Below, in pieces: positions 1-64,000 of a stretch of 64,000 nucleotides of DNA (the first letter of the stretch is position 1; every line of letters starts with the position of its first letter). This DNA is from Trypanosoma brucei (taxonomy: Eukaryota): positions 1,440,001 through 1,504,000 of the forward strand of contig CM000208.1 of the NCBI GenBank assembly GCA_000002445.1. The letters run 5' to 3'. Below the pieces are notes generated by a model. The model was given only the letters and a program-made list of their open reading frames with translations. It did not search any database and was not told the origin of the DNA. The position numbers were made by a program, and so were the translations under genes.

Positions 1-18
1 AACACACACACACACACT
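1..18. repeat. (CA)n microsatellite
   Basis: aacacacacacacacac at the window start. Confidence 0.9.
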
Positions 19-658
19 TCCCTCATTTACCAATTCCTCAATATGCAGAATTTGCAGCACGCAGTCTTTTCTTTTTTTTTTTTACAGCATGTAAGAGGAC
101 ATATAAGATGGCTATGTCCACGGCCACGTGGATGTGTTTTAGTGAGAAAGCAAAAGTAAAGGGACAATGTTAGACCGGTTGATTTGACGAAATGAAGAAA
201 CACTTAAAGTGTTCACGAGGCGATCCCGTTTCCACCTTCCACTGGATTCCCCCACCTTTTCCCCTGTTAAAATGCAACCCCAAAACCGTAGCATATTAAA
301 CTTCTCCAATACAAGTTTCACTTTGGCTCCTCCTAAAGCATCCACTTTCACCACCCTGCCACTTACCTAATCCCATTTGCGAAACGTAACTCATTTCATC
401 ACTTCTTCTTTTTTTTTTCCTTTTCTCCACGCAAACCCAATACCCATTTTTTTAAAAAAGAAAAAAATTATAGAGAATCACCACCAACCCCACGTTGTTA
501 AATGTTAATTTTGCCGATTCTCCTGCAGCGAAACTCTCCAGCGGCAACTGGAAGTTTTTTTTTCTGTTTGTTGCTTCTCAGTCACTGCTGGGAGATCTTG
601 TTTGGTAAGTTCAGATTAGAAACGACATAATACTCCACATTTGTATTTGCAAAAGGAA

Positions 659-1960
659 TTATTTCTTTGTTTCATCAAGAATGTCGTTGCGCAAACGTTG
701 TGCAAGATCCAATGTCATCTGCCTCTCCACTCTGCCAACAGAGCTATCAGCAGGGTTGGTTGTCTTTGTGTTCATGTAGTTTCTTAACTCTTCCTCACGG
801 GTTTCTCTGTTTTTCTGCAGAATCAATTCCCTCTGCTTCCGCATATGCTCTGCACGACGTGCCAATTCCTCGTCCTCGACTTTTGAAGAAGCAGCACCAG
901 CACCGGCAGCACCCCCACCTGCAGATGATGCTCCTGCAATCCCTTTCGCCATCGTGGCCTCAAGTTGCTTGAAGGACGGTTGGTGCGTAGGCAACTTCGA
1001 GAAGCCAAACTTTTTTCCAGAATCTGCACCGTGATCGGTATGAAGGCTTGGCATGATTGGGCGACCCCGGGAAAGTGGCCCTGGGGGAACGGCAGGAGGT
1101 GCTGTGGGGGCCTTCGCAGCAGTGGCGGCAGGTTTGCTCTCGGCGGGCGCCTTCGCTGGTGCTGGTGCCGGTGCCTCCTTCTTTGGAGCAACTGGAGTGG
1201 GTTCCACAACCATGGTTGCCGTAAGACGCTGCAGCATCGCCTGCTGGCGCACCTCGAGTGCGCGCTCCTCCAACTTAACAATAGTTTTTTCCTTTTCCTC
1301 CTCCGCAGCTGTTAATTTTTTCAACTTGGTTTCTTCAGCCGCAGCTTTTCCAACCACTTTGGCCTCCTCCACGGCCTCCTGGCTGATTTTCTCGAACGTA
1401 TTGCGGGCCCGCTCGTGCTCAGCAGCAATAGATAGGGCGAGTGCCTCCTGTAGCTGCAGATCCTCCAACTCCATTAGACGGCGGGTCTTCTCCTCATCGT
1501 TAAGAGAAGCCTCGATAGCGAGCCTCATCGCCTCCTCCTCATCATTTGCAGTTTTTGCACCACTGTTCTCACGTTTTTGACTGATTTCACACTGAGCAAG
1601 GATGTCGAGCTCGATGTTGCGTCGCACCATCATCTTGTGGAAGGTGGGGAAATCCTCGATATAGAAGATTTCCTGCATGAACTTCTTGCCAAGCCTGTTC
1701 GTCTGGCTCGCGGTGTCCATGGAGTTCACCACAGCATTCAGCGCGTCCTCTAGCGTTATGCCTAGCTCCTTCACGTATTTAGAAAGAATGTCATCGGTAA
1801 TTTTTCGAAATTGCATGTGTACCTCTGTCTGCTCGACCTTCATCTCTTCATCGTCCGTGAAGAGGGCACACCTCTCGTCAATGAAGTTGTCAACGGGGGT
1901 ACGCCACATTGGCGAATGCGTGAACTGTAAAATGGATTCTAAGATGCCTCTCTCGTCCAT
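659..1960 (-). CDS. BART-domain (ARL2/ARL3-binding, CFAP36/CCDC104-like) protein with central coiled-coil and Ala/Pro-rich linker
   Basis: 433-aa ORF. The N-terminus (MDERGILESILQFTHSPMWRTPVDNFIDERCALFTDDEE...EVHMQFRKITDDILSKYVKELGI) matches the BART/ARL2BP-like fold of CFAP36 (conserved W-x-x-P-x-x-F-x-D-x-x-C-x-x-F). A long E/K/A-rich heptad region and a PAPAPAKAP linker follow. A purine-rich (mRNA-sense polypyrimidine) tract lies upstream at about 2300-2320. Confidence 0.6.
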   Translation of the reverse strand: MDERGILESILQFTHSPMWRTPVDNFIDERCALFTDDEEMKVEQTEVHMQFRKITDDILSKYVKELGITLEDALNAVVNSMDTASQTNRLGKKFMQEIFYIEDFPTFHKMMVRRNIELDILAQCEISQKRENSGAKTANDEEEAMRLAIEASLNDEEKTRRLMELEDLQLQEALALSIAAEHERARNTFEKISQEAVEEAKVVGKAAAEETKLKKLTAAEEEKEKTIVKLEERALEVRQQAMLQRLTATMVVEPTPVAPKKEAPAPAPAKAPAESKPAATAAKAPTAPPAVPPGPLSRGRPIMPSLHTDHGADSGKKFGFSKLPTHQPSFKQLEATMAKGIAGASSAGGGAAGAGAASSKVEDEELARRAEHMRKQRELILQKNRETREEELRNYMNTKTTNPADSSVGRVERQMTLDLAQRLRNDILDETKK

Positions 1961-2387
1961 TGCAGCAAACTTACCCCTTTAATGTGTGTATTTCTCTTTT
2001 TTTTTTTTGGAGCTTCGTATGTACGTATATTCACGTCAAAACGCTACTCAATATTTCTCTTTGTTTAATTTTGCTTCCTCAAAATTCCTTTATATCTTCT
2101 GAGATCGCTTCAATTTCGCCAGTAGATACGTGTACAAGCTTGGTTCGAGCTTTTCACCACATATCGCCGTGGGGTTATAAAGAAAAATATATCGAAAGGT
2201 CGCGGAAGAATAGGGGAAAAGTATACGACGGTTGAGAGGGAGGAAATTAATTCCGCGCTTTACCAGGGTCAAACAGAACAAGTGCGTTCACCACCTCCAT
2301 TACCAGAAAGAAAAAAAAACGACCCACACGACTGACAACACGGTTAGAACTTCGGACGCTGGACTTAATAGATAGATTTAATGAAAT

Positions 2388-5300
2388 CTATTTGTCGCAT
2401 TTGGCAATGCCACAATCAACACAAACATCGGCTTCGTCAAGATTCTTTGCTTCACAGTTACTGCAAATCCAAGAAGGGATGCTTTCGCACCACTCACCGT
2501 TGATGACATCCACAGTCTCGTCAAGTTCTTCACAACCCAAATCCCCTGCACACCATTCCTCGGCATCACTCACTAGACAGCTTTCTGGCGCAGATGTTTC
2601 AGTGCCGCTGCCCTCCTCGCTGCATTGCAACAAGCACTCCACGGTATCTCCTTCCTCTTGAGAAGTGCCAAGTGTTTTAGGTCCATAACAACAAACACTC
2701 GAATCAATTGGCTGAAAAGAAACCCCACAGACATCTTTTGTGATCATGTTGGCAACTACACTACCCCTGTGATCGGTGGCGGTAAACGGGGAGAGCGTTC
2801 CTGGGATGATTGAGTCGTCTCTGGGGCCAACACCGGCAGGTGTTGGCGAGATGCAGCCGTTTTCCCTTGTTCCTTCGGCTACAGAAAGGGAATCGACAGC
2901 GCCCCTCACCAGGGGGTGGAGTCCTGAGCTGGAGACGAGCGAGCCAACATCATTGATAACCTCGGACATAACCGCCCCACAGTGTTCACAGCGCTCTTTC
3001 TCATCCAAAAAAGTTAGCCGGAAGCACGCGCGACAGCTGGTATGCGTGCGCATATTTCCCAACCTACGCGCATTGCCGCATTCCAAGCAAGCTGGTACCG
3101 AATAGGCATTTGCCACACCGCAACTGCGGCACTGCCATCTGCTAGGTATCTCCAAACTCCGCTCCGTTCGGTCCGAGTTGCACCGCGGGCATTGCTTACG
3201 TTCCTTCAACGCACCACCTGAAGCCACAGCCGTACTGCACACATCACACACCCACGTAATCTCGTCCATATTGAACCGCCGTGGTTCCCCACATCCGGTG
3301 CAGCGGCGAGAATTTTTTCCATTCTGACCGTAGCCACACTTCTCACAGTGCCAATCATCCGACACCAAACGTGCCCGGCAGCGAAAACAGCTCTTTCGAA
3401 GGAAGTTGTTTGGCACTGAGCAATGTGGGCAAACAACAACCTCAAGTTTTTTCTTGACGGAACCGCAGGACGAACAGCGACTGTCACCAGACTGCTGGCA
3501 TTTCGACCCGCACTGTCCACAAACCCAATGCCGCGGATGGGCGCTCCCACAGTAATCACACTGAAATACATCAGCTTCGTTCCGCCTGCGGCACATATAG
3601 CAACGCCATGGTTTTACCGCTTGCGGAGCTGCGCCACAACCCAAACAGCGAGCGCGTTCATCCCTATTGGTGCTGCAGCAAGCACTGCACCGCCAGTAGC
3701 CAAAAGGAGCCTCGCGGGTTACGCCACAGCAAGACGTCACCGTCGCGCCCAGCAGATTTCTGCAGTAGGGACAACGCCACTCGCCCGTTTCGGTAGTGTT
3801 GACGCTGCAAGGGATAAATGTGTCAGAGAACTTTGTTTCCGTTACTTCAGCACCATCCCCACCCAAATGTTTTCCTCCGCCCACAGTAGCTTGGTCAGTT
3901 TTGCACTGCCCCTCATTCGGCAGCACAGTCCCGGTTTCGGTCAAACAAGACGCTGTGCCTTTTGTCTCACTTGTCAATGAATCCGCAGCAATGGATTTTG
4001 GCGGCCCTCTAGAGTCCACAACAACCCTCGGTTTCAGACATATATCACAAAAACCAACGTTGCGTCGTTGAAGAACGTTGCATTCCGTACACCACCAGGT
4101 GCCGCGCTCCGCAGCCTTAACTCTAGCAGCAGTTGCAGCACAGTCTTCCATGACAGCGGAATCCCTGGTATTTTTCTCATCTCCAAGGGAAAGCTGGACT
4201 TGCTCCCGGTGGTTATTGTGCTGCTCACTCTCCGCTTTGGTCCCGTCATGTGCTTCTCCGGTGCATTCAACTGACGGTCCCACCTTTCCTTCACCAGCAT
4301 CCTCGGCCACGTCGTTGGTTGTTGGCGGTGTTCCGCCTCGATTATTGGATTGAGCGCAATTTTCATCCTCCACTGCGGAGTTTGCGGCACTTTTATCTTC
4401 TGGAGCGAGACCACTCTCAACCTTTAACTGCAACTTCCGAACACTGTTCATCATCCCCAATGGTGTCATGCACATGAAGCACATTTCCCACTGCACGTCG
4501 TTCCGTTGGCGGCAGCTCGGACAGAGAACCGTAGAGTCGGACACGAGCCTCCGGCGGACGGAATGACAGTTTCGACACTCTGTGAAGAATATTGAGTTCT
4601 TGTCGTGTCCGCAACTGGAACAAGACCAACGAAAAGGGCGGTCGGCGTAACACGTGGCGCACTGCACGGACCCGCGAGAGTTGATATGGCAACATGAAGG
4701 ACAATACCACTCTCTGATCCCCGGGAAAGGGTCACCACAGCTCTCACAAGAAAATTTGCTTCGGTTCGTTGCATCGGCGGGGCACGGGTTGTTATTATGC
4801 CCGCAGGAGTGGCACGTCCATATGGCCGGAAAGAGTGGTAGGTGCCGTGCTGGTGCTGTATTGTGCTTACAAGATTCTAAACTGCTCTGTTTACAGGATC
4901 TGCATGTCCTGCGCCCGATAAAGTTGTAGGTGCGGCAACCACAACACATCCATTCTAGTGCCGCCTCACCCACGAGTCTTGCGCCGTCCTTTAACCGCTT
5001 CGTGTGAATTGCCTGACGTATGTGCGAATACTTTGCGAGGTGATTGTTTGCGCGCCTTGTGGGAGTGATAGGCGAACTGCTAGGCAATGACTCCGCAGAT
5101 TCCCCTTCTACAAACATGGCGTCAGCTAATGTGTTATCCTCCGCGGCAGTTACTTCAACACCGCCTTCCAGATGCGCACGCACCAGTTCCTGAGACTCAA
5201 TTACGCCGGTGCTAACCCATGCCGTAACAGTTGATTGTGTTGGTGGCGCACTCACATCTTGCACCAAGAGGCGTGCCAACTGCTCCTCATCTTCCAAATC

Positions 5301-5420
5301 CTCGTCCCGTAAAGTGTGCAGAAACTTCCTTCCCGCCATGTGTCGCGACGACCCTCGCAAGGCCGTCTTCAAGAGCCCTAGGATTGGTGGGCGCCACATG
5401 TGTACCACCCTCGCAATCAC
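2388..5420 (-). CDS. Multi-RanBP2-type (ZnF_RBZ) zinc-finger protein, about 15 fingers
   Basis: 1010-aa ORF with many repeats of W-x-C-x2-C-x3-N-x6-C-x2-C, e.g. WMCCGCRTYNFIGRRTCRSC, WYCPSCCHINSRGSVQCATC, WSCSSCGHDKNSIFFTECRNC, WRCYMCRRRNEADVFQCDYC, WICSNCEAKNLDEADVCVDC. An acidic/low-complexity region sits near the C-terminus. Confidence 0.7.
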   Translation of the reverse strand: MIARVVHMWRPPILGLLKTALRGSSRHMAGRKFLHTLRDEDLEDEEQLARLLVQDVSAPPTQSTVTAWVSTGVIESQELVRAHLEGGVEVTAAEDNTLADAMFVEGESAESLPSSSPITPTRRANNHLAKYSHIRQAIHTKRLKDGARLVGEAALEWMCCGCRTYNFIGRRTCRSCKQSSLESCKHNTAPARHLPLFPAIWTCHSCGHNNNPCPADATNRSKFSCESCGDPFPGIREWYCPSCCHINSRGSVQCATCYADRPFRWSCSSCGHDKNSIFFTECRNCHSVRRRLVSDSTVLCPSCRQRNDVQWEMCFMCMTPLGMMNSVRKLQLKVESGLAPEDKSAANSAVEDENCAQSNNRGGTPPTTNDVAEDAGEGKVGPSVECTGEAHDGTKAESEQHNNHREQVQLSLGDEKNTRDSAVMEDCAATAARVKAAERGTWWCTECNVLQRRNVGFCDICLKPRVVVDSRGPPKSIAADSLTSETKGTASCLTETGTVLPNEGQCKTDQATVGGGKHLGGDGAEVTETKFSDTFIPCSVNTTETGEWRCPYCRNLLGATVTSCCGVTREAPFGYWRCSACCSTNRDERARCLGCGAAPQAVKPWRCYMCRRRNEADVFQCDYCGSAHPRHWVCGQCGSKCQQSGDSRCSSCGSVKKKLEVVVCPHCSVPNNFLRKSCFRCRARLVSDDWHCEKCGYGQNGKNSRRCTGCGEPRRFNMDEITWVCDVCSTAVASGGALKERKQCPRCNSDRTERSLEIPSRWQCRSCGVANAYSVPACLECGNARRLGNMRTHTSCRACFRLTFLDEKERCEHCGAVMSEVINDVGSLVSSSGLHPLVRGAVDSLSVAEGTRENGCISPTPAGVGPRDDSIIPGTLSPFTATDHRGSVVANMITKDVCGVSFQPIDSSVCCYGPKTLGTSQEEGDTVECLLQCSEEGSGTETSAPESCLVSDAEEWCAGDLGCEELDETVDVINGEWCESIPSWICSNCEAKNLDEADVCVDCGIAKCDK

Positions 5421-5887
5421 CTAATAAGCGTAGTAAAGGGCAATAACAAAATCAACACGGGAAAGGGGCGGAGAAGTGAGACGGTCCCCAAGAAGAGTAA
5501 CGGTGAGAGCACAAAATGAAAGTCTAAAGATACAGGAACACTGAGATGAGAGGTAAATAGTCATCGTTAGAAAATTTCGACATTATGTGTGAACTAAAAT
5601 TCCCCGCTAAGCCGTGGCGATCCGTAACGATGTCACTTTGATAAGATCCAATTCGAAAACGAAAGGAAGAAGAAATCACTACCCCATCAGTGATGTAACA
5701 CGAACATGCACCTTTTTACCACGGAAGCTACGAAAAGAAAAAAAATTAAGTAGGTCGCTTTCCGGCAGTAGGTAAAAGACCAATATGAAATAGCGACGGT
5801 GCGAGAATCTGTGACAACGTCTATCCAGCGTGATAGTTATTTGCCGCTGTTATAGCAAGCAAAGTTAAATAAACGAATAGGAATGTC

Positions 5888-7531
5888 TCAAATTTTGACG
5901 GGCTTCCGCACAAAAGCACGCCGCGGGGCAACCGCTACCGTCTTCGTTGCTCCACATTTGTGGCACTCCTGTCTGTTCTTAAAGTTCTTGGAAAAGCACT
6001 TGCCGCAAGTCCAATCATCCGTCTTTTTGTTCCACACGTTTACTTGACCTTCCGCTACGTTGTCGTCGGACGTCTGTTGGAAACCTTCCTTCTCAAAGTG
6101 GGGCGCAGAGTCGTCTTCTGACCACGTGGTAGCACCCGACTCTGAAGACGCCCGACCGCATTGCCAACAACTTGCACGAGTGCGGAAGTTGCTCGCCTGA
6201 CAGTGGCGGCAGAACCAGTTATTGTGGCTCACACTTAGGCCGGCGCCCCCGTCAAAACCTCCATCGCCCCCACTTGCACCACCGTTGTAAGAAGCGTCTG
6301 CTGTACTTCGTGCAGCTCCGCATTGGTAACATGAAGTTCTGGACGCAAAATTAAGACCTTGACACTCCTCACAGTTCCAATCCTGTTTAAACGGCATCCG
6401 GCGGCGATTAGCCGAAAATCCAGCACGTCCGGCATTCTGCGATGGTGGTTGCACGTCTCGAGCCTCCTTCGGTTCTGTCGGGGGCCTTGCTTTGTTACAA
6501 GCTCTACAACTTCGCTCATAAATACATGTAGCTGTTCTGCAGTCGGAGCATACCCAAGATATAGAAATGGTAACACGGCAATTAAAGCACCTAGCGCGAG
6601 TCATGTGATTCACTGCACCGCAGTGGCAGCACTCCCATTCTGTTGGCTCTATGTGTTTGCCGCACCCCGTGCAACATTCCTCATCCCCAGAATTGATGAC
6701 GGCGCAACTGGGTTCTCGACACATCCAATCGAATCCAGGAGGCCCTGAAGGAGCTCCCGGTGAGGAAGCGGGGCGCGGTTTCCTCAATATGCGCGAATGC
6801 TTAGTTCCCTGAGGCGTAGGCGCGAAAGGTTTCACCTCGGGAATGTCAAACATTGTGCGTGGTGCCGGTGGAACTCCCTGTTTCAATGCTGCCGGTAACT
6901 CCGAAGCACCGGCCATCTCATCACCGAACTGTTCATCGGCATCCTTCGCGGAAAGGGCATCGAACCGCTCCTGAGTCTCTCGAAGGCGCTCGGATCGCTC
7001 CTGCTGTATTCTCAATGCCTCAGCTTCAGTCATTGTCATGGGGGCCATATCATAACCGCAGAAACCACAACAACTATTATCATCCAAGTCGTCGATGCGA
7101 TTGTTCTTCTCACAGGCCGCGCACATCCAAAACTCGCTGCTTTTTTCCGCTGGTGCAGCGCACTTGTGACATTTCTTTACCCCCTTGTGGTTTCGGGTGC
7201 TGCACTCAACGCATAACCAGCCCTTAAGGTTCGGCTTCACCTCCCCACACGATTCGCAGTGGGTTGCACCGGGTGCATTCACGTGTCGGCACTCTTCCTT
7301 CACACACATCCACGTCCGGTTTGTCCTAACTGCCCATGATTGTAGAAGCGCGGCGGTTGGCATGCAGAAAGCTGCAACCTGCGTCGCGTAGGCTGGACAG
7401 TATGCAGTTCGCCCAGCGCATGGGGCGCAAAAACAAACGGCACCGCCGCAGCTGGAATTAGATCGTCCCACATTTAACAGAGGCGCTAGTGGTGCACGTA
7501 TGTAGCGCTTCATGGAATGTAAATACATCAC
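5888..7531 (-). CDS. Multi-RanBP2-type zinc-finger protein (9 fingers, ZRANB2-like NF-x2-R-x2-C RNA-binding signature)
   Basis: 547-aa ORF. Fingers include WNCEECQGLNFASRTSCYQCG, WFCRHCQASNFRTRASCWQCG, WTCGKCFSKNFKNRQECHKCG, WLCVECSTRNHKGVKKCHKC and WECCHCGAVNHMTRARCFNC. The NF..R..C core matches the ssRNA-binding class of RanBP2 fingers (ZRANB2/FUS/EWS-like) rather than the TF-containing ubiquitin-binding NZF class. Confidence 0.7.
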   Translation of the reverse strand: MMYLHSMKRYIRAPLAPLLNVGRSNSSCGGAVCFCAPCAGRTAYCPAYATQVAAFCMPTAALLQSWAVRTNRTWMCVKEECRHVNAPGATHCESCGEVKPNLKGWLCVECSTRNHKGVKKCHKCAAPAEKSSEFWMCAACEKNNRIDDLDDNSCCGFCGYDMAPMTMTEAEALRIQQERSERLRETQERFDALSAKDADEQFGDEMAGASELPAALKQGVPPAPRTMFDIPEVKPFAPTPQGTKHSRILRKPRPASSPGAPSGPPGFDWMCREPSCAVINSGDEECCTGCGKHIEPTEWECCHCGAVNHMTRARCFNCRVTISISWVCSDCRTATCIYERSCRACNKARPPTEPKEARDVQPPSQNAGRAGFSANRRRMPFKQDWNCEECQGLNFASRTSCYQCGAARSTADASYNGGASGGDGGFDGGAGLSVSHNNWFCRHCQASNFRTRASCWQCGRASSESGATTWSEDDSAPHFEKEGFQQTSDDNVAEGQVNVWNKKTDDWTCGKCFSKNFKNRQECHKCGATKTVAVAPRRAFVRKPVKI

Positions 7532-8126
7532 CCCTTCCTTAAATGTTTTTTTTTGGAGGTGATTCAGTCTTCAAAATCCTCCCACTCAACGGGTGCCAAC
7601 CCTACTGATTTCCCTTATGTTTAGATAACAGTTTCACGTTAGAGCGGGTAGTTTCTCCCCTAACATTCTGAGTCCCAAATGTTTTGCGTTTGCGGAAGGA
7701 AGTTAGTAATGAAGAGTGATGAAGGGGAAAACCCAAGGAAAACGAGAGTTTAATAGCACGCGGGGTACACAGAAAACAGCTGCAAGTTATAAACACCTCA
7801 GTCACTGCATCGAAACCCGAACAATGATTGGGTCGCTTTCGCTGTTGCTGGTCGTTTCTTCTTTTTTTTCCCCTGCTTAAATGACGGAAAATACGCCTTA
7901 CTAGTCATGTTACGTTCTTCTTTTATGGCGTTGGCATCTCCATAACTTTTGCATTTTTTAATCTCTTTTTTCTGGTCTTGTTTTCTTAATTTACCGCTGG
8001 CGAATGGGAAAGTAGGGGCCGTAAAAGGCTATAGTAATCATCGTACTCCCGTTTCCTCTTAGGCTCAGAAATTCTCCCCTTCATAATCTCACATTTCCCT
8101 TCCTTTCCTCTCATATTTCTTTTTTT

Positions 8127-8168
8127 ATAAATATATAAATATATATATATATATAATTATTATTATTG
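8127..8168. repeat. (AT)n / (ATT)n AT-rich microsatellite
   Basis: ataaatatataaatatatatatatatataattattattattg. Confidence 0.85.
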
Positions 8169-8440
8169 TTGATTTACGGTTGAGGAGGCTGCGGCAAAAG
8201 GTCGTTGAGATGATGAAGGTGTTTGGCAATAGCGACGATCTGAGTTGGGGGGGGGGGGGGAATCGGGGTACTGCACAACCTCCTCCACTCGTAACGTTTG
8301 CTATCAATCAGTACACCGCTTGCCATAACTCGCCACATTCCAAACGACCCCGTCCAAATGTCTGACAAGAACAAAGGGTGAAAAATACTTCTGTCCCTCC
8401 CCAACACCGTGCTCATGGAATAGCCTCGAGAGGATTTGAC

Positions 8441-9046
8441 TTAGATCTTGTTCCAAGCAACAATATCCATCGACTGAACATCATCCCCGAAAGACATGAT
8501 CATCTCTTCCAGGTCATCTCCAGATACCTTATCGTCCTCGATGACAACCAACTGTTGCAGTTTCTTAACTCCGAACGCAATGGGCACCAGTTTGTGGTCA
8601 CCCCACAGTAGACCATCTCTCTTAATTGCGTGGAGTTTCTGTGCGAGTCCATCTAAGTCCACTGTGTCATCCCACGGCTTGATGTCAAACAGGATTGATG
8701 ACTTTGCAATGATCACCTTCTTGGAGCTCTTTGCTGCAGCATCCTTCTTCTTCTTAGCCTCCAGGGCCGCAAGTTCCTCTTCAGTGGCCTCACCAAAAAG
8801 ATCGATATCATCATCATCACCGGCAGCAGCTTTGGTCGTCGCGGACGTCTTTGATGCGGTTGCTCCTTTCGTCAGCTGGACGCGTTCCGCCTGATAATAA
8901 GCCGCCATGCGAGCAGCCCATTGAATCACAGCGGTATTAGAACCAAACATCTCACTGAAGATACGAGCGTCTTCTTTACTCGGTGTGAACCCCGAGACGT
9001 ATGGTTGTGCGCTCAGGCGACCGTTGATTTCCTTTAGCGATGACAT
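8441..9046 (-). CDS. EF1B: Translation elongation factor 1-beta (eEF1B-alpha guanine-nucleotide exchange subunit)
   Basis: 201-aa ORF. It has the characteristic acidic [15 protein letters not shown] linker and the C-terminal EF1B GEF domain ([17 protein letters not shown]...[12 protein letters not shown]). A T15 polypyrimidine run followed by AG (+ strand 9133-9150) lies about 90 nt upstream of the ATG. Confidence 0.9.
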
Positions 9047-9130
9047 CGTCTTCGTACCTGTTTGTATCTCGTAGTAAGTCTTCGATAGTTATACTTCCTT
9101 TATAAAAGGATAATAATCGTCAAGAGAAAG

Positions 9131-9150
9131 TACTCAAAAAAAAAAAAAAA
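9131..9150 (-). promoter_or_regulatory. Putative polypyrimidine tract plus AG spliced-leader acceptor for the EF1-beta mRNA
   Basis: A15 on the + strand (9136-9150), which is U15 in mRNA sense. The first downstream AG (+ positions 9134-9133 read on minus) lies about 87 nt 5' of the ATG at 9046. This is the typical kinetoplastid trans-splicing signal architecture. Confidence 0.4.
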
Positions 9151-10037
9151 GACAATTCGTTGACCACGCTAGGCATGCAAATATGGAGGCAGTTCACAAA
9201 ACAAAAATTTGTATTAAACTCAAACTACTGAATGAAAAGTTAGAAAAGTTTTCAATGTCCCTCAATCGACAGTGCTGCAGTCACATAAGTCCTCCAGTTT
9301 TGCGAGACAATGCAGTAAACTAAATAGTCGATCCACCGATAAACGTCCACACCCCGTAGTTCCATTTACTTAAAGTCACGAACCACCTCGGAGAAGCCAT
9401 AATGGAGAAATTTGTCTGCTGATCCCATACGTAACTCAGTCAGGGGAATACACGCACAACCATCCTTCTTTACAATTTTGTTCAGTTGCTGTCGGACGGT
9501 TTTCAATCTTATCAGTGGATAATCGTAATATGCCAACGGTGAGGGTTAAAAAAAAAAAAGAAAAGGGGGAGAGGGCTGGGTTGCGCACATTGGGCAACTA
9601 AAGGTCATCATAATCAATGAATAGCAACCCCTCACACCCATGTATTTTCACCCCTCACCGCGGAAACAAATGAAGTTGATGCAGATGGGTTTTAGCAAAG
9701 GAAGGAGATCCAAGCTTACACACGGAAAAAAGGAAAAAAGAAACAGACAAGCACGCACGAAAAAAAAAAAAGAGAAAATGAATGAAAAGGCAAGAAAGTA
9801 ATGTAAAGAAGGGAGCATATATGGACCCCCGCACTACGCGAGATGTCTCGGCTACGTATTCTCAACCTGCTAATCTAACCTCGACAAAACTACAAACGAA
9901 CAAGGCAAACACACCAACACGAGCAGCCAATAACAATTTAACCGAAATAACAATAGCAACCAAGGCACCCCAACAGCTAGACTCACACCACACACAAAAA
10001 TCAATTAACATATACACACACTAACACGAACTACATG

Positions 10038-13000
10038 TTATTTAATGGATGCATGACGGCCGTGGTAATCACCAATCAGTAAAGTCCTCACCGACTCACG
10101 CACCAAAGCTGGTAATATTGGCGGCAGTTTCTTTTTGATAGCCTCGGGGGTGAGATTCTGTTTAATTTCTTCTAGAGTGCACACCCCAGCGAACTGTTCA
10201 GCCGAGACGTACTTTAGCAAATCCTTTGTGCCTATCGCTTTCCTTATGTCTCTTGCTTGCTGCCTCCTCAAGATGTAAGTTTGGTCAGTTTGTTCCGAAG
10301 AGACGGAGCTGTTGCTTCTTAAATGAGCTTGTTCCATTGATGCATACCCCTTTGACGGCGCGGCCCGCACCAATAGGTGAATCTCATCCTTAATGAGAGA
10401 GGCAAGAGCGACGTGCAACCACCTGTAGAATTCCTCTGTTGTCGTCTGCGTAACAAAAGAAGACCAACTCGCACGCAGGGCGTAATTGTGGGCACCAACG
10501 GACTCAATAAACAAGCGCTCCGCGTTGTCACTTGCAGAGCAATTCTGCTGCACTCTCCTCCTAACGGATTCGTACGCGCCATAGGATACAAAATCATCCA
10601 CGCAAGTAACGGAGTCATTGCAAACCTCTCGGTGCATATCACTTGAACCAACCACACGTTCAACTGCGTTGCATCGCACGTTTGCATCGCTCTCGCACGA
10701 CGCAGCTTCCAGGAAACCACATGTTACTTCCGACTTCTCGCCACCAACAATATATGGAAGCGCATCGTTAGAAAATGTGGCACTGTCCACATCGGGAAGT
10801 GTGCCACCCGCCGTGTTTTCGCGGACGGCTGTCTTTTTGAAGTTGCGCCCGCTTTCCAAGTAGTGAGGATGAATATTAGGTGTTGCGTCAGGTTCCTGTA
10901 GAACCTTAGCATAGAACTCAGCAGTGTTTCCTACGCCCCCAAGTATACCTGCAACCGGTCGAGTGATGAGTCCCACAGCTCCGGTGGCAACGCCAGTAAC
11001 GAAACCTGTCAAGCCTGAGGTTCGCACGCCGTTGAGCGGACGTGAGAAAACGCCCGCAATGCCATCACGTAAGCCCTGCCCCATACCCCACAGCACTCCT
11101 CCCTTCTTCGCAGGGTCACCTACGCGGTGATGCCCTTCACTCACTTGCTCAAGCCACTCGTTGTCCCACGAGAAGTTCGCCGCAGTGCGACTGCCGGCAT
11201 GGGAAATTAACCCAACGGAGTGCAAAGTGGAGGATGTCGTCGTACACAGGAAGTCACGCAACCCCTTAAGCATATTCATTTCTGCTGTCCCAAGTAGAAG
11301 GGATCGGACACCTCTCTTCCACCCACTCAACAGTGCAATAGGATTTCCGAGAACTTCCATGGAACCAACAATCCTAGGAAACTGCAGGGCAAGTTGGTTG
11401 CGATATAGCGGCCACAGTGCTTCCAACAGCGCGCAGCCTACCGAGTTACTTCGCTGGTTTATATCTTCCATACTTATACCGTTTATACTCAAAGGGGCGC
11501 GCTCTACCGAAGGTATGAAACGGCTTATGGAAAATAAACCCGCGAACGGATCGTACAAGCCATCCTTGCGCCGAGTAATGGTAAACTCCAACTCAACTGG
11601 TGATACCTCTAACGTTGCAATGTGATAGTTATTAACAGCACCACGTTCGCGCAGCTCCGTGGTAGATAATTCATCCTTCGTGCTTGGTTTGCAAACATTC
11701 GAACCAGTCACATAACTTTCCTCCGTACTTTTCATCTGACACTGCTCGCTCTCCAAGCAACAAGCCGCCTGCTGGAGCAGAAACAAGAACGTGTCCGACA
11801 CCTTTACGGTAACGGGCGCGACCTTAACAGAGACGCTCCTTATCCGGATGGTTTTCACCTTCTTCTTATTTGAGGTCATATCAATGGCGGCGCGCCGTTC
11901 AGGTACAAGAACATGCAATTGTAGAGAAAGACAGGGTTTCTTCAGTATATTGCCTGAAACGGCACCAACCGCGTCGACGGTATTGATTAGTACAACAACA
12001 GGGTGAACTGGTTCTGGTGTGGTGCAGTCCACGACAGCCACACGACCAACATCCATCCGACCGAAGCAATGCCTTTGATTGAGCGATGCCGTACAGTATA
12101 TTCCAGTCGCTTCCATAAGGATCAAATCCAATTCACGGCACTGGATATAAGACAGTGCTTGTGCGTCCGTAAAGCTAGAGTTCGTTGTGGGCACAAAATG
12201 GAATTTGTTTTGAGTCACAAACGGGGCCAAGGGCGTGTCTAGCAGCGAATGAACTGTTTTCGGAACGCATTTGGAGGCAACGTAGAGCGACACCGTGTGG
12301 ACAAGCACTTCCAAATGCAGGATACGTTGTGGCCTAAATACAAGGGCACTTTCAAGAGAGCGGTCGCCTGTTACAGAAATGTGATACTTCTGCTGCCCGC
12401 AGTCAAGGGTGCAGAGCACAAACATATCCGGTGCCACCTTTACTCCCTCACACGCAGTTGCGACTTCGTCGAGGTTTATCGTGCAAGTCTGAGAGTACCC
12501 ATAGTCGCCATGCAACGTCAAGCGTATGGCAGCATTCGCGTCGTCACTCTCAAAGCAAGTCACACTGTCGGTGAAGGGTTGCACAATGTATGAACGCTCG
12601 GCCTTTGAGACGCCCGACAAAGAGTGTGGCATCTCTTCGTAAATCAGAAGACGGTTTGTGCGGTTTTCAACAACGATATGCGTACCCCCATCCAGGTCAA
12701 AGTCAACTAAGAAGCGTGACCTCCGCTTGTTCGGCACAATAGAAAGACAAGCAAAATTCTCTGGAATGGGATCATCTCCATAAAGTGGCGGAACACGTAA
12801 TGAGCGGAGTGTTATGACGCCCATTGAATTTAATAGGTTCCGGAACGCTGGATCCCTCCCATCAGTGCTTCCCGTCGAAACGTAATGCTTCATTACAATA
12901 GGCACATTCAAAGTCGACAGCGTTAAAAGCCTCACTTTGTTTGACCAAACGAAGAGGTCACCCACCTCCTTATGGACATAGCAAACTTGCACGAGTGGGT

Positions 13001-16000
13001 CAGTAGCGGAAGCTGCGGCAAACGTTGTCCACTCCACGCTTGATTGGGGTGGTATTACCACGATAGTGTCTAAACCCAAACATCGCACGGCAAGGGAGAG
13101 CGCACGGTTCTGATTTCTTAATATCCACATTGGCTCTAAGCAAACCCGCGGCGCAACCTGCATGTTGTTTGTCACCTCTTTACAGCGACGGGCCCTAAAG
13201 AGGTGCACCTTCTCGCCATCCGCAACGCGAATACATTCTGAACTCATTGGATCATTGCATGCAAACAACCCAGAAGTGTCTGGCGTCGAACTCCCAATCA
13301 TAACACGAATTAACACAGGTGCTTCGGGAGATTGGGCAATCTCTTTTCCCTCCATTAGTGGCATTAGGATGGGAAACTCACGCTTTGGGGCAAGATACTT
13401 ACCCTCTCCTTCACCCAATAACGGTGTGCCAAACTTATCTGCAACCCTAATGGGAAAAGGCAGCATATTCACGAGCACTGCAGGTACACGCACGACAAAC
13501 TTGTCGGGCTCGACACGCTCCATTACCAGTCCCACTACTGGTGTTTCATCACCATCAACGGTACAAACTTTCATTCCAACTGTTGCCCTTTCAGAGAAAT
13601 TTAGGGGAGTTGGTTTCGACGAAGTCAACCGCACACCATTTGGCAGTTGGCATGACAAACTCACGGAATACCCCTCACCAGAAGAAGGTCGCGTAAAATT
13701 GTTATACTCTTCTCCACACTGAACAAAACGTGGCTCGTCCAGGGGGGTGAATTCGTTTCCCCTTGTTGAAATGACGACAGCCAATGTCCCACCAGTGTTG
13801 TTCAGTACCGTTATCATTGGCCGGATACAGAGCTCTACGTCACAACGCTGCATAAGACGAGACTTCGTTGGGTCTTCGACGGGGAAAGCCTTTCGCCTAA
13901 GCGAAAAGAGGACACCAAATGTCTCGTATTCGCATCCCGCTTGATCCCCCTCGGGACCACGAGCCCCTGTGAGCCACAGGGGAAGCACAAGTACATCGTT
14001 TCCCCTCATGTGCCCACGCCGTGCATAGTCTGCACCACTGCACTGGAAGGCAGTATCACGACAACGAACTTTTTGCCCAACCTCCTGGGAATTCGCTGTA
14101 CTTGTGCCCAAACCACCTCTCAGAGGCAGTTCTTCATGTTCTCCAGAAGACAGAAGAACGAACGCACTAATGAGCAACTCCAGTGTAATGAATTCGTCCT
14201 GCTGATCAAAACGCCACTCCTCGCCAACCAACAATGACAGCGGTTGCCTTAAACATGTAAAGGTCATATACCGTGTCTCCTTCGGAGGAACCACGAGGGG
14301 GGAACACGAGGCATCGGGCACAGACACTAAGTGGTCTGTAAGTTCATTTCGAACTGTGACAGGGGTAGTGATATTTACCACATCGTTAACCTCATCGTAC
14401 CGCAGCACGATGTCCAACAGTCCAGCGAAACCATCAGTGAATGGAATTCGATGCGTTGTGACACGGCGAAGGGTTAAAATGTCCACATCAACTTTAGCAT
14501 CTTGCAAAGCACTGCAGCACCGGTCAGAACCATCAACAAATCCACATACTATCCGAAAGCTGGTGAACGTGCGCTGAGGATCCGAAAGCTGCATAAGTTT
14601 ACCGTTCGGCAGCGCATGGAATTCACTGAAAACGTTACCCTTGTTTTGAGAATTATGAGGTCCAAGAACAGTGACTAAGGTAAGAGGAACACCTGTGTTG
14701 TTGCAGAAACCCGGCACACCAACCCACCACCGACTAGGCGAGGGACGCGTCAAGCGGGCAAGCGTGATAAGAGGAAGTGTTATGCTGACTGACTGTAACA
14801 TCAACAAACCCTGGAGTGAGTACCCGTCACCAGCATGCTGCGTGTACTCCACAGTAAATTCCGGTGAAAGTGAGACAACGTTGCAAGGCGGTTGATTAGG
14901 TTGGCAACTCGTCACGTGGAGTGCAGCATATCCCTTGCAACTACCACGGGAGAGGTTTCGTGTAGCCCTCCCGCGTATACATGTACCCGTCAAGGCAAGT
15001 ACAAATTTTTCCCTCGTGAAATCATCCGTTATAACAAACTCAACATGAGGAGCCACCAAACCAAACTCAAACCACGACTCCAGGCCACCAATGCCCGCCG
15101 GTGAGAACGATGTCTGAAAAACGGGTTGATGGGCAATTACGTCCTGGCCTAACGTTCGGCTCAACCCTGTGCATTCCAGGCCAAGCGCTTCAGAGGAATA
15201 AGGAGCACAGCGTGGGTCACAACTCTTAACCAGTTGCCGGATTGAACATATTTCGCGAAATGCTTTTCTCAACAAGTTAGCGATGTTTCCCATTAGCAAA
15301 AGGTATCTCAATGGAACTGTAGAACACACGGGGGGGACTATCATATTTACCTGCGTGGTACTGATGCCTCCACGCGCCCTATCGCCTCTGTGGTACTGGA
15401 TGTCGATGATTAATTCCGAGGGTTCATCGACGGCAGTCAGGGAGTTGCCATACCGTACTGAAACAGGCGAAAGTTTTACGGAACCGCTCTCCCCTACGTA
15501 TTCCACGATACTGGAAGCGCCCTCATAACATTTTTTCTCAACCTCGTATCGAGCACTCGTGCGTCCAAACACGGTCACAGTTTCGTTGTTGGAACACAGT
15601 AAAAGCGTAACTCCACACAAAACGTCGAAACTGACCTTGACATTGCACCATCCAAGTTCGTTCAAAGGCAACAACGAGGGAGGAAATATACTCGTATGTG
15701 CCGTGCTGTGTGAAGAGGATGGTATTCCATCAGGTACAACACAAAAAGATCCCTCCCCAAGAACCACATAATCCGCCACCTTCCCGTGATTTACAATGAA
15801 TGGAACATCTTGAAACACCACGGTAAGTCTCGAATCCACAAGTATAAGTGATTCTAACAAATGGTGGCGGGTGCTAGTCGGGGCAAGGATTACCTTTGCG
15901 GAGCCGATACACCTCACAAAGATTGTGTTTATCGGGTTACCCTGAGCCGAACCCTTCACAAAGCGGAGACGGAACCCACTCTTCCCGCCCAGCAAAAGGT

Positions 16001-19000
16001 CTTTACACAAACAAACGTCGCCGGAAATGGTAATCAACCGACCACAACCCCCTAAGGCAACTGAGGGGCTGCCATCGATCCCGCAGAAGCACTGGAAAGC
16101 ACTTCTGTCCGCGATCTGGCATGATGAAAACCAGTGCACTGCAGTTTGTAGCGTCCGATGAGCTGCTACAGATATGGGTCGCAAGACGTGGTCACTTATA
16201 GCGTTGCATAACTTCGGTGAAACAACCAACCTTAGGGCATGCAATCGTGCGACGTAGCTTACCACTTTTGTCCCAAGTTTCCCACAGGGTCTCATACATT
16301 CACTGTCCAAATTGGGTGAAACAGATGCTTCGCGACATGTCTCCGAGTAATCGATGCAAACGTCTCTGCGAATGTAAATTGCCCGTTTCATCGAAGAATC
16401 TTCGGCGTTTTCAGGAGCTATCGCGGTGATAAACTCACTTTGAATGGCTGAGTCAGCGGCGCTGGTGATGGATAAGACACGTGCAACCACACGTTCTCGC
16501 TGGACAGTTCGCTCCCGCTCAAACGATAATTGATGGAGCTCCACACCGAACAGCACATGATGCCGCCAACCCACAAATTCCCCACCTGACTGCGGTGCAT
16601 ACAACTTAACCGACAAAAACGAGATATAAAAAAGGACCGTGTCGCTACTGAAGGTTTTTGTAGTGGCCGATTCCCCTGTATGCGTCCATGTCGGTTCATT
16701 GTTATGCATAAAGGGTAATATCCCCATCAGAGGGAGGGTCGCCTGCAGCACCGACATCGAACAAGACTCCAGCACATCACCCAGCGGCGCAGACAGTTCA
16801 ATATTCCCAAAACGCATAGACACGTGACGTGACAACTCAAGGAGATTTTTTTCTAGAGAGAACACAAATGAGACGTTCTCAGCGAGAGGCGAAAACAACG
16901 CCGATGGGGATTTGTAGCACAGAGAAGCCCTTTCAATCTTCACCATTAAGCAATCCTTTGCCCTATCCGCGGTGTTCTTCACCTCCACAGCTGGAAACAG
17001 CAGATCCACACTACCATTATTCGAGCACAACGCCGAATCATTTGCAAGAGGGAAAAGACGGACATTGACCTTTTCAATTGTGACATCAATAGACCTCACG
17101 GGCGTCCGCACTCCCTTCGTAGGAAAATGTAGTTTCCGACCCGCATCACCCCACAGATCATTCATGCGAGCCCATAAGCAGATGTAGAATGTGACGTTGT
17201 AGTTATTCAGTATTATACCTCTAGCAGCAACACTCACCTCTTCCGCTCCCGCGACTCTTACCTGCGATTCGGCAACTTCAAAAAATGCTAGCTGGTCCTT
17301 GACCCGCACCACTGACACATGTCGAACGCTGAATTCATACGGAATAGAATGGGAGCTGCTACTGTTGAGGGCTGTCCCCCAACCAAATTTGCCTCTCACC
17401 TCAGAACAGTTCAGCAATGCCACCTGCTCCAGTTGGAGGGAGAGTCCTTTAATGCAAACCTTCACTATGGTTTGCTTTCCGCGATAGGAAGAGCACTCAA
17501 AAGAAGCTGGCGAAAGTTCTTTCATAGGGGTTACATCATTCCTCAGGCCATCAAACCCAGCGCCCTCCCCACTACAGTTGCCACGTGGCCCGTTATACTT
17601 CATGGGGTCAATAATGCAGTGAATCCACGATAGGAAGTCGACGGTATGTGAATTGAGCGCGACCACGAAACTGCGTATCTGTAGCCTAACCTGCTGCTCC
17701 GACACAGAATTCATGATGTCCAGCTGCAGCCCAACGTCACTCGGAAAAGAGTTTGGCCAGCGCTGCGTAGCGCTAAGCGGTCGCAACACCTCACTGTATC
17801 CTGTCGCCGGCTGCCAGTGGACAATAACGTTACCATCACCATCCGAGAGCTCAAATGATCCGTGGAACGTAAGTCCTCCCTTGAACGGTTTCCCTTCACC
17901 GGGCAAAGCAACAGAGGCTAAAGCCAAAACGCCATCGACCTTAGCAACCATAAGTGTGGTGATGCTTTTTGACTCTGCCTCACTAGCCGTGATGTCGGTT
18001 ACCGATCTTCCCACTGCGTCGTCCCCCGTTAAGGAAACGGAAAAAGAGGGGAGATATATAAGCACTGAGAAGAACGCTCCCGTTGAATGCGTGTCTCGTG
18101 CTACCTTTGTTGAGTAGCAGACCGGTGTAGTGCCGACCGCCGACAGTGGCGAGAACCCACCCGAAAAAAAAGGTGATGACGCAAGCGCCCGCAGTGTGCG
18201 ATGAAGTTCCCTTATATGGGAAATGGAAATAACGAAAGAAACATTCTGATCTGCGCCAATTCGAATCAGTCGCCCCATCGACGGCGGTGCCGCCGTGGCC
18301 GAAGATGTACCCGAAGTAAACGCCATTGGTTCACCCTCATCGTTATCCGAAGTCGCAGTAGTGTCCCAGACCCGCCTGGCGTGTAATGCCCCAGCAATAG
18401 GAATTTCAGCCTGTGCCTCCACATTTGGGAATGACAAAGAGGGAAGTTGCGAGAAACCAACAGCTGCTCCCGTTATCTTCGCCGTGTACACAGCAGTGAA
18501 GTGATGCATGGGCCCATCCTTACCCGAATTGTTCTCGGTAACTTCCTTAACTGTAAACCCTGAGGACACATCAAGGCGCTCGACTTGGACTCTTTTCACT
18601 TCATAATCAGTTTTCGGGTAGAACAGAGCATCCCTTACAACGACAGTAATCCTGGATAGCAATAGCTCGGATATAATCGCGCCCGGTCCTGCCTCACAAG
18701 TGCTGTTACCGCTCTTGTCATTGGGAAATACAATGGACACGTACGCAGAGGACTCGTTCACCCCGAAGTGAAGTAAACGAATCAAAGTAGTGCTGTCAAC
18801 ATTCAAACAAACAGATTGAGCCGAAAGTTCTATGGTGCGGATGTAATGGATATGGGTTTCCTCCTTGCTGACCAAATCGGAACTGCATGCTCCTTCAGTT
18901 CCCCCAAACGGCTCAATCACCGTCAAGCAAACTGCACCAACTTGTGCGAGAGCAGGTACGGAATACCTCCCCGTATTGAGTTGCACGGAATCCTGTGTGA

Positions 19001-22000
19001 CACGCACGGCATCCGTGGCCTCCCCGTACGACCAAACGGAGGCGCTCTCATCTAATGCAACTTTGAATTTTCTTTCGAGTGGACCAACGTTGAGTGTTCC
19101 TGACAATGATGGTATATGAAATACCACGAGCGGTTCCCCGGACGGTTCTTCGAGATGCACTGCGCACCTGCGAAGTAAAACATTAAGCACCGATGTGGTA
19201 GCCGGAGGGACGACATTGTTCCCCTCGCGATAAAGGTGTGTTGCGCGTTTGGTCCTTCCCCACTCGGCCAACCAGGTGCGACAAGCAACGACAAACCTTA
19301 GCAGCGCGAGGCACGAGTGGCGTGCAGCAAATACTGTTATGTTGTCGAAGACGCAATCAACGATAACCTCGCTGAGTGGCCCCCGCTGTTTTCGCGTCAC
19401 CCTGGAGATGGAGCTTTTTCCTAGCTCAATCAGTCTCCTTCTGTGGCCTTTAGTAGTCTGATGAATTACCTGCTGTTGTTGCCAGTGAGGCACACCAGGA
19501 AGAAGAACGCGACGACTGGGGGTTGCGTCATCAATGGAAAGGGCATCAAAGCGAATTACGGTTGAGGGCTCACCCCCCGCTGTGCCGTTGGTCGAGTACA
19601 ACTGCATATGTGTATTAATTTCCAGTATAGCTTCTTCATCATCCTCACCTTTTTCGATAAGCGTACATCGAAGCGGCGAGACTGTTGAGAGAACGTAGGT
19701 AGCCATCTTCGGCGCCGATCCACCAGCATCTGGAGGCGCACTGTGGGGACATTTCGGCGTACTGCAAACCTCACAGAAGTTAAAAAGAAATGAACGGATG
19801 AAAGACGCTAGCATTCGTGGCGTTAGCTTCAAACACTGAATTGCACCCCTGGTGGGACTATTACCGACACTAACACCGCCTGCACCATGTTCAACATCGA
19901 CCATGTCTGGAGCGCTTTCAAAGGCAGAGGGATCAATGTTCAATAGTATTGCGAGGTCGTTACTCCCACCGCCAACATGCACGTAATGTTCTTTATCAGC
20001 ACCAGGCACCAGGCGCATCTGACTATTAATTACCGCCGAGGCACGAGAGATGAAGGGCACCATCACGGACTGCGACCCACTTCCTGTGAATAGGTGCCGC
20101 ATCTGCTGAAGTTCTGCAGTTAGTCTGAAGGGTTGTCGGGAAAGTATGTTGCCCGCGGTATCTTTCATCATGTCGTTGTATATGAGGGTAATACGCTCGA
20201 TATCGAGGGTAATGAATGTATCATCTTTCAGGAAGTCGATCCTTTGAGTTGCATCAGTGGCGACAAAAACACTAATGCCGCTGATCTCACTACGGGCGCT
20301 AAAAAAACTTTTCCCAACCCTCCTGTCCTCTCTCTTTGCGGGAGCAACCTTTTCACACGATGCAAGTAAAAAGCCTTGTTTGCTGTAATGTGAGTCAAAC
20401 ACAGAAAACATCTCCATAACGCTTGGCGTCCAATAAATTGAAAGAAGCCGCACCCAATATTCATAAAATATGTGGACACAACCGCCTATGATGTCAAAAC
20501 TCACGTGCGTTCGTGTTGTATCCTCTTCTGATACACCGGACGAACAAAATTTAAAGGTGCTACAGGACGAACTGCCGCGAGTGGATATATTTTTAACTGA
20601 GGAAAATAACACAAATGGTCCCATCGTTTCTCCTCCGACCGCCATGTACTCGATACCTGCTAGAGCTCCATAAGCCTTCACTTTTGTCACCTTTGTTGTG
20701 TCACCCTCAGTCCCGACGCTTCTCTGCAACACCAAATCATTTACAGATACCAAAATAATCCCATCTGCTTCCTCCGAGCAGAACCGGACGTCTAGCCGCC
20801 CAATGTCGACATCGACTACCTGATTACTAAAAACACTTTTCACGGAAGAGGTCTTGGTCGACGTTTCAGTGTCATTGGGGAGAGCACCATCCCTTTCCAC
20901 AGCCCGAGCAACACCACCAAAAAAGCGAGCGGCTAAATCTGACGCTGATAACGACTGTCGCCAAAGGGAGGCGTAGGCACCCAGTAGCACCTCCACGCAG
21001 CAAACCAGAGAACTACATATTACAACCTGCGCTGCAACCGCTGTGAGGGAAAGTGAAGCTGCATACGGGACGTACTTCGCAGTGAAATTCTCGAGCACAA
21101 GCATGTACTGCCCACAGGGCGAACAAACATGTAGTTCTGGTGACCGCACCGCAGCGACCATATGTTTACCACCCTCCGAGATGCTTGTCTCCACTCTAAG
21201 CGCACGACTACCTTCAAACGTTAGTGAAGACACCGAAGGATGGTGTTCACCTCCATCCATGCAGTGCGGTAGATCAATATACCCAACATCTTTACCAGCG
21301 ATATCTTGCACAATTACTCTCCCAGAGTATATCACCAGTTCAACACCTTCCATAAAAAGCATATCCCGCTGCGTAGGAACCGCTCCCACACTTACTTCTC
21401 CATGCGGCACCTGTTCATTGGTGCTTTTAAGTGCCTGCGCCGCCCACTTCGCACTGTCGCACGCGTACTTGTACAAAACGGCAAGGTAGTTACGACACTG
21501 AGATGCTGGAAATGTAAATGTACTGTTCCCGACAGACAGAACCGTATCGGATTCAAGGCGCCATTCGCTACCGTTTTCAGTGATGTGCTGCAGGAGAGCC
21601 TGCAGTGTGTCTCTGTCAAGAAGCGACAAGTTGCTTAGATGATCAGAAATAATGGCAAAAAACAGTGGCTCGACAGTCAATTCGGCCCGCAGGGTTCCAA
21701 AAAGAGGCACACCCTTCTCAAATGTGACGACTACTACAACATCCCACAAAGTTAGTACGCTTGAAGTACCTGTGCATCGGATACTGATTGGAGTTTCAAC
21801 ACCAGAAACAAGCTTCCACGACACCTGCGGCTCTCGTCCAAGTTTGGAAAGGTAAATGTTGTTGACACACAAAGTGAGGTTGCGTTGACACGACCAGGCA
21901 GATGCCAGAGGAACAGAAACGATAACTCCGTCCACACAAATATCAATTGCGGAAAATGTTTTGGCCGTTTGGCATTTGGAAGGGTTGCAGCTTCGGTTGG

Positions 22001-24278
22001 TGGATTCGAGTAATGCACCACCGAAGGCTTTTATCGCGTCGCACCACCATCTCCACTCATGCCAAGGTTGGGCAACAACCCGAGTGAATGCCACCGCGAC
22101 ACTCATTCTCGACCGTGTTTCATTGATCGTAACTGTCAACCACGACTTACGCATGGCATTACTGCATCTGCCACAATTCTCAGTCCTCCTGCCTGTACCA
22201 CATGAATACGTGTCGTCATACTCAAATAATGGAGTGGAAATGGGGCCACATATACTTACAGTTGCCTTATCAACCGTCAGTAACAGTCCATTTCGGCTTT
22301 CGCATGGTGAAGGGGTATTCGTGTAGGAGCAACATAAAGACGTCAGGCGCCCAAAGAGGTGTTGCTGAAGATGGTCTACGTACAATTGAAGCGGTTTCGG
22401 CGCGCTGACACCGCTGCTCCATACCTGCGGATAAAAAGCTGCCTCAATCGATGGAAAGCTGAGAGACAGAACGCTGATAAGTCCACCGGAATCCCTGCTT
22501 TCCCAAGACGGTGACCCCGCTAACCCCTCGGTGCGTCGCATCTGTAGAGATGACAAAAACCGTCGACCAATTACCCATTCCTCTTCAAAGTCGTCATCAA
22601 AGCATTTAACTGCTGAGGAAGTATCGTCCGCACTCTTCACCAAATAGGTACCCCTGTTAGTATTGGGGGAAGCAAACCACCATTGCGTTAACCAGGAACT
22701 GTTGCTTACAGTATTACCACTGCTATCCCCACCTCCTGTGAAGGCAGATGTATCGGTCATCGCTGCAGCAGAAACCGCTTCCGAATCAGCCCCACCAACA
22801 TATGGCTGGTTTCGCCTCATGGCATCTTCAATATAGCGTTTCTGCTGGGACATAGACCGCTTCTCTCTCCGCAGTTCAGCGTATGTCAGGCACCGAAAAA
22901 ATATAATCTGTTGGGTGTGTAACAGCTCCTCCACCGCGTTCATTCGGCTCTCCTCCTCCATTGTAAGGTGAGGCAGCCAGGCAACGCCTTGCGCTCGCTT
23001 CCATAGTGAACAGTATTCCCTCCGTAATGCACACAATTGCGTAATTTTTTTAATGAAGCGACTCCGTCCCCCTGCAGCAAGCGGTGCGGGGCAGATATCA
23101 TCAAGAATACAACGGATCGCAAACCACCACCGACGACGGGCCAACGTCACGCCCTTAACGTTTTCTTTACCATCATCGCAAAGCAAATGAAGATTCTTTC
23201 TGTACTTCAAGGACTGGAATCCGTATCGGCACGAGTCCCTTATTATGGCTAACGTTCTTAAAGCCCCAAAACAACCACGGATGGTAATCATGCTCGATGC
23301 CGTTACGGACACCTCCACTTTCCTCTCCCCTGGTCGATTTGGGGTAGCGGGGCAGTTTCCTCCCTTCATAACGAGAATATTGAAGGCAAGTTCGTCCACC
23401 TTTAAAATCTCCATATTTTCCGACCATCCCCATGATGTGTCGTTTTCTTCGTGTTGGAAGCCCTCGCTGTCAGTGGGCCCACAGTGCTTAAACGCGTGGA
23501 GGGAAAGCCGAACACCACTCATGACAACTTTTTTGCAGCAAGGCTCTGCCGGATCAATAACAAAACATTCACTCCAAGAGGTGTTGGTGGTATTGATTCG
23601 TACCTTCTCCATAACCACACTGAGGGCACTGGTGAAGCGGTGTGCAAGCCCCTCGTAGTCGAAAACGTACTTGATGCGTACATTGTGCAATGCAATGCAA
23701 ATATTTTGCTTAATAGTTTCGGTTAGTTGTTCCATGTATCCCTCAAACCCAACGAACCCACCAGAAGTAAGAAATTTCAGAGGTCCCTCCGGTATTCTTT
23801 CAGAGGGAGGGCAACTCTTCCCCGTCCTCATCTTCTCAAATGCCTTCAGTTGGCCTACTTTCACTTTCCGTGCTCGAGCCTTTTCCTCCTCCGCGTCATA
23901 AGGTGCACTGCGTAAAGGTGTGACAACAATTTCCACCGCACGCGCTTCCACCATAACTGGTTCCGCCTCCAGAGAAGTCCATGGAATTGTAATAATTAAC
24001 TCGCTCACTGTGCCTTTTAATATTCGAAAGGGTACAGGAAACGCTCCGCTACCACCATCTGTGCCCTGATTATTCATGCCGTCAAGACTTTCTTCCCCAT
24101 TGGGGAGGAGGAAATGGGTGAGTTGGTCCAGGATATTAGCACGTAGCTGAATATGCCGAAGGACCACTTCACCCGACCAGAGTGATATTTGCAGTTGCTC
24201 TTCATTCAGATCACAAACAAAGTTGTTCAAATACGTAGCAAGCAAGACGGAGAGCCGTTTCTCCAACATGCTATACAC
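10038..24278 (-). CDS. VPS13: VPS13/chorein-family bulk lipid-transfer protein (giant, 4746 aa)
   Basis: The N-terminus (MYSMLEKRLSVLLATYLNNFVCDLNEEQLQISLWSGEVVLRHIQLRANIL) matches the chorein-N motif (M-x-E-x-x-V-x-x-L-L-N-R-x-L-G-x-Y-V-x-x-L-x-x-x-Q-L-x-I-x-x-W-x-G). The C-terminal region (LGNPIALLSGWKRGVRS...GLRDGIAGVFSRPLNGVRTSGLTGFVTGVATGAVGLITRPVAGILGGVGNTAEFY) matches the conserved VPS13 SHR-BD/DH-like glycine-rich segment. The ORF is a single uninterrupted 14.2 kb. Confidence 0.85.
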   Translation of the reverse strand: MYSMLEKRLSVLLATYLNNFVCDLNEEQLQISLWSGEVVLRHIQLRANILDQLTHFLLPNGEESLDGMNNQGTDGGSGAFPVPFRILKGTVSELIITIPWTSLEAEPVMVEARAVEIVVTPLRSAPYDAEEEKARARKVKVGQLKAFEKMRTGKSCPPSERIPEGPLKFLTSGGFVGFEGYMEQLTETIKQNICIALHNVRIKYVFDYEGLAHRFTSALSVVMEKVRINTTNTSWSECFVIDPAEPCCKKVVMSGVRLSLHAFKHCGPTDSEGFQHEENDTSWGWSENMEILKVDELAFNILVMKGGNCPATPNRPGERKVEVSVTASSMITIRGCFGALRTLAIIRDSCRYGFQSLKYRKNLHLLCDDGKENVKGVTLARRRWWFAIRCILDDICPAPLAAGGRSRFIKKITQLCALRREYCSLWKRAQGVAWLPHLTMEEESRMNAVEELLHTQQIIFFRCLTYAELRREKRSMSQQKRYIEDAMRRNQPYVGGADSEAVSAAAMTDTSAFTGGGDSSGNTVSNSSWLTQWWFASPNTNRGTYLVKSADDTSSAVKCFDDDFEEEWVIGRRFLSSLQMRRTEGLAGSPSWESRDSGGLISVLSLSFPSIEAAFYPQVWSSGVSAPKPLQLYVDHLQQHLFGRLTSLCCSYTNTPSPCESRNGLLLTVDKATVSICGPISTPLFEYDDTYSCGTGRRTENCGRCSNAMRKSWLTVTINETRSRMSVAVAFTRVVAQPWHEWRWWCDAIKAFGGALLESTNRSCNPSKCQTAKTFSAIDICVDGVIVSVPLASAWSCQRNLTLCVNNIYLSKLGREPQVSWKLVSGVETPISIRCTGTSSVLTLWDVVVVVTFEKGVPLFGTLRAELTVEPLFFAIISDHLSNLSLLDRDTLQALLQHITENGSEWRLESDTVLSVGNSTFTFPASQCRNYLAVLYKYACDSAKWAAQALKSTNEQVPHGEVSVGAVPTQRDMLFMEGVELVIYSGRVIVQDIAGKDVGYIDLPHCMDGGEHHPSVSSLTFEGSRALRVETSISEGGKHMVAAVRSPELHVCSPCGQYMLVLENFTAKYVPYAASLSLTAVAAQVVICSSLVCCVEVLLGAYASLWRQSLSASDLAARFFGGVARAVERDGALPNDTETSTKTSSVKSVFSNQVVDVDIGRLDVRFCSEEADGIILVSVNDLVLQRSVGTEGDTTKVTKVKAYGALAGIEYMAVGGETMGPFVLFSSVKNISTRGSSSCSTFKFCSSGVSEEDTTRTHVSFDIIGGCVHIFYEYWVRLLSIYWTPSVMEMFSVFDSHYSKQGFLLASCEKVAPAKREDRRVGKSFFSARSEISGISVFVATDATQRIDFLKDDTFITLDIERITLIYNDMMKDTAGNILSRQPFRLTAELQQMRHLFTGSGSQSVMVPFISRASAVINSQMRLVPGADKEHYVHVGGGSNDLAILLNIDPSAFESAPDMVDVEHGAGGVSVGNSPTRGAIQCLKLTPRMLASFIRSFLFNFCEVCSTPKCPHSAPPDAGGSAPKMATYVLSTVSPLRCTLIEKGEDDEEAILEINTHMQLYSTNGTAGGEPSTVIRFDALSIDDATPSRRVLLPGVPHWQQQQVIHQTTKGHRRRLIELGKSSISRVTRKQRGPLSEVIVDCVFDNITVFAARHSCLALLRFVVACRTWLAEWGRTKRATHLYREGNNVVPPATTSVLNVLLRRCAVHLEEPSGEPLVVFHIPSLSGTLNVGPLERKFKVALDESASVWSYGEATDAVRVTQDSVQLNTGRYSVPALAQVGAVCLTVIEPFGGTEGACSSDLVSKEETHIHYIRTIELSAQSVCLNVDSTTLIRLLHFGVNESSAYVSIVFPNDKSGNSTCEAGPGAIISELLLSRITVVVRDALFYPKTDYEVKRVQVERLDVSSGFTVKEVTENNSGKDGPMHHFTAVYTAKITGAAVGFSQLPSLSFPNVEAQAEIPIAGALHARRVWDTTATSDNDEGEPMAFTSGTSSATAAPPSMGRLIRIGADQNVSFVISISHIRELHRTLRALASSPFFSGGFSPLSAVGTTPVCYSTKVARDTHSTGAFFSVLIYLPSFSVSLTGDDAVGRSVTDITASEAESKSITTLMVAKVDGVLALASVALPGEGKPFKGGLTFHGSFELSDGDGNVIVHWQPATGYSEVLRPLSATQRWPNSFPSDVGLQLDIMNSVSEQQVRLQIRSFVVALNSHTVDFLSWIHCIIDPMKYNGPRGNCSGEGAGFDGLRNDVTPMKELSPASFECSSYRGKQTIVKVCIKGLSLQLEQVALLNCSEVRGKFGWGTALNSSSSHSIPYEFSVRHVSVVRVKDQLAFFEVAESQVRVAGAEEVSVAARGIILNNYNVTFYICLWARMNDLWGDAGRKLHFPTKGVRTPVRSIDVTIEKVNVRLFPLANDSALCSNNGSVDLLFPAVEVKNTADRAKDCLMVKIERASLCYKSPSALFSPLAENVSFVFSLEKNLLELSRHVSMRFGNIELSAPLGDVLESCSMSVLQATLPLMGILPFMHNNEPTWTHTGESATTKTFSSDTVLFYISFLSVKLYAPQSGGEFVGWRHHVLFGVELHQLSFERERTVQRERVVARVLSITSAADSAIQSEFITAIAPENAEDSSMKRAIYIRRDVCIDYSETCREASVSPNLDSECMRPCGKLGTKVVSYVARLHALRLVVSPKLCNAISDHVLRPISVAAHRTLQTAVHWFSSCQIADRSAFQCFCGIDGSPSVALGGCGRLITISGDVCLCKDLLLGGKSGFRLRFVKGSAQGNPINTIFVRCIGSAKVILAPTSTRHHLLESLILVDSRLTVVFQDVPFIVNHGKVADYVVLGEGSFCVVPDGIPSSSHSTAHTSIFPPSLLPLNELGWCNVKVSFDVLCGVTLLLCSNNETVTVFGRTSARYEVEKKCYEGASSIVEYVGESGSVKLSPVSVRYGNSLTAVDEPSELIIDIQYHRGDRARGGISTTQVNMIVPPVCSTVPLRYLLLMGNIANLLRKAFREICSIRQLVKSCDPRCAPYSSEALGLECTGLSRTLGQDVIAHQPVFQTSFSPAGIGGLESWFEFGLVAPHVEFVITDDFTREKFVLALTGTCIRGRATRNLSRGSCKGYAALHVTSCQPNQPPCNVVSLSPEFTVEYTQHAGDGYSLQGLLMLQSVSITLPLITLARLTRPSPSRWWVGVPGFCNNTGVPLTLVTVLGPHNSQNKGNVFSEFHALPNGKLMQLSDPQRTFTSFRIVCGFVDGSDRCCSALQDAKVDVDILTLRRVTTHRIPFTDGFAGLLDIVLRYDEVNDVVNITTPVTVRNELTDHLVSVPDASCSPLVVPPKETRYMTFTCLRQPLSLLVGEEWRFDQQDEFITLELLISAFVLLSSGEHEELPLRGGLGTSTANSQEVGQKVRCRDTAFQCSGADYARRGHMRGNDVLVLPLWLTGARGPEGDQAGCEYETFGVLFSLRRKAFPVEDPTKSRLMQRCDVELCIRPMITVLNNTGGTLAVVISTRGNEFTPLDEPRFVQCGEEYNNFTRPSSGEGYSVSLSCQLPNGVRLTSSKPTPLNFSERATVGMKVCTVDGDETPVVGLVMERVEPDKFVVRVPAVLVNMLPFPIRVADKFGTPLLGEGEGKYLAPKREFPILMPLMEGKEIAQSPEAPVLIRVMIGSSTPDTSGLFACNDPMSSECIRVADGEKVHLFRARRCKEVTNNMQVAPRVCLEPMWILRNQNRALSLAVRCLGLDTIVVIPPQSSVEWTTFAAASATDPLVQVCYVHKEVGDLFVWSNKVRLLTLSTLNVPIVMKHYVSTGSTDGRDPAFRNLLNSMGVITLRSLRVPPLYGDDPIPENFACLSIVPNKRRSRFLVDFDLDGGTHIVVENRTNRLLIYEEMPHSLSGVSKAERSYIVQPFTDSVTCFESDDANAAIRLTLHGDYGYSQTCTINLDEVATACEGVKVAPDMFVLCTLDCGQQKYHISVTGDRSLESALVFRPQRILHLEVLVHTVSLYVASKCVPKTVHSLLDTPLAPFVTQNKFHFVPTTNSSFTDAQALSYIQCRELDLILMEATGIYCTASLNQRHCFGRMDVGRVAVVDCTTPEPVHPVVVLINTVDAVGAVSGNILKKPCLSLQLHVLVPERRAAIDMTSNKKKVKTIRIRSVSVKVAPVTVKVSDTFLFLLQQAACCLESEQCQMKSTEESYVTGSNVCKPSTKDELSTTELRERGAVNNYHIATLEVSPVELEFTITRRKDGLYDPFAGLFSISRFIPSVERAPLSINGISMEDINQRSNSVGCALLEALWPLYRNQLALQFPRIVGSMEVLGNPIALLSGWKRGVRSLLLGTAEMNMLKGLRDFLCTTTSSTLHSVGLISHAGSRTAANFSWDNEWLEQVSEGHHRVGDPAKKGGVLWGMGQGLRDGIAGVFSRPLNGVRTSGLTGFVTGVATGAVGLITRPVAGILGGVGNTAEFYAKVLQEPDATPNIHPHYLESGRNFKKTAVRENTAGGTLPDVDSATFSNDALPYIVGGEKSEVTCGFLEAASCESDANVRCNAVERVVGSSDMHREVCNDSVTCVDDFVSYGAYESVRRRVQQNCSASDNAERLFIESVGAHNYALRASWSSFVTQTTTEEFYRWLHVALASLIKDEIHLLVRAAPSKGYASMEQAHLRSNSSVSSEQTDQTYILRRQQARDIRKAIGTKDLLKYVSAEQFAGVCTLEEIKQNLTPEAIKKKLPPILPALVRESVRTLLIGDYHGRHASIK

Positions 24279-24589
24279 GGAAATTTACCCTCAAACTTTC
24301 TCAGGTTTACTCGCAGATTTAAAGCCAACGCCGTTTTTCAGACGTCTGCCACCTCCCATAACCAATTGCTGGCAACACCTTACTTCGCTTAACTAAGGCT
24401 AGTGGAGAATTTCACACGGTTTCACAGCGATGTGTCACCGTCCTTTTTTTTTCCCCCACCCTAATTTTCCTTAATGTGAGCCAGCGGATAAGACCGCTTG
24501 GAAACGAGGAGGGACTTGCTTCTTGTTTAAAAAAAAATAAAAATAAATTACAAATACCCTAAACCCACAGCTGAATCAGGGATAGGAAA

Positions 24590-24680
24590 GGTGATAAAAA
24601 AAAAATCAAACCCGAACAGCGAAGAATGACATGGAAAAGCAGAGGCGCAAAAGAAATGTAGGCAGGAAGAAACCGGTATG
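24590..24680 (-). promoter_or_regulatory. Putative polypyrimidine tract / SL-acceptor region for the VPS13 mRNA
   Basis: Purine-rich on the + strand, so pyrimidine-rich in mRNA sense (ttcttcctgcctacatttcttttgcgcctctgcttttcc...tttttttttt). AG dinucleotides follow. It lies about 320-400 nt upstream of the ATG at 24278. Confidence 0.3.
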
Positions 24681-25109
24681 AGAGCGATCTTACATTTTGT
24701 TTTGACAAGGTATCACATGAATTTGGAGAGAAAACGCGCATCTACTTAAAAAGAGTGGTGAAAGGTGAACATGCAATTCCACACATCTCTCGTCACAAAA
24801 ACCCTAACACACGCAAAACATGGGGGAAGGCTACATCTTTGATGCCGCATGGAAAGTGGCGCCTCCCCCGGAAAAAAAAAAAACCTGCAGAAGCCAAGGT
24901 GTTCCGAAGTGAGAAAAGAGGGAAAAAAACAAAGAGAGTAACAGTTTACTTTCTGCGTTCACCGCACTTCCTGGTCCTTCATCATACATTTTCGTTACCC
25001 ATCTATTGTATTCCCAGGTTATAACAACCCCCCAAATAACAACAACTTTGCAGGCGTCATCATTCCTCTACTTCTTCCCTCCCCTCCTTAGCAGCCATTT
25101 CATGCGGTC

Positions 25110-25538
25110 TCAATTTTCCTTGGCAACACTTGCCGTGTGAAGCTGCATTGCCAACACTTCTTTGAACTTCTCAAGTGTCACGCGTCCCTCAGCATCAGCC
25201 GCCTTTTCAATAGCCTCCTCTTGTGCAGGTGGAATTCCTAATCCCTCTTCTCCCTCCGCTGTTGCTAAGTTTCTACATGTATTGCGCAACTGTGTTACAG
25301 TTACCCACCGCTGCTTAGTGACATCAATAAGATCAAACATCGTCTCGAAATCCTGTTCCGTAAAGAGAGGTGTCAGTGGGTTGCCTTTGAGTAAACTTCT
25401 GATTTCCTGCTGAAGAAACAAACGGGGATCTGCTGGTTTGTTGTAAATGAGTAACTGAAGGAAATGTGCGAACAGCTCATTGAGCCTGTGTTTCTTTACA
25501 TAGCCGCGTGTTTGCAGTTCCTGCTCATTCAACTCCAT
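25110..25538 (-). CDS. Small RIIa/DPY-30-like dimerisation-docking domain protein (possible flagellar/axonemal scaffold)
   Basis: 142-aa ORF. The N-terminal segment YVKKHRLNELFAHFLQLLIYNKPADPRLFLQQEIRSLL resembles the RIIa/DPY-30 four-helix docking motif (x-L-x-x-Y-L-x-x-x-V-x-P-x-L-x-x-G-L-x-x-L-x-x-x-R-P-x-D-P-x-x-F-L-x-x-Y). The acidic C-terminal half does not clearly resemble any domain I can name. Confidence 0.4.
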   Translation of the reverse strand: MELNEQELQTRGYVKKHRLNELFAHFLQLLIYNKPADPRLFLQQEIRSLLKGNPLTPLFTEQDFETMFDLIDVTKQRWVTVTQLRNTCRNLATAEGEEGLGIPPAQEEAIEKAADAEGRVTLEKFKEVLAMQLHTASVAKEN

Positions 25539-27648
25539 GACACTAGTTGAATAATTGAATAAATAAATAAATATACCGCTGTCACTTCTTTCTTATTCCA
25601 CAGTGTCCTCTATCGTCAACTCACTCCGTTTCGCTTCAACAGGCTATCGGGGTGAGGCTGCCGTTTTTTCCCCCTCTCTTTTGTATTAATGAATTACTTT
25701 TTCAATACGAAAACAAATACCGTACCTCGTCGGAGTTTATGCACTGATCCCCCTATTTTTGCAGATTAGTTGTAGAAGAAGTATTAAAATTAGGGCAAAA
25801 CAGGAGGGAGGAAAAAAAAACAGAAGAGAAAACCAAAAAGATAAGCGTGGCAGGCAATGGCGATAACATGATGAAACAAATAATACATTAAGGTATAAAA
25901 TGAGGATTTGCCGTAAACCGCAGCGGCGGTGGGATAACTGTCACCAACATCCCCTTCGCAAAAAAAAAAAAACAGAACCATCGACGAAGACGAAGATGAA
26001 AACAAAAACACAACAATCGTCCAAAGAGCGGCCGAATGGAAAAAGTGTTTGCGTTTGTCGAAAGGAGGGGGGGGGGGGTAAAATGGTAAAAAGGTAAAGA
26101 AGGTGGCGCCAACAGCACATATGCATTCCCACTAAATGACACAAATCCATGCACAGCAGGATATATATATATACTTTTTTAAAAAATTATATGTGTGTAG
26201 CGCCCAACGTCAGAGTTGGGTACACAACCAAGACGATACACGAAGGGAGGGGAGGGAAAAGGAAAATTAAAAAAAGAAAGAAAGAACAATCATCTAAACC
26301 TAGTAGAATAACTCTCAATAGTAACCGCTTGCGTTTCACGAATGTATAGATAGATATGAGATAACAGTGCACAAAACGATCACAATTCCCCTTTCATTGT
26401 CATTATTACTCCCGCCTCAGCGCCTGACTGGCACATTTCTCCACACCCATCAAAAGGAGCACCACAGGTTAGTTCGACGAAGCATCACAACAAACTGTAA
26501 CATCATGAGAGAGGTGCAGATTGCCGAAATGCTCCGGACCGTTTCAAAGCCAAAAATCCCATTTATTCGTTTCCTCACACGTAAATGCTACATGAACCAC
26601 CAACGCTCCCAATGTAGCACAAATCTTTTCCCACTTAATTAATAAAGGAAGAAATGACTTGCCTACTGTCCAACCCGTCTCCATATACGCACACCCACTT
26701 CCCGCGGGCGGCGCGGCAAGCAACGGATTCAAACGAGGAACGAAACGACACAAAAAATAAGAGGAACGCAGTTTTTTTCTTTTTTAATATGCTGTTTTCA
26801 GTCTTTTTTCCTTCAATCACTTTCGGTAACCCCAATCTAATATATTTTTTTCATTCCCTTTCGTTTCTCCCTCATATCACCGTATTCATTCGGGACAACC
26901 AGTACCTTCCCGATGGAATGAAACAAATAAATAGATATATGCAACACCGAACATACAATTAAAAAAAAACAAGTGGCGTGTGAATGGGATCTCTATTTCA
27001 TCTCCCATCCCTTTTTTGTTTTCTTTCTTCTGTTTCTTCTAAAGGTTTCACTTTGATCACTGCACCATCATCGATTCTTATTTACCTTCCTGGGTTTATT
27101 TCTCCTCTGACTTGCTTTCCCCCGTGCATTCCCAACCATTTATTACTTTAAAGGGAATACAACGTTAAAGAATTCGTCACGAGGCGCGGTTGCCTAACCA
27201 AAAACACACACGAAAAGAAAAAAAAACAGACGCGCACTTGATCCTCATTCTTAAATATAAACAAATGTAAATATCTGTACATATCTGTAGGTATTCGCGC
27301 ATTTGTACTCGTACGTGAACTCGTCAAGTTCTCACCAGCCGTACAAAAACAACGGAACTACCCACCATACCAACAGAAAGGAGCACACACTCCGCGGCGG
27401 CTACGAAGAAAGGAGAGTAAATAATCAAACAAAAAAAAAGTAGCCCCTTCAAAGACACCACACACTACCATCGCTCAGCACGAGAAAATGTAAATAAACG
27501 CAAACATAACTACTTTGCACACGCCTATGATATTCTCCACCATACACATGACTTTGACCATAATTTCTCTATTTGCACACAAGCGCACACATAAAAACCT
27601 ACACACAGAAATATGTTTATGTACATGCATGTCACCACTCGCGGTAAA

Positions 27649-29130
27649 TCAACGACGATGACGAAGCATGCGATGTTCCCTCTCCAATGCCATAATCGCT
27701 ACGGCCCGCTCAAGCCGCTTTTGATACTTCTCGAGTTCAGCCAGTGGGTCAACAATATCGTCTTTTGTGGTTAATCCCGTCGCTGTTGGCTCCGGAGGGT
27801 CGAGGAGCTTATGCTTCACACGATATGACCTGCTTTCCTTGAAGCGGCGTGGTGTGCTGGGGTAACGGGGTGAATGTGACATCTCTACACCACTACCCCA
27901 CGCTATAAAATCCGTATTGGAGCGGTTGGCATACGGAATATCGTTTGGGAACCTCCTTGATGGCGTGTTGTACGCCCCAACGAAACGTGCGAGGTCCTCA
28001 TGATGGCCACGGTGCGCATGTGCGCCTACACTGGAAACGGGAACAGATGCAGCGCGCGGTGTTGCTAACCGCGATGGAGCACGAGAACTGTTGTAAGAAG
28101 AGGTATGACGAGGGCTGTTGCGCCGCGGCCGCGTGGACCACATAATCCTCTCTCTCCAGCTTTCCACACTGTTACACGTTGCCGCGCCCGTTCCGCCGTC
28201 GTAACCACTACCATGCGGATTAAGTATGCTGGGGCGCGTGCTGTTGTTGGCAGACCGAGGAATCGAGTTGCCCATCGGTGGCGAGCTACGGGGAACCGGG
28301 TGGCCCGAGTACCACTGGTCCGAGTTTTTTTCCTCCGGCAAAGTTCCCTGCGTCTTCGCGTAGGAAAACGCAGTGTGGATGTTTTTACCCACCGATACAG
28401 AACGTCGAGAAGGCGTCAATGTGCGCAAAGTCACCTCCGCCATTTTGTCTTTGTCGAGCCCTGCAGCCGTCGAAGTGTACGCCGCCCTCTGGTTTATGCC
28501 GTCGGCATTCTTTAGAGGCGGTGCATCTGCCAGCCCACTGGTTGAATATCCCAATCCGAGTGCCTCATAAGATGTCATGGAGGTTTGATGTACCCTACGG
28601 GGCGATATCTTATCTGAGCATCGTGAAGAGGTTAGAGATACTGCTGCTACGTGTGTATCCTCAATGCGTGAAGCACCAGGTGGAGTAGCCGCAGGCACGC
28701 GCTCCCCATTTGTCGCAGGTTTCACATTAACAAGCACAAAGGTGCCGTCTGTTGGTGGTAACCCAGTGGAAACTGGGTTCTTAGTCGAAGGCATTGCAGT
28801 GGTGGTTTTGGGACGATGGGATGGTGGAGTCAACGATGCGGACATTTTTGGATCATTATCAGGCGTAGAAGAAAAGTCTCCGCTGAATGCATCACTCTCT
28901 ACATCTCCGTTTGCATTGACACGTGCTGCGTTAGAGATACCATGTGGGGCACGCTGGTACGCGGTACCAGCTTCCTCACTACTGTCCACGCTTGAGGAGC
29001 TCGTGTCTTGAAAAATCATAACCACTACAGGTACGATGTTACGGTTAAATGCGAAACGATATATATATATATGTTCCGTCATCATCAATCGTGGGAGAAA
29101 AAGAAGAAGATGTTGTTGGAATGTTATCAC
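27649..29130 (-). CDS. Hypothetical Ser/Thr/Pro-rich low-complexity protein
   Basis: 493-aa ORF with strong S/T/P/R bias. The first 37 codons run through an (AT)n/AT-rich tract and are unlikely to be coding, so the real start is probably Met38 (about 29019). No recognisable domain. Confidence 0.45.
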   Translation of the reverse strand: MITFQQHLLLFLPRLMMTEHIYIYRFAFNRNIVPVVVMIFQDTSSSSVDSSEEAGTAYQRAPHGISNAARVNANGDVESDAFSGDFSSTPDNDPKMSASLTPPSHRPKTTTAMPSTKNPVSTGLPPTDGTFVLVNVKPATNGERVPAATPPGASRIEDTHVAAVSLTSSRCSDKISPRRVHQTSMTSYEALGLGYSTSGLADAPPLKNADGINQRAAYTSTAAGLDKDKMAEVTLRTLTPSRRSVSVGKNIHTAFSYAKTQGTLPEEKNSDQWYSGHPVPRSSPPMGNSIPRSANNSTRPSILNPHGSGYDGGTGAATCNSVESWRERIMWSTRPRRNSPRHTSSYNSSRAPSRLATPRAASVPVSSVGAHAHRGHHEDLARFVGAYNTPSRRFPNDIPYANRSNTDFIAWGSGVEMSHSPRYPSTPRRFKESRSYRVKHKLLDPPEPTATGLTTKDDIVDPLAELEKYQKRLERAVAIMALEREHRMLRHRR

Positions 29131-31381
29131 CAGTTGTTTTAGGTTCTACACATCAAACACAACAACGCACGCAAACAAGCGCACACAGATGCATGAACAA
29201 AAGCGCAAATGTATTTATATAAGTATATAAATATATAGATATAGATATGTATGTATGTTTATTTATTTATTTATATTCGCCTGCCATTACCGGCAGTTAA
29301 CCAACGAATGAGATAAACAGGAATACATCAGAGAGGAAGAGGGAAGGGAGATGTAAGAAATAAAACACGAAATGAAAAAAAGAAAAAGAAAACAGCCACT
29401 GTGAACAACCCACAAAGGCAATCGCACCTGATTCTCTAAGATATTCGGTAAACAGCTGTATGAAATAAAAGGTATATGGAGACAAAAAAAAAGTTATTTC
29501 TTCTGCTATCAAGGTGGAAAAAAAAAACAATATGAGAATCAGCGTAAGAAAAAATGCGAGGGGCAACAATAATATCTACTACACAGAGGACATTGAAGAG
29601 GACAAACAACAACGCTAATAGCATCATCACACGAAAAGAAAGAAGAAAAGAAAACGTGATAAGAGCACCGTAACTGATTAACCCTTTACAGCATTGAGAT
29701 AGGGTCACAAATGTAATTAAAAAGTCGACATCTCTTCACTTATTAATTCCCTTTTCCCTTCCTTCACCAAAATTTTATGGAATTTCTTTACGGTTTCGGA
29801 CTCAACACCATCAGGAAAATTTGCAAACCTGAACTGCGACTTCGGGTGATGCAAACTCGTTCGTAATAACAGTAATGATAATGATGGTAGTGGAAACAGT
29901 TTCGTTTTGGTTTTAGTTCTTGTTGTTGGCGTGTCCAAAAACGGACGCCACTTTTAGGGTTGTCAATGGCTGTGTGGTGCTGTAGAAGAAAAACAAAAGA
30001 TAGGGGTAGAAAAGAACGACAAATAAAATCAAGAAAAATTAAAAAATAATAAAAATAAAATTGAAAAGTACAGGGGTAAAATATATACATAAATATAGAA
30101 ATATAGAAAAGAGAGGTATAAATAAATATATATTTCTCCATCGCCACCACTACTTAACACCTTTGCTGGAGCGCAACGCCATCGCATCGCTCCTACATAT
30201 GATCATGATGTTTTTCTCACTAAACTTTAAAGCTTCCTCCTGCTGGTATGTTGGAAAGAGGCGGGATAGGGGAAAATTTTTTTTGTATGTTATTTTAGTA
30301 CATAACTCCAAAAACGCACTATTGTCCCCTATATTTTCCTATCATTTTTTTTCACTTCTTTTTAACGAAAAAAAAAAAAAGAAAACAGACACACAACCTT
30401 CAAGAGCACCCCTACGCCTCTTCACACGCTTTCAGTTGCTATGATATTAGTGTTTTTCCTCCTCTTTTTGTTTTGTTATTTACATTCAGTCACGTTCGTC
30501 CCACACACCCTTGACTTCGCTTGGCATGGGCATGGCTGCCAACGTCACACACAAAAAAAAAAAAGAGCTGCAAACCTTCCATATATTTTTTCTTTAAAAA
30601 AAAAAATGACAGCATTCCCTTTACTTCTCTCTTTCTCTTTTTTCTTTCTCATTTTCGTTTTTCTTTCTTTCTTTTCTTGCCAACCCTCCCGTTCCCTTCT
30701 TACCTCCCTCAAGTTCATTCGTCATTCATTTCCTTCAATGTGTTTCGCAACGCACGGTCATGTGTACATAATGTTTATTTCCCCCAGTTTTTAATGACAA
30801 GAAAGCGAAAAGGGGAAGGGGGAAAAAAAGAGAAGGACTACGGGCGGGTACGTCCTCCTTTCCTCCCCTCTTTTCCATTTCACTTGCTTCTTTTAGCGTT
30901 GCTTGCTGCGTTAGGTAAAAACACAAAACGTTCGCATGGAAACGCGAGAGGGGTCCAAACCACACACGAAATAAAGTGGAGAAAAGCAAGAGATAATGTG
31001 GGCAAAGTCCCTTAACATATATTGCTCGACGCCTATTTCCGCTTATGCGTCCCGCTGTCCTGATCTGACTTTCTCGACTTTCCTCGAAACACACGCAAAA
31101 AGAAAAAAAAAAGAAAAAAAACCAACGCACTAGTATCCTCACGTCTGGATCAGCGTAGTTGCATGTGGTTTCTCCTTTTTCATTCTCCACTGCAACCCTT
31201 ACCCCTTTATTGCGATTCACAGCCCTCATGGTGGCGAAATCCTCCGCGCGTCACTCCCAATACCCCACCTTAAGAAGGAAAAAAAAATGTTTCTTCACTT
31301 GTGACTCACCATCTACACCAACAAAAAGTGAAAACGTATTTCCACGCTACAATAATGTTAGAAACAGTGCAAAAGTCAATT

Positions 31382-33262
31382 CTAGCTTTCAGTTGGCGCT
31401 TGCTCGTTGGTTGGCGCCACGCCTAGTTGGATAGAACTCTTTGCCGTCACGCTTGAATCGAGAGAGGCAGACTTTCGAGAACTGGTTATGTTTGAGCCCT
31501 TTCCCCCATCTGGTGTGACTTTTTCGACCTGGTTGAAGTCAGAAACGACTTTCGAGGTTACATCTTCGGTTGGTTTCACCTCACCATTCCCCGAAGGCAA
31601 TGTTTTCACCTTAGTGACCGCTGAGGCTTCTGTCGAACTGACCAGACCCCCTTTTTGGACGGTATGTCCTGATTTCTTCCGCCTGCTTGAAGACACACAT
31701 ATCAATTGGCCCTCCGTATAATCTTGGGTGGGAAGCAACTTATCACGGCGCCTCGTTTTAGGTGTCATTTTCTGAGACGGTGTTGCCGGCAGCGTCGACC
31801 GCCCCACTCCTCTTCGCAACGGCGTACGCGGCGATTCCTTCATGATGGCGTGTCCAATGTTCTCAGCATCCGAAAACCTCACCAACTTGCCGACGGGCCT
31901 GTCGCTTGACACATTATTAGCTTCCTCGCTTACACTCGCCTTCGAATCCACAAGAGTTGAAGGTAACTTTAACTGACGAGGCCGTGGGCGTACAGTCGTC
32001 GGTGAAGGTAAATTCTTCGCAGCAGAGGGAATATCAGCCAGAGAATTTGCAGGGGTCAGACATGATCCATCTGATGAAAGCACCTGTGATCGCGTGATAT
32101 CCGCTTTTGGGGGCTTCAACGCGCTCTTTAAATGTGAGCCGGACGACACGACTTTTCGCAGAGAGTTCCGCTCCACTGCACCCAACTTCCCGTCGAAAGC
32201 AACACCGTTCTCGCCAGGACGTAACGCCCCGCCTACGGCCGAGCACGACAAATCTTCCGATCTTGAATCATGATATGAATGTTTTTGGCAAAACTCTCCA
32301 TCCACACCATTAAGTGATGTACCCTCCTGCCCCATAGGCGCGCCATTTTCTTCCCGCATAACCTCTGCCTCCTTACTTTCACATAGTTTGGCTAATGCTG
32401 CGTCCAGTTTGAAGACAATTGTAGCTGGCACAACGTCTTCTGTCTCCGCCGCGTCACCGGATTTTGGTGCATTTCCACCCCTTGTCCTCACAGGTGACTT
32501 AAAGTAACGACCCCTTGCGGAAAATAAAGGTGCCTGGCCACCTTCGGGGCGTGGGGTCGCCATGGTGGAGATAAACGACCGCAACCCGGGCACTGCTGCA
32601 TCTTCCGTTCCATTAAGGGGCCGATCCACGAATACGCTACGGGCGCGGTGGAGCACAGGTTGTTCTGGAGGCGTAGCTTGATCCTTGGGAGTCTTTGAAA
32701 TAGCAGAAAGCTGCTGTGAATCCTGTTGAGACCTCGTAGCTGTTGATTCTTGCTCAGCACTGTCGCCATTCGTAGTTTTGCTGTGGAATCTGCCGCTGTG
32801 CAGTAGGGTGAACTGTAGTACTCGATCGTATGTCGCAAAAGTGTTAAAGGTGTCTTCGGGGGGTCGCCGCTTTCCGCCCAAAGCGCGACGCGGAGAACAT
32901 CTTCCAGGCGTAAGACACGTGGAGCTTATGTTACTCCTCTGGCGTCTCACAGCTGACGGCGTGGAAGAATTCACTGGCGACACAGTATTTCCAGTTTGCA
33001 TACGATATGACCTTATACGTGGCGAAGGGCGCACCGACGCTTGTGCTGATCGGTCAGGAAGTGAAAACTTCGATGCAGCGGGGTATGAAGAATCTGAGGA
33101 GCCACTATGTGACGGATGGAGCAAAGATCTCAGTCGCCGTTTGTGTTCTTTCAACGACAAAGACATTGGGTTATTATGTTTGTCCAAATTTCCGTTCACA
33201 GCCTGGTATGGCTGCGCGCCGGCCCCACGCGCCTGCGCACCCACAACTTTGCTCTGGAGCAT
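31382..33262 (-). CDS. Hypothetical Ser-rich protein
   Basis: 626-aa ORF, serine-rich and probably disordered, with no recognisable domain. It sits in a co-directional gene array with a typical spacer. Confidence 0.45.
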   Translation of the reverse strand: MLQSKVVGAQARGAGAQPYQAVNGNLDKHNNPMSLSLKEHKRRLRSLLHPSHSGSSDSSYPAASKFSLPDRSAQASVRPSPRIRSYRMQTGNTVSPVNSSTPSAVRRQRSNISSTCLTPGRCSPRRALGGKRRPPEDTFNTFATYDRVLQFTLLHSGRFHSKTTNGDSAEQESTATRSQQDSQQLSAISKTPKDQATPPEQPVLHRARSVFVDRPLNGTEDAAVPGLRSFISTMATPRPEGGQAPLFSARGRYFKSPVRTRGGNAPKSGDAAETEDVVPATIVFKLDAALAKLCESKEAEVMREENGAPMGQEGTSLNGVDGEFCQKHSYHDSRSEDLSCSAVGGALRPGENGVAFDGKLGAVERNSLRKVVSSGSHLKSALKPPKADITRSQVLSSDGSCLTPANSLADIPSAAKNLPSPTTVRPRPRQLKLPSTLVDSKASVSEEANNVSSDRPVGKLVRFSDAENIGHAIMKESPRTPLRRGVGRSTLPATPSQKMTPKTRRRDKLLPTQDYTEGQLICVSSSRRKKSGHTVQKGGLVSSTEASAVTKVKTLPSGNGEVKPTEDVTSKVVSDFNQVEKVTPDGGKGSNITSSRKSASLDSSVTAKSSIQLGVAPTNEQAPTES

Positions 33263-33677
33263 GCTGGGTCGAGTTGAACAACGGATTGTGTATTTAAAAT
33301 ATGATATATATATATATGTTTATATACTTGATTGACTACTTTAAGCAAGTAAAACCCCCACCTTCTCAACACGAACCCTAAAATTGCGGTGAGTACACAG
33401 TGCCGATATCCTTGAAGTATTGGTAGAACCTTACATGAAGGAAAAGTTTCAAAAAATTACAAAAATGGAAAGAAAGGGTCAAAAAAAATGACTCCGTTGC
33501 TAGGTAAATTCCTTTCACAACCGGTGCTTCGCTGTCCATTTCACTGTTTGTTCCATCATGTTTAGCACACACAGAATAGAGCGTTTTCTACGTACACTTC
33601 AGTCGAAAATAAACCGGAAATAAATACATCAATATACACTATAGTTATGCTAAAGAAAAGAGAAAAAAATGCAAATC

Positions 33678-36395
33678 TCAATGATTCTTTGACCTTCTCC
33701 CCCCGCTACCAGGAACGGGTGCATACCGATACAAGGTGTACCCGCTAGGGGTTACCTCCGCTGCACGTAATGTAATACTGGGGAGCTGGGGAATTGTGTA
33801 AGGAACGGGGCGTGTAGGCACCTTTTTAGGGTTAGGGCCTTTGACGTACAACTCTGGCCCAAGGACAACCTTCGATGTGGTGGAAACATTTACACCACTT
33901 CCCCTGTTTGCCTCTGCGTTGACAAAGTACATGATAGAGCTCGCCTCACCGTTTAATACCATCACACGAAGGTAGCGCCAACGTATAAGTGTTCGCTGCC
34001 GCCGCGACTTGGCTGTATCATCTTCACAGCGTGCAAGAGCTGCCTCCATCAACAGATACGCAGCGAGTGATGCGGCCCCTGAAATATTTTCAACCGAAGC
34101 TTGCCCAAACACCTCGAGCGGGAGACGATTGTTCTCTGGAAGCCGCCTTACCTTCATGTTGACCCTGCTAATTGCGTCTATCCTTGAGTGCTGGCTGGTA
34201 TTTTGCTTCTTCTCACGATGCTGCAAGTCGTAGCACCAGTGCTCACGCAGAGCGAAGACGTCCAGATTTTTTTCGTAAAAGAAGTCTCTTGGGATAACAG
34301 GAACATTTGGTCGAATAATTCCAAATAGCCCTCTACCTTGTCTGGGCGACTGCGCTTTCTCGACAACCTTTCCGTCACTCAGCCCCTTTGATTCGCTCGA
34401 GTCGTCATCAGTGAATACGTCCTCGTCGGATCCTCCTACAGAAGACGATTTCTGCGCCTTCCGTGATCTCGAAAACTGCTTACGCTCTTTTTTGTCCTTT
34501 TCCCGTAGCGCCAACACATTCTCAATAACCTTGTCCCTTGTGTCTTGGTAGAAATCCTCCGCCCACGAACGCACCTCCTTCTCACTACGGAGGACTGCTA
34601 CCGGATAGTTTGCATCCGGTAGGTGTTGAGGTTTATTCATTGCATTGTTGGGATGGTACAAGAGGGCGAAATGGTCCTTGCTGTCAACAACTCGGGGTGA
34701 TGGAAACGCCCTTGAGTTGTGCACATCGCTGCTTCTGCGCCTCAAATGTAACGATGTAACACTAACGTCTCTATTTTCTTCTGTACTTGGGGGCGGCATC
34801 GATCCATTCCCCCCTGTCGAGCTTGATGCTGCTTCCGTTGCTTTAGTTTCGGCATCGCTATAATCTGACCGAGAAAATTCATACGCCGACTTGCCAGAAT
34901 TTACATTATCTGTTGTCAGTACAGTCAGAGTAGAGTAAACTGACGCATTCAACAGACTGACAGAGTCAAGCGAGGCAGAATCCATCGGGTTGTCATGAAA
35001 AACCGGAGCCAGTAGGAGTGCAATGCACTCATCAAACAAGCCACCATGCATTAAAATATGTTTCTGATCACCGCCAGATTTCCGTAAAGCTGAGGAGCTG
35101 ATGCACGCATATGCATATTTCCGTTGATACACGGAAACTCCGTTGGAGGAAAATAATGCTGTAACCGATGAGGCCTTCTTATCGTTTGTTGCCCTCCGTC
35201 TCATGCGAGACGACGCCCTCTTCCCACCTTTCCCACTACGAACTTCAGCACGGTACGCCAAAAGGCTGTTAACGACTCGCTTGGGAATTACTACTGGGGT
35301 GAGTGACCAAGTCATGGTTCGAAGCTGGAGGCGAAAGACGGCACAGCCATCAAACTTTACCTTTCCGTCTCCCTCAGGTTCTCTCACAGTGCTAGCGCTC
35401 CTCAGGATAGATCGGGAGGATTGTTGACCTGTCACTGAGGTGGCGGATGAGGGTCGACGATCAAAGTGCTGATGAACCAACGCACCCTCAATCGGTGCCA
35501 TCATAATTGGGAAATAAAACTCCTGGCGCCGTTCGTCGTATATTCCACCAACGCTAATGTGTTCCTCTAAAAAGTGCTCCCAGACAAGGGGCATGCGAAA
35601 AGCTATGGGGCTGCTAGGCGAGACTGCCGTTGTCAACTCTGTCCAGAAGCAGGAGTAGATGTTCATTGCAAAGATGGAAGGCGTGTCTGCAAATCTAGGG
35701 GACCCACAGCTCTTCATCGACATGCCAACGACAATCAGTGAAATAGACTGATGATGATACACCGCATTTACCAACTGCAAGTGAAGTGGATTCACCGAAC
35801 TTGGTCCATGAATTCCTGTCCATGTGCGACTACGAATGTCAAACGAATGAGCAATATATGTGTTGTGCTTCCGCTGATGAAAACCACCTATGACGATCAT
35901 CGCTTGAGTTGGGGGGATAAATACAGCCGCATGCGAAAACACAGGCCCCGGTCCTTGTACGTGTTCGTAACTAACTTTCTCCCACCGCATACTATCTAGG
36001 TTGACAATGTAAAGTTCGTCAAACACTTCCAGCTCCCGATGTCCTCCGAAGACAAACATTTTGTTTTCTACCAAAACGGATGTGTGATTCGCTCGTCCAG
36101 TTGGCACAACACCCACACCCCGGCACTCTTTCCACTGCAGAGTCATCTTCTCATTGCAAAAAATAGAAGACGAGTATGTGCTGTTGGGACCCGTGCCACC
36201 AAAAAGAAACATGTTTGACTTATACACAACGATCGTATGACCTGTGCGTTGAAGCCAAGTTTTTGGCTCCGGAAGGGTTGCCGCTCGAAAGGCGGTTAGG
36301 TGACCACTTTCAGCCTTAGCGGCATCCGCTTCATTGGAGTGGGAACTAATGTATGATCCCCTTCTTCCTTCCCTTTCACTACCTACCCTTTGCAT
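33678..36395 (-). CDS. Kelch-repeat beta-propeller protein with long charged C-terminal extension
   Basis: 905-aa ORF. The N-terminal half has repeated Kelch signatures: GHTIVVYKSNMFLFGG, GRANHTSVLVENKMFVFGG, WEKV, HAAVFIPPTQAMIVIGGF and WTG. The C-terminal half is acidic/basic and low-complexity (KDKKERKQFSRSRKAQKSSSVGGSDEDVFTDDDSSESKG). Confidence 0.65.
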   Translation of the reverse strand: MQRVGSEREGRRGSYISSHSNEADAAKAESGHLTAFRAATLPEPKTWLQRTGHTIVVYKSNMFLFGGTGPNSTYSSSIFCNEKMTLQWKECRGVGVVPTGRANHTSVLVENKMFVFGGHRELEVFDELYIVNLDSMRWEKVSYEHVQGPGPVFSHAAVFIPPTQAMIVIGGFHQRKHNTYIAHSFDIRSRTWTGIHGPSSVNPLHLQLVNAVYHHQSISLIVVGMSMKSCGSPRFADTPSIFAMNIYSCFWTELTTAVSPSSPIAFRMPLVWEHFLEEHISVGGIYDERRQEFYFPIMMAPIEGALVHQHFDRRPSSATSVTGQQSSRSILRSASTVREPEGDGKVKFDGCAVFRLQLRTMTWSLTPVVIPKRVVNSLLAYRAEVRSGKGGKRASSRMRRRATNDKKASSVTALFSSNGVSVYQRKYAYACISSSALRKSGGDQKHILMHGGLFDECIALLLAPVFHDNPMDSASLDSVSLLNASVYSTLTVLTTDNVNSGKSAYEFSRSDYSDAETKATEAASSSTGGNGSMPPPSTEENRDVSVTSLHLRRRSSDVHNSRAFPSPRVVDSKDHFALLYHPNNAMNKPQHLPDANYPVAVLRSEKEVRSWAEDFYQDTRDKVIENVLALREKDKKERKQFSRSRKAQKSSSVGGSDEDVFTDDDSSESKGLSDGKVVEKAQSPRQGRGLFGIIRPNVPVIPRDFFYEKNLDVFALREHWCYDLQHREKKQNTSQHSRIDAISRVNMKVRRLPENNRLPLEVFGQASVENISGAASLAAYLLMEAALARCEDDTAKSRRQRTLIRWRYLRVMVLNGEASSIMYFVNAEANRGSGVNVSTTSKVVLGPELYVKGPNPKKVPTRPVPYTIPQLPSITLRAAEVTPSGYTLYRYAPVPGSGGRRSKNH

Positions 36396-36717
36396 GGTAA
36401 TACAATAAACAACACCAAATTAGTAACTATTCGCTTTTACGCTATGTACCATCACACACTCCCTGAAACAACGACAAGTGCAAGAAAAGGAAACAAAAGT
36501 GAATGCGACTGCAAGAGTTCGTGTACAGTCCAAAAGGTCGAACGAAACCAAAGCAAAATGACGACACCGTTGGATATCCAACCCAAGCACAACCACATAA
36601 CATTATTTAAAAACTTCCATCAGTCGTGAATAATTTCATCGTGCCCGAACGCTAGTCTTCGAGGAGGAGGAGGAGACCCAAATCGACAGATCTTTCATTT
36701 CCTTGATAATTTTCTGT

Positions 36718-38121
36718 TCACATAGCTACAGGGGCCTCGAACCATAGACACATTTTGAGCATGAATGTAAAGGGCAGAACTGGGGTGGAAATCGTATCGA
36801 TGCATTCGACATCCTCAGCTGTTGTCTCACTCCCGTCGGGGGCAACTTTGTTAAGCATTTTAAGAGCCCTCTCAACAAACAGCACCGAACCGGATTTGGC
36901 ACGGTGCTCAACAGCCAACTTCCTTAATGCTGGAGCGGTATCGAGCGCAACTTGAAGTTCACGATGCAAACCCACGACGTAGCGCATTTTGCTCTTTGAC
37001 ATCACTAACTCAAACAGTGCCAAGTCTTTATCACGTTGAGATAGTGGTGTCCCTGTGCTACTCATACGATTGATCAGAACATCAAGTTCTTGCGATACAG
37101 ATGCTTCTACATTACGCGTAGCAGTGCCCTTCATCTGCAATTCCATTACTTCCGGTACCTCACCACGCACAATGATGTTGCAATGCTTGAGAACATTAAA
37201 ACGCTTGTCGCTGCCATTTAAACGTAATTCACCTTCCGCTTGCAGAGCAGCATGTATGTCCTCCGGAACCACACCCAAGTCTTTCACCGTTGCCACTATA
37301 GCACGCGCAACAGCAGCCTTCTGCAACTCCCAACGCTTCCCTTCGCGCTTCAGATATGCATCCAAAATTTCCATGCGCTCTTTTTCAAGGCAATCCGCTT
37401 CGACGCTCCCTGGCTGCAGTGGATTTTCGTTGTCGTCGGCGAGAGCCATTTCGAAAGCGGACTCAAGCAGTGTCAATCGTAAAGCGTCAGGATTTTTCCA
37501 AAACGGGAGGGGCTCACTGTCCTTTACTTCCGCTGCTTCTGCCACTTTCTCTCCCAAATATGGGGCGCCTGGTGCATCATTGTGGAGTATCTCAATACTC
37601 TCCAAACGACTCTGGGAAGAAACCCCCCGAACAACATTGCTGGTTAAAAACTCAACAGTTTCCTCACCCACCACCGGCACGGGGTCATTGGGTACTTTAC
37701 TGCGTCCGCCCTCTTCGGCACATTTTTGTTCGATATCATCCAAACGAGTTGTCCTCTTCACTAACCCAGCCAGTACAGAAGCGAGGTCAGAAGCCCGTTC
37801 TGTCTCACCACTAGCGATACATATGGTTAACTCCCGATGTAAACGAAGGGCTGCCGGGTTCGTGCGGAAAACATTCGACAGAACGGTCATGGCGTCAGGT
37901 CGCTTGCGCTCCTTCCCTACAGCCTCCACGCCAATCGCGTTATTCTCTCGCATCTCCGAGAGCAGCGTAACTGAATTCCCCGTCACACGGCCCGAGGGAA
38001 TCCCCTCATGGCAGCTGCGGCGCTGGGATGTCATTGGGTTTCTGAAACGAAATGTACAATACCATGAAGAATCACTAAAGAGGGAGTTGATTATAACCTT
38101 TTTTGTACGGTAAAAAGACAT
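36718..38121 (-). CDS. Hypothetical protein (E/A/L-rich, alpha-helical)
   Basis: 467-aa ORF with no motif I can name. The true start is probably an internal Met (e.g. MTSQRRS, about 38034), because the first residues look like read-through of the 5' flank. Confidence 0.45.
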   Translation of the reverse strand: MSFYRTKKVIINSLFSDSSWYCTFRFRNPMTSQRRSCHEGIPSGRVTGNSVTLLSEMRENNAIGVEAVGKERKRPDAMTVLSNVFRTNPAALRLHRELTICIASGETERASDLASVLAGLVKRTTRLDDIEQKCAEEGGRSKVPNDPVPVVGEETVEFLTSNVVRGVSSQSRLESIEILHNDAPGAPYLGEKVAEAAEVKDSEPLPFWKNPDALRLTLLESAFEMALADDNENPLQPGSVEADCLEKERMEILDAYLKREGKRWELQKAAVARAIVATVKDLGVVPEDIHAALQAEGELRLNGSDKRFNVLKHCNIIVRGEVPEVMELQMKGTATRNVEASVSQELDVLINRMSSTGTPLSQRDKDLALFELVMSKSKMRYVVGLHRELQVALDTAPALRKLAVEHRAKSGSVLFVERALKMLNKVAPDGSETTAEDVECIDTISTPVLPFTFMLKMCLWFEAPVAM

Positions 38122-39328
38122 CCTCGACTCCTCTTTTCTCCCTCCTCCTCCCCTGTTGCTACCGTGGTGGACAGCAGCACCTCACGCATGGCAACATACG
38201 CAGTGCAAGAGTTAACGCATCAAAAAGAGAAGGAAGAGGAAATAACAGCACGATCGAGAAGTGGAGAATCAGCACGTGGAAGCAACAACTGACAATTCAC
38301 TCGATCATGTCGCCCAGCAGCACAAAAACCCGTCACGTGAGATCCAACAAAAAAATTCACTGAGCAATCCCTTTTTTTCTTAGTAATCACACCGAATATG
38401 TTCAGTGCACAAACGAATAAATAATTTATGGTATCTAGGAGGATGTTTCTTTTCTGGTATTCTTTTTTTTTCTTTCGCACTTATCCAAGGATCTATTACA
38501 GCACCACTTTAAATCTCAATCACAACCGCTCCCAACTATTCTAAGGGATCGCAGCATCAGCAGTAACAAAGCAACAGGAAAAGCGGAAGAGCAACGGCGC
38601 CGGTCAACCCCGCCACCGAGCACAACACGCACAAACACTCACACAAACAAACAAACCGTTCACTGGTACCACTACCGGCATCGGCGCTACAACTCAATGC
38701 GGTTTTGTTTTCCCCTTTTCCAGTGACTCTTCCCCCCCCTTTTTTTATTATTTCAATACCGGTGATATTAATGATCTCTAACATATAAACAAATCAAGCA
38801 CAAAAATATGGCATCCCCCATGACCACCTTGTTGCGTAACACTGCATATATATATATTTAAGTATTTATGTAAGTACTTATAAATCTGTGTCGAGGACAA
38901 GGGAACAGTTAACAACAAATAAACGAAACTAAACTACAGAAAAAAAAAAAGTGACACAACAAGTACCAATATAATGGTCAACCAAATTGACAAAGACACG
39001 ACAAAACGTGAAAGGCTGTCGCCATTTGTGTACACACGAAAGGAAAAAGTTATCACTTTCCTTCAGTTCTGTTACCCTTTTTTTTTTCACTGCACGAAGA
39101 CGTGGAATGGAGAAGGAGAGCGAAGGGACCTTTTGTTCTCTTTTGTTTTTGTTTTCTTTTTAAAATCCCCGCTTCAATTCCCCTTCTGCTCCACCCGCCA
39201 TCACAACTAATCCCAACATACACCACCACATATTCTCATCCGTATGCATTTCCAATCTATGTATCTTCTATGGTGATATAACAAGCGAGTGTTTATATCT
39301 CCACATACGAATCAACGGAAAAAAAAAC

Positions 39329-41686
39329 CTATACAACCAACGAGTCCATGTACCTCTGTGCCAAGGACGGATCCAACTCAGCCCGGCGCCGGAAGTGATG
39401 GTCTTCTTTTAGCTTACTCTTTAACAGTTGAAGTTTCTTCATACTCTCTGACGACACTTTCAAGGCACTGAGACGATCCTCACTCTTCTTAGCAGAATTG
39501 TAAAGCTTCTCACACGTTCGATTTCTGGGAATGGAGTGGCCGCGACGCGAAGGTGGCCGCGTTGAAGATCCACTCTCAACATTTGCCTTTCTCCTTCTAA
39601 TCGACGCCGCCGTAGGCTTATTTATGCTAAGAATCGCCTCCTGGCGGTTCCTACTCTGAGGCGAGTTTGTCCGCGGCCTGAAAGTGCACTCAGCCATCTG
39701 CGCTACCTCCATTTGGTTGCGTATAGCATTAAGATTGATTTCACTACGCCGCGCAAGGCGGGCATTAAGCAACTCCTCTTGTTCCCTATTTAGTCGCTTC
39801 GGACGAATATATTCTTGTAGCTTTTCTGGGTCATCGAGGAGTTTGGTACACAATACCGCGGCGCATTCCTCCTCTTCCTGAGGCGTGAGCATGCGTTCGG
39901 AGCTATCAAGGCCCACCTTCCGGAGAACTCGGGTAAACAAGAGTTCCTCCAGTTCCATCTGTTCCCTTTCTTGTCGAGCGCGTTGACGTCGTTCCTCATG
40001 CCATTCCCTAAATTTTGCCGCATCGCTGTACAGACGCTCGTGTAAACCATCATCGAAGCTCGACGAAGGTGTCCTACGTCTCCTTGGCGTACTTCCCTGA
40101 CTACTATGACGTCGGGCGGAGCTCTGTTGGTGCAACCGCTCAAACAGTTCACTACGTTTCCGCTCCACCTCCCTTCGCCGCCGGAGACGCCGCTCCTCAG
40201 TCTCATCGTCTTCACTGAGCAATTGGTTTCTGGCATTTTCTAGGTTCAGGTAAAGAAGCAAACGGGAACGACGCTCATCACGATCACGCCGATTGTTCAT
40301 GTGATACAACCGCACGTGCGGATCACTCAACATTGCCTGCTCCAGCTCCACGTCGAGTGACTGCATCTCGTCACGTACCGCCGTAAGTTCCTTCTCTATT
40401 TTCGCTAGTAACTCCTGACGCTTTTTTTGGCGCACTCGCATCGGTGAGCACGACGACCGGTGCACTTTAAACATCTCTAGTGCAGGGCTGGTAGCATGGG
40501 AGACGTTAGGATTCGTTCCCATCAGATAGTGCTGCGACACTGTCAAATCCGAATATCTAGGGGATGCTAGAAGGCATCTGCTACGTTGCGAATGTGGCGT
40601 ATCGAGCTGCGTATGGGGGCTTGGTCGTCGACTTCCCGTGTTAGACGAAGGTGGCTCATTGTTATAATATCTTGGCTTCCAGTCACCCGCTCTACCACGA
40701 GAATAACTACTCGCATCGGAATTCGTATAGCGTCCTTCACTTCGATGCGAGCCGTAACTCCTACGACCACCGTCGGTTCGTGAGGCACTGCGTATCCCTT
40801 CTCTTCTTCCACTCAGTGGTGTCACACTACCACTCCCGCTTCGTCGGCTCCGCGATGAGTGCCTGCCGCCAGGTCCTCGTCTGCTGTCAAGGCTCGACGC
40901 AGATGAGCACCTGTTACCTCGGAGCCCACGTTGCTCTTGGACTTCATGCTCGAAAAAACAAGATTTCACGGAAGAGCGTTTGATGGGTGTCGCGCTCCCA
41001 GCTCTGCGACGCTCATTTGCCAACCCGGATGAAGCGGGTGTGCCATGACGGACCGCTTCTGCCGGTCGACATGAATTGAGGGGTGCTCCATCTGCGGTGT
41101 CGGTAGACAACTTACTACGATTGGGGCTCAGGAGAGAGGAGGCTGATGTGCCTCGCATGTTAGAGGATGGTTCAACCTCAAACACAATACTTGTCGTGGT
41201 TGGAGACCTGGACAACACTGACTCACCATCGACAAAAGTGAATTTAATGGATGACGCACGATCATCATCATCGACAGCAACAACAGAACTGATATTGCCA
41301 ACAGCATGTTTATTTATCTCGAAGGGCTTCTCAACCTCTGCACTCGTAGGCAGGGTGCCACCCTTGCCATTGAGAGGTTTACTCCGGCCAGCAACATTGG
41401 AGTCAGAAGTCTTATTTGAGCGCTCATGCTTTTGGTCAAACGTGGAGAATTCATCGCCGAGCACTCTCACCGTTGGAGCTGGTACGGAATCGTTCACACA
41501 TTCAAATATTTCTTCCACACTCGCTCCCTCAACCCTATCTTGGGTGACGTCATGAAACCTGTTGCTGTGCGGTGACGGAGCGAGCGAGGGAAGCACCATT
41601 ACGGGAGACACTTGATCCTGTACGGCAACCGCGCCCCGCGGTGGGGGAGGCGTGTCCGGTGTTGACGCACCAGTTTCCCTCGACAA
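39329..41686 (-). CDS. Hypothetical basic, Ser/Arg-rich protein with C-terminal coiled-coil
   Basis: 785-aa ORF. The N-terminal and central parts are S/R/P-rich and disordered. The C-terminal third is a charged helical region (LRRRREVERKRSELFERLHQQ..., REQEELLNARLARRSEINLNAIRNQMEVAQMAECTFRPRTN). No domain assigned. Confidence 0.45.
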   Translation of the reverse strand: MSRETGASTPDTPPPPRGAVAVQDQVSPVMVLPSLAPSPHSNRFHDVTQDRVEGASVEEIFECVNDSVPAPTVRVLGDEFSTFDQKHERSNKTSDSNVAGRSKPLNGKGGTLPTSAEVEKPFEINKHAVGNISSVVAVDDDDRASSIKFTFVDGESVLSRSPTTTSIVFEVEPSSNMRGTSASSLLSPNRSKLSTDTADGAPLNSCRPAEAVRHGTPASSGLANERRRAGSATPIKRSSVKSCFFEHEVQEQRGLRGNRCSSASSLDSRRGPGGRHSSRSRRSGSGSVTPLSGRREGIRSASRTDGGRRSYGSHRSEGRYTNSDASSYSRGRAGDWKPRYYNNEPPSSNTGSRRPSPHTQLDTPHSQRSRCLLASPRYSDLTVSQHYLMGTNPNVSHATSPALEMFKVHRSSCSPMRVRQKKRQELLAKIEKELTAVRDEMQSLDVELEQAMLSDPHVRLYHMNNRRDRDERRSRLLLYLNLENARNQLLSEDDETEERRLRRRREVERKRSELFERLHQQSSARRHSSQGSTPRRRRTPSSSFDDGLHERLYSDAAKFREWHEERRQRARQEREQMELEELLFTRVLRKVGLDSSERMLTPQEEEECAAVLCTKLLDDPEKLQEYIRPKRLNREQEELLNARLARRSEINLNAIRNQMEVAQMAECTFRPRTNSPQSRNRQEAILSINKPTAASIRRRKANVESGSSTRPPSRRGHSIPRNRTCEKLYNSAKKSEDRLSALKVSSESMKKLQLLKSKLKEDHHFRRRAELDPSLAQRYMDSLVV

Positions 41687-42102
41687 TACGTGGATGAATC
41701 ATCTTCTGACATCGTTTGAATCCCCATCCGGTAACCCTCCTTCACTGTCTTTTTATGCGATATAAAATGAAACACGGCCACCGCAACGGGTTACGCAGTC
41801 GAGATGCACCAAAAGCGCCAACACTGAGGGATGTGTAATCCTCTCAAACAGCGTAGCTTTCCAAAACTGTAATCACTAAGGAAAAACACGAACAAAGAAA
41901 ATGACGGTAACACTTCACCAAGGAATTAAGGTACGACCGCACAACGCAGCCACAAATGAAGCGGTGTTGTCAGTGAAAATAATAATAATAATAACCGTAC
42001 ATTTACACGTTAATTTCCACCCCCTCCGCCCAACACACACACTTCCCCCATGGTGTTGATAACAAATGGAAAGGGCGCCGTTAAAACATCCGTACCCTAC
42101 AC

Positions 42103-44478
42103 TCAGGAAAGTTTTTTCCGTTTTACTTTTTTATTCTTACCTTTCGACCGTATGACGTCTTTAACCGATTGTGTTCTGTGCCGCTTTCCGGGAGCACTGG
42201 CACCTTCACGCTCTGAAATGAGTGTTTCACCTTCACGGTGCCGCTTGCGTTCAAGCTGACATTTTTTATCTACGTCTCCACTTGAGGAAAGCTCGGGCTC
42301 TTTACTTTTCGAGTTAATGATTTGTGGTGCTTCCACGTAGTCGTGAGAAATGCGCAACGCCTTGAAGAGTATATCTCTCCGGGTAGCGTCCGTAGCTGCA
42401 TTGCTTTTGTGGTTGGTTTGTTCACTCACAAGAACAGGTGCCATGCGACGTAGCTCGAAGCTGTAAGACATTTTTGCACATGATCTGCCAGTAGTCAAGA
42501 GGCCACTGCTCGACAGGGCGGCAACTCCTTTTCCTTCGTCTCCCGCAACGGCGCCGAGTGTAGATGTGGCGGTCTCTTTACCGGCAAGCGCGCCCAAAGT
42601 GGGTACACACAACTCAATCGTGCGACGCCATGCCAAGAGCAACCGAGAAAACGTGGACAACCTACCACCAAATTCTGCGACGCTGTTGGAAATTTTGCTG
42701 TAGTTTCTCGGACTATGTTTGAGGCAATCCATAATGTTCTTGCGACTCACCTCCGCTGTCGTGAATGGTGCAAGAAATCTTGATAACTGTACGCAGCGCT
42801 GTGCACCAGAGGCCGTAACGGCGGATGCGAGTGTGCCCGCAACGTCCGTTTGAAGCACCATTCGACTTTCCCCACGACCGGACCGTATCCTAGCTGCAGT
42901 TATTGCCTCTTCAACAGCCGACACGCCCTTAGCAGCGCTGGACAACACATCTGTTGTAGCCGAACCTACAAGTGGAAAGTGCAACGTTCTCTTCTTTGTT
43001 TGGTTGAGCACTGACAGAAAGGCCGCAACACTAGGAACGGAAACCACCTCTGAAATATTCCTTGTGTCCAAAAAAGTATCGTCCACTCGACCCGCCGCTA
43101 CCCTTCCAACGTTGCAAGCAACGATGTATCGGAGAGCAGCGTAAGCGGCATGCGAAAGATACAACAAGGCCCTTTCTTTGTCTTCATCGGTCATTGGGCG
43201 TGATTGTACATCTGCATACTGTGCTGTATCCAGTAAAGTGCACAGAAAGGAACAATCTACGACAACGGAAGCAATATCATCAGATTGCTGGTCCTTTATA
43301 CTAAGGATGCCGTTGAGGTCAAACAGCGTGCGGCCCATCTCTTTCTCCCTTTCCGACTCAGCAGTATTGTATTTCATCTTGCAGTACGCCCTCCAGCATG
43401 ACTGAATATCCACTTTTGTTGCGCCACGGATGACAGGTGGTACACTGCCTCCGTTTCCCATAACGATAATGAAGAGGAACACCATGTCCACACAGCTGTT
43501 CTGAAGAATTTCAGCCACAGCTGCTTGAGAAACCATGGTTGGCACGCAAGTGGATGGACCTGCTTTCGGTGGGTGCAGTTCATTGTCCATATTGCCGCCA
43601 CCATTACGAGTATCCCTGAGACCTTCACTTTGCGCGTGGTCATCGTCATCATCTGAGTCACCTAACACAACACGGACACCAGTCGAGACCATTGGTCCAT
43701 CAACCTTCTTCCTGCGAGTAATTTGCTCCTCTCCATCTCCCTCCGTTTCCATTTGTTCGGCATGGAAAATGCTATCGGTGCTTCCGACTGGACCGCTATC
43801 GACCGTCATATCCTTCTCTTCCTCCACACTCGTCTCCGCGCCGCTAATAAACGCCTCCATGCATACGCCAACATGAGCCAATACGTGTGAAACACGAAGC
43901 ACGCACATATCAATCATCGTGTCGCGCAACTTTGTTACGATGGAAACTGTATGGGGTGCAGGACCACAAAGAGCGCCACAGAGAACGTCAGAATCTTCCG
44001 ATACCATGCAGAAAGTTGGTAGTTTATCGCTTCCACCATTGGTAAAAACTTGCATTATAATGAACCTCTGAATGTCCAATATCTTGTAATCTGCTTCACC
44101 AGCAACATGACGACCACTGATTAAGACTTGTGGAACGCTCTCACCCCCACATTGCTCGTAATGGCGCTGCAGGTCGCTGCCAAAGCGCTGAATGACCACA
44201 TCAGTGTCCAACACTGTCGAGTGCGTCCGTTGAGCCCTCGCCGTGTCACTGCGCTGCCGTTGCCCGTCTACAGCGAAAATAACAGCTTGACGCACCTGCA
44301 CTTGGGAACGACGAAGGAACGCCCCCAACACCTCAAGACCAATGGTTTGGGCTGCATTTGTAGCATCAATTAGAATAAAGTCAAAGCACAGAGGCGTTGC
44401 AACACTGTCCCGGGGTAACCGGCAGAGCGCCCCCGGGGCCGTGCGGGATACAAACTTTAGAAAGTCTGGCACACCCAT
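42103..44478 (-). CDS. XRN-family 5'-3' exoribonuclease-like protein (divergent; short XRNB/C/D-like class)
   Basis: 791-aa ORF beginning MGVPDFLKFVSRTAP. That start matches the MGVPKFFRW start of XRN1/XRN2. The acidic motifs are also present: LIDATN (corresponds to LYLDMNGIIH), AVDGQRQR (corresponds to AIDGVAPRAK), GEADYKI (corresponds to GEGEHKI) and EDSDVL (corresponds to LDADLIML). The C-terminus is K/R-rich. Confidence 0.55.
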   Translation of the reverse strand: MGVPDFLKFVSRTAPGALCRLPRDSVATPLCFDFILIDATNAAQTIGLEVLGAFLRRSQVQVRQAVIFAVDGQRQRSDTARAQRTHSTVLDTDVVIQRFGSDLQRHYEQCGGESVPQVLISGRHVAGEADYKILDIQRFIIMQVFTNGGSDKLPTFCMVSEDSDVLCGALCGPAPHTVSIVTKLRDTMIDMCVLRVSHVLAHVGVCMEAFISGAETSVEEEKDMTVDSGPVGSTDSIFHAEQMETEGDGEEQITRRKKVDGPMVSTGVRVVLGDSDDDDDHAQSEGLRDTRNGGGNMDNELHPPKAGPSTCVPTMVSQAAVAEILQNSCVDMVFLFIIVMGNGGSVPPVIRGATKVDIQSCWRAYCKMKYNTAESEREKEMGRTLFDLNGILSIKDQQSDDIASVVVDCSFLCTLLDTAQYADVQSRPMTDEDKERALLYLSHAAYAALRYIVACNVGRVAAGRVDDTFLDTRNISEVVSVPSVAAFLSVLNQTKKRTLHFPLVGSATTDVLSSAAKGVSAVEEAITAARIRSGRGESRMVLQTDVAGTLASAVTASGAQRCVQLSRFLAPFTTAEVSRKNIMDCLKHSPRNYSKISNSVAEFGGRLSTFSRLLLAWRRTIELCVPTLGALAGKETATSTLGAVAGDEGKGVAALSSSGLLTTGRSCAKMSYSFELRRMAPVLVSEQTNHKSNAATDATRRDILFKALRISHDYVEAPQIINSKSKEPELSSSGDVDKKCQLERKRHREGETLISEREGASAPGKRHRTQSVKDVIRSKGKNKKVKRKKLS

Positions 44479-46033
44479 ATATAAATAAATAAATAATATA
44501 TATATATATATGCCGCTACTTGGCGTCAGCTATATCAGACAATTCCTCTACTCACTGATGAGGAGAGACAAGTTCTCTTTTTTTTAAAATTTTTATCAAC
44601 TAACCTATCCCTATTAAACGACTTTCAAAGGTAACATATTCATGACAATAACAAAAGCAAATGCCAAAGGCAATAATGAGACAGCTGGTGAGGTACACCC
44701 TATATGCTTCAGGAATAGTAAACCAAAAAGGTATTGCAACATGAGAAAGAAAGCTAAAGAGAAAGACTCAAACAAAAATAGAAGAATGGTAGGTACGTTA
44801 TGGTGTCTCGCTAATCCGAAAGAAAACTAAGAATTTTAAAAAAAAGAGGTGAAAAGCCCAAGAATAAAAAAAAAAATATCGCGCACCATCACAATGGAAC
44901 TAACCAAACGACCGAAGCCATCCCTTTATGTAAGGAAAGGAAGAAGAGAAAAAGAGTACAACTGAAAGGGCTTCATGCACATGCTTCCCCTCTAAAAGGC
45001 TTAACCATGGGTTACTAAGGCAGCTAACTATTCCAACCACACACATATTACAGTTAGAGAACAGGAAATGCAACGACCGCGATAATGGCGCCGCTGACAG
45101 CAGGTTTAACGGGCACATTTGGCATGTCATCTACGGCTACTGCAAAACAAAAAGAAGGAAAGAAAGAAAGGAAACAGCAGCAACAACGGAAGCCAAAAAA
45201 ATACACCAAAAATGGATATATACATCCATATAACGCCGCTGATGAGAGAACATACAATAAGAAGAGATAATAACCGCACCATTAGATACCCTAATGCCCG
45301 CACAGAAAAATAAAAAGGAAAACATTATATGGAGGGAGATGTATACCTCTCTACATATATCATATGTTTTGTATATTAAGTATTATATAATATATATTTC
45401 GTACGTATCAAAAACGTTGAATGCTGATAATAATAATAATGATAATCAAGTAGGTGACAAAGGTAACAAGTTGGTGGAGAGCATACACCATGACACCAAC
45501 CCATGGTTACTATGATACCACCAACACCAAATAAACACATACATGCATCTATGTACATAAACTAAATTAAAAGTACATACCATACATATCGATAAGGAGA
45601 AAAACCTACAAATAATATTATTTACTATGAAGCATTAATGACGGCATATAGTCACCGTTCACATCACCGAACTAAACCGCCGGTACATATCAATGGCTTC
45701 AAAAACTCAATCACAGGAATGACAATAAAAAACAAAACAAACAAAAAAAGGAAAAAACCAACGATAAACCTAAAAAGGAAAGAAAAACAACAACCCTTAG
45801 GGAAATAAAATTACATTGCCTTTCCACAGACATTCCAACCCAGAACATCTTAAATACAGAAAAAGAGAAAAAAATCAAATAATCGAAAATAAAAACAAAA
45901 CTACAAATCAATGAAAAGAAATATTAACCAGCAGCGAACACAAAAAAATAGAGAAAAAGAAAACAACAAATCTTAAACCGTACAGTCACAAAAAATAAAA
46001 CATTATAAATTCAAAAGGAAAAAGTATAAAGCT

Positions 46034-47506
46034 TTACAATCCAAGAACCTCCTGTATTTTCTGCATCCATGCATCACGCTTAGCAGGGCTACGGGCTTGA
46101 AAAAGAAGACGCCTCCCTGCCTTGAAAGCAACAGCGAACACGTTAGGAGCGTTGGAGCCGGTATACTTGCTCGGCACCGGGAATACATCCTCCAGGTCCG
46201 TGAATGGAGTGGCAATACACTGCCGTTGCAAAGTGTCTTTTGAAATGGCAAGCACAAGGTGAAGACTCTTAAACTTCGGAAGCTTCCCAACACTAAGGTC
46301 CTCACCATTCTCGAGCTCAGCACGGATGCACAGGTATCGTCGCTTCCATGACATGTCACTACTCTGTTTCTTTATTATACCCTCATACAGTGTCACGTCA
46401 CCAAGGCCACTGCAGGGAGTTGCACCCTCCAGTACCGCAGTGGATATCGCGGTACTGTACGATTCATCCATCTGCTTAACAACACTTCGTTTGTCAGCTC
46501 GTAGTAGTTGCTTAATGTTACGGATATCGGAAGGAATCACGTCACGTAGTGGACCTTCAAATGCTGGTTGTGTTTGCACAATCTCAAGCAAACCAGACAT
46601 AAACAGTTTGCAGATGGGCATATCCAACAACTTCCCACTGCAAGGTCGCTGCTTAGGATCACTGCTCAACAAAAGGGAAACAATTTCAGCCATCTCGGGA
46701 CTCGTTTCAGGTGGTAACGGATCGTACTGTCCGCTCAGGGTTCTATTCATCACATCACGCATACTCTCCCCATCAAAAGGACGCCTGAGTGTCAACAGTT
46801 CATATAAGAGGACACCAAGAGAGAACAAGTCGGCTTTCTTGCTGTATGGTTTCCGACGCCAAATCTCCGGTGCAACGTAATATGGCGTACCACAGAACGT
46901 CTTTCCAACATCATCAGAGACTGTCGCAGAATACATTTTGGTGAATCCAAAGTCTCCAAGCTTTATTAGGCCGTTGCTGCACAGGAGGATGTTCGCTGAC
47001 TTGATATCACGATGGATCATATGCCGCGAGTGTACATGATGAAGTGCAAGGAGAACCTGAATGAACAACAACCCAGCCTCATGCTCACGGAATGCGCGTG
47101 ATGTTTTTGCACGGCTTTTGATTTCCTGCCGGAGGTCTCCAGCATTTGCGTAGTCGAGCACCAGTGCTATCATCAGCACATTCACCTCATTCTGTGGATC
47201 TTTCTTTGCAAAGTCCTCATGGCACTTCAGGATTGAAAAGAAATCACAGTTCATCAAACAGTGTACCTCAGCCTGTGCGCGGTTTTTGTCTCCTTCGTTC
47301 ATACCTTCCAAGTCCACAACCTTCACTGCAAACGTTTCACCATCGGACGTCCGTTTGGCACACAACACCGTACCGGTGGCACCTGAACCCAGAACCCGTT
47401 TAATCCAATATTTCTTCTTCTGCTCTTTCGCTGTGGCTTCGTCTTTTGCGAAAGCCTCACCGAAGGTGCGGCACACACGCCCAATCATTGCATCCGTTGA
47501 CGACAT
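46034..47506 (-). CDS. NEK (NIMA-related) Ser/Thr protein kinase with C-terminal PH domain, tandem copy 1
   Basis: 490-aa ORF. Kinase motifs are LGSGATGTV (Gly loop), FAVKVV (VAIK), HRDIKSANILL (NEK-type catalytic loop), LGDFGFTK (DFG) and YYVAPEIW (APE). A C-terminal PH-like domain is present (GIIKKQSSDMSWKRRYLCIRAELENGEDLSVGK...FQARSPAKRDAWMQKIQEVLG). Confidence 0.8.
   Translation of the reverse strand: MSSTDAMIGRVCRTFGEAFAKDEATAKEQKKKYWIKRVLGSGATGTVLCAKRTSDGETFAVKVVDLEGMNEGDKNRAQAEVHCLMNCDFFSILKCHEDFAKKDPQNEVNVLMIALVLDYANAGDLRQEIKSRAKTSRAFREHEAGLLFIQVLLALHHVHSRHMIHRDIKSANILLCSNGLIKLGDFGFTKMYSATVSDDVGKTFCGTPYYVAPEIWRRKPYSKKADLFSLGVLLYELLTLRRPFDGESMRDVMNRTLSGQYDPLPPETSPEMAEIVSLLLSSDPKQRPCSGKLLDMPICKLFMSGLLEIVQTQPAFEGPLRDVIPSDIRNIKQLLRADKRSVVKQMDESYSTAISTAVLEGATPCSGLGDVTLYEGIIKKQSSDMSWKRRYLCIRAELENGEDLSVGKLPKFKSLHLVLAISKDTLQRQCIATPFTDLEDVFPVPSKYTGSNAPNVFAVAFKAGRRLLFQARSPAKRDAWMQKIQEVLGL
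46038..47506. repeat. Tandem segmental duplication, unit A (kinase CDS)
   Basis: Near-identical to 48208-49676. Homology begins just inside the 3' end of the CDS and stops abruptly at the ATG. The flanks are unrelated. Confidence 0.85.
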
Positions 47507-48191
47507 TCCAAACTACGTGTTATGTTCCCTAATGGAAGCACTTCTAGGTGCTTAGCAGAACTTTGACAGGGACAAAAAGATATTGTAGCAGAGGAATACA
47601 AAACAAAACAGAGAATTAGAGGCGTATTTATGTCGTTATATTTTTCTCTTAGGCTTAATATATGATAGAAGTAATGCTTGACGCGTGATGTACGGCTTTA
47701 CACTTTGGTTAAGCAGTCGTACCAAACTGTATTTGAACGTACGAGTCACCCAACATATACGGATACACACTCGCACGCAACATATTTCAATTTTCGAACA
47801 GCAATAAAGCTTACGACAGAGAATCGCTCGAAAGCATTCGCCTTCTTCCGCGGAGTATATTTTGCTAGATGTAATAGATTACATGATTCACCAAGGAAAG
47901 ACAACAGCTGAGTAGTTATACACGAACATATGATATGTAGCGTAATACTAACAGACTAAAAATGGAAAGCCATCTCCTTCTTTAAAGAAAAATACGACAT
48001 TGAAACAAGCTATACAAAATACACAAGTATTCCCTACCCTAGAACACCCCGATTATATAGAGGGAAAGAGTAAGAGAGGAAAGCATCTCATGCGGCAATA
48101 ATACGCCGCGCATATTCGCGTATATATAGTTATATATGCCCTCACAAACGCGAGGAAGGGTAAACACGTTGCGGCGCAGGAGTGGCACGGT

Positions 48192-49676
48192 TCACTCAGC
48201 ATCACCAATGCCAAGAACCTCCTGTATTTTCTGCATCCATGCGTCACGCTCAGGAGTGCCGCGGGCTTGAAAAAGAAGACGTGAACCTCCGACAAATACA
48301 ACAGCGAACACGTTAGGAGCGTTGGAGCCGGTATACTTGCTCGGCACCGGGAATACATCCTCCAGGTCCGTGAATGGAGTGGCAATACACTGCCGTTGCA
48401 AAGTGTCTTTTGAAATGGCAAGCACAAGGTGAAGACTCTTAAACTTCGGAAGCTTCCCAACACTAAGGTCCTCACCATTCTCGAGCTCAGCACGGATGCA
48501 CAGGTATCGTCGCTTCCATGACATGTCACTACTCTGTTTCTTTATTATACCCTCATACAGTGTCACGTCACCAAGGCCACTGCAGGAAGTTGCACCCTCC
48601 AGTACCGCAGTGGATATCGCGGCACTGTACGATTCATCCATTTGATTTACAATGCTTCTTTTCTCAGCTCGTAGTAGTTGCTTAATGTTACGGATATCGG
48701 AAGGAATCACGTCACGTAGTGGACCTTCAAAGCCCGGTTGTGTTTGCACAATCTCAAGCAAACCAGACATAAACAGTTTGCAGATGGGCATATCCAACAA
48801 CTTCCCACTGCAAGGTCGCTGCTTAGGATCACTGCTCAACAAAAGGGAAACAATTTCAGCCATCTCGGGACTCGTTTCAGGTGGTAACGGATCGTACTGT
48901 CCGCTCAGGGTTCTATTCATCACATCACGCATACTCTCCCCATCAAAAGGACGCCTGAGTGTCAACAGTTCATATAAGAGGACACCAAGAGAGAACAAGT
49001 CGGCTTTCTTGCTGTATGGTTTCCGACGCCAAATCTCCGGTGCAACGTAATATGGCGTACCACAGAACGTCTTTCCAACATCATCAGAGACTGTCGCAGA
49101 ATACATTTTGGTGAATCCAAAGTCTCCAAGCTTTATTAGGCCGTTGCTGCACAGGAGGATGTTCGCTGACTTGATATCACGATGGATCATATGCCGCGAG
49201 TGTACATGATGAAGTGCAAGGAGAACCTGAATGAACAACAACCCAGCCTCATGCTCACGGAACGTGCGTGAAGCTTTTGCACGGCTTTTGATTTCCTGCC
49301 GGAGGTCTCCAGCATTTGCGTAGTCGAGCACCAGTGCTATCATCAGCACATTCACCTCATTCTGTGGATCTTTCTTCGCAAAGTCCTCATGGCACTTCAG
49401 GATTGAAAAGAAATCACAGTTCATCAAACAGTGTACCTCAGCCTGTGCGCGGTTTTTGTCTCCTTCGTTCATACCTTCCAAGTCCACAACCTTCACTGCA
49501 AACGTTTCACCATCGGACGTCCGTTTGGCACACAACACCGTACCGGTGGCACCTGAACCCAGAACCCGTTTAATCCAATATTTCTTCTTCTGCTCTTTCG
49601 CTGTGGCTTCGTCTTTTGCGAAAGCCTCACCGAAGGTGCGGCACACACGCCCAATCATTGCATCCGTTGACGACAT
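48192..49676 (-). CDS. NEK Ser/Thr protein kinase with C-terminal PH domain, tandem copy 2
   Basis: 494-aa ORF, about 97-98% identical to copy 1 across the CDS. The differences are scattered substitutions plus a diverged extreme C-terminus (VFVGGSRLLFQARGTPERDAWMQKIQEVLGIGDAE versus AFKAGRRLLFQARSPAKRDAWMQKIQEVLGL). Confidence 0.8.
   Translation of the reverse strand: MSSTDAMIGRVCRTFGEAFAKDEATAKEQKKKYWIKRVLGSGATGTVLCAKRTSDGETFAVKVVDLEGMNEGDKNRAQAEVHCLMNCDFFSILKCHEDFAKKDPQNEVNVLMIALVLDYANAGDLRQEIKSRAKASRTFREHEAGLLFIQVLLALHHVHSRHMIHRDIKSANILLCSNGLIKLGDFGFTKMYSATVSDDVGKTFCGTPYYVAPEIWRRKPYSKKADLFSLGVLLYELLTLRRPFDGESMRDVMNRTLSGQYDPLPPETSPEMAEIVSLLLSSDPKQRPCSGKLLDMPICKLFMSGLLEIVQTQPGFEGPLRDVIPSDIRNIKQLLRAEKRSIVNQMDESYSAAISTAVLEGATSCSGLGDVTLYEGIIKKQSSDMSWKRRYLCIRAELENGEDLSVGKLPKFKSLHLVLAISKDTLQRQCIATPFTDLEDVFPVPSKYTGSNAPNVFAVVFVGGSRLLFQARGTPERDAWMQKIQEVLGIGDAE
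48208..49676. repeat. Tandem segmental duplication, unit B (kinase CDS)
   Basis: Partner of 46038-47506. A 685-nt unique spacer (47507-48191) separates the two units. Confidence 0.85.
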
Positions 49677-50326
49677 TTTAAATTATTAAATGTTAGCTAC
49701 TAATTCATAAATTAGAAAGAGCGTTGAAGAATTTTTTTTTGATGGGTGGTGGGGAAGTGTAATGTTTTTGAATTGTATGTTCGTTGTATCACAGTTTTAT
49801 TATTTTCATCGATGTTTCGCTATCGATGATGGTGTCGGTCTTGTGATTTTATTAGATTCTTCAAAGCGGGTCTCACTTTTATTATTATTTGGAGTGGCTG
49901 AACCGCACTTTTCTGTTGGTTATGCGATGAACGAAGTATATGCTGGGTTCTTCACTGTTATTAAGTCTCCTTTGTGAACGAAACCAGAGGCGTATCCGAC
50001 GTCTGCAATATTCGTATCACGCTGTTTATATTCGTTATTGTTTAAAATGCAAAAAAAAAAGATGATTTAGAACTTTCCGGTCAAAATGAGAATCCCCGAA
50101 ACTTACCACACCGCTGAATTATAAATAGCAGAGGAAAGGAAAGGAAACAAATGGGAGTTTACTTGGCGACGTATATAATAAATGACTTTCGGTTGGTCCG
50201 TTCAACAGCGCCTGCTTGCTGAAACAAATTCTCGCATTTTGATTTGCAATCAGTTTTTCCTTACGAGGAGTGTGCCACGCATTATCCTGGAATATCTATC
50301 GCAGAATATCTCACTAACCTTAGATG

Positions 50327-50354
50327 TATAATAATAATAATAATAATAATAATG
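50327..50354. repeat. (TAA)n microsatellite
   Basis: ataataataataataataataat, about 9 units. Confidence 0.85.
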
Positions 50355-51335
50355 TAATAACACTGTTGTTACGCATTAAATGATGAAGGGAGAAAAAAAA
50401 CATTTAGTGGCACTAGGAGCAGGAAACACGGAAATTTTGTTTACACATTCATCTGAATACAAATACAAAATAAATAAATATATATATATATGCAACATTA
50501 TAGTTCACGCGTTCCACGGAGTGACAGAGGCATGTGTGGGCAAATGACGAAAAATTATTCGATTCCTTCCCATTTAAAAACAGAAAAAAATGCTTGTCAC
50601 GCCTCAAAAATTCTTCCTTTTTCCCTTTTGTGTGTGTGTGTTTTGGAGAAGGGGGAAGAGGGGGGAAAGGAAAGGTTTGAATGGGGGTTGGAGCGAACGG
50701 GGCGACAAACAGTGAAGACGCAAAAGCAGAAAACACAAACACATAAACACAAAAAAAAAAGGATTCACAGTTTTTTTTTAAAAAAAAGACAGCTGGGACT
50801 GAGATAACACGTTAACGGAATTTTCTGCCATTTGTAATCTCCAGTCCTTCCACAGACACACACACACACACACCCTTCCTCTCCTCTTCACCACGTTGGC
50901 ACAAGAAAAAGAAAACACGCACAAATATACATTTCATTTTAGACGAACATAAAACCATTCACAAGCATCAAGACTTCACAAACCCCTCAAAAAAAAAAAA
51001 ATCATAATAACAGTTTTTCTTTTTTAAGCCCTTTCATGAAACTACCGAGATTCAAAATGGGTGCCCTCCACATGATAAAACACTTTTCCTCCTCCTCCGC
51101 CCCCCCCCTTTTCTTTTTCATTTATTTTTTTTTGTTTTTTTTGTTTTACTTCGCCCACCTTTAACCAAATATTCCTCATGTAACACAAAGATACGCGCGT
51201 AAGTAAAAATAAAAATAAATTCGAACTCAACATAAAGGTAAGGAAACACCTACAAGGGTAGAAACATATGCGATAACACATTCCCTCAAAGGTACATGAG
51301 CTAAAGCAATGGGAAGGTGAAAAGTAATGGATTGT

Positions 51336-51420
51336 GTTCGGGTTCGGGGCGTGGGTTTGGGTTCGGGGCGTGGGATGTGGGATGTGCGATGTGGGGAAAC
51401 AAAACAAAACAAAACAAAAA
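51336..51420. repeat. G-rich degenerate minisatellite followed by (AAAAC)n
   Basis: ggttcggggcgtggg occurs twice in tandem. Then come atgtggg atgtggg atgtgcg atgtgggg, then aaacaaaacaaaacaaaacaaaaac. Confidence 0.8.
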
Positions 51421-52889
51421 CGAATTGATGAAGTAACGTGAGATTTTCATAAATGAGTTATCGCATACGCAAAAAACAAAAAAAACAACATATTCCCAAA
51501 CACGGAAAGCAACAGCGACAACAAGCACGACAAGAGAGGAAACGATTAACATTGACAACTAATAAAATAGGGAGTAAAGGGTTGTGCGTGACTGCGTGTT
51601 CGCGTTTGCTTGTTCGTAAGTGAGTAGAGGTGGGATATAAAATAAACATAAATTTTATAAAGCAAAACAAAGGACAAACAAGCAAATGAGAAACAGAAAT
51701 GTAAGGGAATAAAGAGGAATGAAAAAAAAAACAAAAAACAAAAAAAAAGAAGATAACATGCAACAAGTAGTGTTACGCAGCAAACACAACTGCACGTTGG
51801 GTGGGTAGCCAAACAGAGCAAAAATCATATGCGCCCACGCAAAAGGTTTAAAAAAAAACCAAAAGGGAGAGGGGGGAAAAAAGGAGAAAAAAGAAAGCAA
51901 CTAAAAAAAAAGTTTAAAAAGCAATAATTTAAACATAAAAAATGGAGAGGAACGAACGGCCACCGTTTTTTTTTTCCCTCTTCCACAAGTAGAGAGAAGA
52001 GCACACGCTCATAAAATGATGGGGGAAGAGTGGTTAGAAATTTAACTACCCAATACCCACATCTTTATGAAATTGACAACCCAATAAGTTTGAAATAACG
52101 TGAAAAGAAAAAAAAGGAGGGGAGAGTAGGGAATAGAAGGATGGAACTCTGTTTCAGGGACATTTCATTCAGTAAACAAATACTTAAACGCCTATTTCCT
52201 TTCAACAGAAAGCTAAACCCGCATTATTAACCATAACCCTCAAAGGGAGAGCACAAAAAGTTGTCGTAGTAATAATGATAGCAATGTACACCTATCTTGT
52301 TATTTCTTTTTCTTTTCCTTTCTTTCTTTTTTATAAAAAAAAAAAAAAGAAAAATGTTCGCTTTCTTTCCTCACCAAAACACAACAATTTACCTTACCTC
52401 CTTCATATTTTCTTGATCCTATCCCGTGATCCACGCCCCCCCCCCCATATTTCCCTTTTCCCCCTCAAAAACAAAAAACATAACGTCGTCCTTGTTTGCT
52501 AAATAATGACAGCAACAGGCAACACATTTCACTACAAACGCTGTGACACAACATTCTTATTTGGCACCGCACGTCACCACTCAACGGTCCACAACATTAA
52601 CAACAATGGCGATGCACAATACAGGTGCATGCGTAATATTTCCTTTTCTATATATGAATAAATAGGCATGACAAGAGACGCATTTACTGATATCACTCTA
52701 TCTATCACATTCCACCTGGATTTTTGCGGCGAGCAACCACACGGTGTAATGCCGTTGTTTATTCAACAAAAAAAAAACAAAGTCCTCTTTATCCCCTTCA
52801 TTTTTTTCCCAGACCCCAATTTTTCCCTCCGCCTATAAATAAGTAAAAAAAAACCAACCAAACAAACAAACATTTCTTGTGTTAACCCG

Positions 52890-54269
52890 TCACTCTTCAT
52901 TATTATCATCATGATCCCCTTCTGGGGAAGGAACTGGATGCCGGGCACTGCTGCACGCACTAAATATTTGTGGAGCCCCTTTTCGCTTGATACTTGCGCA
53001 CAGCTTCACCTTAACGACATTAAAATCACCTATCATTGGAGCCCGCCCTCCCCGCTGCTTCTTCAGCTCCAGCCATAGCTCCAGGAACTGAAATAAGCAA
53101 CCAACATAATATTCACAGCACGTAATTAAAAAAGGAAATTCACGCCGCAGGGTTTCCTCACACTGCGGATGCAACGGTAGAGGGGATATGTTTTGCTTAC
53201 CCCCTCTACCTTCACCACCAGAACTTCGCGCTCGCCGCATCATCTCTGCATGAGTTCGTGTATCCTTCAGCTGATCAAGTACCACACCGGTAAAATTAAA
53301 TCCGATTAAAACAAACGGAAGCTCCTCAAAAACGTTGTCACCATCCTCCCCCTTTTTTATACACGTGTCCCACAAGCGAAAACCGAATGCTCTATAGTAC
53401 TCAAGAAGAAACACTAACTGCAACAAACCAAACAACCCCGTAGAGCGAAGGTCAGTTGCCGGATCACTCCCTTGAAACCCAAGCTTCTCCCACTCATTCC
53501 AGACATTGCCATTGTGCTCCTCGGCGTCACGAATCAATACATTGCGAAGTGTTATGAGCAGCCGTCGGTGAATGGGATTACTGTGGTCAAATGGCATAGA
53601 AGGAAGTGTTGAGCAAAAATCCACATCCTGCTGGAGAACCTGTTTCGGATTTTTGGGATCTATGGGAGCATCCGCGTTGGTTTGACTGTCGAGTGATGAG
53701 GAGCTGTTACAACAAAAGAACACTTTTCTCAGGAAACCACGCAACCGAAGACATCGCCCCCTCCCCCGTGCACGCAGTGGTATCGCATATGGTTCCCATG
53801 AGGATCTGTCATGCTTTAACGCACGAACCGCGTCAACAAAACTAATGGAACGAAAAGACTCACCAGTGTCAGCATGACTCAAACTCATGACGCTAAGCAC
53901 CCGCCTCATCGTTGCGTCATTAACATCATCCCAGTCAATCGATGGCACAGAAGAGTCGCATTTTCTACTTTTGGACTCCCTCTCAGACTCTGAGTATTTG
54001 TGGCGTGAGGTATCTGCTATAACAACATTACCTGTAATGCTTTCAGAGGGAGAAAATGCTTCGGGAAACGCATCCTCACTTGCCTTCAGGCTTTGCACAC
54101 AACCCATTACAACATTGCCATGAAGTTGCTGCTCCAACTGCAGTTGCAACTGCTGCTGGTGTTGCTGATCTAATTCGCAAGGTGTCGCAATAATATCATC
54201 AGAATTTCTATAGCTTAACACAACGGCATCCGGTGAAACAACGGTTAGGTCGGTGGACGAAGTTCCCAT
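52890..54269 (-). CDS. ELMO-domain protein (ELMOD-like, candidate ARL2/ARL3 GAP)
   Basis: 459-aa ORF. Its core (WNEWEKLGFQGSDPATDLRSTGLFGLLQLVFLLEYY) matches the ELMO-domain signature W-x-x-L-G-F-Q-G-x-D-P-x-T-D-F-R-G-x-G-x-L-G-L-x-x-L-x-Y. Confidence 0.6.
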   Translation of the reverse strand: MGTSSTDLTVVSPDAVVLSYRNSDDIIATPCELDQQHQQQLQLQLEQQLHGNVVMGCVQSLKASEDAFPEAFSPSESITGNVVIADTSRHKYSESERESKSRKCDSSVPSIDWDDVNDATMRRVLSVMSLSHADTGESFRSISFVDAVRALKHDRSSWEPYAIPLRARGRGRCLRLRGFLRKVFFCCNSSSSLDSQTNADAPIDPKNPKQVLQQDVDFCSTLPSMPFDHSNPIHRRLLITLRNVLIRDAEEHNGNVWNEWEKLGFQGSDPATDLRSTGLFGLLQLVFLLEYYRAFGFRLWDTCIKKGEDGDNVFEELPFVLIGFNFTGVVLDQLKDTRTHAEMMRRARSSGGEGRGGKQNISPLPLHPQCEETLRREFPFLITCCEYYVGCLFQFLELWLELKKQRGGRAPMIGDFNVVKVKLCASIKRKGAPQIFSACSSARHPVPSPEGDHDDNNEE

Positions 54270-55476
54270 GATGAGCTAAACGTGCACGGTGTCCCGCAGT
54301 ACACCAGCTTCGAAGTAAAGATTTTCCTAGTGGAAGTATCCGTAGATGTTATTGAACAAAGCGCGGTAATGGGAATGAAACGGAGAGAAAGGGAAAGGAA
54401 ATGGAGGGGGGAAGAAAAGAGCAACATAAGAGCACATGTAAATAAAGGCGCAGAAGAGAATAAAGAAAAAAAAACAAAAGGTTGGGAAAGTGCCAAAGAT
54501 AATCTACAAGTATGTATTAATTCACACCTATGCAAGCGGCAACGCCACAAAAGATGAAGCAACGCAACCGCGTAAAAATACACGTCTAGTAACACTCCCG
54601 AATCATATATGTTTCCCCAGTCCTTTCAAGCGCGTAAACACCTGCACAAAAAGGAACACCGACCATTTATTTTTGCCGCTACACTCGGTGCTGGGGGATT
54701 CCATTTTTTTTTTTTAATCCAAGAGCTTGAAATCCCCCAGCACCGACGTACACAATATTGGAAACGGTGAATCACCACCTGCCAAATACAAAAGAGTCAC
54801 TCATAGAAATAATGATAAAGATGAGAACAATTCAACAAAGATGGAAAAAGCAGTAGTGGAAAATCACTAATAACGTAATTGTGACCTTCAAGTAAAAAAA
54901 GCGACGATTAAAATAAATTGAAGGATTGGGCACTGAAAAGGAAGCGACATGAAGTTGGGTGTGTACAACACAAATATCCCAGAAGGGAACGAAAACGACA
55001 GATTTAATTGTGATGATGCCTCTCCACCGCTCACTGAAATGCGTATTAACTAAGTAAACTGGAATATCTAACGGTATCATTCGGCGCGGTGATTCTAATC
55101 TATGTCCAACGCCCCAAACTGACTCACAAAAAAAAATATATATATATATTTAAAAAAAAGCGCACACACGCACACGCAAAAAACAGTCAACTTAACAAAA
55201 AAAAAAAAGTACAAGTAAACTTTCCTCATTTTACATTTCAATTGAGAGTCCGCTTCGCTCAACGAGCCGTCCCGCAGTGCCAGAAGTCGAAACGATACCG
55301 GGACCCCATTTATCTCATGCACCTTGCGCCCCTCTTCGCCGTAGCAATTTGTTTTAATGCTCAACAAACGAAATAATGCTCCAAAGCCTCTCAGTTTCAG
55401 AAATTCATACTTCTAACAAATACGAGCAGTCAACTTAAGAAATCGAGGAGGAGGAGGAGGAGAAACAGGAGTAATA

Positions 55477-57225
55477 TCACCTACTTCTCTTGCGCCCCAC
55501 TAATAACTCGCTATCATCGGTTGCCTCACCAACAGAATGTTTTCCAATGGCCACGGCGTCAACCTGAGCGGAACCACATGTGGAATCCCACTTCTTCAAT
55601 TCTAACTTTGACAATTCAAGACGCCTGGAAGTTTTTGCTGGAACATTGCCTTCACTTCCCATCTGTAAAACGTTATAACTTACATCTTCCATCCCTTGCA
55701 ACTCAGCTTTCAAGTGGCGGTGCGCGCCCAAGGTGGGAATTTCCCTAAATGCAACAGTTCTGCGTTCCAATGAAGTAAAGGAAGGACAGATTGGCTCTTT
55801 CCTCTCAATACACGCGGCCCGCCTGGTTTTCCGGCACTCTAAGGTTAACTCCGGTGTTTTCACATCAACATGTGTTACACTAGTAGTACCTCGTAATGCT
55901 ACAGTGGGCCGGCTTGCGGGGGGTGCCGCGCTTGAATTAGATGAAAAGCTCAGGCTTCTAATAAGTCTTATGACTTCATCTTCTTGAGCAACACTTATTA
56001 AATTCTCCGAACCATAACGCGATGAAAGTTGTTCGCTTTGGATTTGGGCCGTGCTGTGGCAACAGTCACTCATACATTTTGACGTCTCTTGAACGGTGGC
56101 TAAACTCTTTTTCATCATCTCACCGAACTTTGTCACCTCGGAATCATCCATCGCCTCTAATGTATTCCTCACTGACTCAATAGTATATTGGAAGGTTGCG
56201 TTCGCGACTTTGCATTGGGTATTAAGTGACGAGAATGTGTTGCTGAGATGAACCACGTCGTTAGATACCTGATTCATCATCAAACACTCACGCTCCTCAA
56301 GAGCATTCCGAAGTGTGTTGAAGCACTTTTTAACCGCCTCCTGCCTGAATACTAAAGCTTTGTTACACAAGGGCAGTAACCGTTGTTCAATGTCAGCTGA
56401 CAAACTTTGTGTGGCTGCAGCAGATACTCGAAGTTTTTCCACCTGTTCCTGCACTTCCAACCGGGTCCTGCGAGCAGCGCTTTCAACAGACTCCATCGAA
56501 TGACCTTTATGTGCACCTTCCAAGTAGCAGTTAATGCAAATAACCGTCGAGCACGTAACGCAATATGCATTTAGTGGCTGGGAAGGATGAGTATTGCAAA
56601 CTTTCGGCTCCATGTGTATTGCCGACTTTAAAGGGACGATTTTGTGTGTCGTATACCGGCCACGTTGATGAGAGGACACCATACAGATTTCACATAAAGG
56701 GAAACCGCAGGGAACACAAAAGAGATTAGCACCTTCCCTCTCACATGCACCGCATATTCCGCTCTCCCTTTCCACATCTGTAAACCCATCATTCAATGGC
56801 ACCGATGAGGAGGTGTCGGCTTCACCAACCTCTTTGTCAGTTTGAATAATTGTATCTCCATCTCCAACCCCATTAGTGATGGCATTGGTAGGCATAGAGA
56901 CAAAACAACTTGGGCATGACATTAATATCGGGGTTCCTTCACTTCCCCGCACATTCCGCCACTGGGACGCGCATTTCCTGCATGCGAAACAATACCGCTC
57001 GGTATCCGAGTGTTCCAATGGATGAAGGGGAATACATTGCTTAATTTGGTACTTGAAACATAGTGAGCAAAGGTGCTGCCGTGTTGAGCTATCGTTTGAG
57101 CTGAAGAGGGCACGTGATACCTCCGTGTGGGCTGCGTGATCCCCCGTGACTCTGTACCCGAAAGAAGTGGTCGACATTAAGATGCCCTGAATGATTGTAC
57201 AAGCAAAAAAAAAAAAGACCAACAT
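55477..57225 (-). CDS. B-box-type zinc-finger / coiled-coil (TRIM-like) protein
   Basis: 582-aa ORF. It contains two B-box-like Cys/His clusters (CGACEREGANLFCVPCGFPLCEICMVSSHQRGRYTTHKIVPL and VCNTHPSQPLNAYCVTCSTVICINCYLEGAHKGHSMESVE) followed by a long helical coiled-coil region. An N-terminal Cys-rich stretch may be a degenerate RING. Confidence 0.5.
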   Translation of the reverse strand: MLVFFFFACTIIQGILMSTTSFGYRVTGDHAAHTEVSRALFSSNDSSTRQHLCSLCFKYQIKQCIPLHPLEHSDTERYCFACRKCASQWRNVRGSEGTPILMSCPSCFVSMPTNAITNGVGDGDTIIQTDKEVGEADTSSSVPLNDGFTDVERESGICGACEREGANLFCVPCGFPLCEICMVSSHQRGRYTTHKIVPLKSAIHMEPKVCNTHPSQPLNAYCVTCSTVICINCYLEGAHKGHSMESVESAARRTRLEVQEQVEKLRVSAAATQSLSADIEQRLLPLCNKALVFRQEAVKKCFNTLRNALEERECLMMNQVSNDVVHLSNTFSSLNTQCKVANATFQYTIESVRNTLEAMDDSEVTKFGEMMKKSLATVQETSKCMSDCCHSTAQIQSEQLSSRYGSENLISVAQEDEVIRLIRSLSFSSNSSAAPPASRPTVALRGTTSVTHVDVKTPELTLECRKTRRAACIERKEPICPSFTSLERRTVAFREIPTLGAHRHLKAELQGMEDVSYNVLQMGSEGNVPAKTSRRLELSKLELKKWDSTCGSAQVDAVAIGKHSVGEATDDSELLVGRKRSR

Positions 57226-58312
57226 CCATTTGGTTAGTCATCACCAAAAAGGTTGCCAAATAATGGAAACAGTTTGAGGGAAGCAAAACGAGGAGAAGAA
57301 AAAAAGGATATTCCAATGATTTTTTTTTTTAAAAGGCGAGAAACAGTAAAAAACAAAAGGCCCCAATCTCCGTTTCAGACATCAGAAAGGCCGTCCGTGA
57401 GCCACATTTATAATTAGAGAAATGTAACATGTATACATATATTGGCACGTTGAAAAATGGACATATAAGTGGACGCAAATTCTCTTTTTTTTTCTTTGAA
57501 ATAACAATGCAAGTACATCTCCAAACGACTAATACACCCCTATAGCTTCCTTAATTGAACAAACACACAAGCAACAACAAATCTGTAACGGAAATTTGTT
57601 TTCCTCCTTTTCTGATTACCACTCATGGGAATTTGACAAACAAAAGTTGCCCTACCGATACCGTATAAAAAGCACTAAATGCCCTTCGCAAAACGTAGCT
57701 AGTGCAGTCGAAAAATAGTGAATTTCACCCAAACTCCACCAAAAAAGAAAAAAATAAAAAATAAAAAGAGTGAGAGAACAGTTCGAGATGGAGTTCCTCA
57801 AACGGAGGAAATGCGCACCTTTGTAATATCTAAAGGCGAAAGAATCACGTATCGACCACCACCGCCTTTATAACTCATAATGAAACCCAAACGCTCCCTT
57901 TATTCACTCGTGAGGAGCGCGCCGGTACCGCCGTCACTTCATTTTTGTAATGGTTGATTGTTCTTTTGCGTTGTGCTCCTCTGATAACTGATGCGCCGTA
58001 AATGCCAATGGAAAATCAGATTAGATATCTGTGAGAATGAAGTAGGCTATTCCACGAGTAGCGGTAAGGGGCAAAAGTTGAGGGCACAAATAAAAACAAA
58101 ATGAAGTGACATCACGAAATAGCTAATGGAAATTGAAGGCCAGTGCACGTGTATCAGTAGAAGATAGCAATCATTGTAACTTTTATTCGTCCATTGTTTA
58201 TATCGGCACGAAAAAAAAAAAACTCATTCATTCCTGACACAAACGGTGCACACCTACCACGGAACAAGCACCCGCCGGTGAGCGCTGTAAATGGGACTTG
58301 TCCTCCCATCAC

Positions 58313-59593
58313 CTAAGTCATGTATTTGCTTCCAGACTTCAGTCGATGTAAGCCGATTGCTTTCAACCCGGAACCAGAGGGAAAGTTCCTTGCATCAGCG
58401 AGTACCTCTGCGCTCTTCATTTCTTTGCAGAATAACCTCATAGCCCGTGGAATCTCACCGGCGTGTACCTCTGTGGAATCTAATACCTGCAATTGTGGCA
58501 TCATACTTATCACACGGAACCGGCATTGTTCCTCGTATGGAAGTTGACTCAACTCATGATTGCCATCGACCTCCCACTGTACATCCCCGTATGGCGCAGC
58601 TGGCAAGTGATGGATTATTGATCTTACTTGTGGTGCTGTTAATGATGTAAGTAATGCACTGCTCACAGTTGGGAGGGGCATTCCCTCCTTTTGCGTACTC
58701 ACGTTGAGGCTGCGACACGCGGCGAAGTCAACGTCCTGTTGCACATGTGCCTCATAACTGAGAGACGAGGAGTTGCCAGATGTTGTTCCGTCATGAGAAC
58801 GAAGTACCGGATTGCCTTCTAAAGTTAAAACACGGATATTCTTAAGTTTTGATAACCCCTCCAAACCGTCCCAGTTCTGAATATTGTTATTGGAAAGGAA
58901 CAGAAACACCAAGCTGTGTAGCACATCAAAGTCGGAAAAACCTTCTACCGCATTGTGTTCTAAGTTCAATGACTCCAAGTTACCCGCTAGGTGCACTACA
59001 AAGCGCTTGTCGACGATGCTGTTATATGACAGGTTGAGCGCACGCACCGTGAGGCACTTGGAAAATGTATCTAAGTTGACCCGTGAGATTTTGTTCAACT
59101 TTAAATTCAGTCGTGTGAGACTGTGGAGAAGTGAGAAATCATCCGCATGCAGCTCTGTGATGCCGTTTTCTGCCGCAGAGAAATCCATAAGAAACGGAAG
59201 CTTGGAAAGCCCCCCGAGGGACGTTAATGCGTTCCTGTCAAGATTTAGCCGTTCTAGAGTCACACTTGACGAAGCGAGGTCATCAAACACATCGTTTGTG
59301 AGTGCATTGCCTGCAGCAGAAAAATGTATGAGACAGCATAGGCTTCGTAACGGTTTGAGCGTTACGAGCCGGTTGTCATCCAGTGAGAGCCGCTGAAGAT
59401 GCACATATGAGCTTAGCAAATCAATAGAAGTAAGACTCAGCGAGCAAAGTTTAGCCTGCGCATAAACAAGCCAACCGTCTGCGTTGCTACTGAGAGCACT
59501 GAGTGACTCCTTCACAACCTCATATGTAAGCGGGTTTTCGACTTCTAACGGCACGTCACCGGGGTCCTCAGGCGCTATATTGGATGTGCTCAT
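58313..59593 (-). CDS. Leucine-rich-repeat protein (SDS22-like LRRs), probable cytoskeletal/flagellar scaffold
   Basis: 426-aa ORF with at least 8 consecutive about 22-residue LRRs (LxxLxLxxNxIxxLxxL), e.g. LERLNLDRNALTSLGGLSKLPFL, LTRLNLKLNKISRVNLDTFSKCLTV, LNLSYNSIVDKRF, LESLNLEHNAVEGF and LVFLFLSNNNIQNWDGLEGLSKLKNIRVLTLEGNPV. Confidence 0.7.
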   Translation of the reverse strand: MSTSNIAPEDPGDVPLEVENPLTYEVVKESLSALSSNADGWLVYAQAKLCSLSLTSIDLLSSYVHLQRLSLDDNRLVTLKPLRSLCCLIHFSAAGNALTNDVFDDLASSSVTLERLNLDRNALTSLGGLSKLPFLMDFSAAENGITELHADDFSLLHSLTRLNLKLNKISRVNLDTFSKCLTVRALNLSYNSIVDKRFVVHLAGNLESLNLEHNAVEGFSDFDVLHSLVFLFLSNNNIQNWDGLEGLSKLKNIRVLTLEGNPVLRSHDGTTSGNSSSLSYEAHVQQDVDFAACRSLNVSTQKEGMPLPTVSSALLTSLTAPQVRSIIHHLPAAPYGDVQWEVDGNHELSQLPYEEQCRFRVISMMPQLQVLDSTEVHAGEIPRAMRLFCKEMKSAEVLADARNFPSGSGLKAIGLHRLKSGSKYMT

Positions 59594-60307
59594 TCAGCAA
59601 CAAACTCTCACCTTATTAACCGAAAAACAATTGCGCCACTTCCCGCAGTTTGGAGGTTTCGTAACAGTTTTGGTGCTATGACTACCTGATCTAAGTTAGA
59701 CACTCGTTGGTAAGTGAGGATAAAGAGTAAGCAACACGTTTATGAGCAAGCGCGGAGGTAACCCTCGAAGCAATAGAAGCAAATACAAGAATTTTAAAAA
59801 AAAACAAAACTATTCATTGATGAAATAACACCGGGGGAACCAATTCACATACAGTGCTAACCACTTTAGTGAAAGAGACAAACACATTCCGGTGCAATAT
59901 AAACCCTCTTCCTCTCAACAGAAACCCCAACAGACAACTGTAACATGTAACTGTCCCGAATATTGTTACGCAAAGTCCCCGCACATATCACACTGTACGT
60001 TACGGTCCTCCACGTAGATGGAAAAGAAAGTGTGAAATCTACACAAACCCATCGTCAACATCTGCAGAGGGCTCTTAATGGGCGCATTCCATATGCTCTT
60101 GAAAATGACTTGGTGGCACCTTCACTGCTGCTCCTTGTCTCCAAGTGATCTCTTTCCCTTCCTCTCCCCCGTTTTTTTTCGCTTCTGTTCCAAATATTTC
60201 TGCACCCTCCACGGCATCTCCGAATTGGATACAAATGGAACCAGCATGGAAAGAGACAACTTGAATTAGGGAAGAATTAACCAACAGAGTAAGCGCAGAG
60301 ATAGTTA

Positions 60308-61639
60308 CTACCGATGCTGGGAATATAAGGAGCGAAGCTCATTAACGATAAGGCTCCGCTGAGTAGTTTTATCAGCGCCCACAGGAGTGGGATTGCGCCG
60401 CCGATCCGAGCTTATGGGCCGAGGAACGGGTACATCAGTTACAGTCACCCCAGCATTCGCCATATCTCTCTGTGCCTCCTTAATGAGCCGAATCTGATCA
60501 GTCTTACGGTCCATCAGAGTTGAGATGCGATTGAGAGCGGCTGTCACCACTTCAGGACTAATTTCCTCTGCTGCAGCGCGCTCCACAGTATCTTTGTATT
60601 GTTGATGAAGGCTCTTTAGCTCCTCTTGCAGTTCTTCATACACTTCCTTCATTGCCCCGCTTCGCAGTCCCCCCTCGACAGAATCAAAGTGACTTTGGTT
60701 TACCGGAGTTGCCGCTCTCCCACGAGACACAGGTCTTACATGGTAGGAATTGTTAAGCCCAAGCTCCAATGCGCGGCCAGCGCTGGTTCTTCTCGCATCG
60801 CGTTGAATGGAAGAATATGTTGGATCTCTATAGGTACGCCGTGTATTGCCTGCGAGACCCACAGATGCCCGGCGCCGCTCCGCCGAGTGACCAGAGATAT
60901 TAACAAGATGGCGTGCCTCCTGCAGCCGACCCCTAACGGGACCCACAAACGCGTTTGATCTACGTGGTTTGCGGCTATTCCTCCTACAGCTGCCATTTGT
61001 CAGCCTAGTCACATCACAATCGGTCATGCGGGAATTGTCTACACTTCCCGTACCGCAGCGCCGCATGAGTTCCTGTATGGCCTGTTCCAAGTGATGATTA
61101 GTGTCAATTGCCGCCTCCTTCTCTGCTTTCAGTTCCTCAATGGACGCGAGTAATGTACGGTGTTTTTTTTGTTGCTCCTCCAGCTCATGTCGGAGCCTTT
61201 CCATTTCGCTATTGAGCGCACTCTCACGTTTCTTCGAGGCGTCGCACTCCTTCATCAGCATTTCCTCAAGTTCGGTACGAAACGTTCCTAAATCCTTACG
61301 GCTTTCCTCTAGTGTGCTTTGCAACCTTGTCTTTTCTTCAGTTGCGCGCTGCACCATCTCGTGCAGTTCCTTCTCACGCCGACGGTGGTGCGAACGCTCC
61401 TGCTCTAATTGATGCTCCATGTCTTGTTTATACGCCTCATGTGCCTGCAATGCCTTCTCATACTGATCCTGATGGTGGTTGCGGTCCTGCTCTAAGCGAC
61501 GTATTTTCTCCTGAAGAGTTTGGAGTGCAAGTACAATCGATCGCGTGTCACCTACACTCATATTGAGACCAGAGCGCTGCAAACTGGTATTACAACTCTC
61601 CATGGAGTGATTGGCGGATGTGACACGGGAAGATGACAT
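60308..61639 (-). CDS. Hypothetical coiled-coil protein
   Basis: 443-aa ORF. The N-terminal about 200 aa are strongly heptad/charged (LQEKIRRLEQDRNHHQDQYEKALQAHEAYKQDMEHQLEQERSHHRRREKELHEM...). The remainder is Arg/Ser-rich. No domain assigned. Confidence 0.5.
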   Translation of the reverse strand: MSSSRVTSANHSMESCNTSLQRSGLNMSVGDTRSIVLALQTLQEKIRRLEQDRNHHQDQYEKALQAHEAYKQDMEHQLEQERSHHRRREKELHEMVQRATEEKTRLQSTLEESRKDLGTFRTELEEMLMKECDASKKRESALNSEMERLRHELEEQQKKHRTLLASIEELKAEKEAAIDTNHHLEQAIQELMRRCGTGSVDNSRMTDCDVTRLTNGSCRRNSRKPRRSNAFVGPVRGRLQEARHLVNISGHSAERRRASVGLAGNTRRTYRDPTYSSIQRDARRTSAGRALELGLNNSYHVRPVSRGRAATPVNQSHFDSVEGGLRSGAMKEVYEELQEELKSLHQQYKDTVERAAAEEISPEVVTAALNRISTLMDRKTDQIRLIKEAQRDMANAGVTVTDVPVPRPISSDRRRNPTPVGADKTTQRSLIVNELRSLYSQHR

Positions 61640-61841
61640 GAGTCAAGATACCTTTCCCACTGCACAATAATATGACTCTATTGGTACGGAGAAATTTCCG
61701 CTATTATGTTCGTGTATATATGTTGATAATACTAACTTATATGTGTGTTTGTGCGTGCGTTCGTATTCGATGATATGTGATGCAATGAAAAATGTAATTC
61801 ACCCGAAGCTTTTTATGCGCTTTGATCTTTTTGTCTCCGCT

Positions 61842-61844
<3 letters not shown>

Positions 61845-61882
<38 letters not shown>
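61845..61882. repeat. (AT)n microsatellite, about 19 units
   Basis: A perfect atatat... run. Confidence 0.9.
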
Positions 61883-61887
<5 letters not shown>

Positions 61888-62672
61888 ATAATATATTATT
61901 TTCCTTTTGGCGGCCGCCACTTCTACACACGCACTCCCTTCGCTTCGTTTTCCTCTTGCCCAATTCTCTCTCGCTTTTTCTTTAGGGAAATAAATTCAAG
62001 ATATACATACATATATATATATACGAGCATATATGGGCATATATGTGTGAGAAGAAAAGAAAAAAAGGTAAAGAAGGAAAAAAAAAAGAAACTAAGCCTG
62101 AGTCAGAGGACAAAATGTAAACAAACAACATTAATTGTTTGCCATGTGAACACAGCACTTGTCCTCACCTCCTCTTAACATTTATTGCTTTGTACTGCCA
62201 GTTAATGGGGTGGGGAAGAAAAGATAATTTCAATTCAACAACAATACACGCGGTCGCCGACGTGTTGTTTATTCACTCAAAGTCCTGTCGACCACCAGGA
62301 AAGAAAAAAGATAATCCAAGGATGAACCTCAGACACTTTCCTACAGCGGGTTTCACATAAAGGGGAGGGGAAAAAAAAACAAAGAAAAAAGGAAAGGAAG
62401 GGAAGGGAACAAAAGTGATGAAAAGGGGGGAAATGGCGCTAAGAACACAACGCCAGAAAAGGTGTATTTTTTTTTTTTTGAAAAAAGAGCAGAAACAGAA
62501 TATAGTGTGTCAATAAGGTAAAAATACAAGGGTATCGTGCACACTAATTAGAAAAGGGTTGAAAAAAAAAAAGAAACAAATATTATGCACACGGAGGAGC
62601 GGTGGTGGACCACAGTAGCAACAACCTCTAATCACTGGATGATACCCCCATGAAAAAAAAATTATATTAATG

Positions 62673-62680
<8 letters not shown>

Positions 62681-62710
<30 letters not shown>
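62681..62710. repeat. (TA)n microsatellite, about 15 units
   Basis: A perfect tatata... run. Confidence 0.9.
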
Positions 62711-62713
<3 letters not shown>

Positions 62714-63207
62714 TTTTCTCCCCCATACACCCTAAACACTCACAGCACTCTTACCTCCATTCACATCAGCAATTATGACACCCAACATAACTACAGTGAC
62801 AGAAAGCTGCCTCCATACTCGGAAAGTGGATTAACCTCAACATTCAAAGTTGTCCGACACATGTACCACAACATGGAGAAAAATATCAACTAAGTGAACA
62901 AATGCACGCCAACCTTCATGTGCTAAAGCTACAACTAATATATATGTGTGTTTGTACATATATGTTTACGACAACCTTACCGTATATGTAAACCGATAAT
63001 GGAGAACGAAAGCATTGTCGACCATAACCTGCTTCGCACTGTTCTTTCTTACAATGAAGCTCACCCCGTGCCGAACATACTTCACTTGTCATTACCGGCG
63101 CCACAACAGTTCACTACCGACTCACAAAGATAAAAAAAATGCAAAATAAATTGGGATTGTTGGCACCATATCACCATACACCCCGCTCCCTCACACAGTC
63201 AATAAAA

Positions 63208-63221
63208 CCCACCCACCCACC

Positions 63222-63257
<36 letters not shown>

Positions 63258-63258
63258 G
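63208..63258. repeat. (CCCA)n(CA)n compound microsatellite
   Basis: cccacccacccacccacccacccacacacacacacacacacacacaca. Confidence 0.9.
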
Positions 63259-63621
63259 CCATTGGTGTCAAACCCATCGAAAGAAAACAAGCTTATGTCT
63301 TGAAGAAACACAACAGAAAAAAAAAATCCAGCACCGCTCCCACAAACATATGAATCACCTCACATCCACAGAACACGTTGGCACCGCTGCTCATCACCGG
63401 GGCTGAGGAAAGTGTAAGTGAAGAAGAAGGGAGGGAAAAAAGGAACAAAGAAGTATCTATGCCCGCAGTAGGTAGCCTCGTGTACACCGTCGAAAGACAG
63501 AAGAAACACAAATAAAAGGGAGGAAAGTGAAGAAAGGATGCAATTGGAGAAATAGGGGAGTTGGGAATGGGGCCCATGTACCGCTTCATGCCCAACACAT
63601 CCCCCCCTTGTTGGTGAAACA

Positions 63622-63996
63622 TTAGTCAAAACGACAAAGCCGGAGAAATTCTTCCAACGTAGCGCGGCGCGTCACAATCTTCTCAACCTGTGAATAACAC
63701 TCCCTATCATCCATGACCTCATCAAACATGGCGCGCAGGCCGCGCTCCTCGTGTGTCCCTCCATTGGTTTCGGCATTCCCCTGCTGAGTTTTCTCAGGAG
63801 TCATCAGCTCACAAGTACTGTTCTCATCTACATCCCTGCCGCCGACTGCATCAGCATCTGCGTAAAGATAGTCTACACAGAGTAGGCAGCCTTTAAGCAT
63901 TGACCGCACCTCCATACTAAGCGAAGCCTCATCTATATACGGTAAGACTTCCTCTGCAGTTGATAGCAACCCGTCCAGCAACGGCAAAAACGTCAT
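63622..63996 (-). CDS. Small acidic hypothetical ORF at window edge (may extend 5' beyond the window)
   Basis: 124-aa ORF whose ATG sits 4 nt from the window end, so the real N-terminus is uncertain. No recognisable domain. Confidence 0.3.
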   Translation of the reverse strand: MTFLPLLDGLLSTAEEVLPYIDEASLSMEVRSMLKGCLLCVDYLYADADAVGGRDVDENSTCELMTPEKTQQGNAETNGGTHEERGLRAMFDEVMDDRECYSQVEKIVTRRATLEEFLRLCRFD

Positions 63997-64000
63997 TTTG

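What the first reader, a model, noticed from the sequence alone, without database searches (positions are those of the whole stretch)
46034..49676. Tandem NEK-PH kinase genes whose homology is confined exactly to the coding sequence
Two NEK-type kinase genes with C-terminal PH domains sit head-to-tail and are about 97-98% identical over about 1.47 kb. The identity starts a few codons inside the 3' end and stops abruptly at the start codon. Both the 5' flanks (47507 onward versus 49677 onward) and the 3' flanks (below 46034 versus 48192-48207) are unrelated. This pattern is what CDS-restricted gene conversion in a kinetoplastid tandem array would leave. It is not what a recent whole-unit duplication would leave. 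The extreme C-termini differ (…EVLGL versus …EVLGIGDAE, plus AFKAGRR versus VFVGGSR just upstream), so the two paralogues may differ in PH-domain tail function. From memory, T. brucei has a three-copy NEK17 array downstream of an EF1-beta gene on chromosome 10, with links to stumpy-form differentiation. If this is that locus, a third copy may have been collapsed in the assembly.
Basis: partly seen in the sequence, partly recalled or inferred. Interest (0 to 1): 0.5.

Follow-up and report, generated by a model that had tools for sequence, protein, structure and literature searches.

The report
Known trypanosome NEK17 kinase gene pair
These are two copies of the already published Trypanosoma brucei NEK17 kinase gene cluster, kept nearly identical only within their coding regions by gene conversion, which is a familiar pattern in trypanosome gene arrays, and this assembly probably lacks a third, middle copy.

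Summary
Two minus-strand ORFs, A (46034-47506, 490 aa) and B (48192-49676, 494 aa), are 97.6-97.7% identical. The homology runs from about the ATG to A's last sense codon, and neither flank aligns even when gaps are allowed.

Both proteins match T. brucei TREU927 chromosome-10 entries EAN78009 and EAN78010 exactly. This is the published NEK17 cluster (Tb927.10.5930/5940/5950) of the stumpy-form quorum-sensing pathway.

Gene conversion, not recent duplication or selection, explains the pattern:
- dS between A and B is 0 to 0.02 over most of the gene but 0.48 in the last 30 codons.
- Synonymous sites are saturated against other trypanosomes.
- Site patterns against T. b. gambiense fail the four-gamete test.
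- T. cruzi, T. melophagium and T. grayi show the same restriction of homology to the coding sequence, while L. donovani does not.

T. b. gambiense and T. equiperdum carry a middle copy and a second spacer that the window lacks. Papers list three TREU927 genes, so a missing copy is likely but cannot be proven without reads. A and B are therefore the two end copies of the array, which partly explains the exact coding-sequence boundary.

The protein differences cluster in the PH domain's beta6-beta7 loop and the C-terminal tail. This is a known locus showing a known phenomenon, so interest is low.

The parts
48192..49676 (-). NEK17 copy B, the first copy in transcription order. It encodes 494 aa and equals TREU927 EAN78010/XP_822838 exactly. 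Kinase domain at 48786-49574, PH domain at 48216-48557. C-terminus ...VFVGGSR...EVLGIGDAE.
46034..47506 (-). NEK17 copy A, the last copy. It encodes 490 aa and equals TREU927 EAN78009/XP_822837 exactly. Kinase domain at 46616-47404, PH domain at 46046-46387. C-terminus ...AFKAGRR...EVLGL.
46130..47506 (-). Homogenised tract of copy A (codons 1-459). Its partner in B is 48300-49676. dS is 0.029 overall and 0 in codons 1-99 and 365-459. The longest identical run is 527 nt.
46037..46129 (-). 3' block of copy A that has escaped homogenisation (codons 460-490). Its partner in B is 48206-48299. dS is 0.48. It includes the PH beta6-beta7 loop block at A 46112-46128 and B 48282-48298. The block is copy-specific and conserved in T. 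b. gambiense and T. equiperdum.
47507..48191 (-). Intergenic spacer IG1 (685 nt), unrelated to either outer flank. It is 98% identical to the B-to-M spacer of T. b. gambiense. Its ends (48072-48191 and 47507-47633) are the only parts shared with the second spacer IG2 of relatives. By inference these ends are B's proximal 3' UTR and A's splice-acceptor and 5' UTR region.
44479..46033 (-). Unique 3' flank of copy A, reaching down to the XRN_N-like gene (42103-44478). No homology to B's 3' flank.
49677..52889 (-). Unique, AT-rich 5' flank of copy B, reaching up to the ELMO gene (52890-54269). It has no ORF of 200 aa or more. No homology to A's 5' flank.
46453..46493 (-). Private cluster of 8 substitutions in 41 nt (CDS nt 1014-1054) found only in the window's copy A. 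It is absent from window B, gambiense B, M and A, and T. equiperdum A. This looks like a short conversion tract from an unsampled donor, or a chimeric consensus.

Best explanation
The window carries the T. brucei TREU927 chromosome-10 NEK17 array. These are NIMA-related kinases with a C-terminal PH domain that act in the slender-to-stumpy quorum-sensing pathway.

The array is old. Tandem paralogues occupy the same syntenic slot in T. cruzi, T. melophagium and Leishmania, and T. grayi also has a tandem pair, on a short contig whose synteny could not be checked.

The copies are kept nearly identical by repeated gene conversion and unequal crossing-over that start inside the coding sequence and stop where homology runs out. 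The spacers diverged long ago or are of different origin, so they cannot be converted. The boundary therefore reinforces itself and sits close to the ATG.

At the 3' end, homogenisation has not crossed about codon 459 for a long time. The last 30 codons and the 3' UTRs therefore evolve separately in each copy.

[quoted passage not shown] The middle copy has A's 5' flank and B's 3' end and flank, which is what an unequal crossover between misaligned A and B coding sequences would produce. The two-copy form in this window is most likely an assembly collapse, or else a real crossover deletion.

Shown: the identity of the genes, the boundaries, the dS mosaic, recombination between copies, and the three-copy structure in relatives. 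Inferred: the conversion mechanism and why tracts stop where they do, the collapse, and any functional difference between copies.
For: Identity of the genes:
- Both proteins match TREU927 proteins exactly.
- NEK1, NEK7 and NEK2 are the best solved relatives.
- HRD165, DFG185 and Thr195 are present, and Thr195 is the published NEK17 activation-loop phosphosite.

Boundaries.

Not explained by selection alone:
- dS between A and B is 0.029 over codons 1-459, whereas synonymous sites are saturated against T. cruzi and T. melophagium.

Patchiness:
- dS runs 0, 0.02, 0.17, 0 and 0.48 along the gene.
- A 527-nt identical run has P < 1e-5 if the 35 differences were spread uniformly.

Recombination:
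- Sites 729 and 753 group copies by genome, while 17 sites group them by copy, so the four-gamete test fails.
- T. equiperdum's A copy carries a B-type patch at nt 1416-1426 inside A-type sequence.

Old array with concerted evolution:
- T. melophagium copy 1 matches copy 3 at 100% in the kinase domain but 38% in the linker and N-terminal PH region. That linker is closer to T. grayi copy b (52%).
- Homology restricted to the coding sequence recurs in T. melophagium (4 copies), T. cruzi (2 copies, 99.7%) and T. grayi (starts at -9).
- Leishmania has tandem paralogues at the syntenic site.

Third copy: plus three gene IDs in the literature.

General precedent: Jackson 2007, PMC1855330, describes concerted evolution in T. 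brucei arrays, different UTRs on terminal copies, and arrays collapsed during assembly.
Against: - No T. congolense or T. vivax DNA could be fetched. The age of the A/B split within the African trypanosome lineage is therefore not dated directly.
- Orthologues are more alike (window A to gambiense A 99.25%, window B to gambiense B 99.12%) than paralogues (97.6% and 98.4%). Conversion has therefore been sparse since the subspecies split.
- In L. donovani the paralogue homology runs 2.4 kb past the stop codon. Restriction to the coding sequence is not universal in the family.
- Why the 5' boundary falls within about 10 nt of the ATG in B versus A is not explained mechanically.
- The collapse of a third copy is inferred from relatives and from the literature, not from reads.
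Confidence: 0.8

Rival explanations
1. A recent duplication copied only the coding sequence, for example by a microhomology-mediated insertion of a coding-sequence-sized segment. No later conversion occurred. On this view the 2.3% divergence simply dates the duplication.
For: Homology ends sharply near the ATG and near the stop codon. Overall divergence is low.
Against: - dS is strongly heterogeneous, ranging from 0 to 0.48, which does not fit a single date.
- Four-gamete incompatibility and a B-type patch in T. equiperdum A show exchange between copies.
- The same restriction of homology to the coding sequence would have to arise independently in T. cruzi, T. melophagium and T. grayi.
- The array slot is occupied by paralogues as far out as Leishmania.
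Confidence: 0.07
2. An ordinary whole-unit tandem duplication occurred, and purifying selection alone has conserved the coding sequences while the non-coding flanks drifted beyond recognition.
For: The kinase domain is highly conserved at the protein level across trypanosomatids.
Against: - Synonymous sites are nearly identical between A and B (dS 0 to 0.03 over codons 1-459).
- The same sites are saturated between species.
- Selection on the protein cannot hold synonymous sites identical while the flanks randomise.
Confidence: 0.02
3. The pattern is an assembly artefact. Reads from several near-identical copies were merged, creating false junctions, so the unrelated flanks are not real neighbours.
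For: The window has two copies where relatives have three and the literature lists three. The T. cruzi 2013 assembly shows one copy where the 2018 assembly shows two. Window A carries a private 8-substitution cluster that could be a chimeric consensus.
Against: - The same B-IG1 junction and the same A 3' flank are found collinear in the independent T. b. gambiense assembly at about 98% identity.
- The A flank is also present in T. equiperdum.
- Homology restricted to the coding sequence also holds among the three gambiense copies apart from about 110-125 nt.
- Collapse affects copy number, not the pattern itself.
Confidence: 0.05

Closest known systems
T. brucei NEK17 cluster (Tb927.10.5930/5940/5950), a quorum-sensing / stumpy-induction kinase (Mony et al. 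2014, as cited in PMC4403954; McDonald et al. 2018, PMC6034907)
   Same: - Both window proteins match the TREU927 chromosome-10 proteins exactly.
- They have the NEK kinase plus PH architecture.
- Thr195 is present in the activation loop.
- The copies are nearly identical and so cannot be told apart by RNAi.
   Different: The window shows two copies, whereas the papers list three. The papers do not describe the coding-sequence-limited homology, the unrelated spacers or the copy-specific PH loop and C-terminus.
Concerted evolution of T. brucei tandem gene arrays (Jackson 2007, PMC1855330; Jackson et al. 2010, PMC2854126)
   Same: - Gene conversion and sequence mosaics occur within arrays.
- Copies cluster by species.
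- First and last copies have curtailed or entirely different outer UTRs.
- Copy number is unreliable in assemblies.
   Different: That survey covered arrays of four or more copies, so NEK17 was not included. In most of those arrays the internal intergenic sequences are also identical. Here the spacer cores (IG1 and IG2) are unrelated, and only the coding sequence plus about 110-125 nt is shared.
Classical trypanosome arrays with isoform-specific ends, such as PGK A/B/C and the THT1/THT2 hexose transporters (from my own knowledge, not checked here)
   Same: Coding regions are homogenised by conversion, while distinct UTRs or termini allow stage-specific regulation or targeting.
   Different: No copy-specific expression or localisation has been shown for NEK17.
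Syntenic NEK-PH arrays in T. cruzi, T. melophagium, T. grayi and Leishmania
   Same: - The genomic slot is the same in T. cruzi and T. melophagium (ELMO, array, EML_helical gene, XRN-like gene).
- In L. donovani the downstream EML_helical gene is present.
- Synteny could not be checked for T. grayi, whose contig is only 4.2 kb.
- The Trypanosoma species show homogenisation limited to the coding sequence.
   Different: - These species keep a second 'type-2' linker/PH module that T. brucei lacks.
- T. cruzi and T. melophagium also have an upstream 622-727 aa kinase that T. brucei lacks.
- In L. donovani the homology runs from about codon 88 to 2.4 kb past the stop.

Membership tests
NEK (NIMA-related) protein kinases | Complete eukaryotic protein kinase domain with catalytic motifs | tested here: met
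   Pkinase E about 1e-54 over aa 35-297. GSGATG40, AVK60, HRD165, DFG185 and APE212 are present in both copies.
NEK (NIMA-related) protein kinases | Kinase domain closer to NEKs than to other kinase families | tested here: met
   Best PDB hit is NEK1 (167 bits, E 3.8e-48), followed by NEK7 and NEK2 (about 125-133 bits). One PKR-fusion chain scores 134 bits. MARK and RSK score 117 bits or less. The gambiense orthologue is annotated 'NEK family, HsNEK1-like'.
PH domain | Pfam PH hit above the gathering score, and a seven-strand sandwich capped by a C-terminal helix with the conserved Trp | tested here: met
   PF00169 scores 30.8 and 29.1 bits against a cut-off of 25.1. The AlphaFold2 model (pLDDT 85) has strands at 371-381, 387-398, 412-420, 430-434, 438-444, 456-461 and 466-470, and a helix at 474-488. 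W480 is invariant in 40 homologues.
PH domain | Phosphoinositide binding | not testable with these tools
   Copy A keeps K462 and R465 in the beta6-beta7 loop, while copy B has V and S there. Whether this matters for lipid binding is inference only.
T. brucei NEK17 (Tb927.10.5930/5940/5950) | Sequence identity to the TREU927 chromosome-10 proteins | tested here: met
   Exact-sequence look-up returns EAN78009.1 and EAN78010.1, on a 4,054,025-bp contig.
T. brucei NEK17 (Tb927.10.5930/5940/5950) | Three nearly identical tandem genes | tested here: not met
   The window has only two copies and no IG2 core. T. b. gambiense has three, and T. equiperdum has at least M-IG2-A. This is most likely a difference between assembly versions.
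T. brucei NEK17 (Tb927.10.5930/5940/5950) | Role in stumpy formation | not testable with these tools
   From the literature only (PMC6034907 and PMC4403954).
Tandem array under concerted evolution by gene conversion | Paralogues within a species more alike than orthologues between species | tested here: met
   A to B is 97% at the protein level, against 85-90% to T. congolense and T. vivax. T. melophagium and T. cruzi copies are 95-100% alike within species.
Tandem array under concerted evolution by gene conversion | Mosaic or recombinant site patterns between copies | tested here: met
   Four-gamete failure (2 genome-wise against 17 copy-wise sites). B-type patch in T. equiperdum A. Clustered differences with P < 1e-5.
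Tandem array under concerted evolution by gene conversion | Synonymous divergence far below that expected from the age of the flanks | tested here: met
   dS is 0.029 over codons 1-459, while the flanks cannot be aligned.
Simple head-to-tail tandem repeat (whole-unit duplication) | Intergenic spacers homologous between units | tested here: not met
   No flank alignment in the window. In gambiense, IG1 and IG2 share only about 110 nt and about 125 nt at their ends.

The most novel reading that the evidence does not exclude
The NEK17 copies are not redundant. Selection keeps conversion out of the last 30 codons. As a result the end copy A keeps the ancestral basic beta6-beta7 PH loop (K462, R465) with a truncated tail. 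B, and the middle copy in relatives, carry a T. brucei-specific neutral loop (VFVGGS) with the ancestral IGDAE tail. Together with their unrelated 3' UTRs, this would give the quorum-sensing kinase isoforms different membrane or phosphoinositide targeting and different stage-specific expression. RNAi and over-expression of a single copy would have missed this.
Probability: 0.2. Interest if true: 0.5.

Novelty: already known. Interest (0 to 1): 0.2.

Why it matters
NEK17 is a published component of the trypanosome density-sensing pathway that controls transmission. The work here mainly confirms an annotated locus and a textbook style of array evolution.

The practical points are modest:
- The GenBank-type TREU927 sequence in this window probably under-represents the array (two copies rather than three). 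This matters for read mapping, RNAi and CRISPR design, and expression counts.
- The unique spacers and 3' flanks give handles for copy-specific tagging or knockout.
- The copies differ in a PH-domain loop that often contributes to lipid binding, so treating them as interchangeable may hide isoform-specific roles.

Tried and rejected
- Flank homology: tested with gapped local alignment and with word-7 blastn without the dust filter. Only low-complexity noise came back.
- A third copy or a pseudogene relic anywhere in the 64 kb: none found by tblastn or blastn.
- IG2 core of gambiense and T. equiperdum against the window: only its two ends match.
- Relics of the upstream 622-727 aa kinase and the downstream EML_helical gene seen in T. 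cruzi and T. melophagium: no hits other than the NEK17 copies themselves.
- Fetching the TREU927 record itself and the T. congolense locus by exact protein look-up: neither is on record. Chromosome coordinates, the current reference version and an African-trypanosome outgroup at the DNA level could therefore not be examined.
- The idea that the A and B C-termini are relics of the two ancient linker/PH types: rejected. Both copies are type 1, and each tail is a different partial derivative of the consensus seen in T. congolense, T. vivax, T. cruzi and T. grayi.
- A retroposition (mRNA-mediated) origin: considered and rejected, because the homology excludes the UTRs.
- A compensated-frameshift origin for the 11-of-17-nt block at nt 1379-1395: looked at by eye and found no more parsimonious than substitutions, so it was left open.
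Full report
**1. What is in the sequence.**

Two ORFs lie head-to-tail on the minus strand. Copy A is at 46034-47506 and encodes 490 aa. Copy B is at 48192-49676 and encodes 494 aa. All ORFs of 200 aa or more in the window are on the minus strand except one antisense ORF. This is the layout of a kinetoplastid polycistronic unit.

Both proteins have a protein kinase domain (aa 35-297, E about 1e-54). Both also have a C-terminal PH domain above Pfam's gathering score.

A gapped local alignment pairs A 46037-47515 with B 48206-49685. There are 21 mismatches in the 5' 1388 nt and 13 in the last ~90 nt. blastn gives 97.7% over 1473 nt, and the window holds no other copy.

Upstream of the ATG only 6 of 9 bases agree, and similarity then stops. 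At the 3' end homology stops at A's last sense codon, four codons before B's stop.

Sensitive gapped blastn of the 5' flanks and of the 3' flanks gives nothing but short low-complexity matches.

**2. What the genes are.**

An exact-sequence look-up places both proteins in T. brucei brucei TREU927 as EAN78009.1 (490 aa) and EAN78010.1 (494 aa). They sit on a 4,054,025-bp contig.

The best solved-structure relatives are human NEK1 (167 bits), then NEK7 and NEK2 (about 125-133 bits). Other kinase families score 117 bits or lower.

The catalytic motifs and Thr195 are present in both copies. Thr195 is the activation-loop site reported to lose phosphorylation in MEKK1-null cells (PMC6034907).

[quoted passage not shown] The cluster is required for efficient slender-to-stumpy differentiation.

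The EF1-beta gene is in the window at 8441-9046 (EF1_GNE). It is 37 kb away, and the NEK genes are transcribed before it, not after it.

**3. Copy number.**

In T. b. gambiense DAL972 (locus L001) the array reads B, IG1, M, IG2, A:

| Element | L001 coordinates | Notes |
|---|---|---|
| B | 10001-11485 | 494 aa |
| IG1 | 11486-12169 | 98% identical to the window spacer 47507-48191 |
| M (middle copy) | 12170-13488 | Interrupted by a 100-N gap; has the B-type C-terminus |
| IG2 | 13489-14476 | 988 nt |
| A | 14477-15949 | 490 aa |

IG2 matches IG1 only in its first ~110 nt and last ~125 nt, and the cores are unrelated.

A T. equiperdum contig ends inside M and continues IG2-A at 99.3% identity to gambiense. 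The window contains no trace of the IG2 core.

So two close relatives have three copies, and the literature lists three TREU927 gene models, yet the window has two. Jackson 2007 warns that arrays may be collapsed during assembly. T. cruzi Dm28c shows one copy in its 2013 assembly and two in its 2018 assembly.

A missing middle copy is therefore the likeliest reading. A genuine crossover deletion cannot be excluded without reads.

M has A's 5' flank and B's 3' end and flank. This is the product expected from an unequal crossover between misaligned A and B coding sequences.

**4. Why the homology is confined to the coding sequence.**

Purifying selection alone cannot explain it. dS between A and B is 0.029 over codons 1-459. 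Synonymous sites are saturated between T. brucei and T. cruzi or T. melophagium.

A single recent duplication cannot explain it either, because dS is very uneven along the gene:

| Codons | dS (A vs B) |
|---|---|
| 1-99 | 0 |
| 100-313 | 0.02 |
| 314-364 | 0.17 |
| 365-459 | 0 |
| 460-489 | 0.48 |

The longest identical run is 527 nt. That has P < 1e-5 if the 35 differences were spread uniformly.

Comparing window A and B with gambiense A and B gives two kinds of informative site. Seventeen sites group sequences by copy, and two sites (nt 729 and 753) group them by genome. All four combinations exist, so there has been exchange between paralogues.

T. equiperdum's A copy carries a B-type patch at nt 1416-1426 flanked by A-type sequence. 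The window's A has a private cluster of 8 changes in 41 nt.

Since the subspecies split, conversion has been sparse. Orthologues are 99.1-99.3% identical, against 97.6-98.4% for paralogues.

**5. The array is old and the pattern recurs.**

The same slot holds tandem NEK-PH paralogues in T. melophagium (four copies), T. cruzi (two) and L. donovani (two). In T. cruzi and T. melophagium the order is ELMO gene, array, small EML_helical gene, XRN-like gene. T. grayi also has two tandem copies, but on a 4.2-kb contig that holds nothing else, so synteny could not be checked there.

Homology between copies is limited as follows:

| Species | Extent of homology between copies |
|---|---|
| T. melophagium | About -25 nt to about the stop codon |
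| T. cruzi | -48 nt to +17 nt, with 2 kb unique spacers |
| T. grayi | Starts at -9 nt |

T. melophagium copy 1 is 100% identical to copy 3 across the kinase domain. It is only 38% identical in the linker and N-terminal PH region. In that region it is closer to T. grayi copy b (52%). Leishmania proteins show the same kind of module shuffling.

This is direct evidence that partial gene conversion homogenises parts of these genes within species, on top of an ancient duplication.

L. donovani is the exception. There the homology runs from about codon 88 to 2.4 kb past the stop.

**6. Mechanism (inferred).**

Conversion and unequal-crossover tracts start in the shared coding sequence and end where homology ends. 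The spacers are unrelated, so they are never converted, and the boundary maintains itself.

[quoted passage not shown] Their outer flanks are by nature unique, as Jackson 2007 notes for terminal copies. This is why the pair in this window appears to share exactly the coding sequence. When M is included, homology extends about 125 nt upstream (M and A) and about 110 nt downstream (B and M).

**7. Differences between the proteins.**

An AlphaFold2 model of A (mean pLDDT 85) places the AFKAGR / VFVGGS block at the end of beta6 and in the beta6-beta7 loop (residues 460-465). It places SPAK / GTPE at the junction of beta7 and the C-terminal helix.

Other species have AFK(A/T)G(R/K)R and ...LGI(G/D)(D/E)xx at these positions. 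Copy A therefore keeps the ancestral basic loop but has a derived, truncated tail. Copy B has a derived neutral loop and the ancestral tail.

The beta6-beta7 loop is one of the three loops that line the lipid-binding face of many PH domains. That is general knowledge and was not tested here. A functional difference between the copies is possible but unproven.

**8. Verdict.**

The locus is a published, annotated gene cluster. The evolutionary pattern is a well-documented kind in trypanosomes. No paper found here spells out the fine structure for NEK17, but it is not surprising. Interest is low (0.2).

Noticed in passing
window 49677-52889: A 3.2-kb AT-rich stretch (GC about 0.37) between NEK17 copy B and the ELMO gene has no ORF of 200 aa or more. 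T. cruzi and T. melophagium have a 622-727 aa NEK-PH kinase in this position. tblastn finds no relic of it in T. brucei. Only a low-complexity ORF similar to a 147-aa gambiense gene call matches, at 51126-51492.
   Followed up: partly
window 44479-46033: T. cruzi, T. melophagium and L. donovani have a small EML_helical gene (147-174 aa) between the NEK array and the XRN-like gene. No homologue is detectable in the 1.5-kb flank of T. brucei copy A.
   Followed up: partly
window 46453-46493 (copy A, CDS nt 1014-1054): A cluster of 8 substitutions in 41 nt is private to the window's copy A, relative to five other T. brucei-group copies. It may come from an unsampled donor copy, or it may be a chimeric consensus from a collapsed array.
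   Followed up: partly
L002 (T. equiperdum) 1046-2518, CDS nt 1416-1426: The A copy of T. equiperdum carries a short B-type patch inside otherwise A-type 3' sequence. This is a clean example of a short conversion tract.
   Followed up: yes
L003 (T. melophagium) 6211-7710; L008 (T. grayi) 2845-4238; Leishmania proteins P0021, P0022, P0026, P0027: The family has two old linker/PH module types (KLF.SGLLEIVQ and KLY.SVV.EIV). Leishmania also has two N-terminal types. These occur in all combinations, which indicates module shuffling by partial conversion. T. brucei has only type 1.
   Followed up: partly
window 42103-44478 (-): A 791-aa ORF starting MGVPDFLKF has only a sub-threshold XRN_N match (18.8 bits against a cut-off of 22.9). 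It looks like a divergent XRN-like protein and is conserved in synteny across trypanosomatids.
   Followed up: no
window 10038-24278 (-): A giant 4746-aa ORF was not examined.
   Followed up: no
window 37055-38113 (+): This is the only long plus-strand ORF (352 aa). It lies antisense within the 36718-38121 minus-strand ORF and is probably spurious.
   Followed up: no
window 50330-50365 and 50470-50500; 44477-44513: An (ATT)n microsatellite and (TA)n / AT-rich tracts lie in the B upstream region. A 37-nt AT-rich direct repeat pair (76% identity) joins 44477-44513 and 50457-50493. It is probably a chance low-complexity match.
   Followed up: no
L004 vs L005/L006 (T. cruzi Dm28c): The 2013 Dm28c assembly has one NEK17-like copy, while the 2018 assembly has two identical copies 3.6 kb apart. 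This illustrates how this array collapses in some assemblies.
   Followed up: yes
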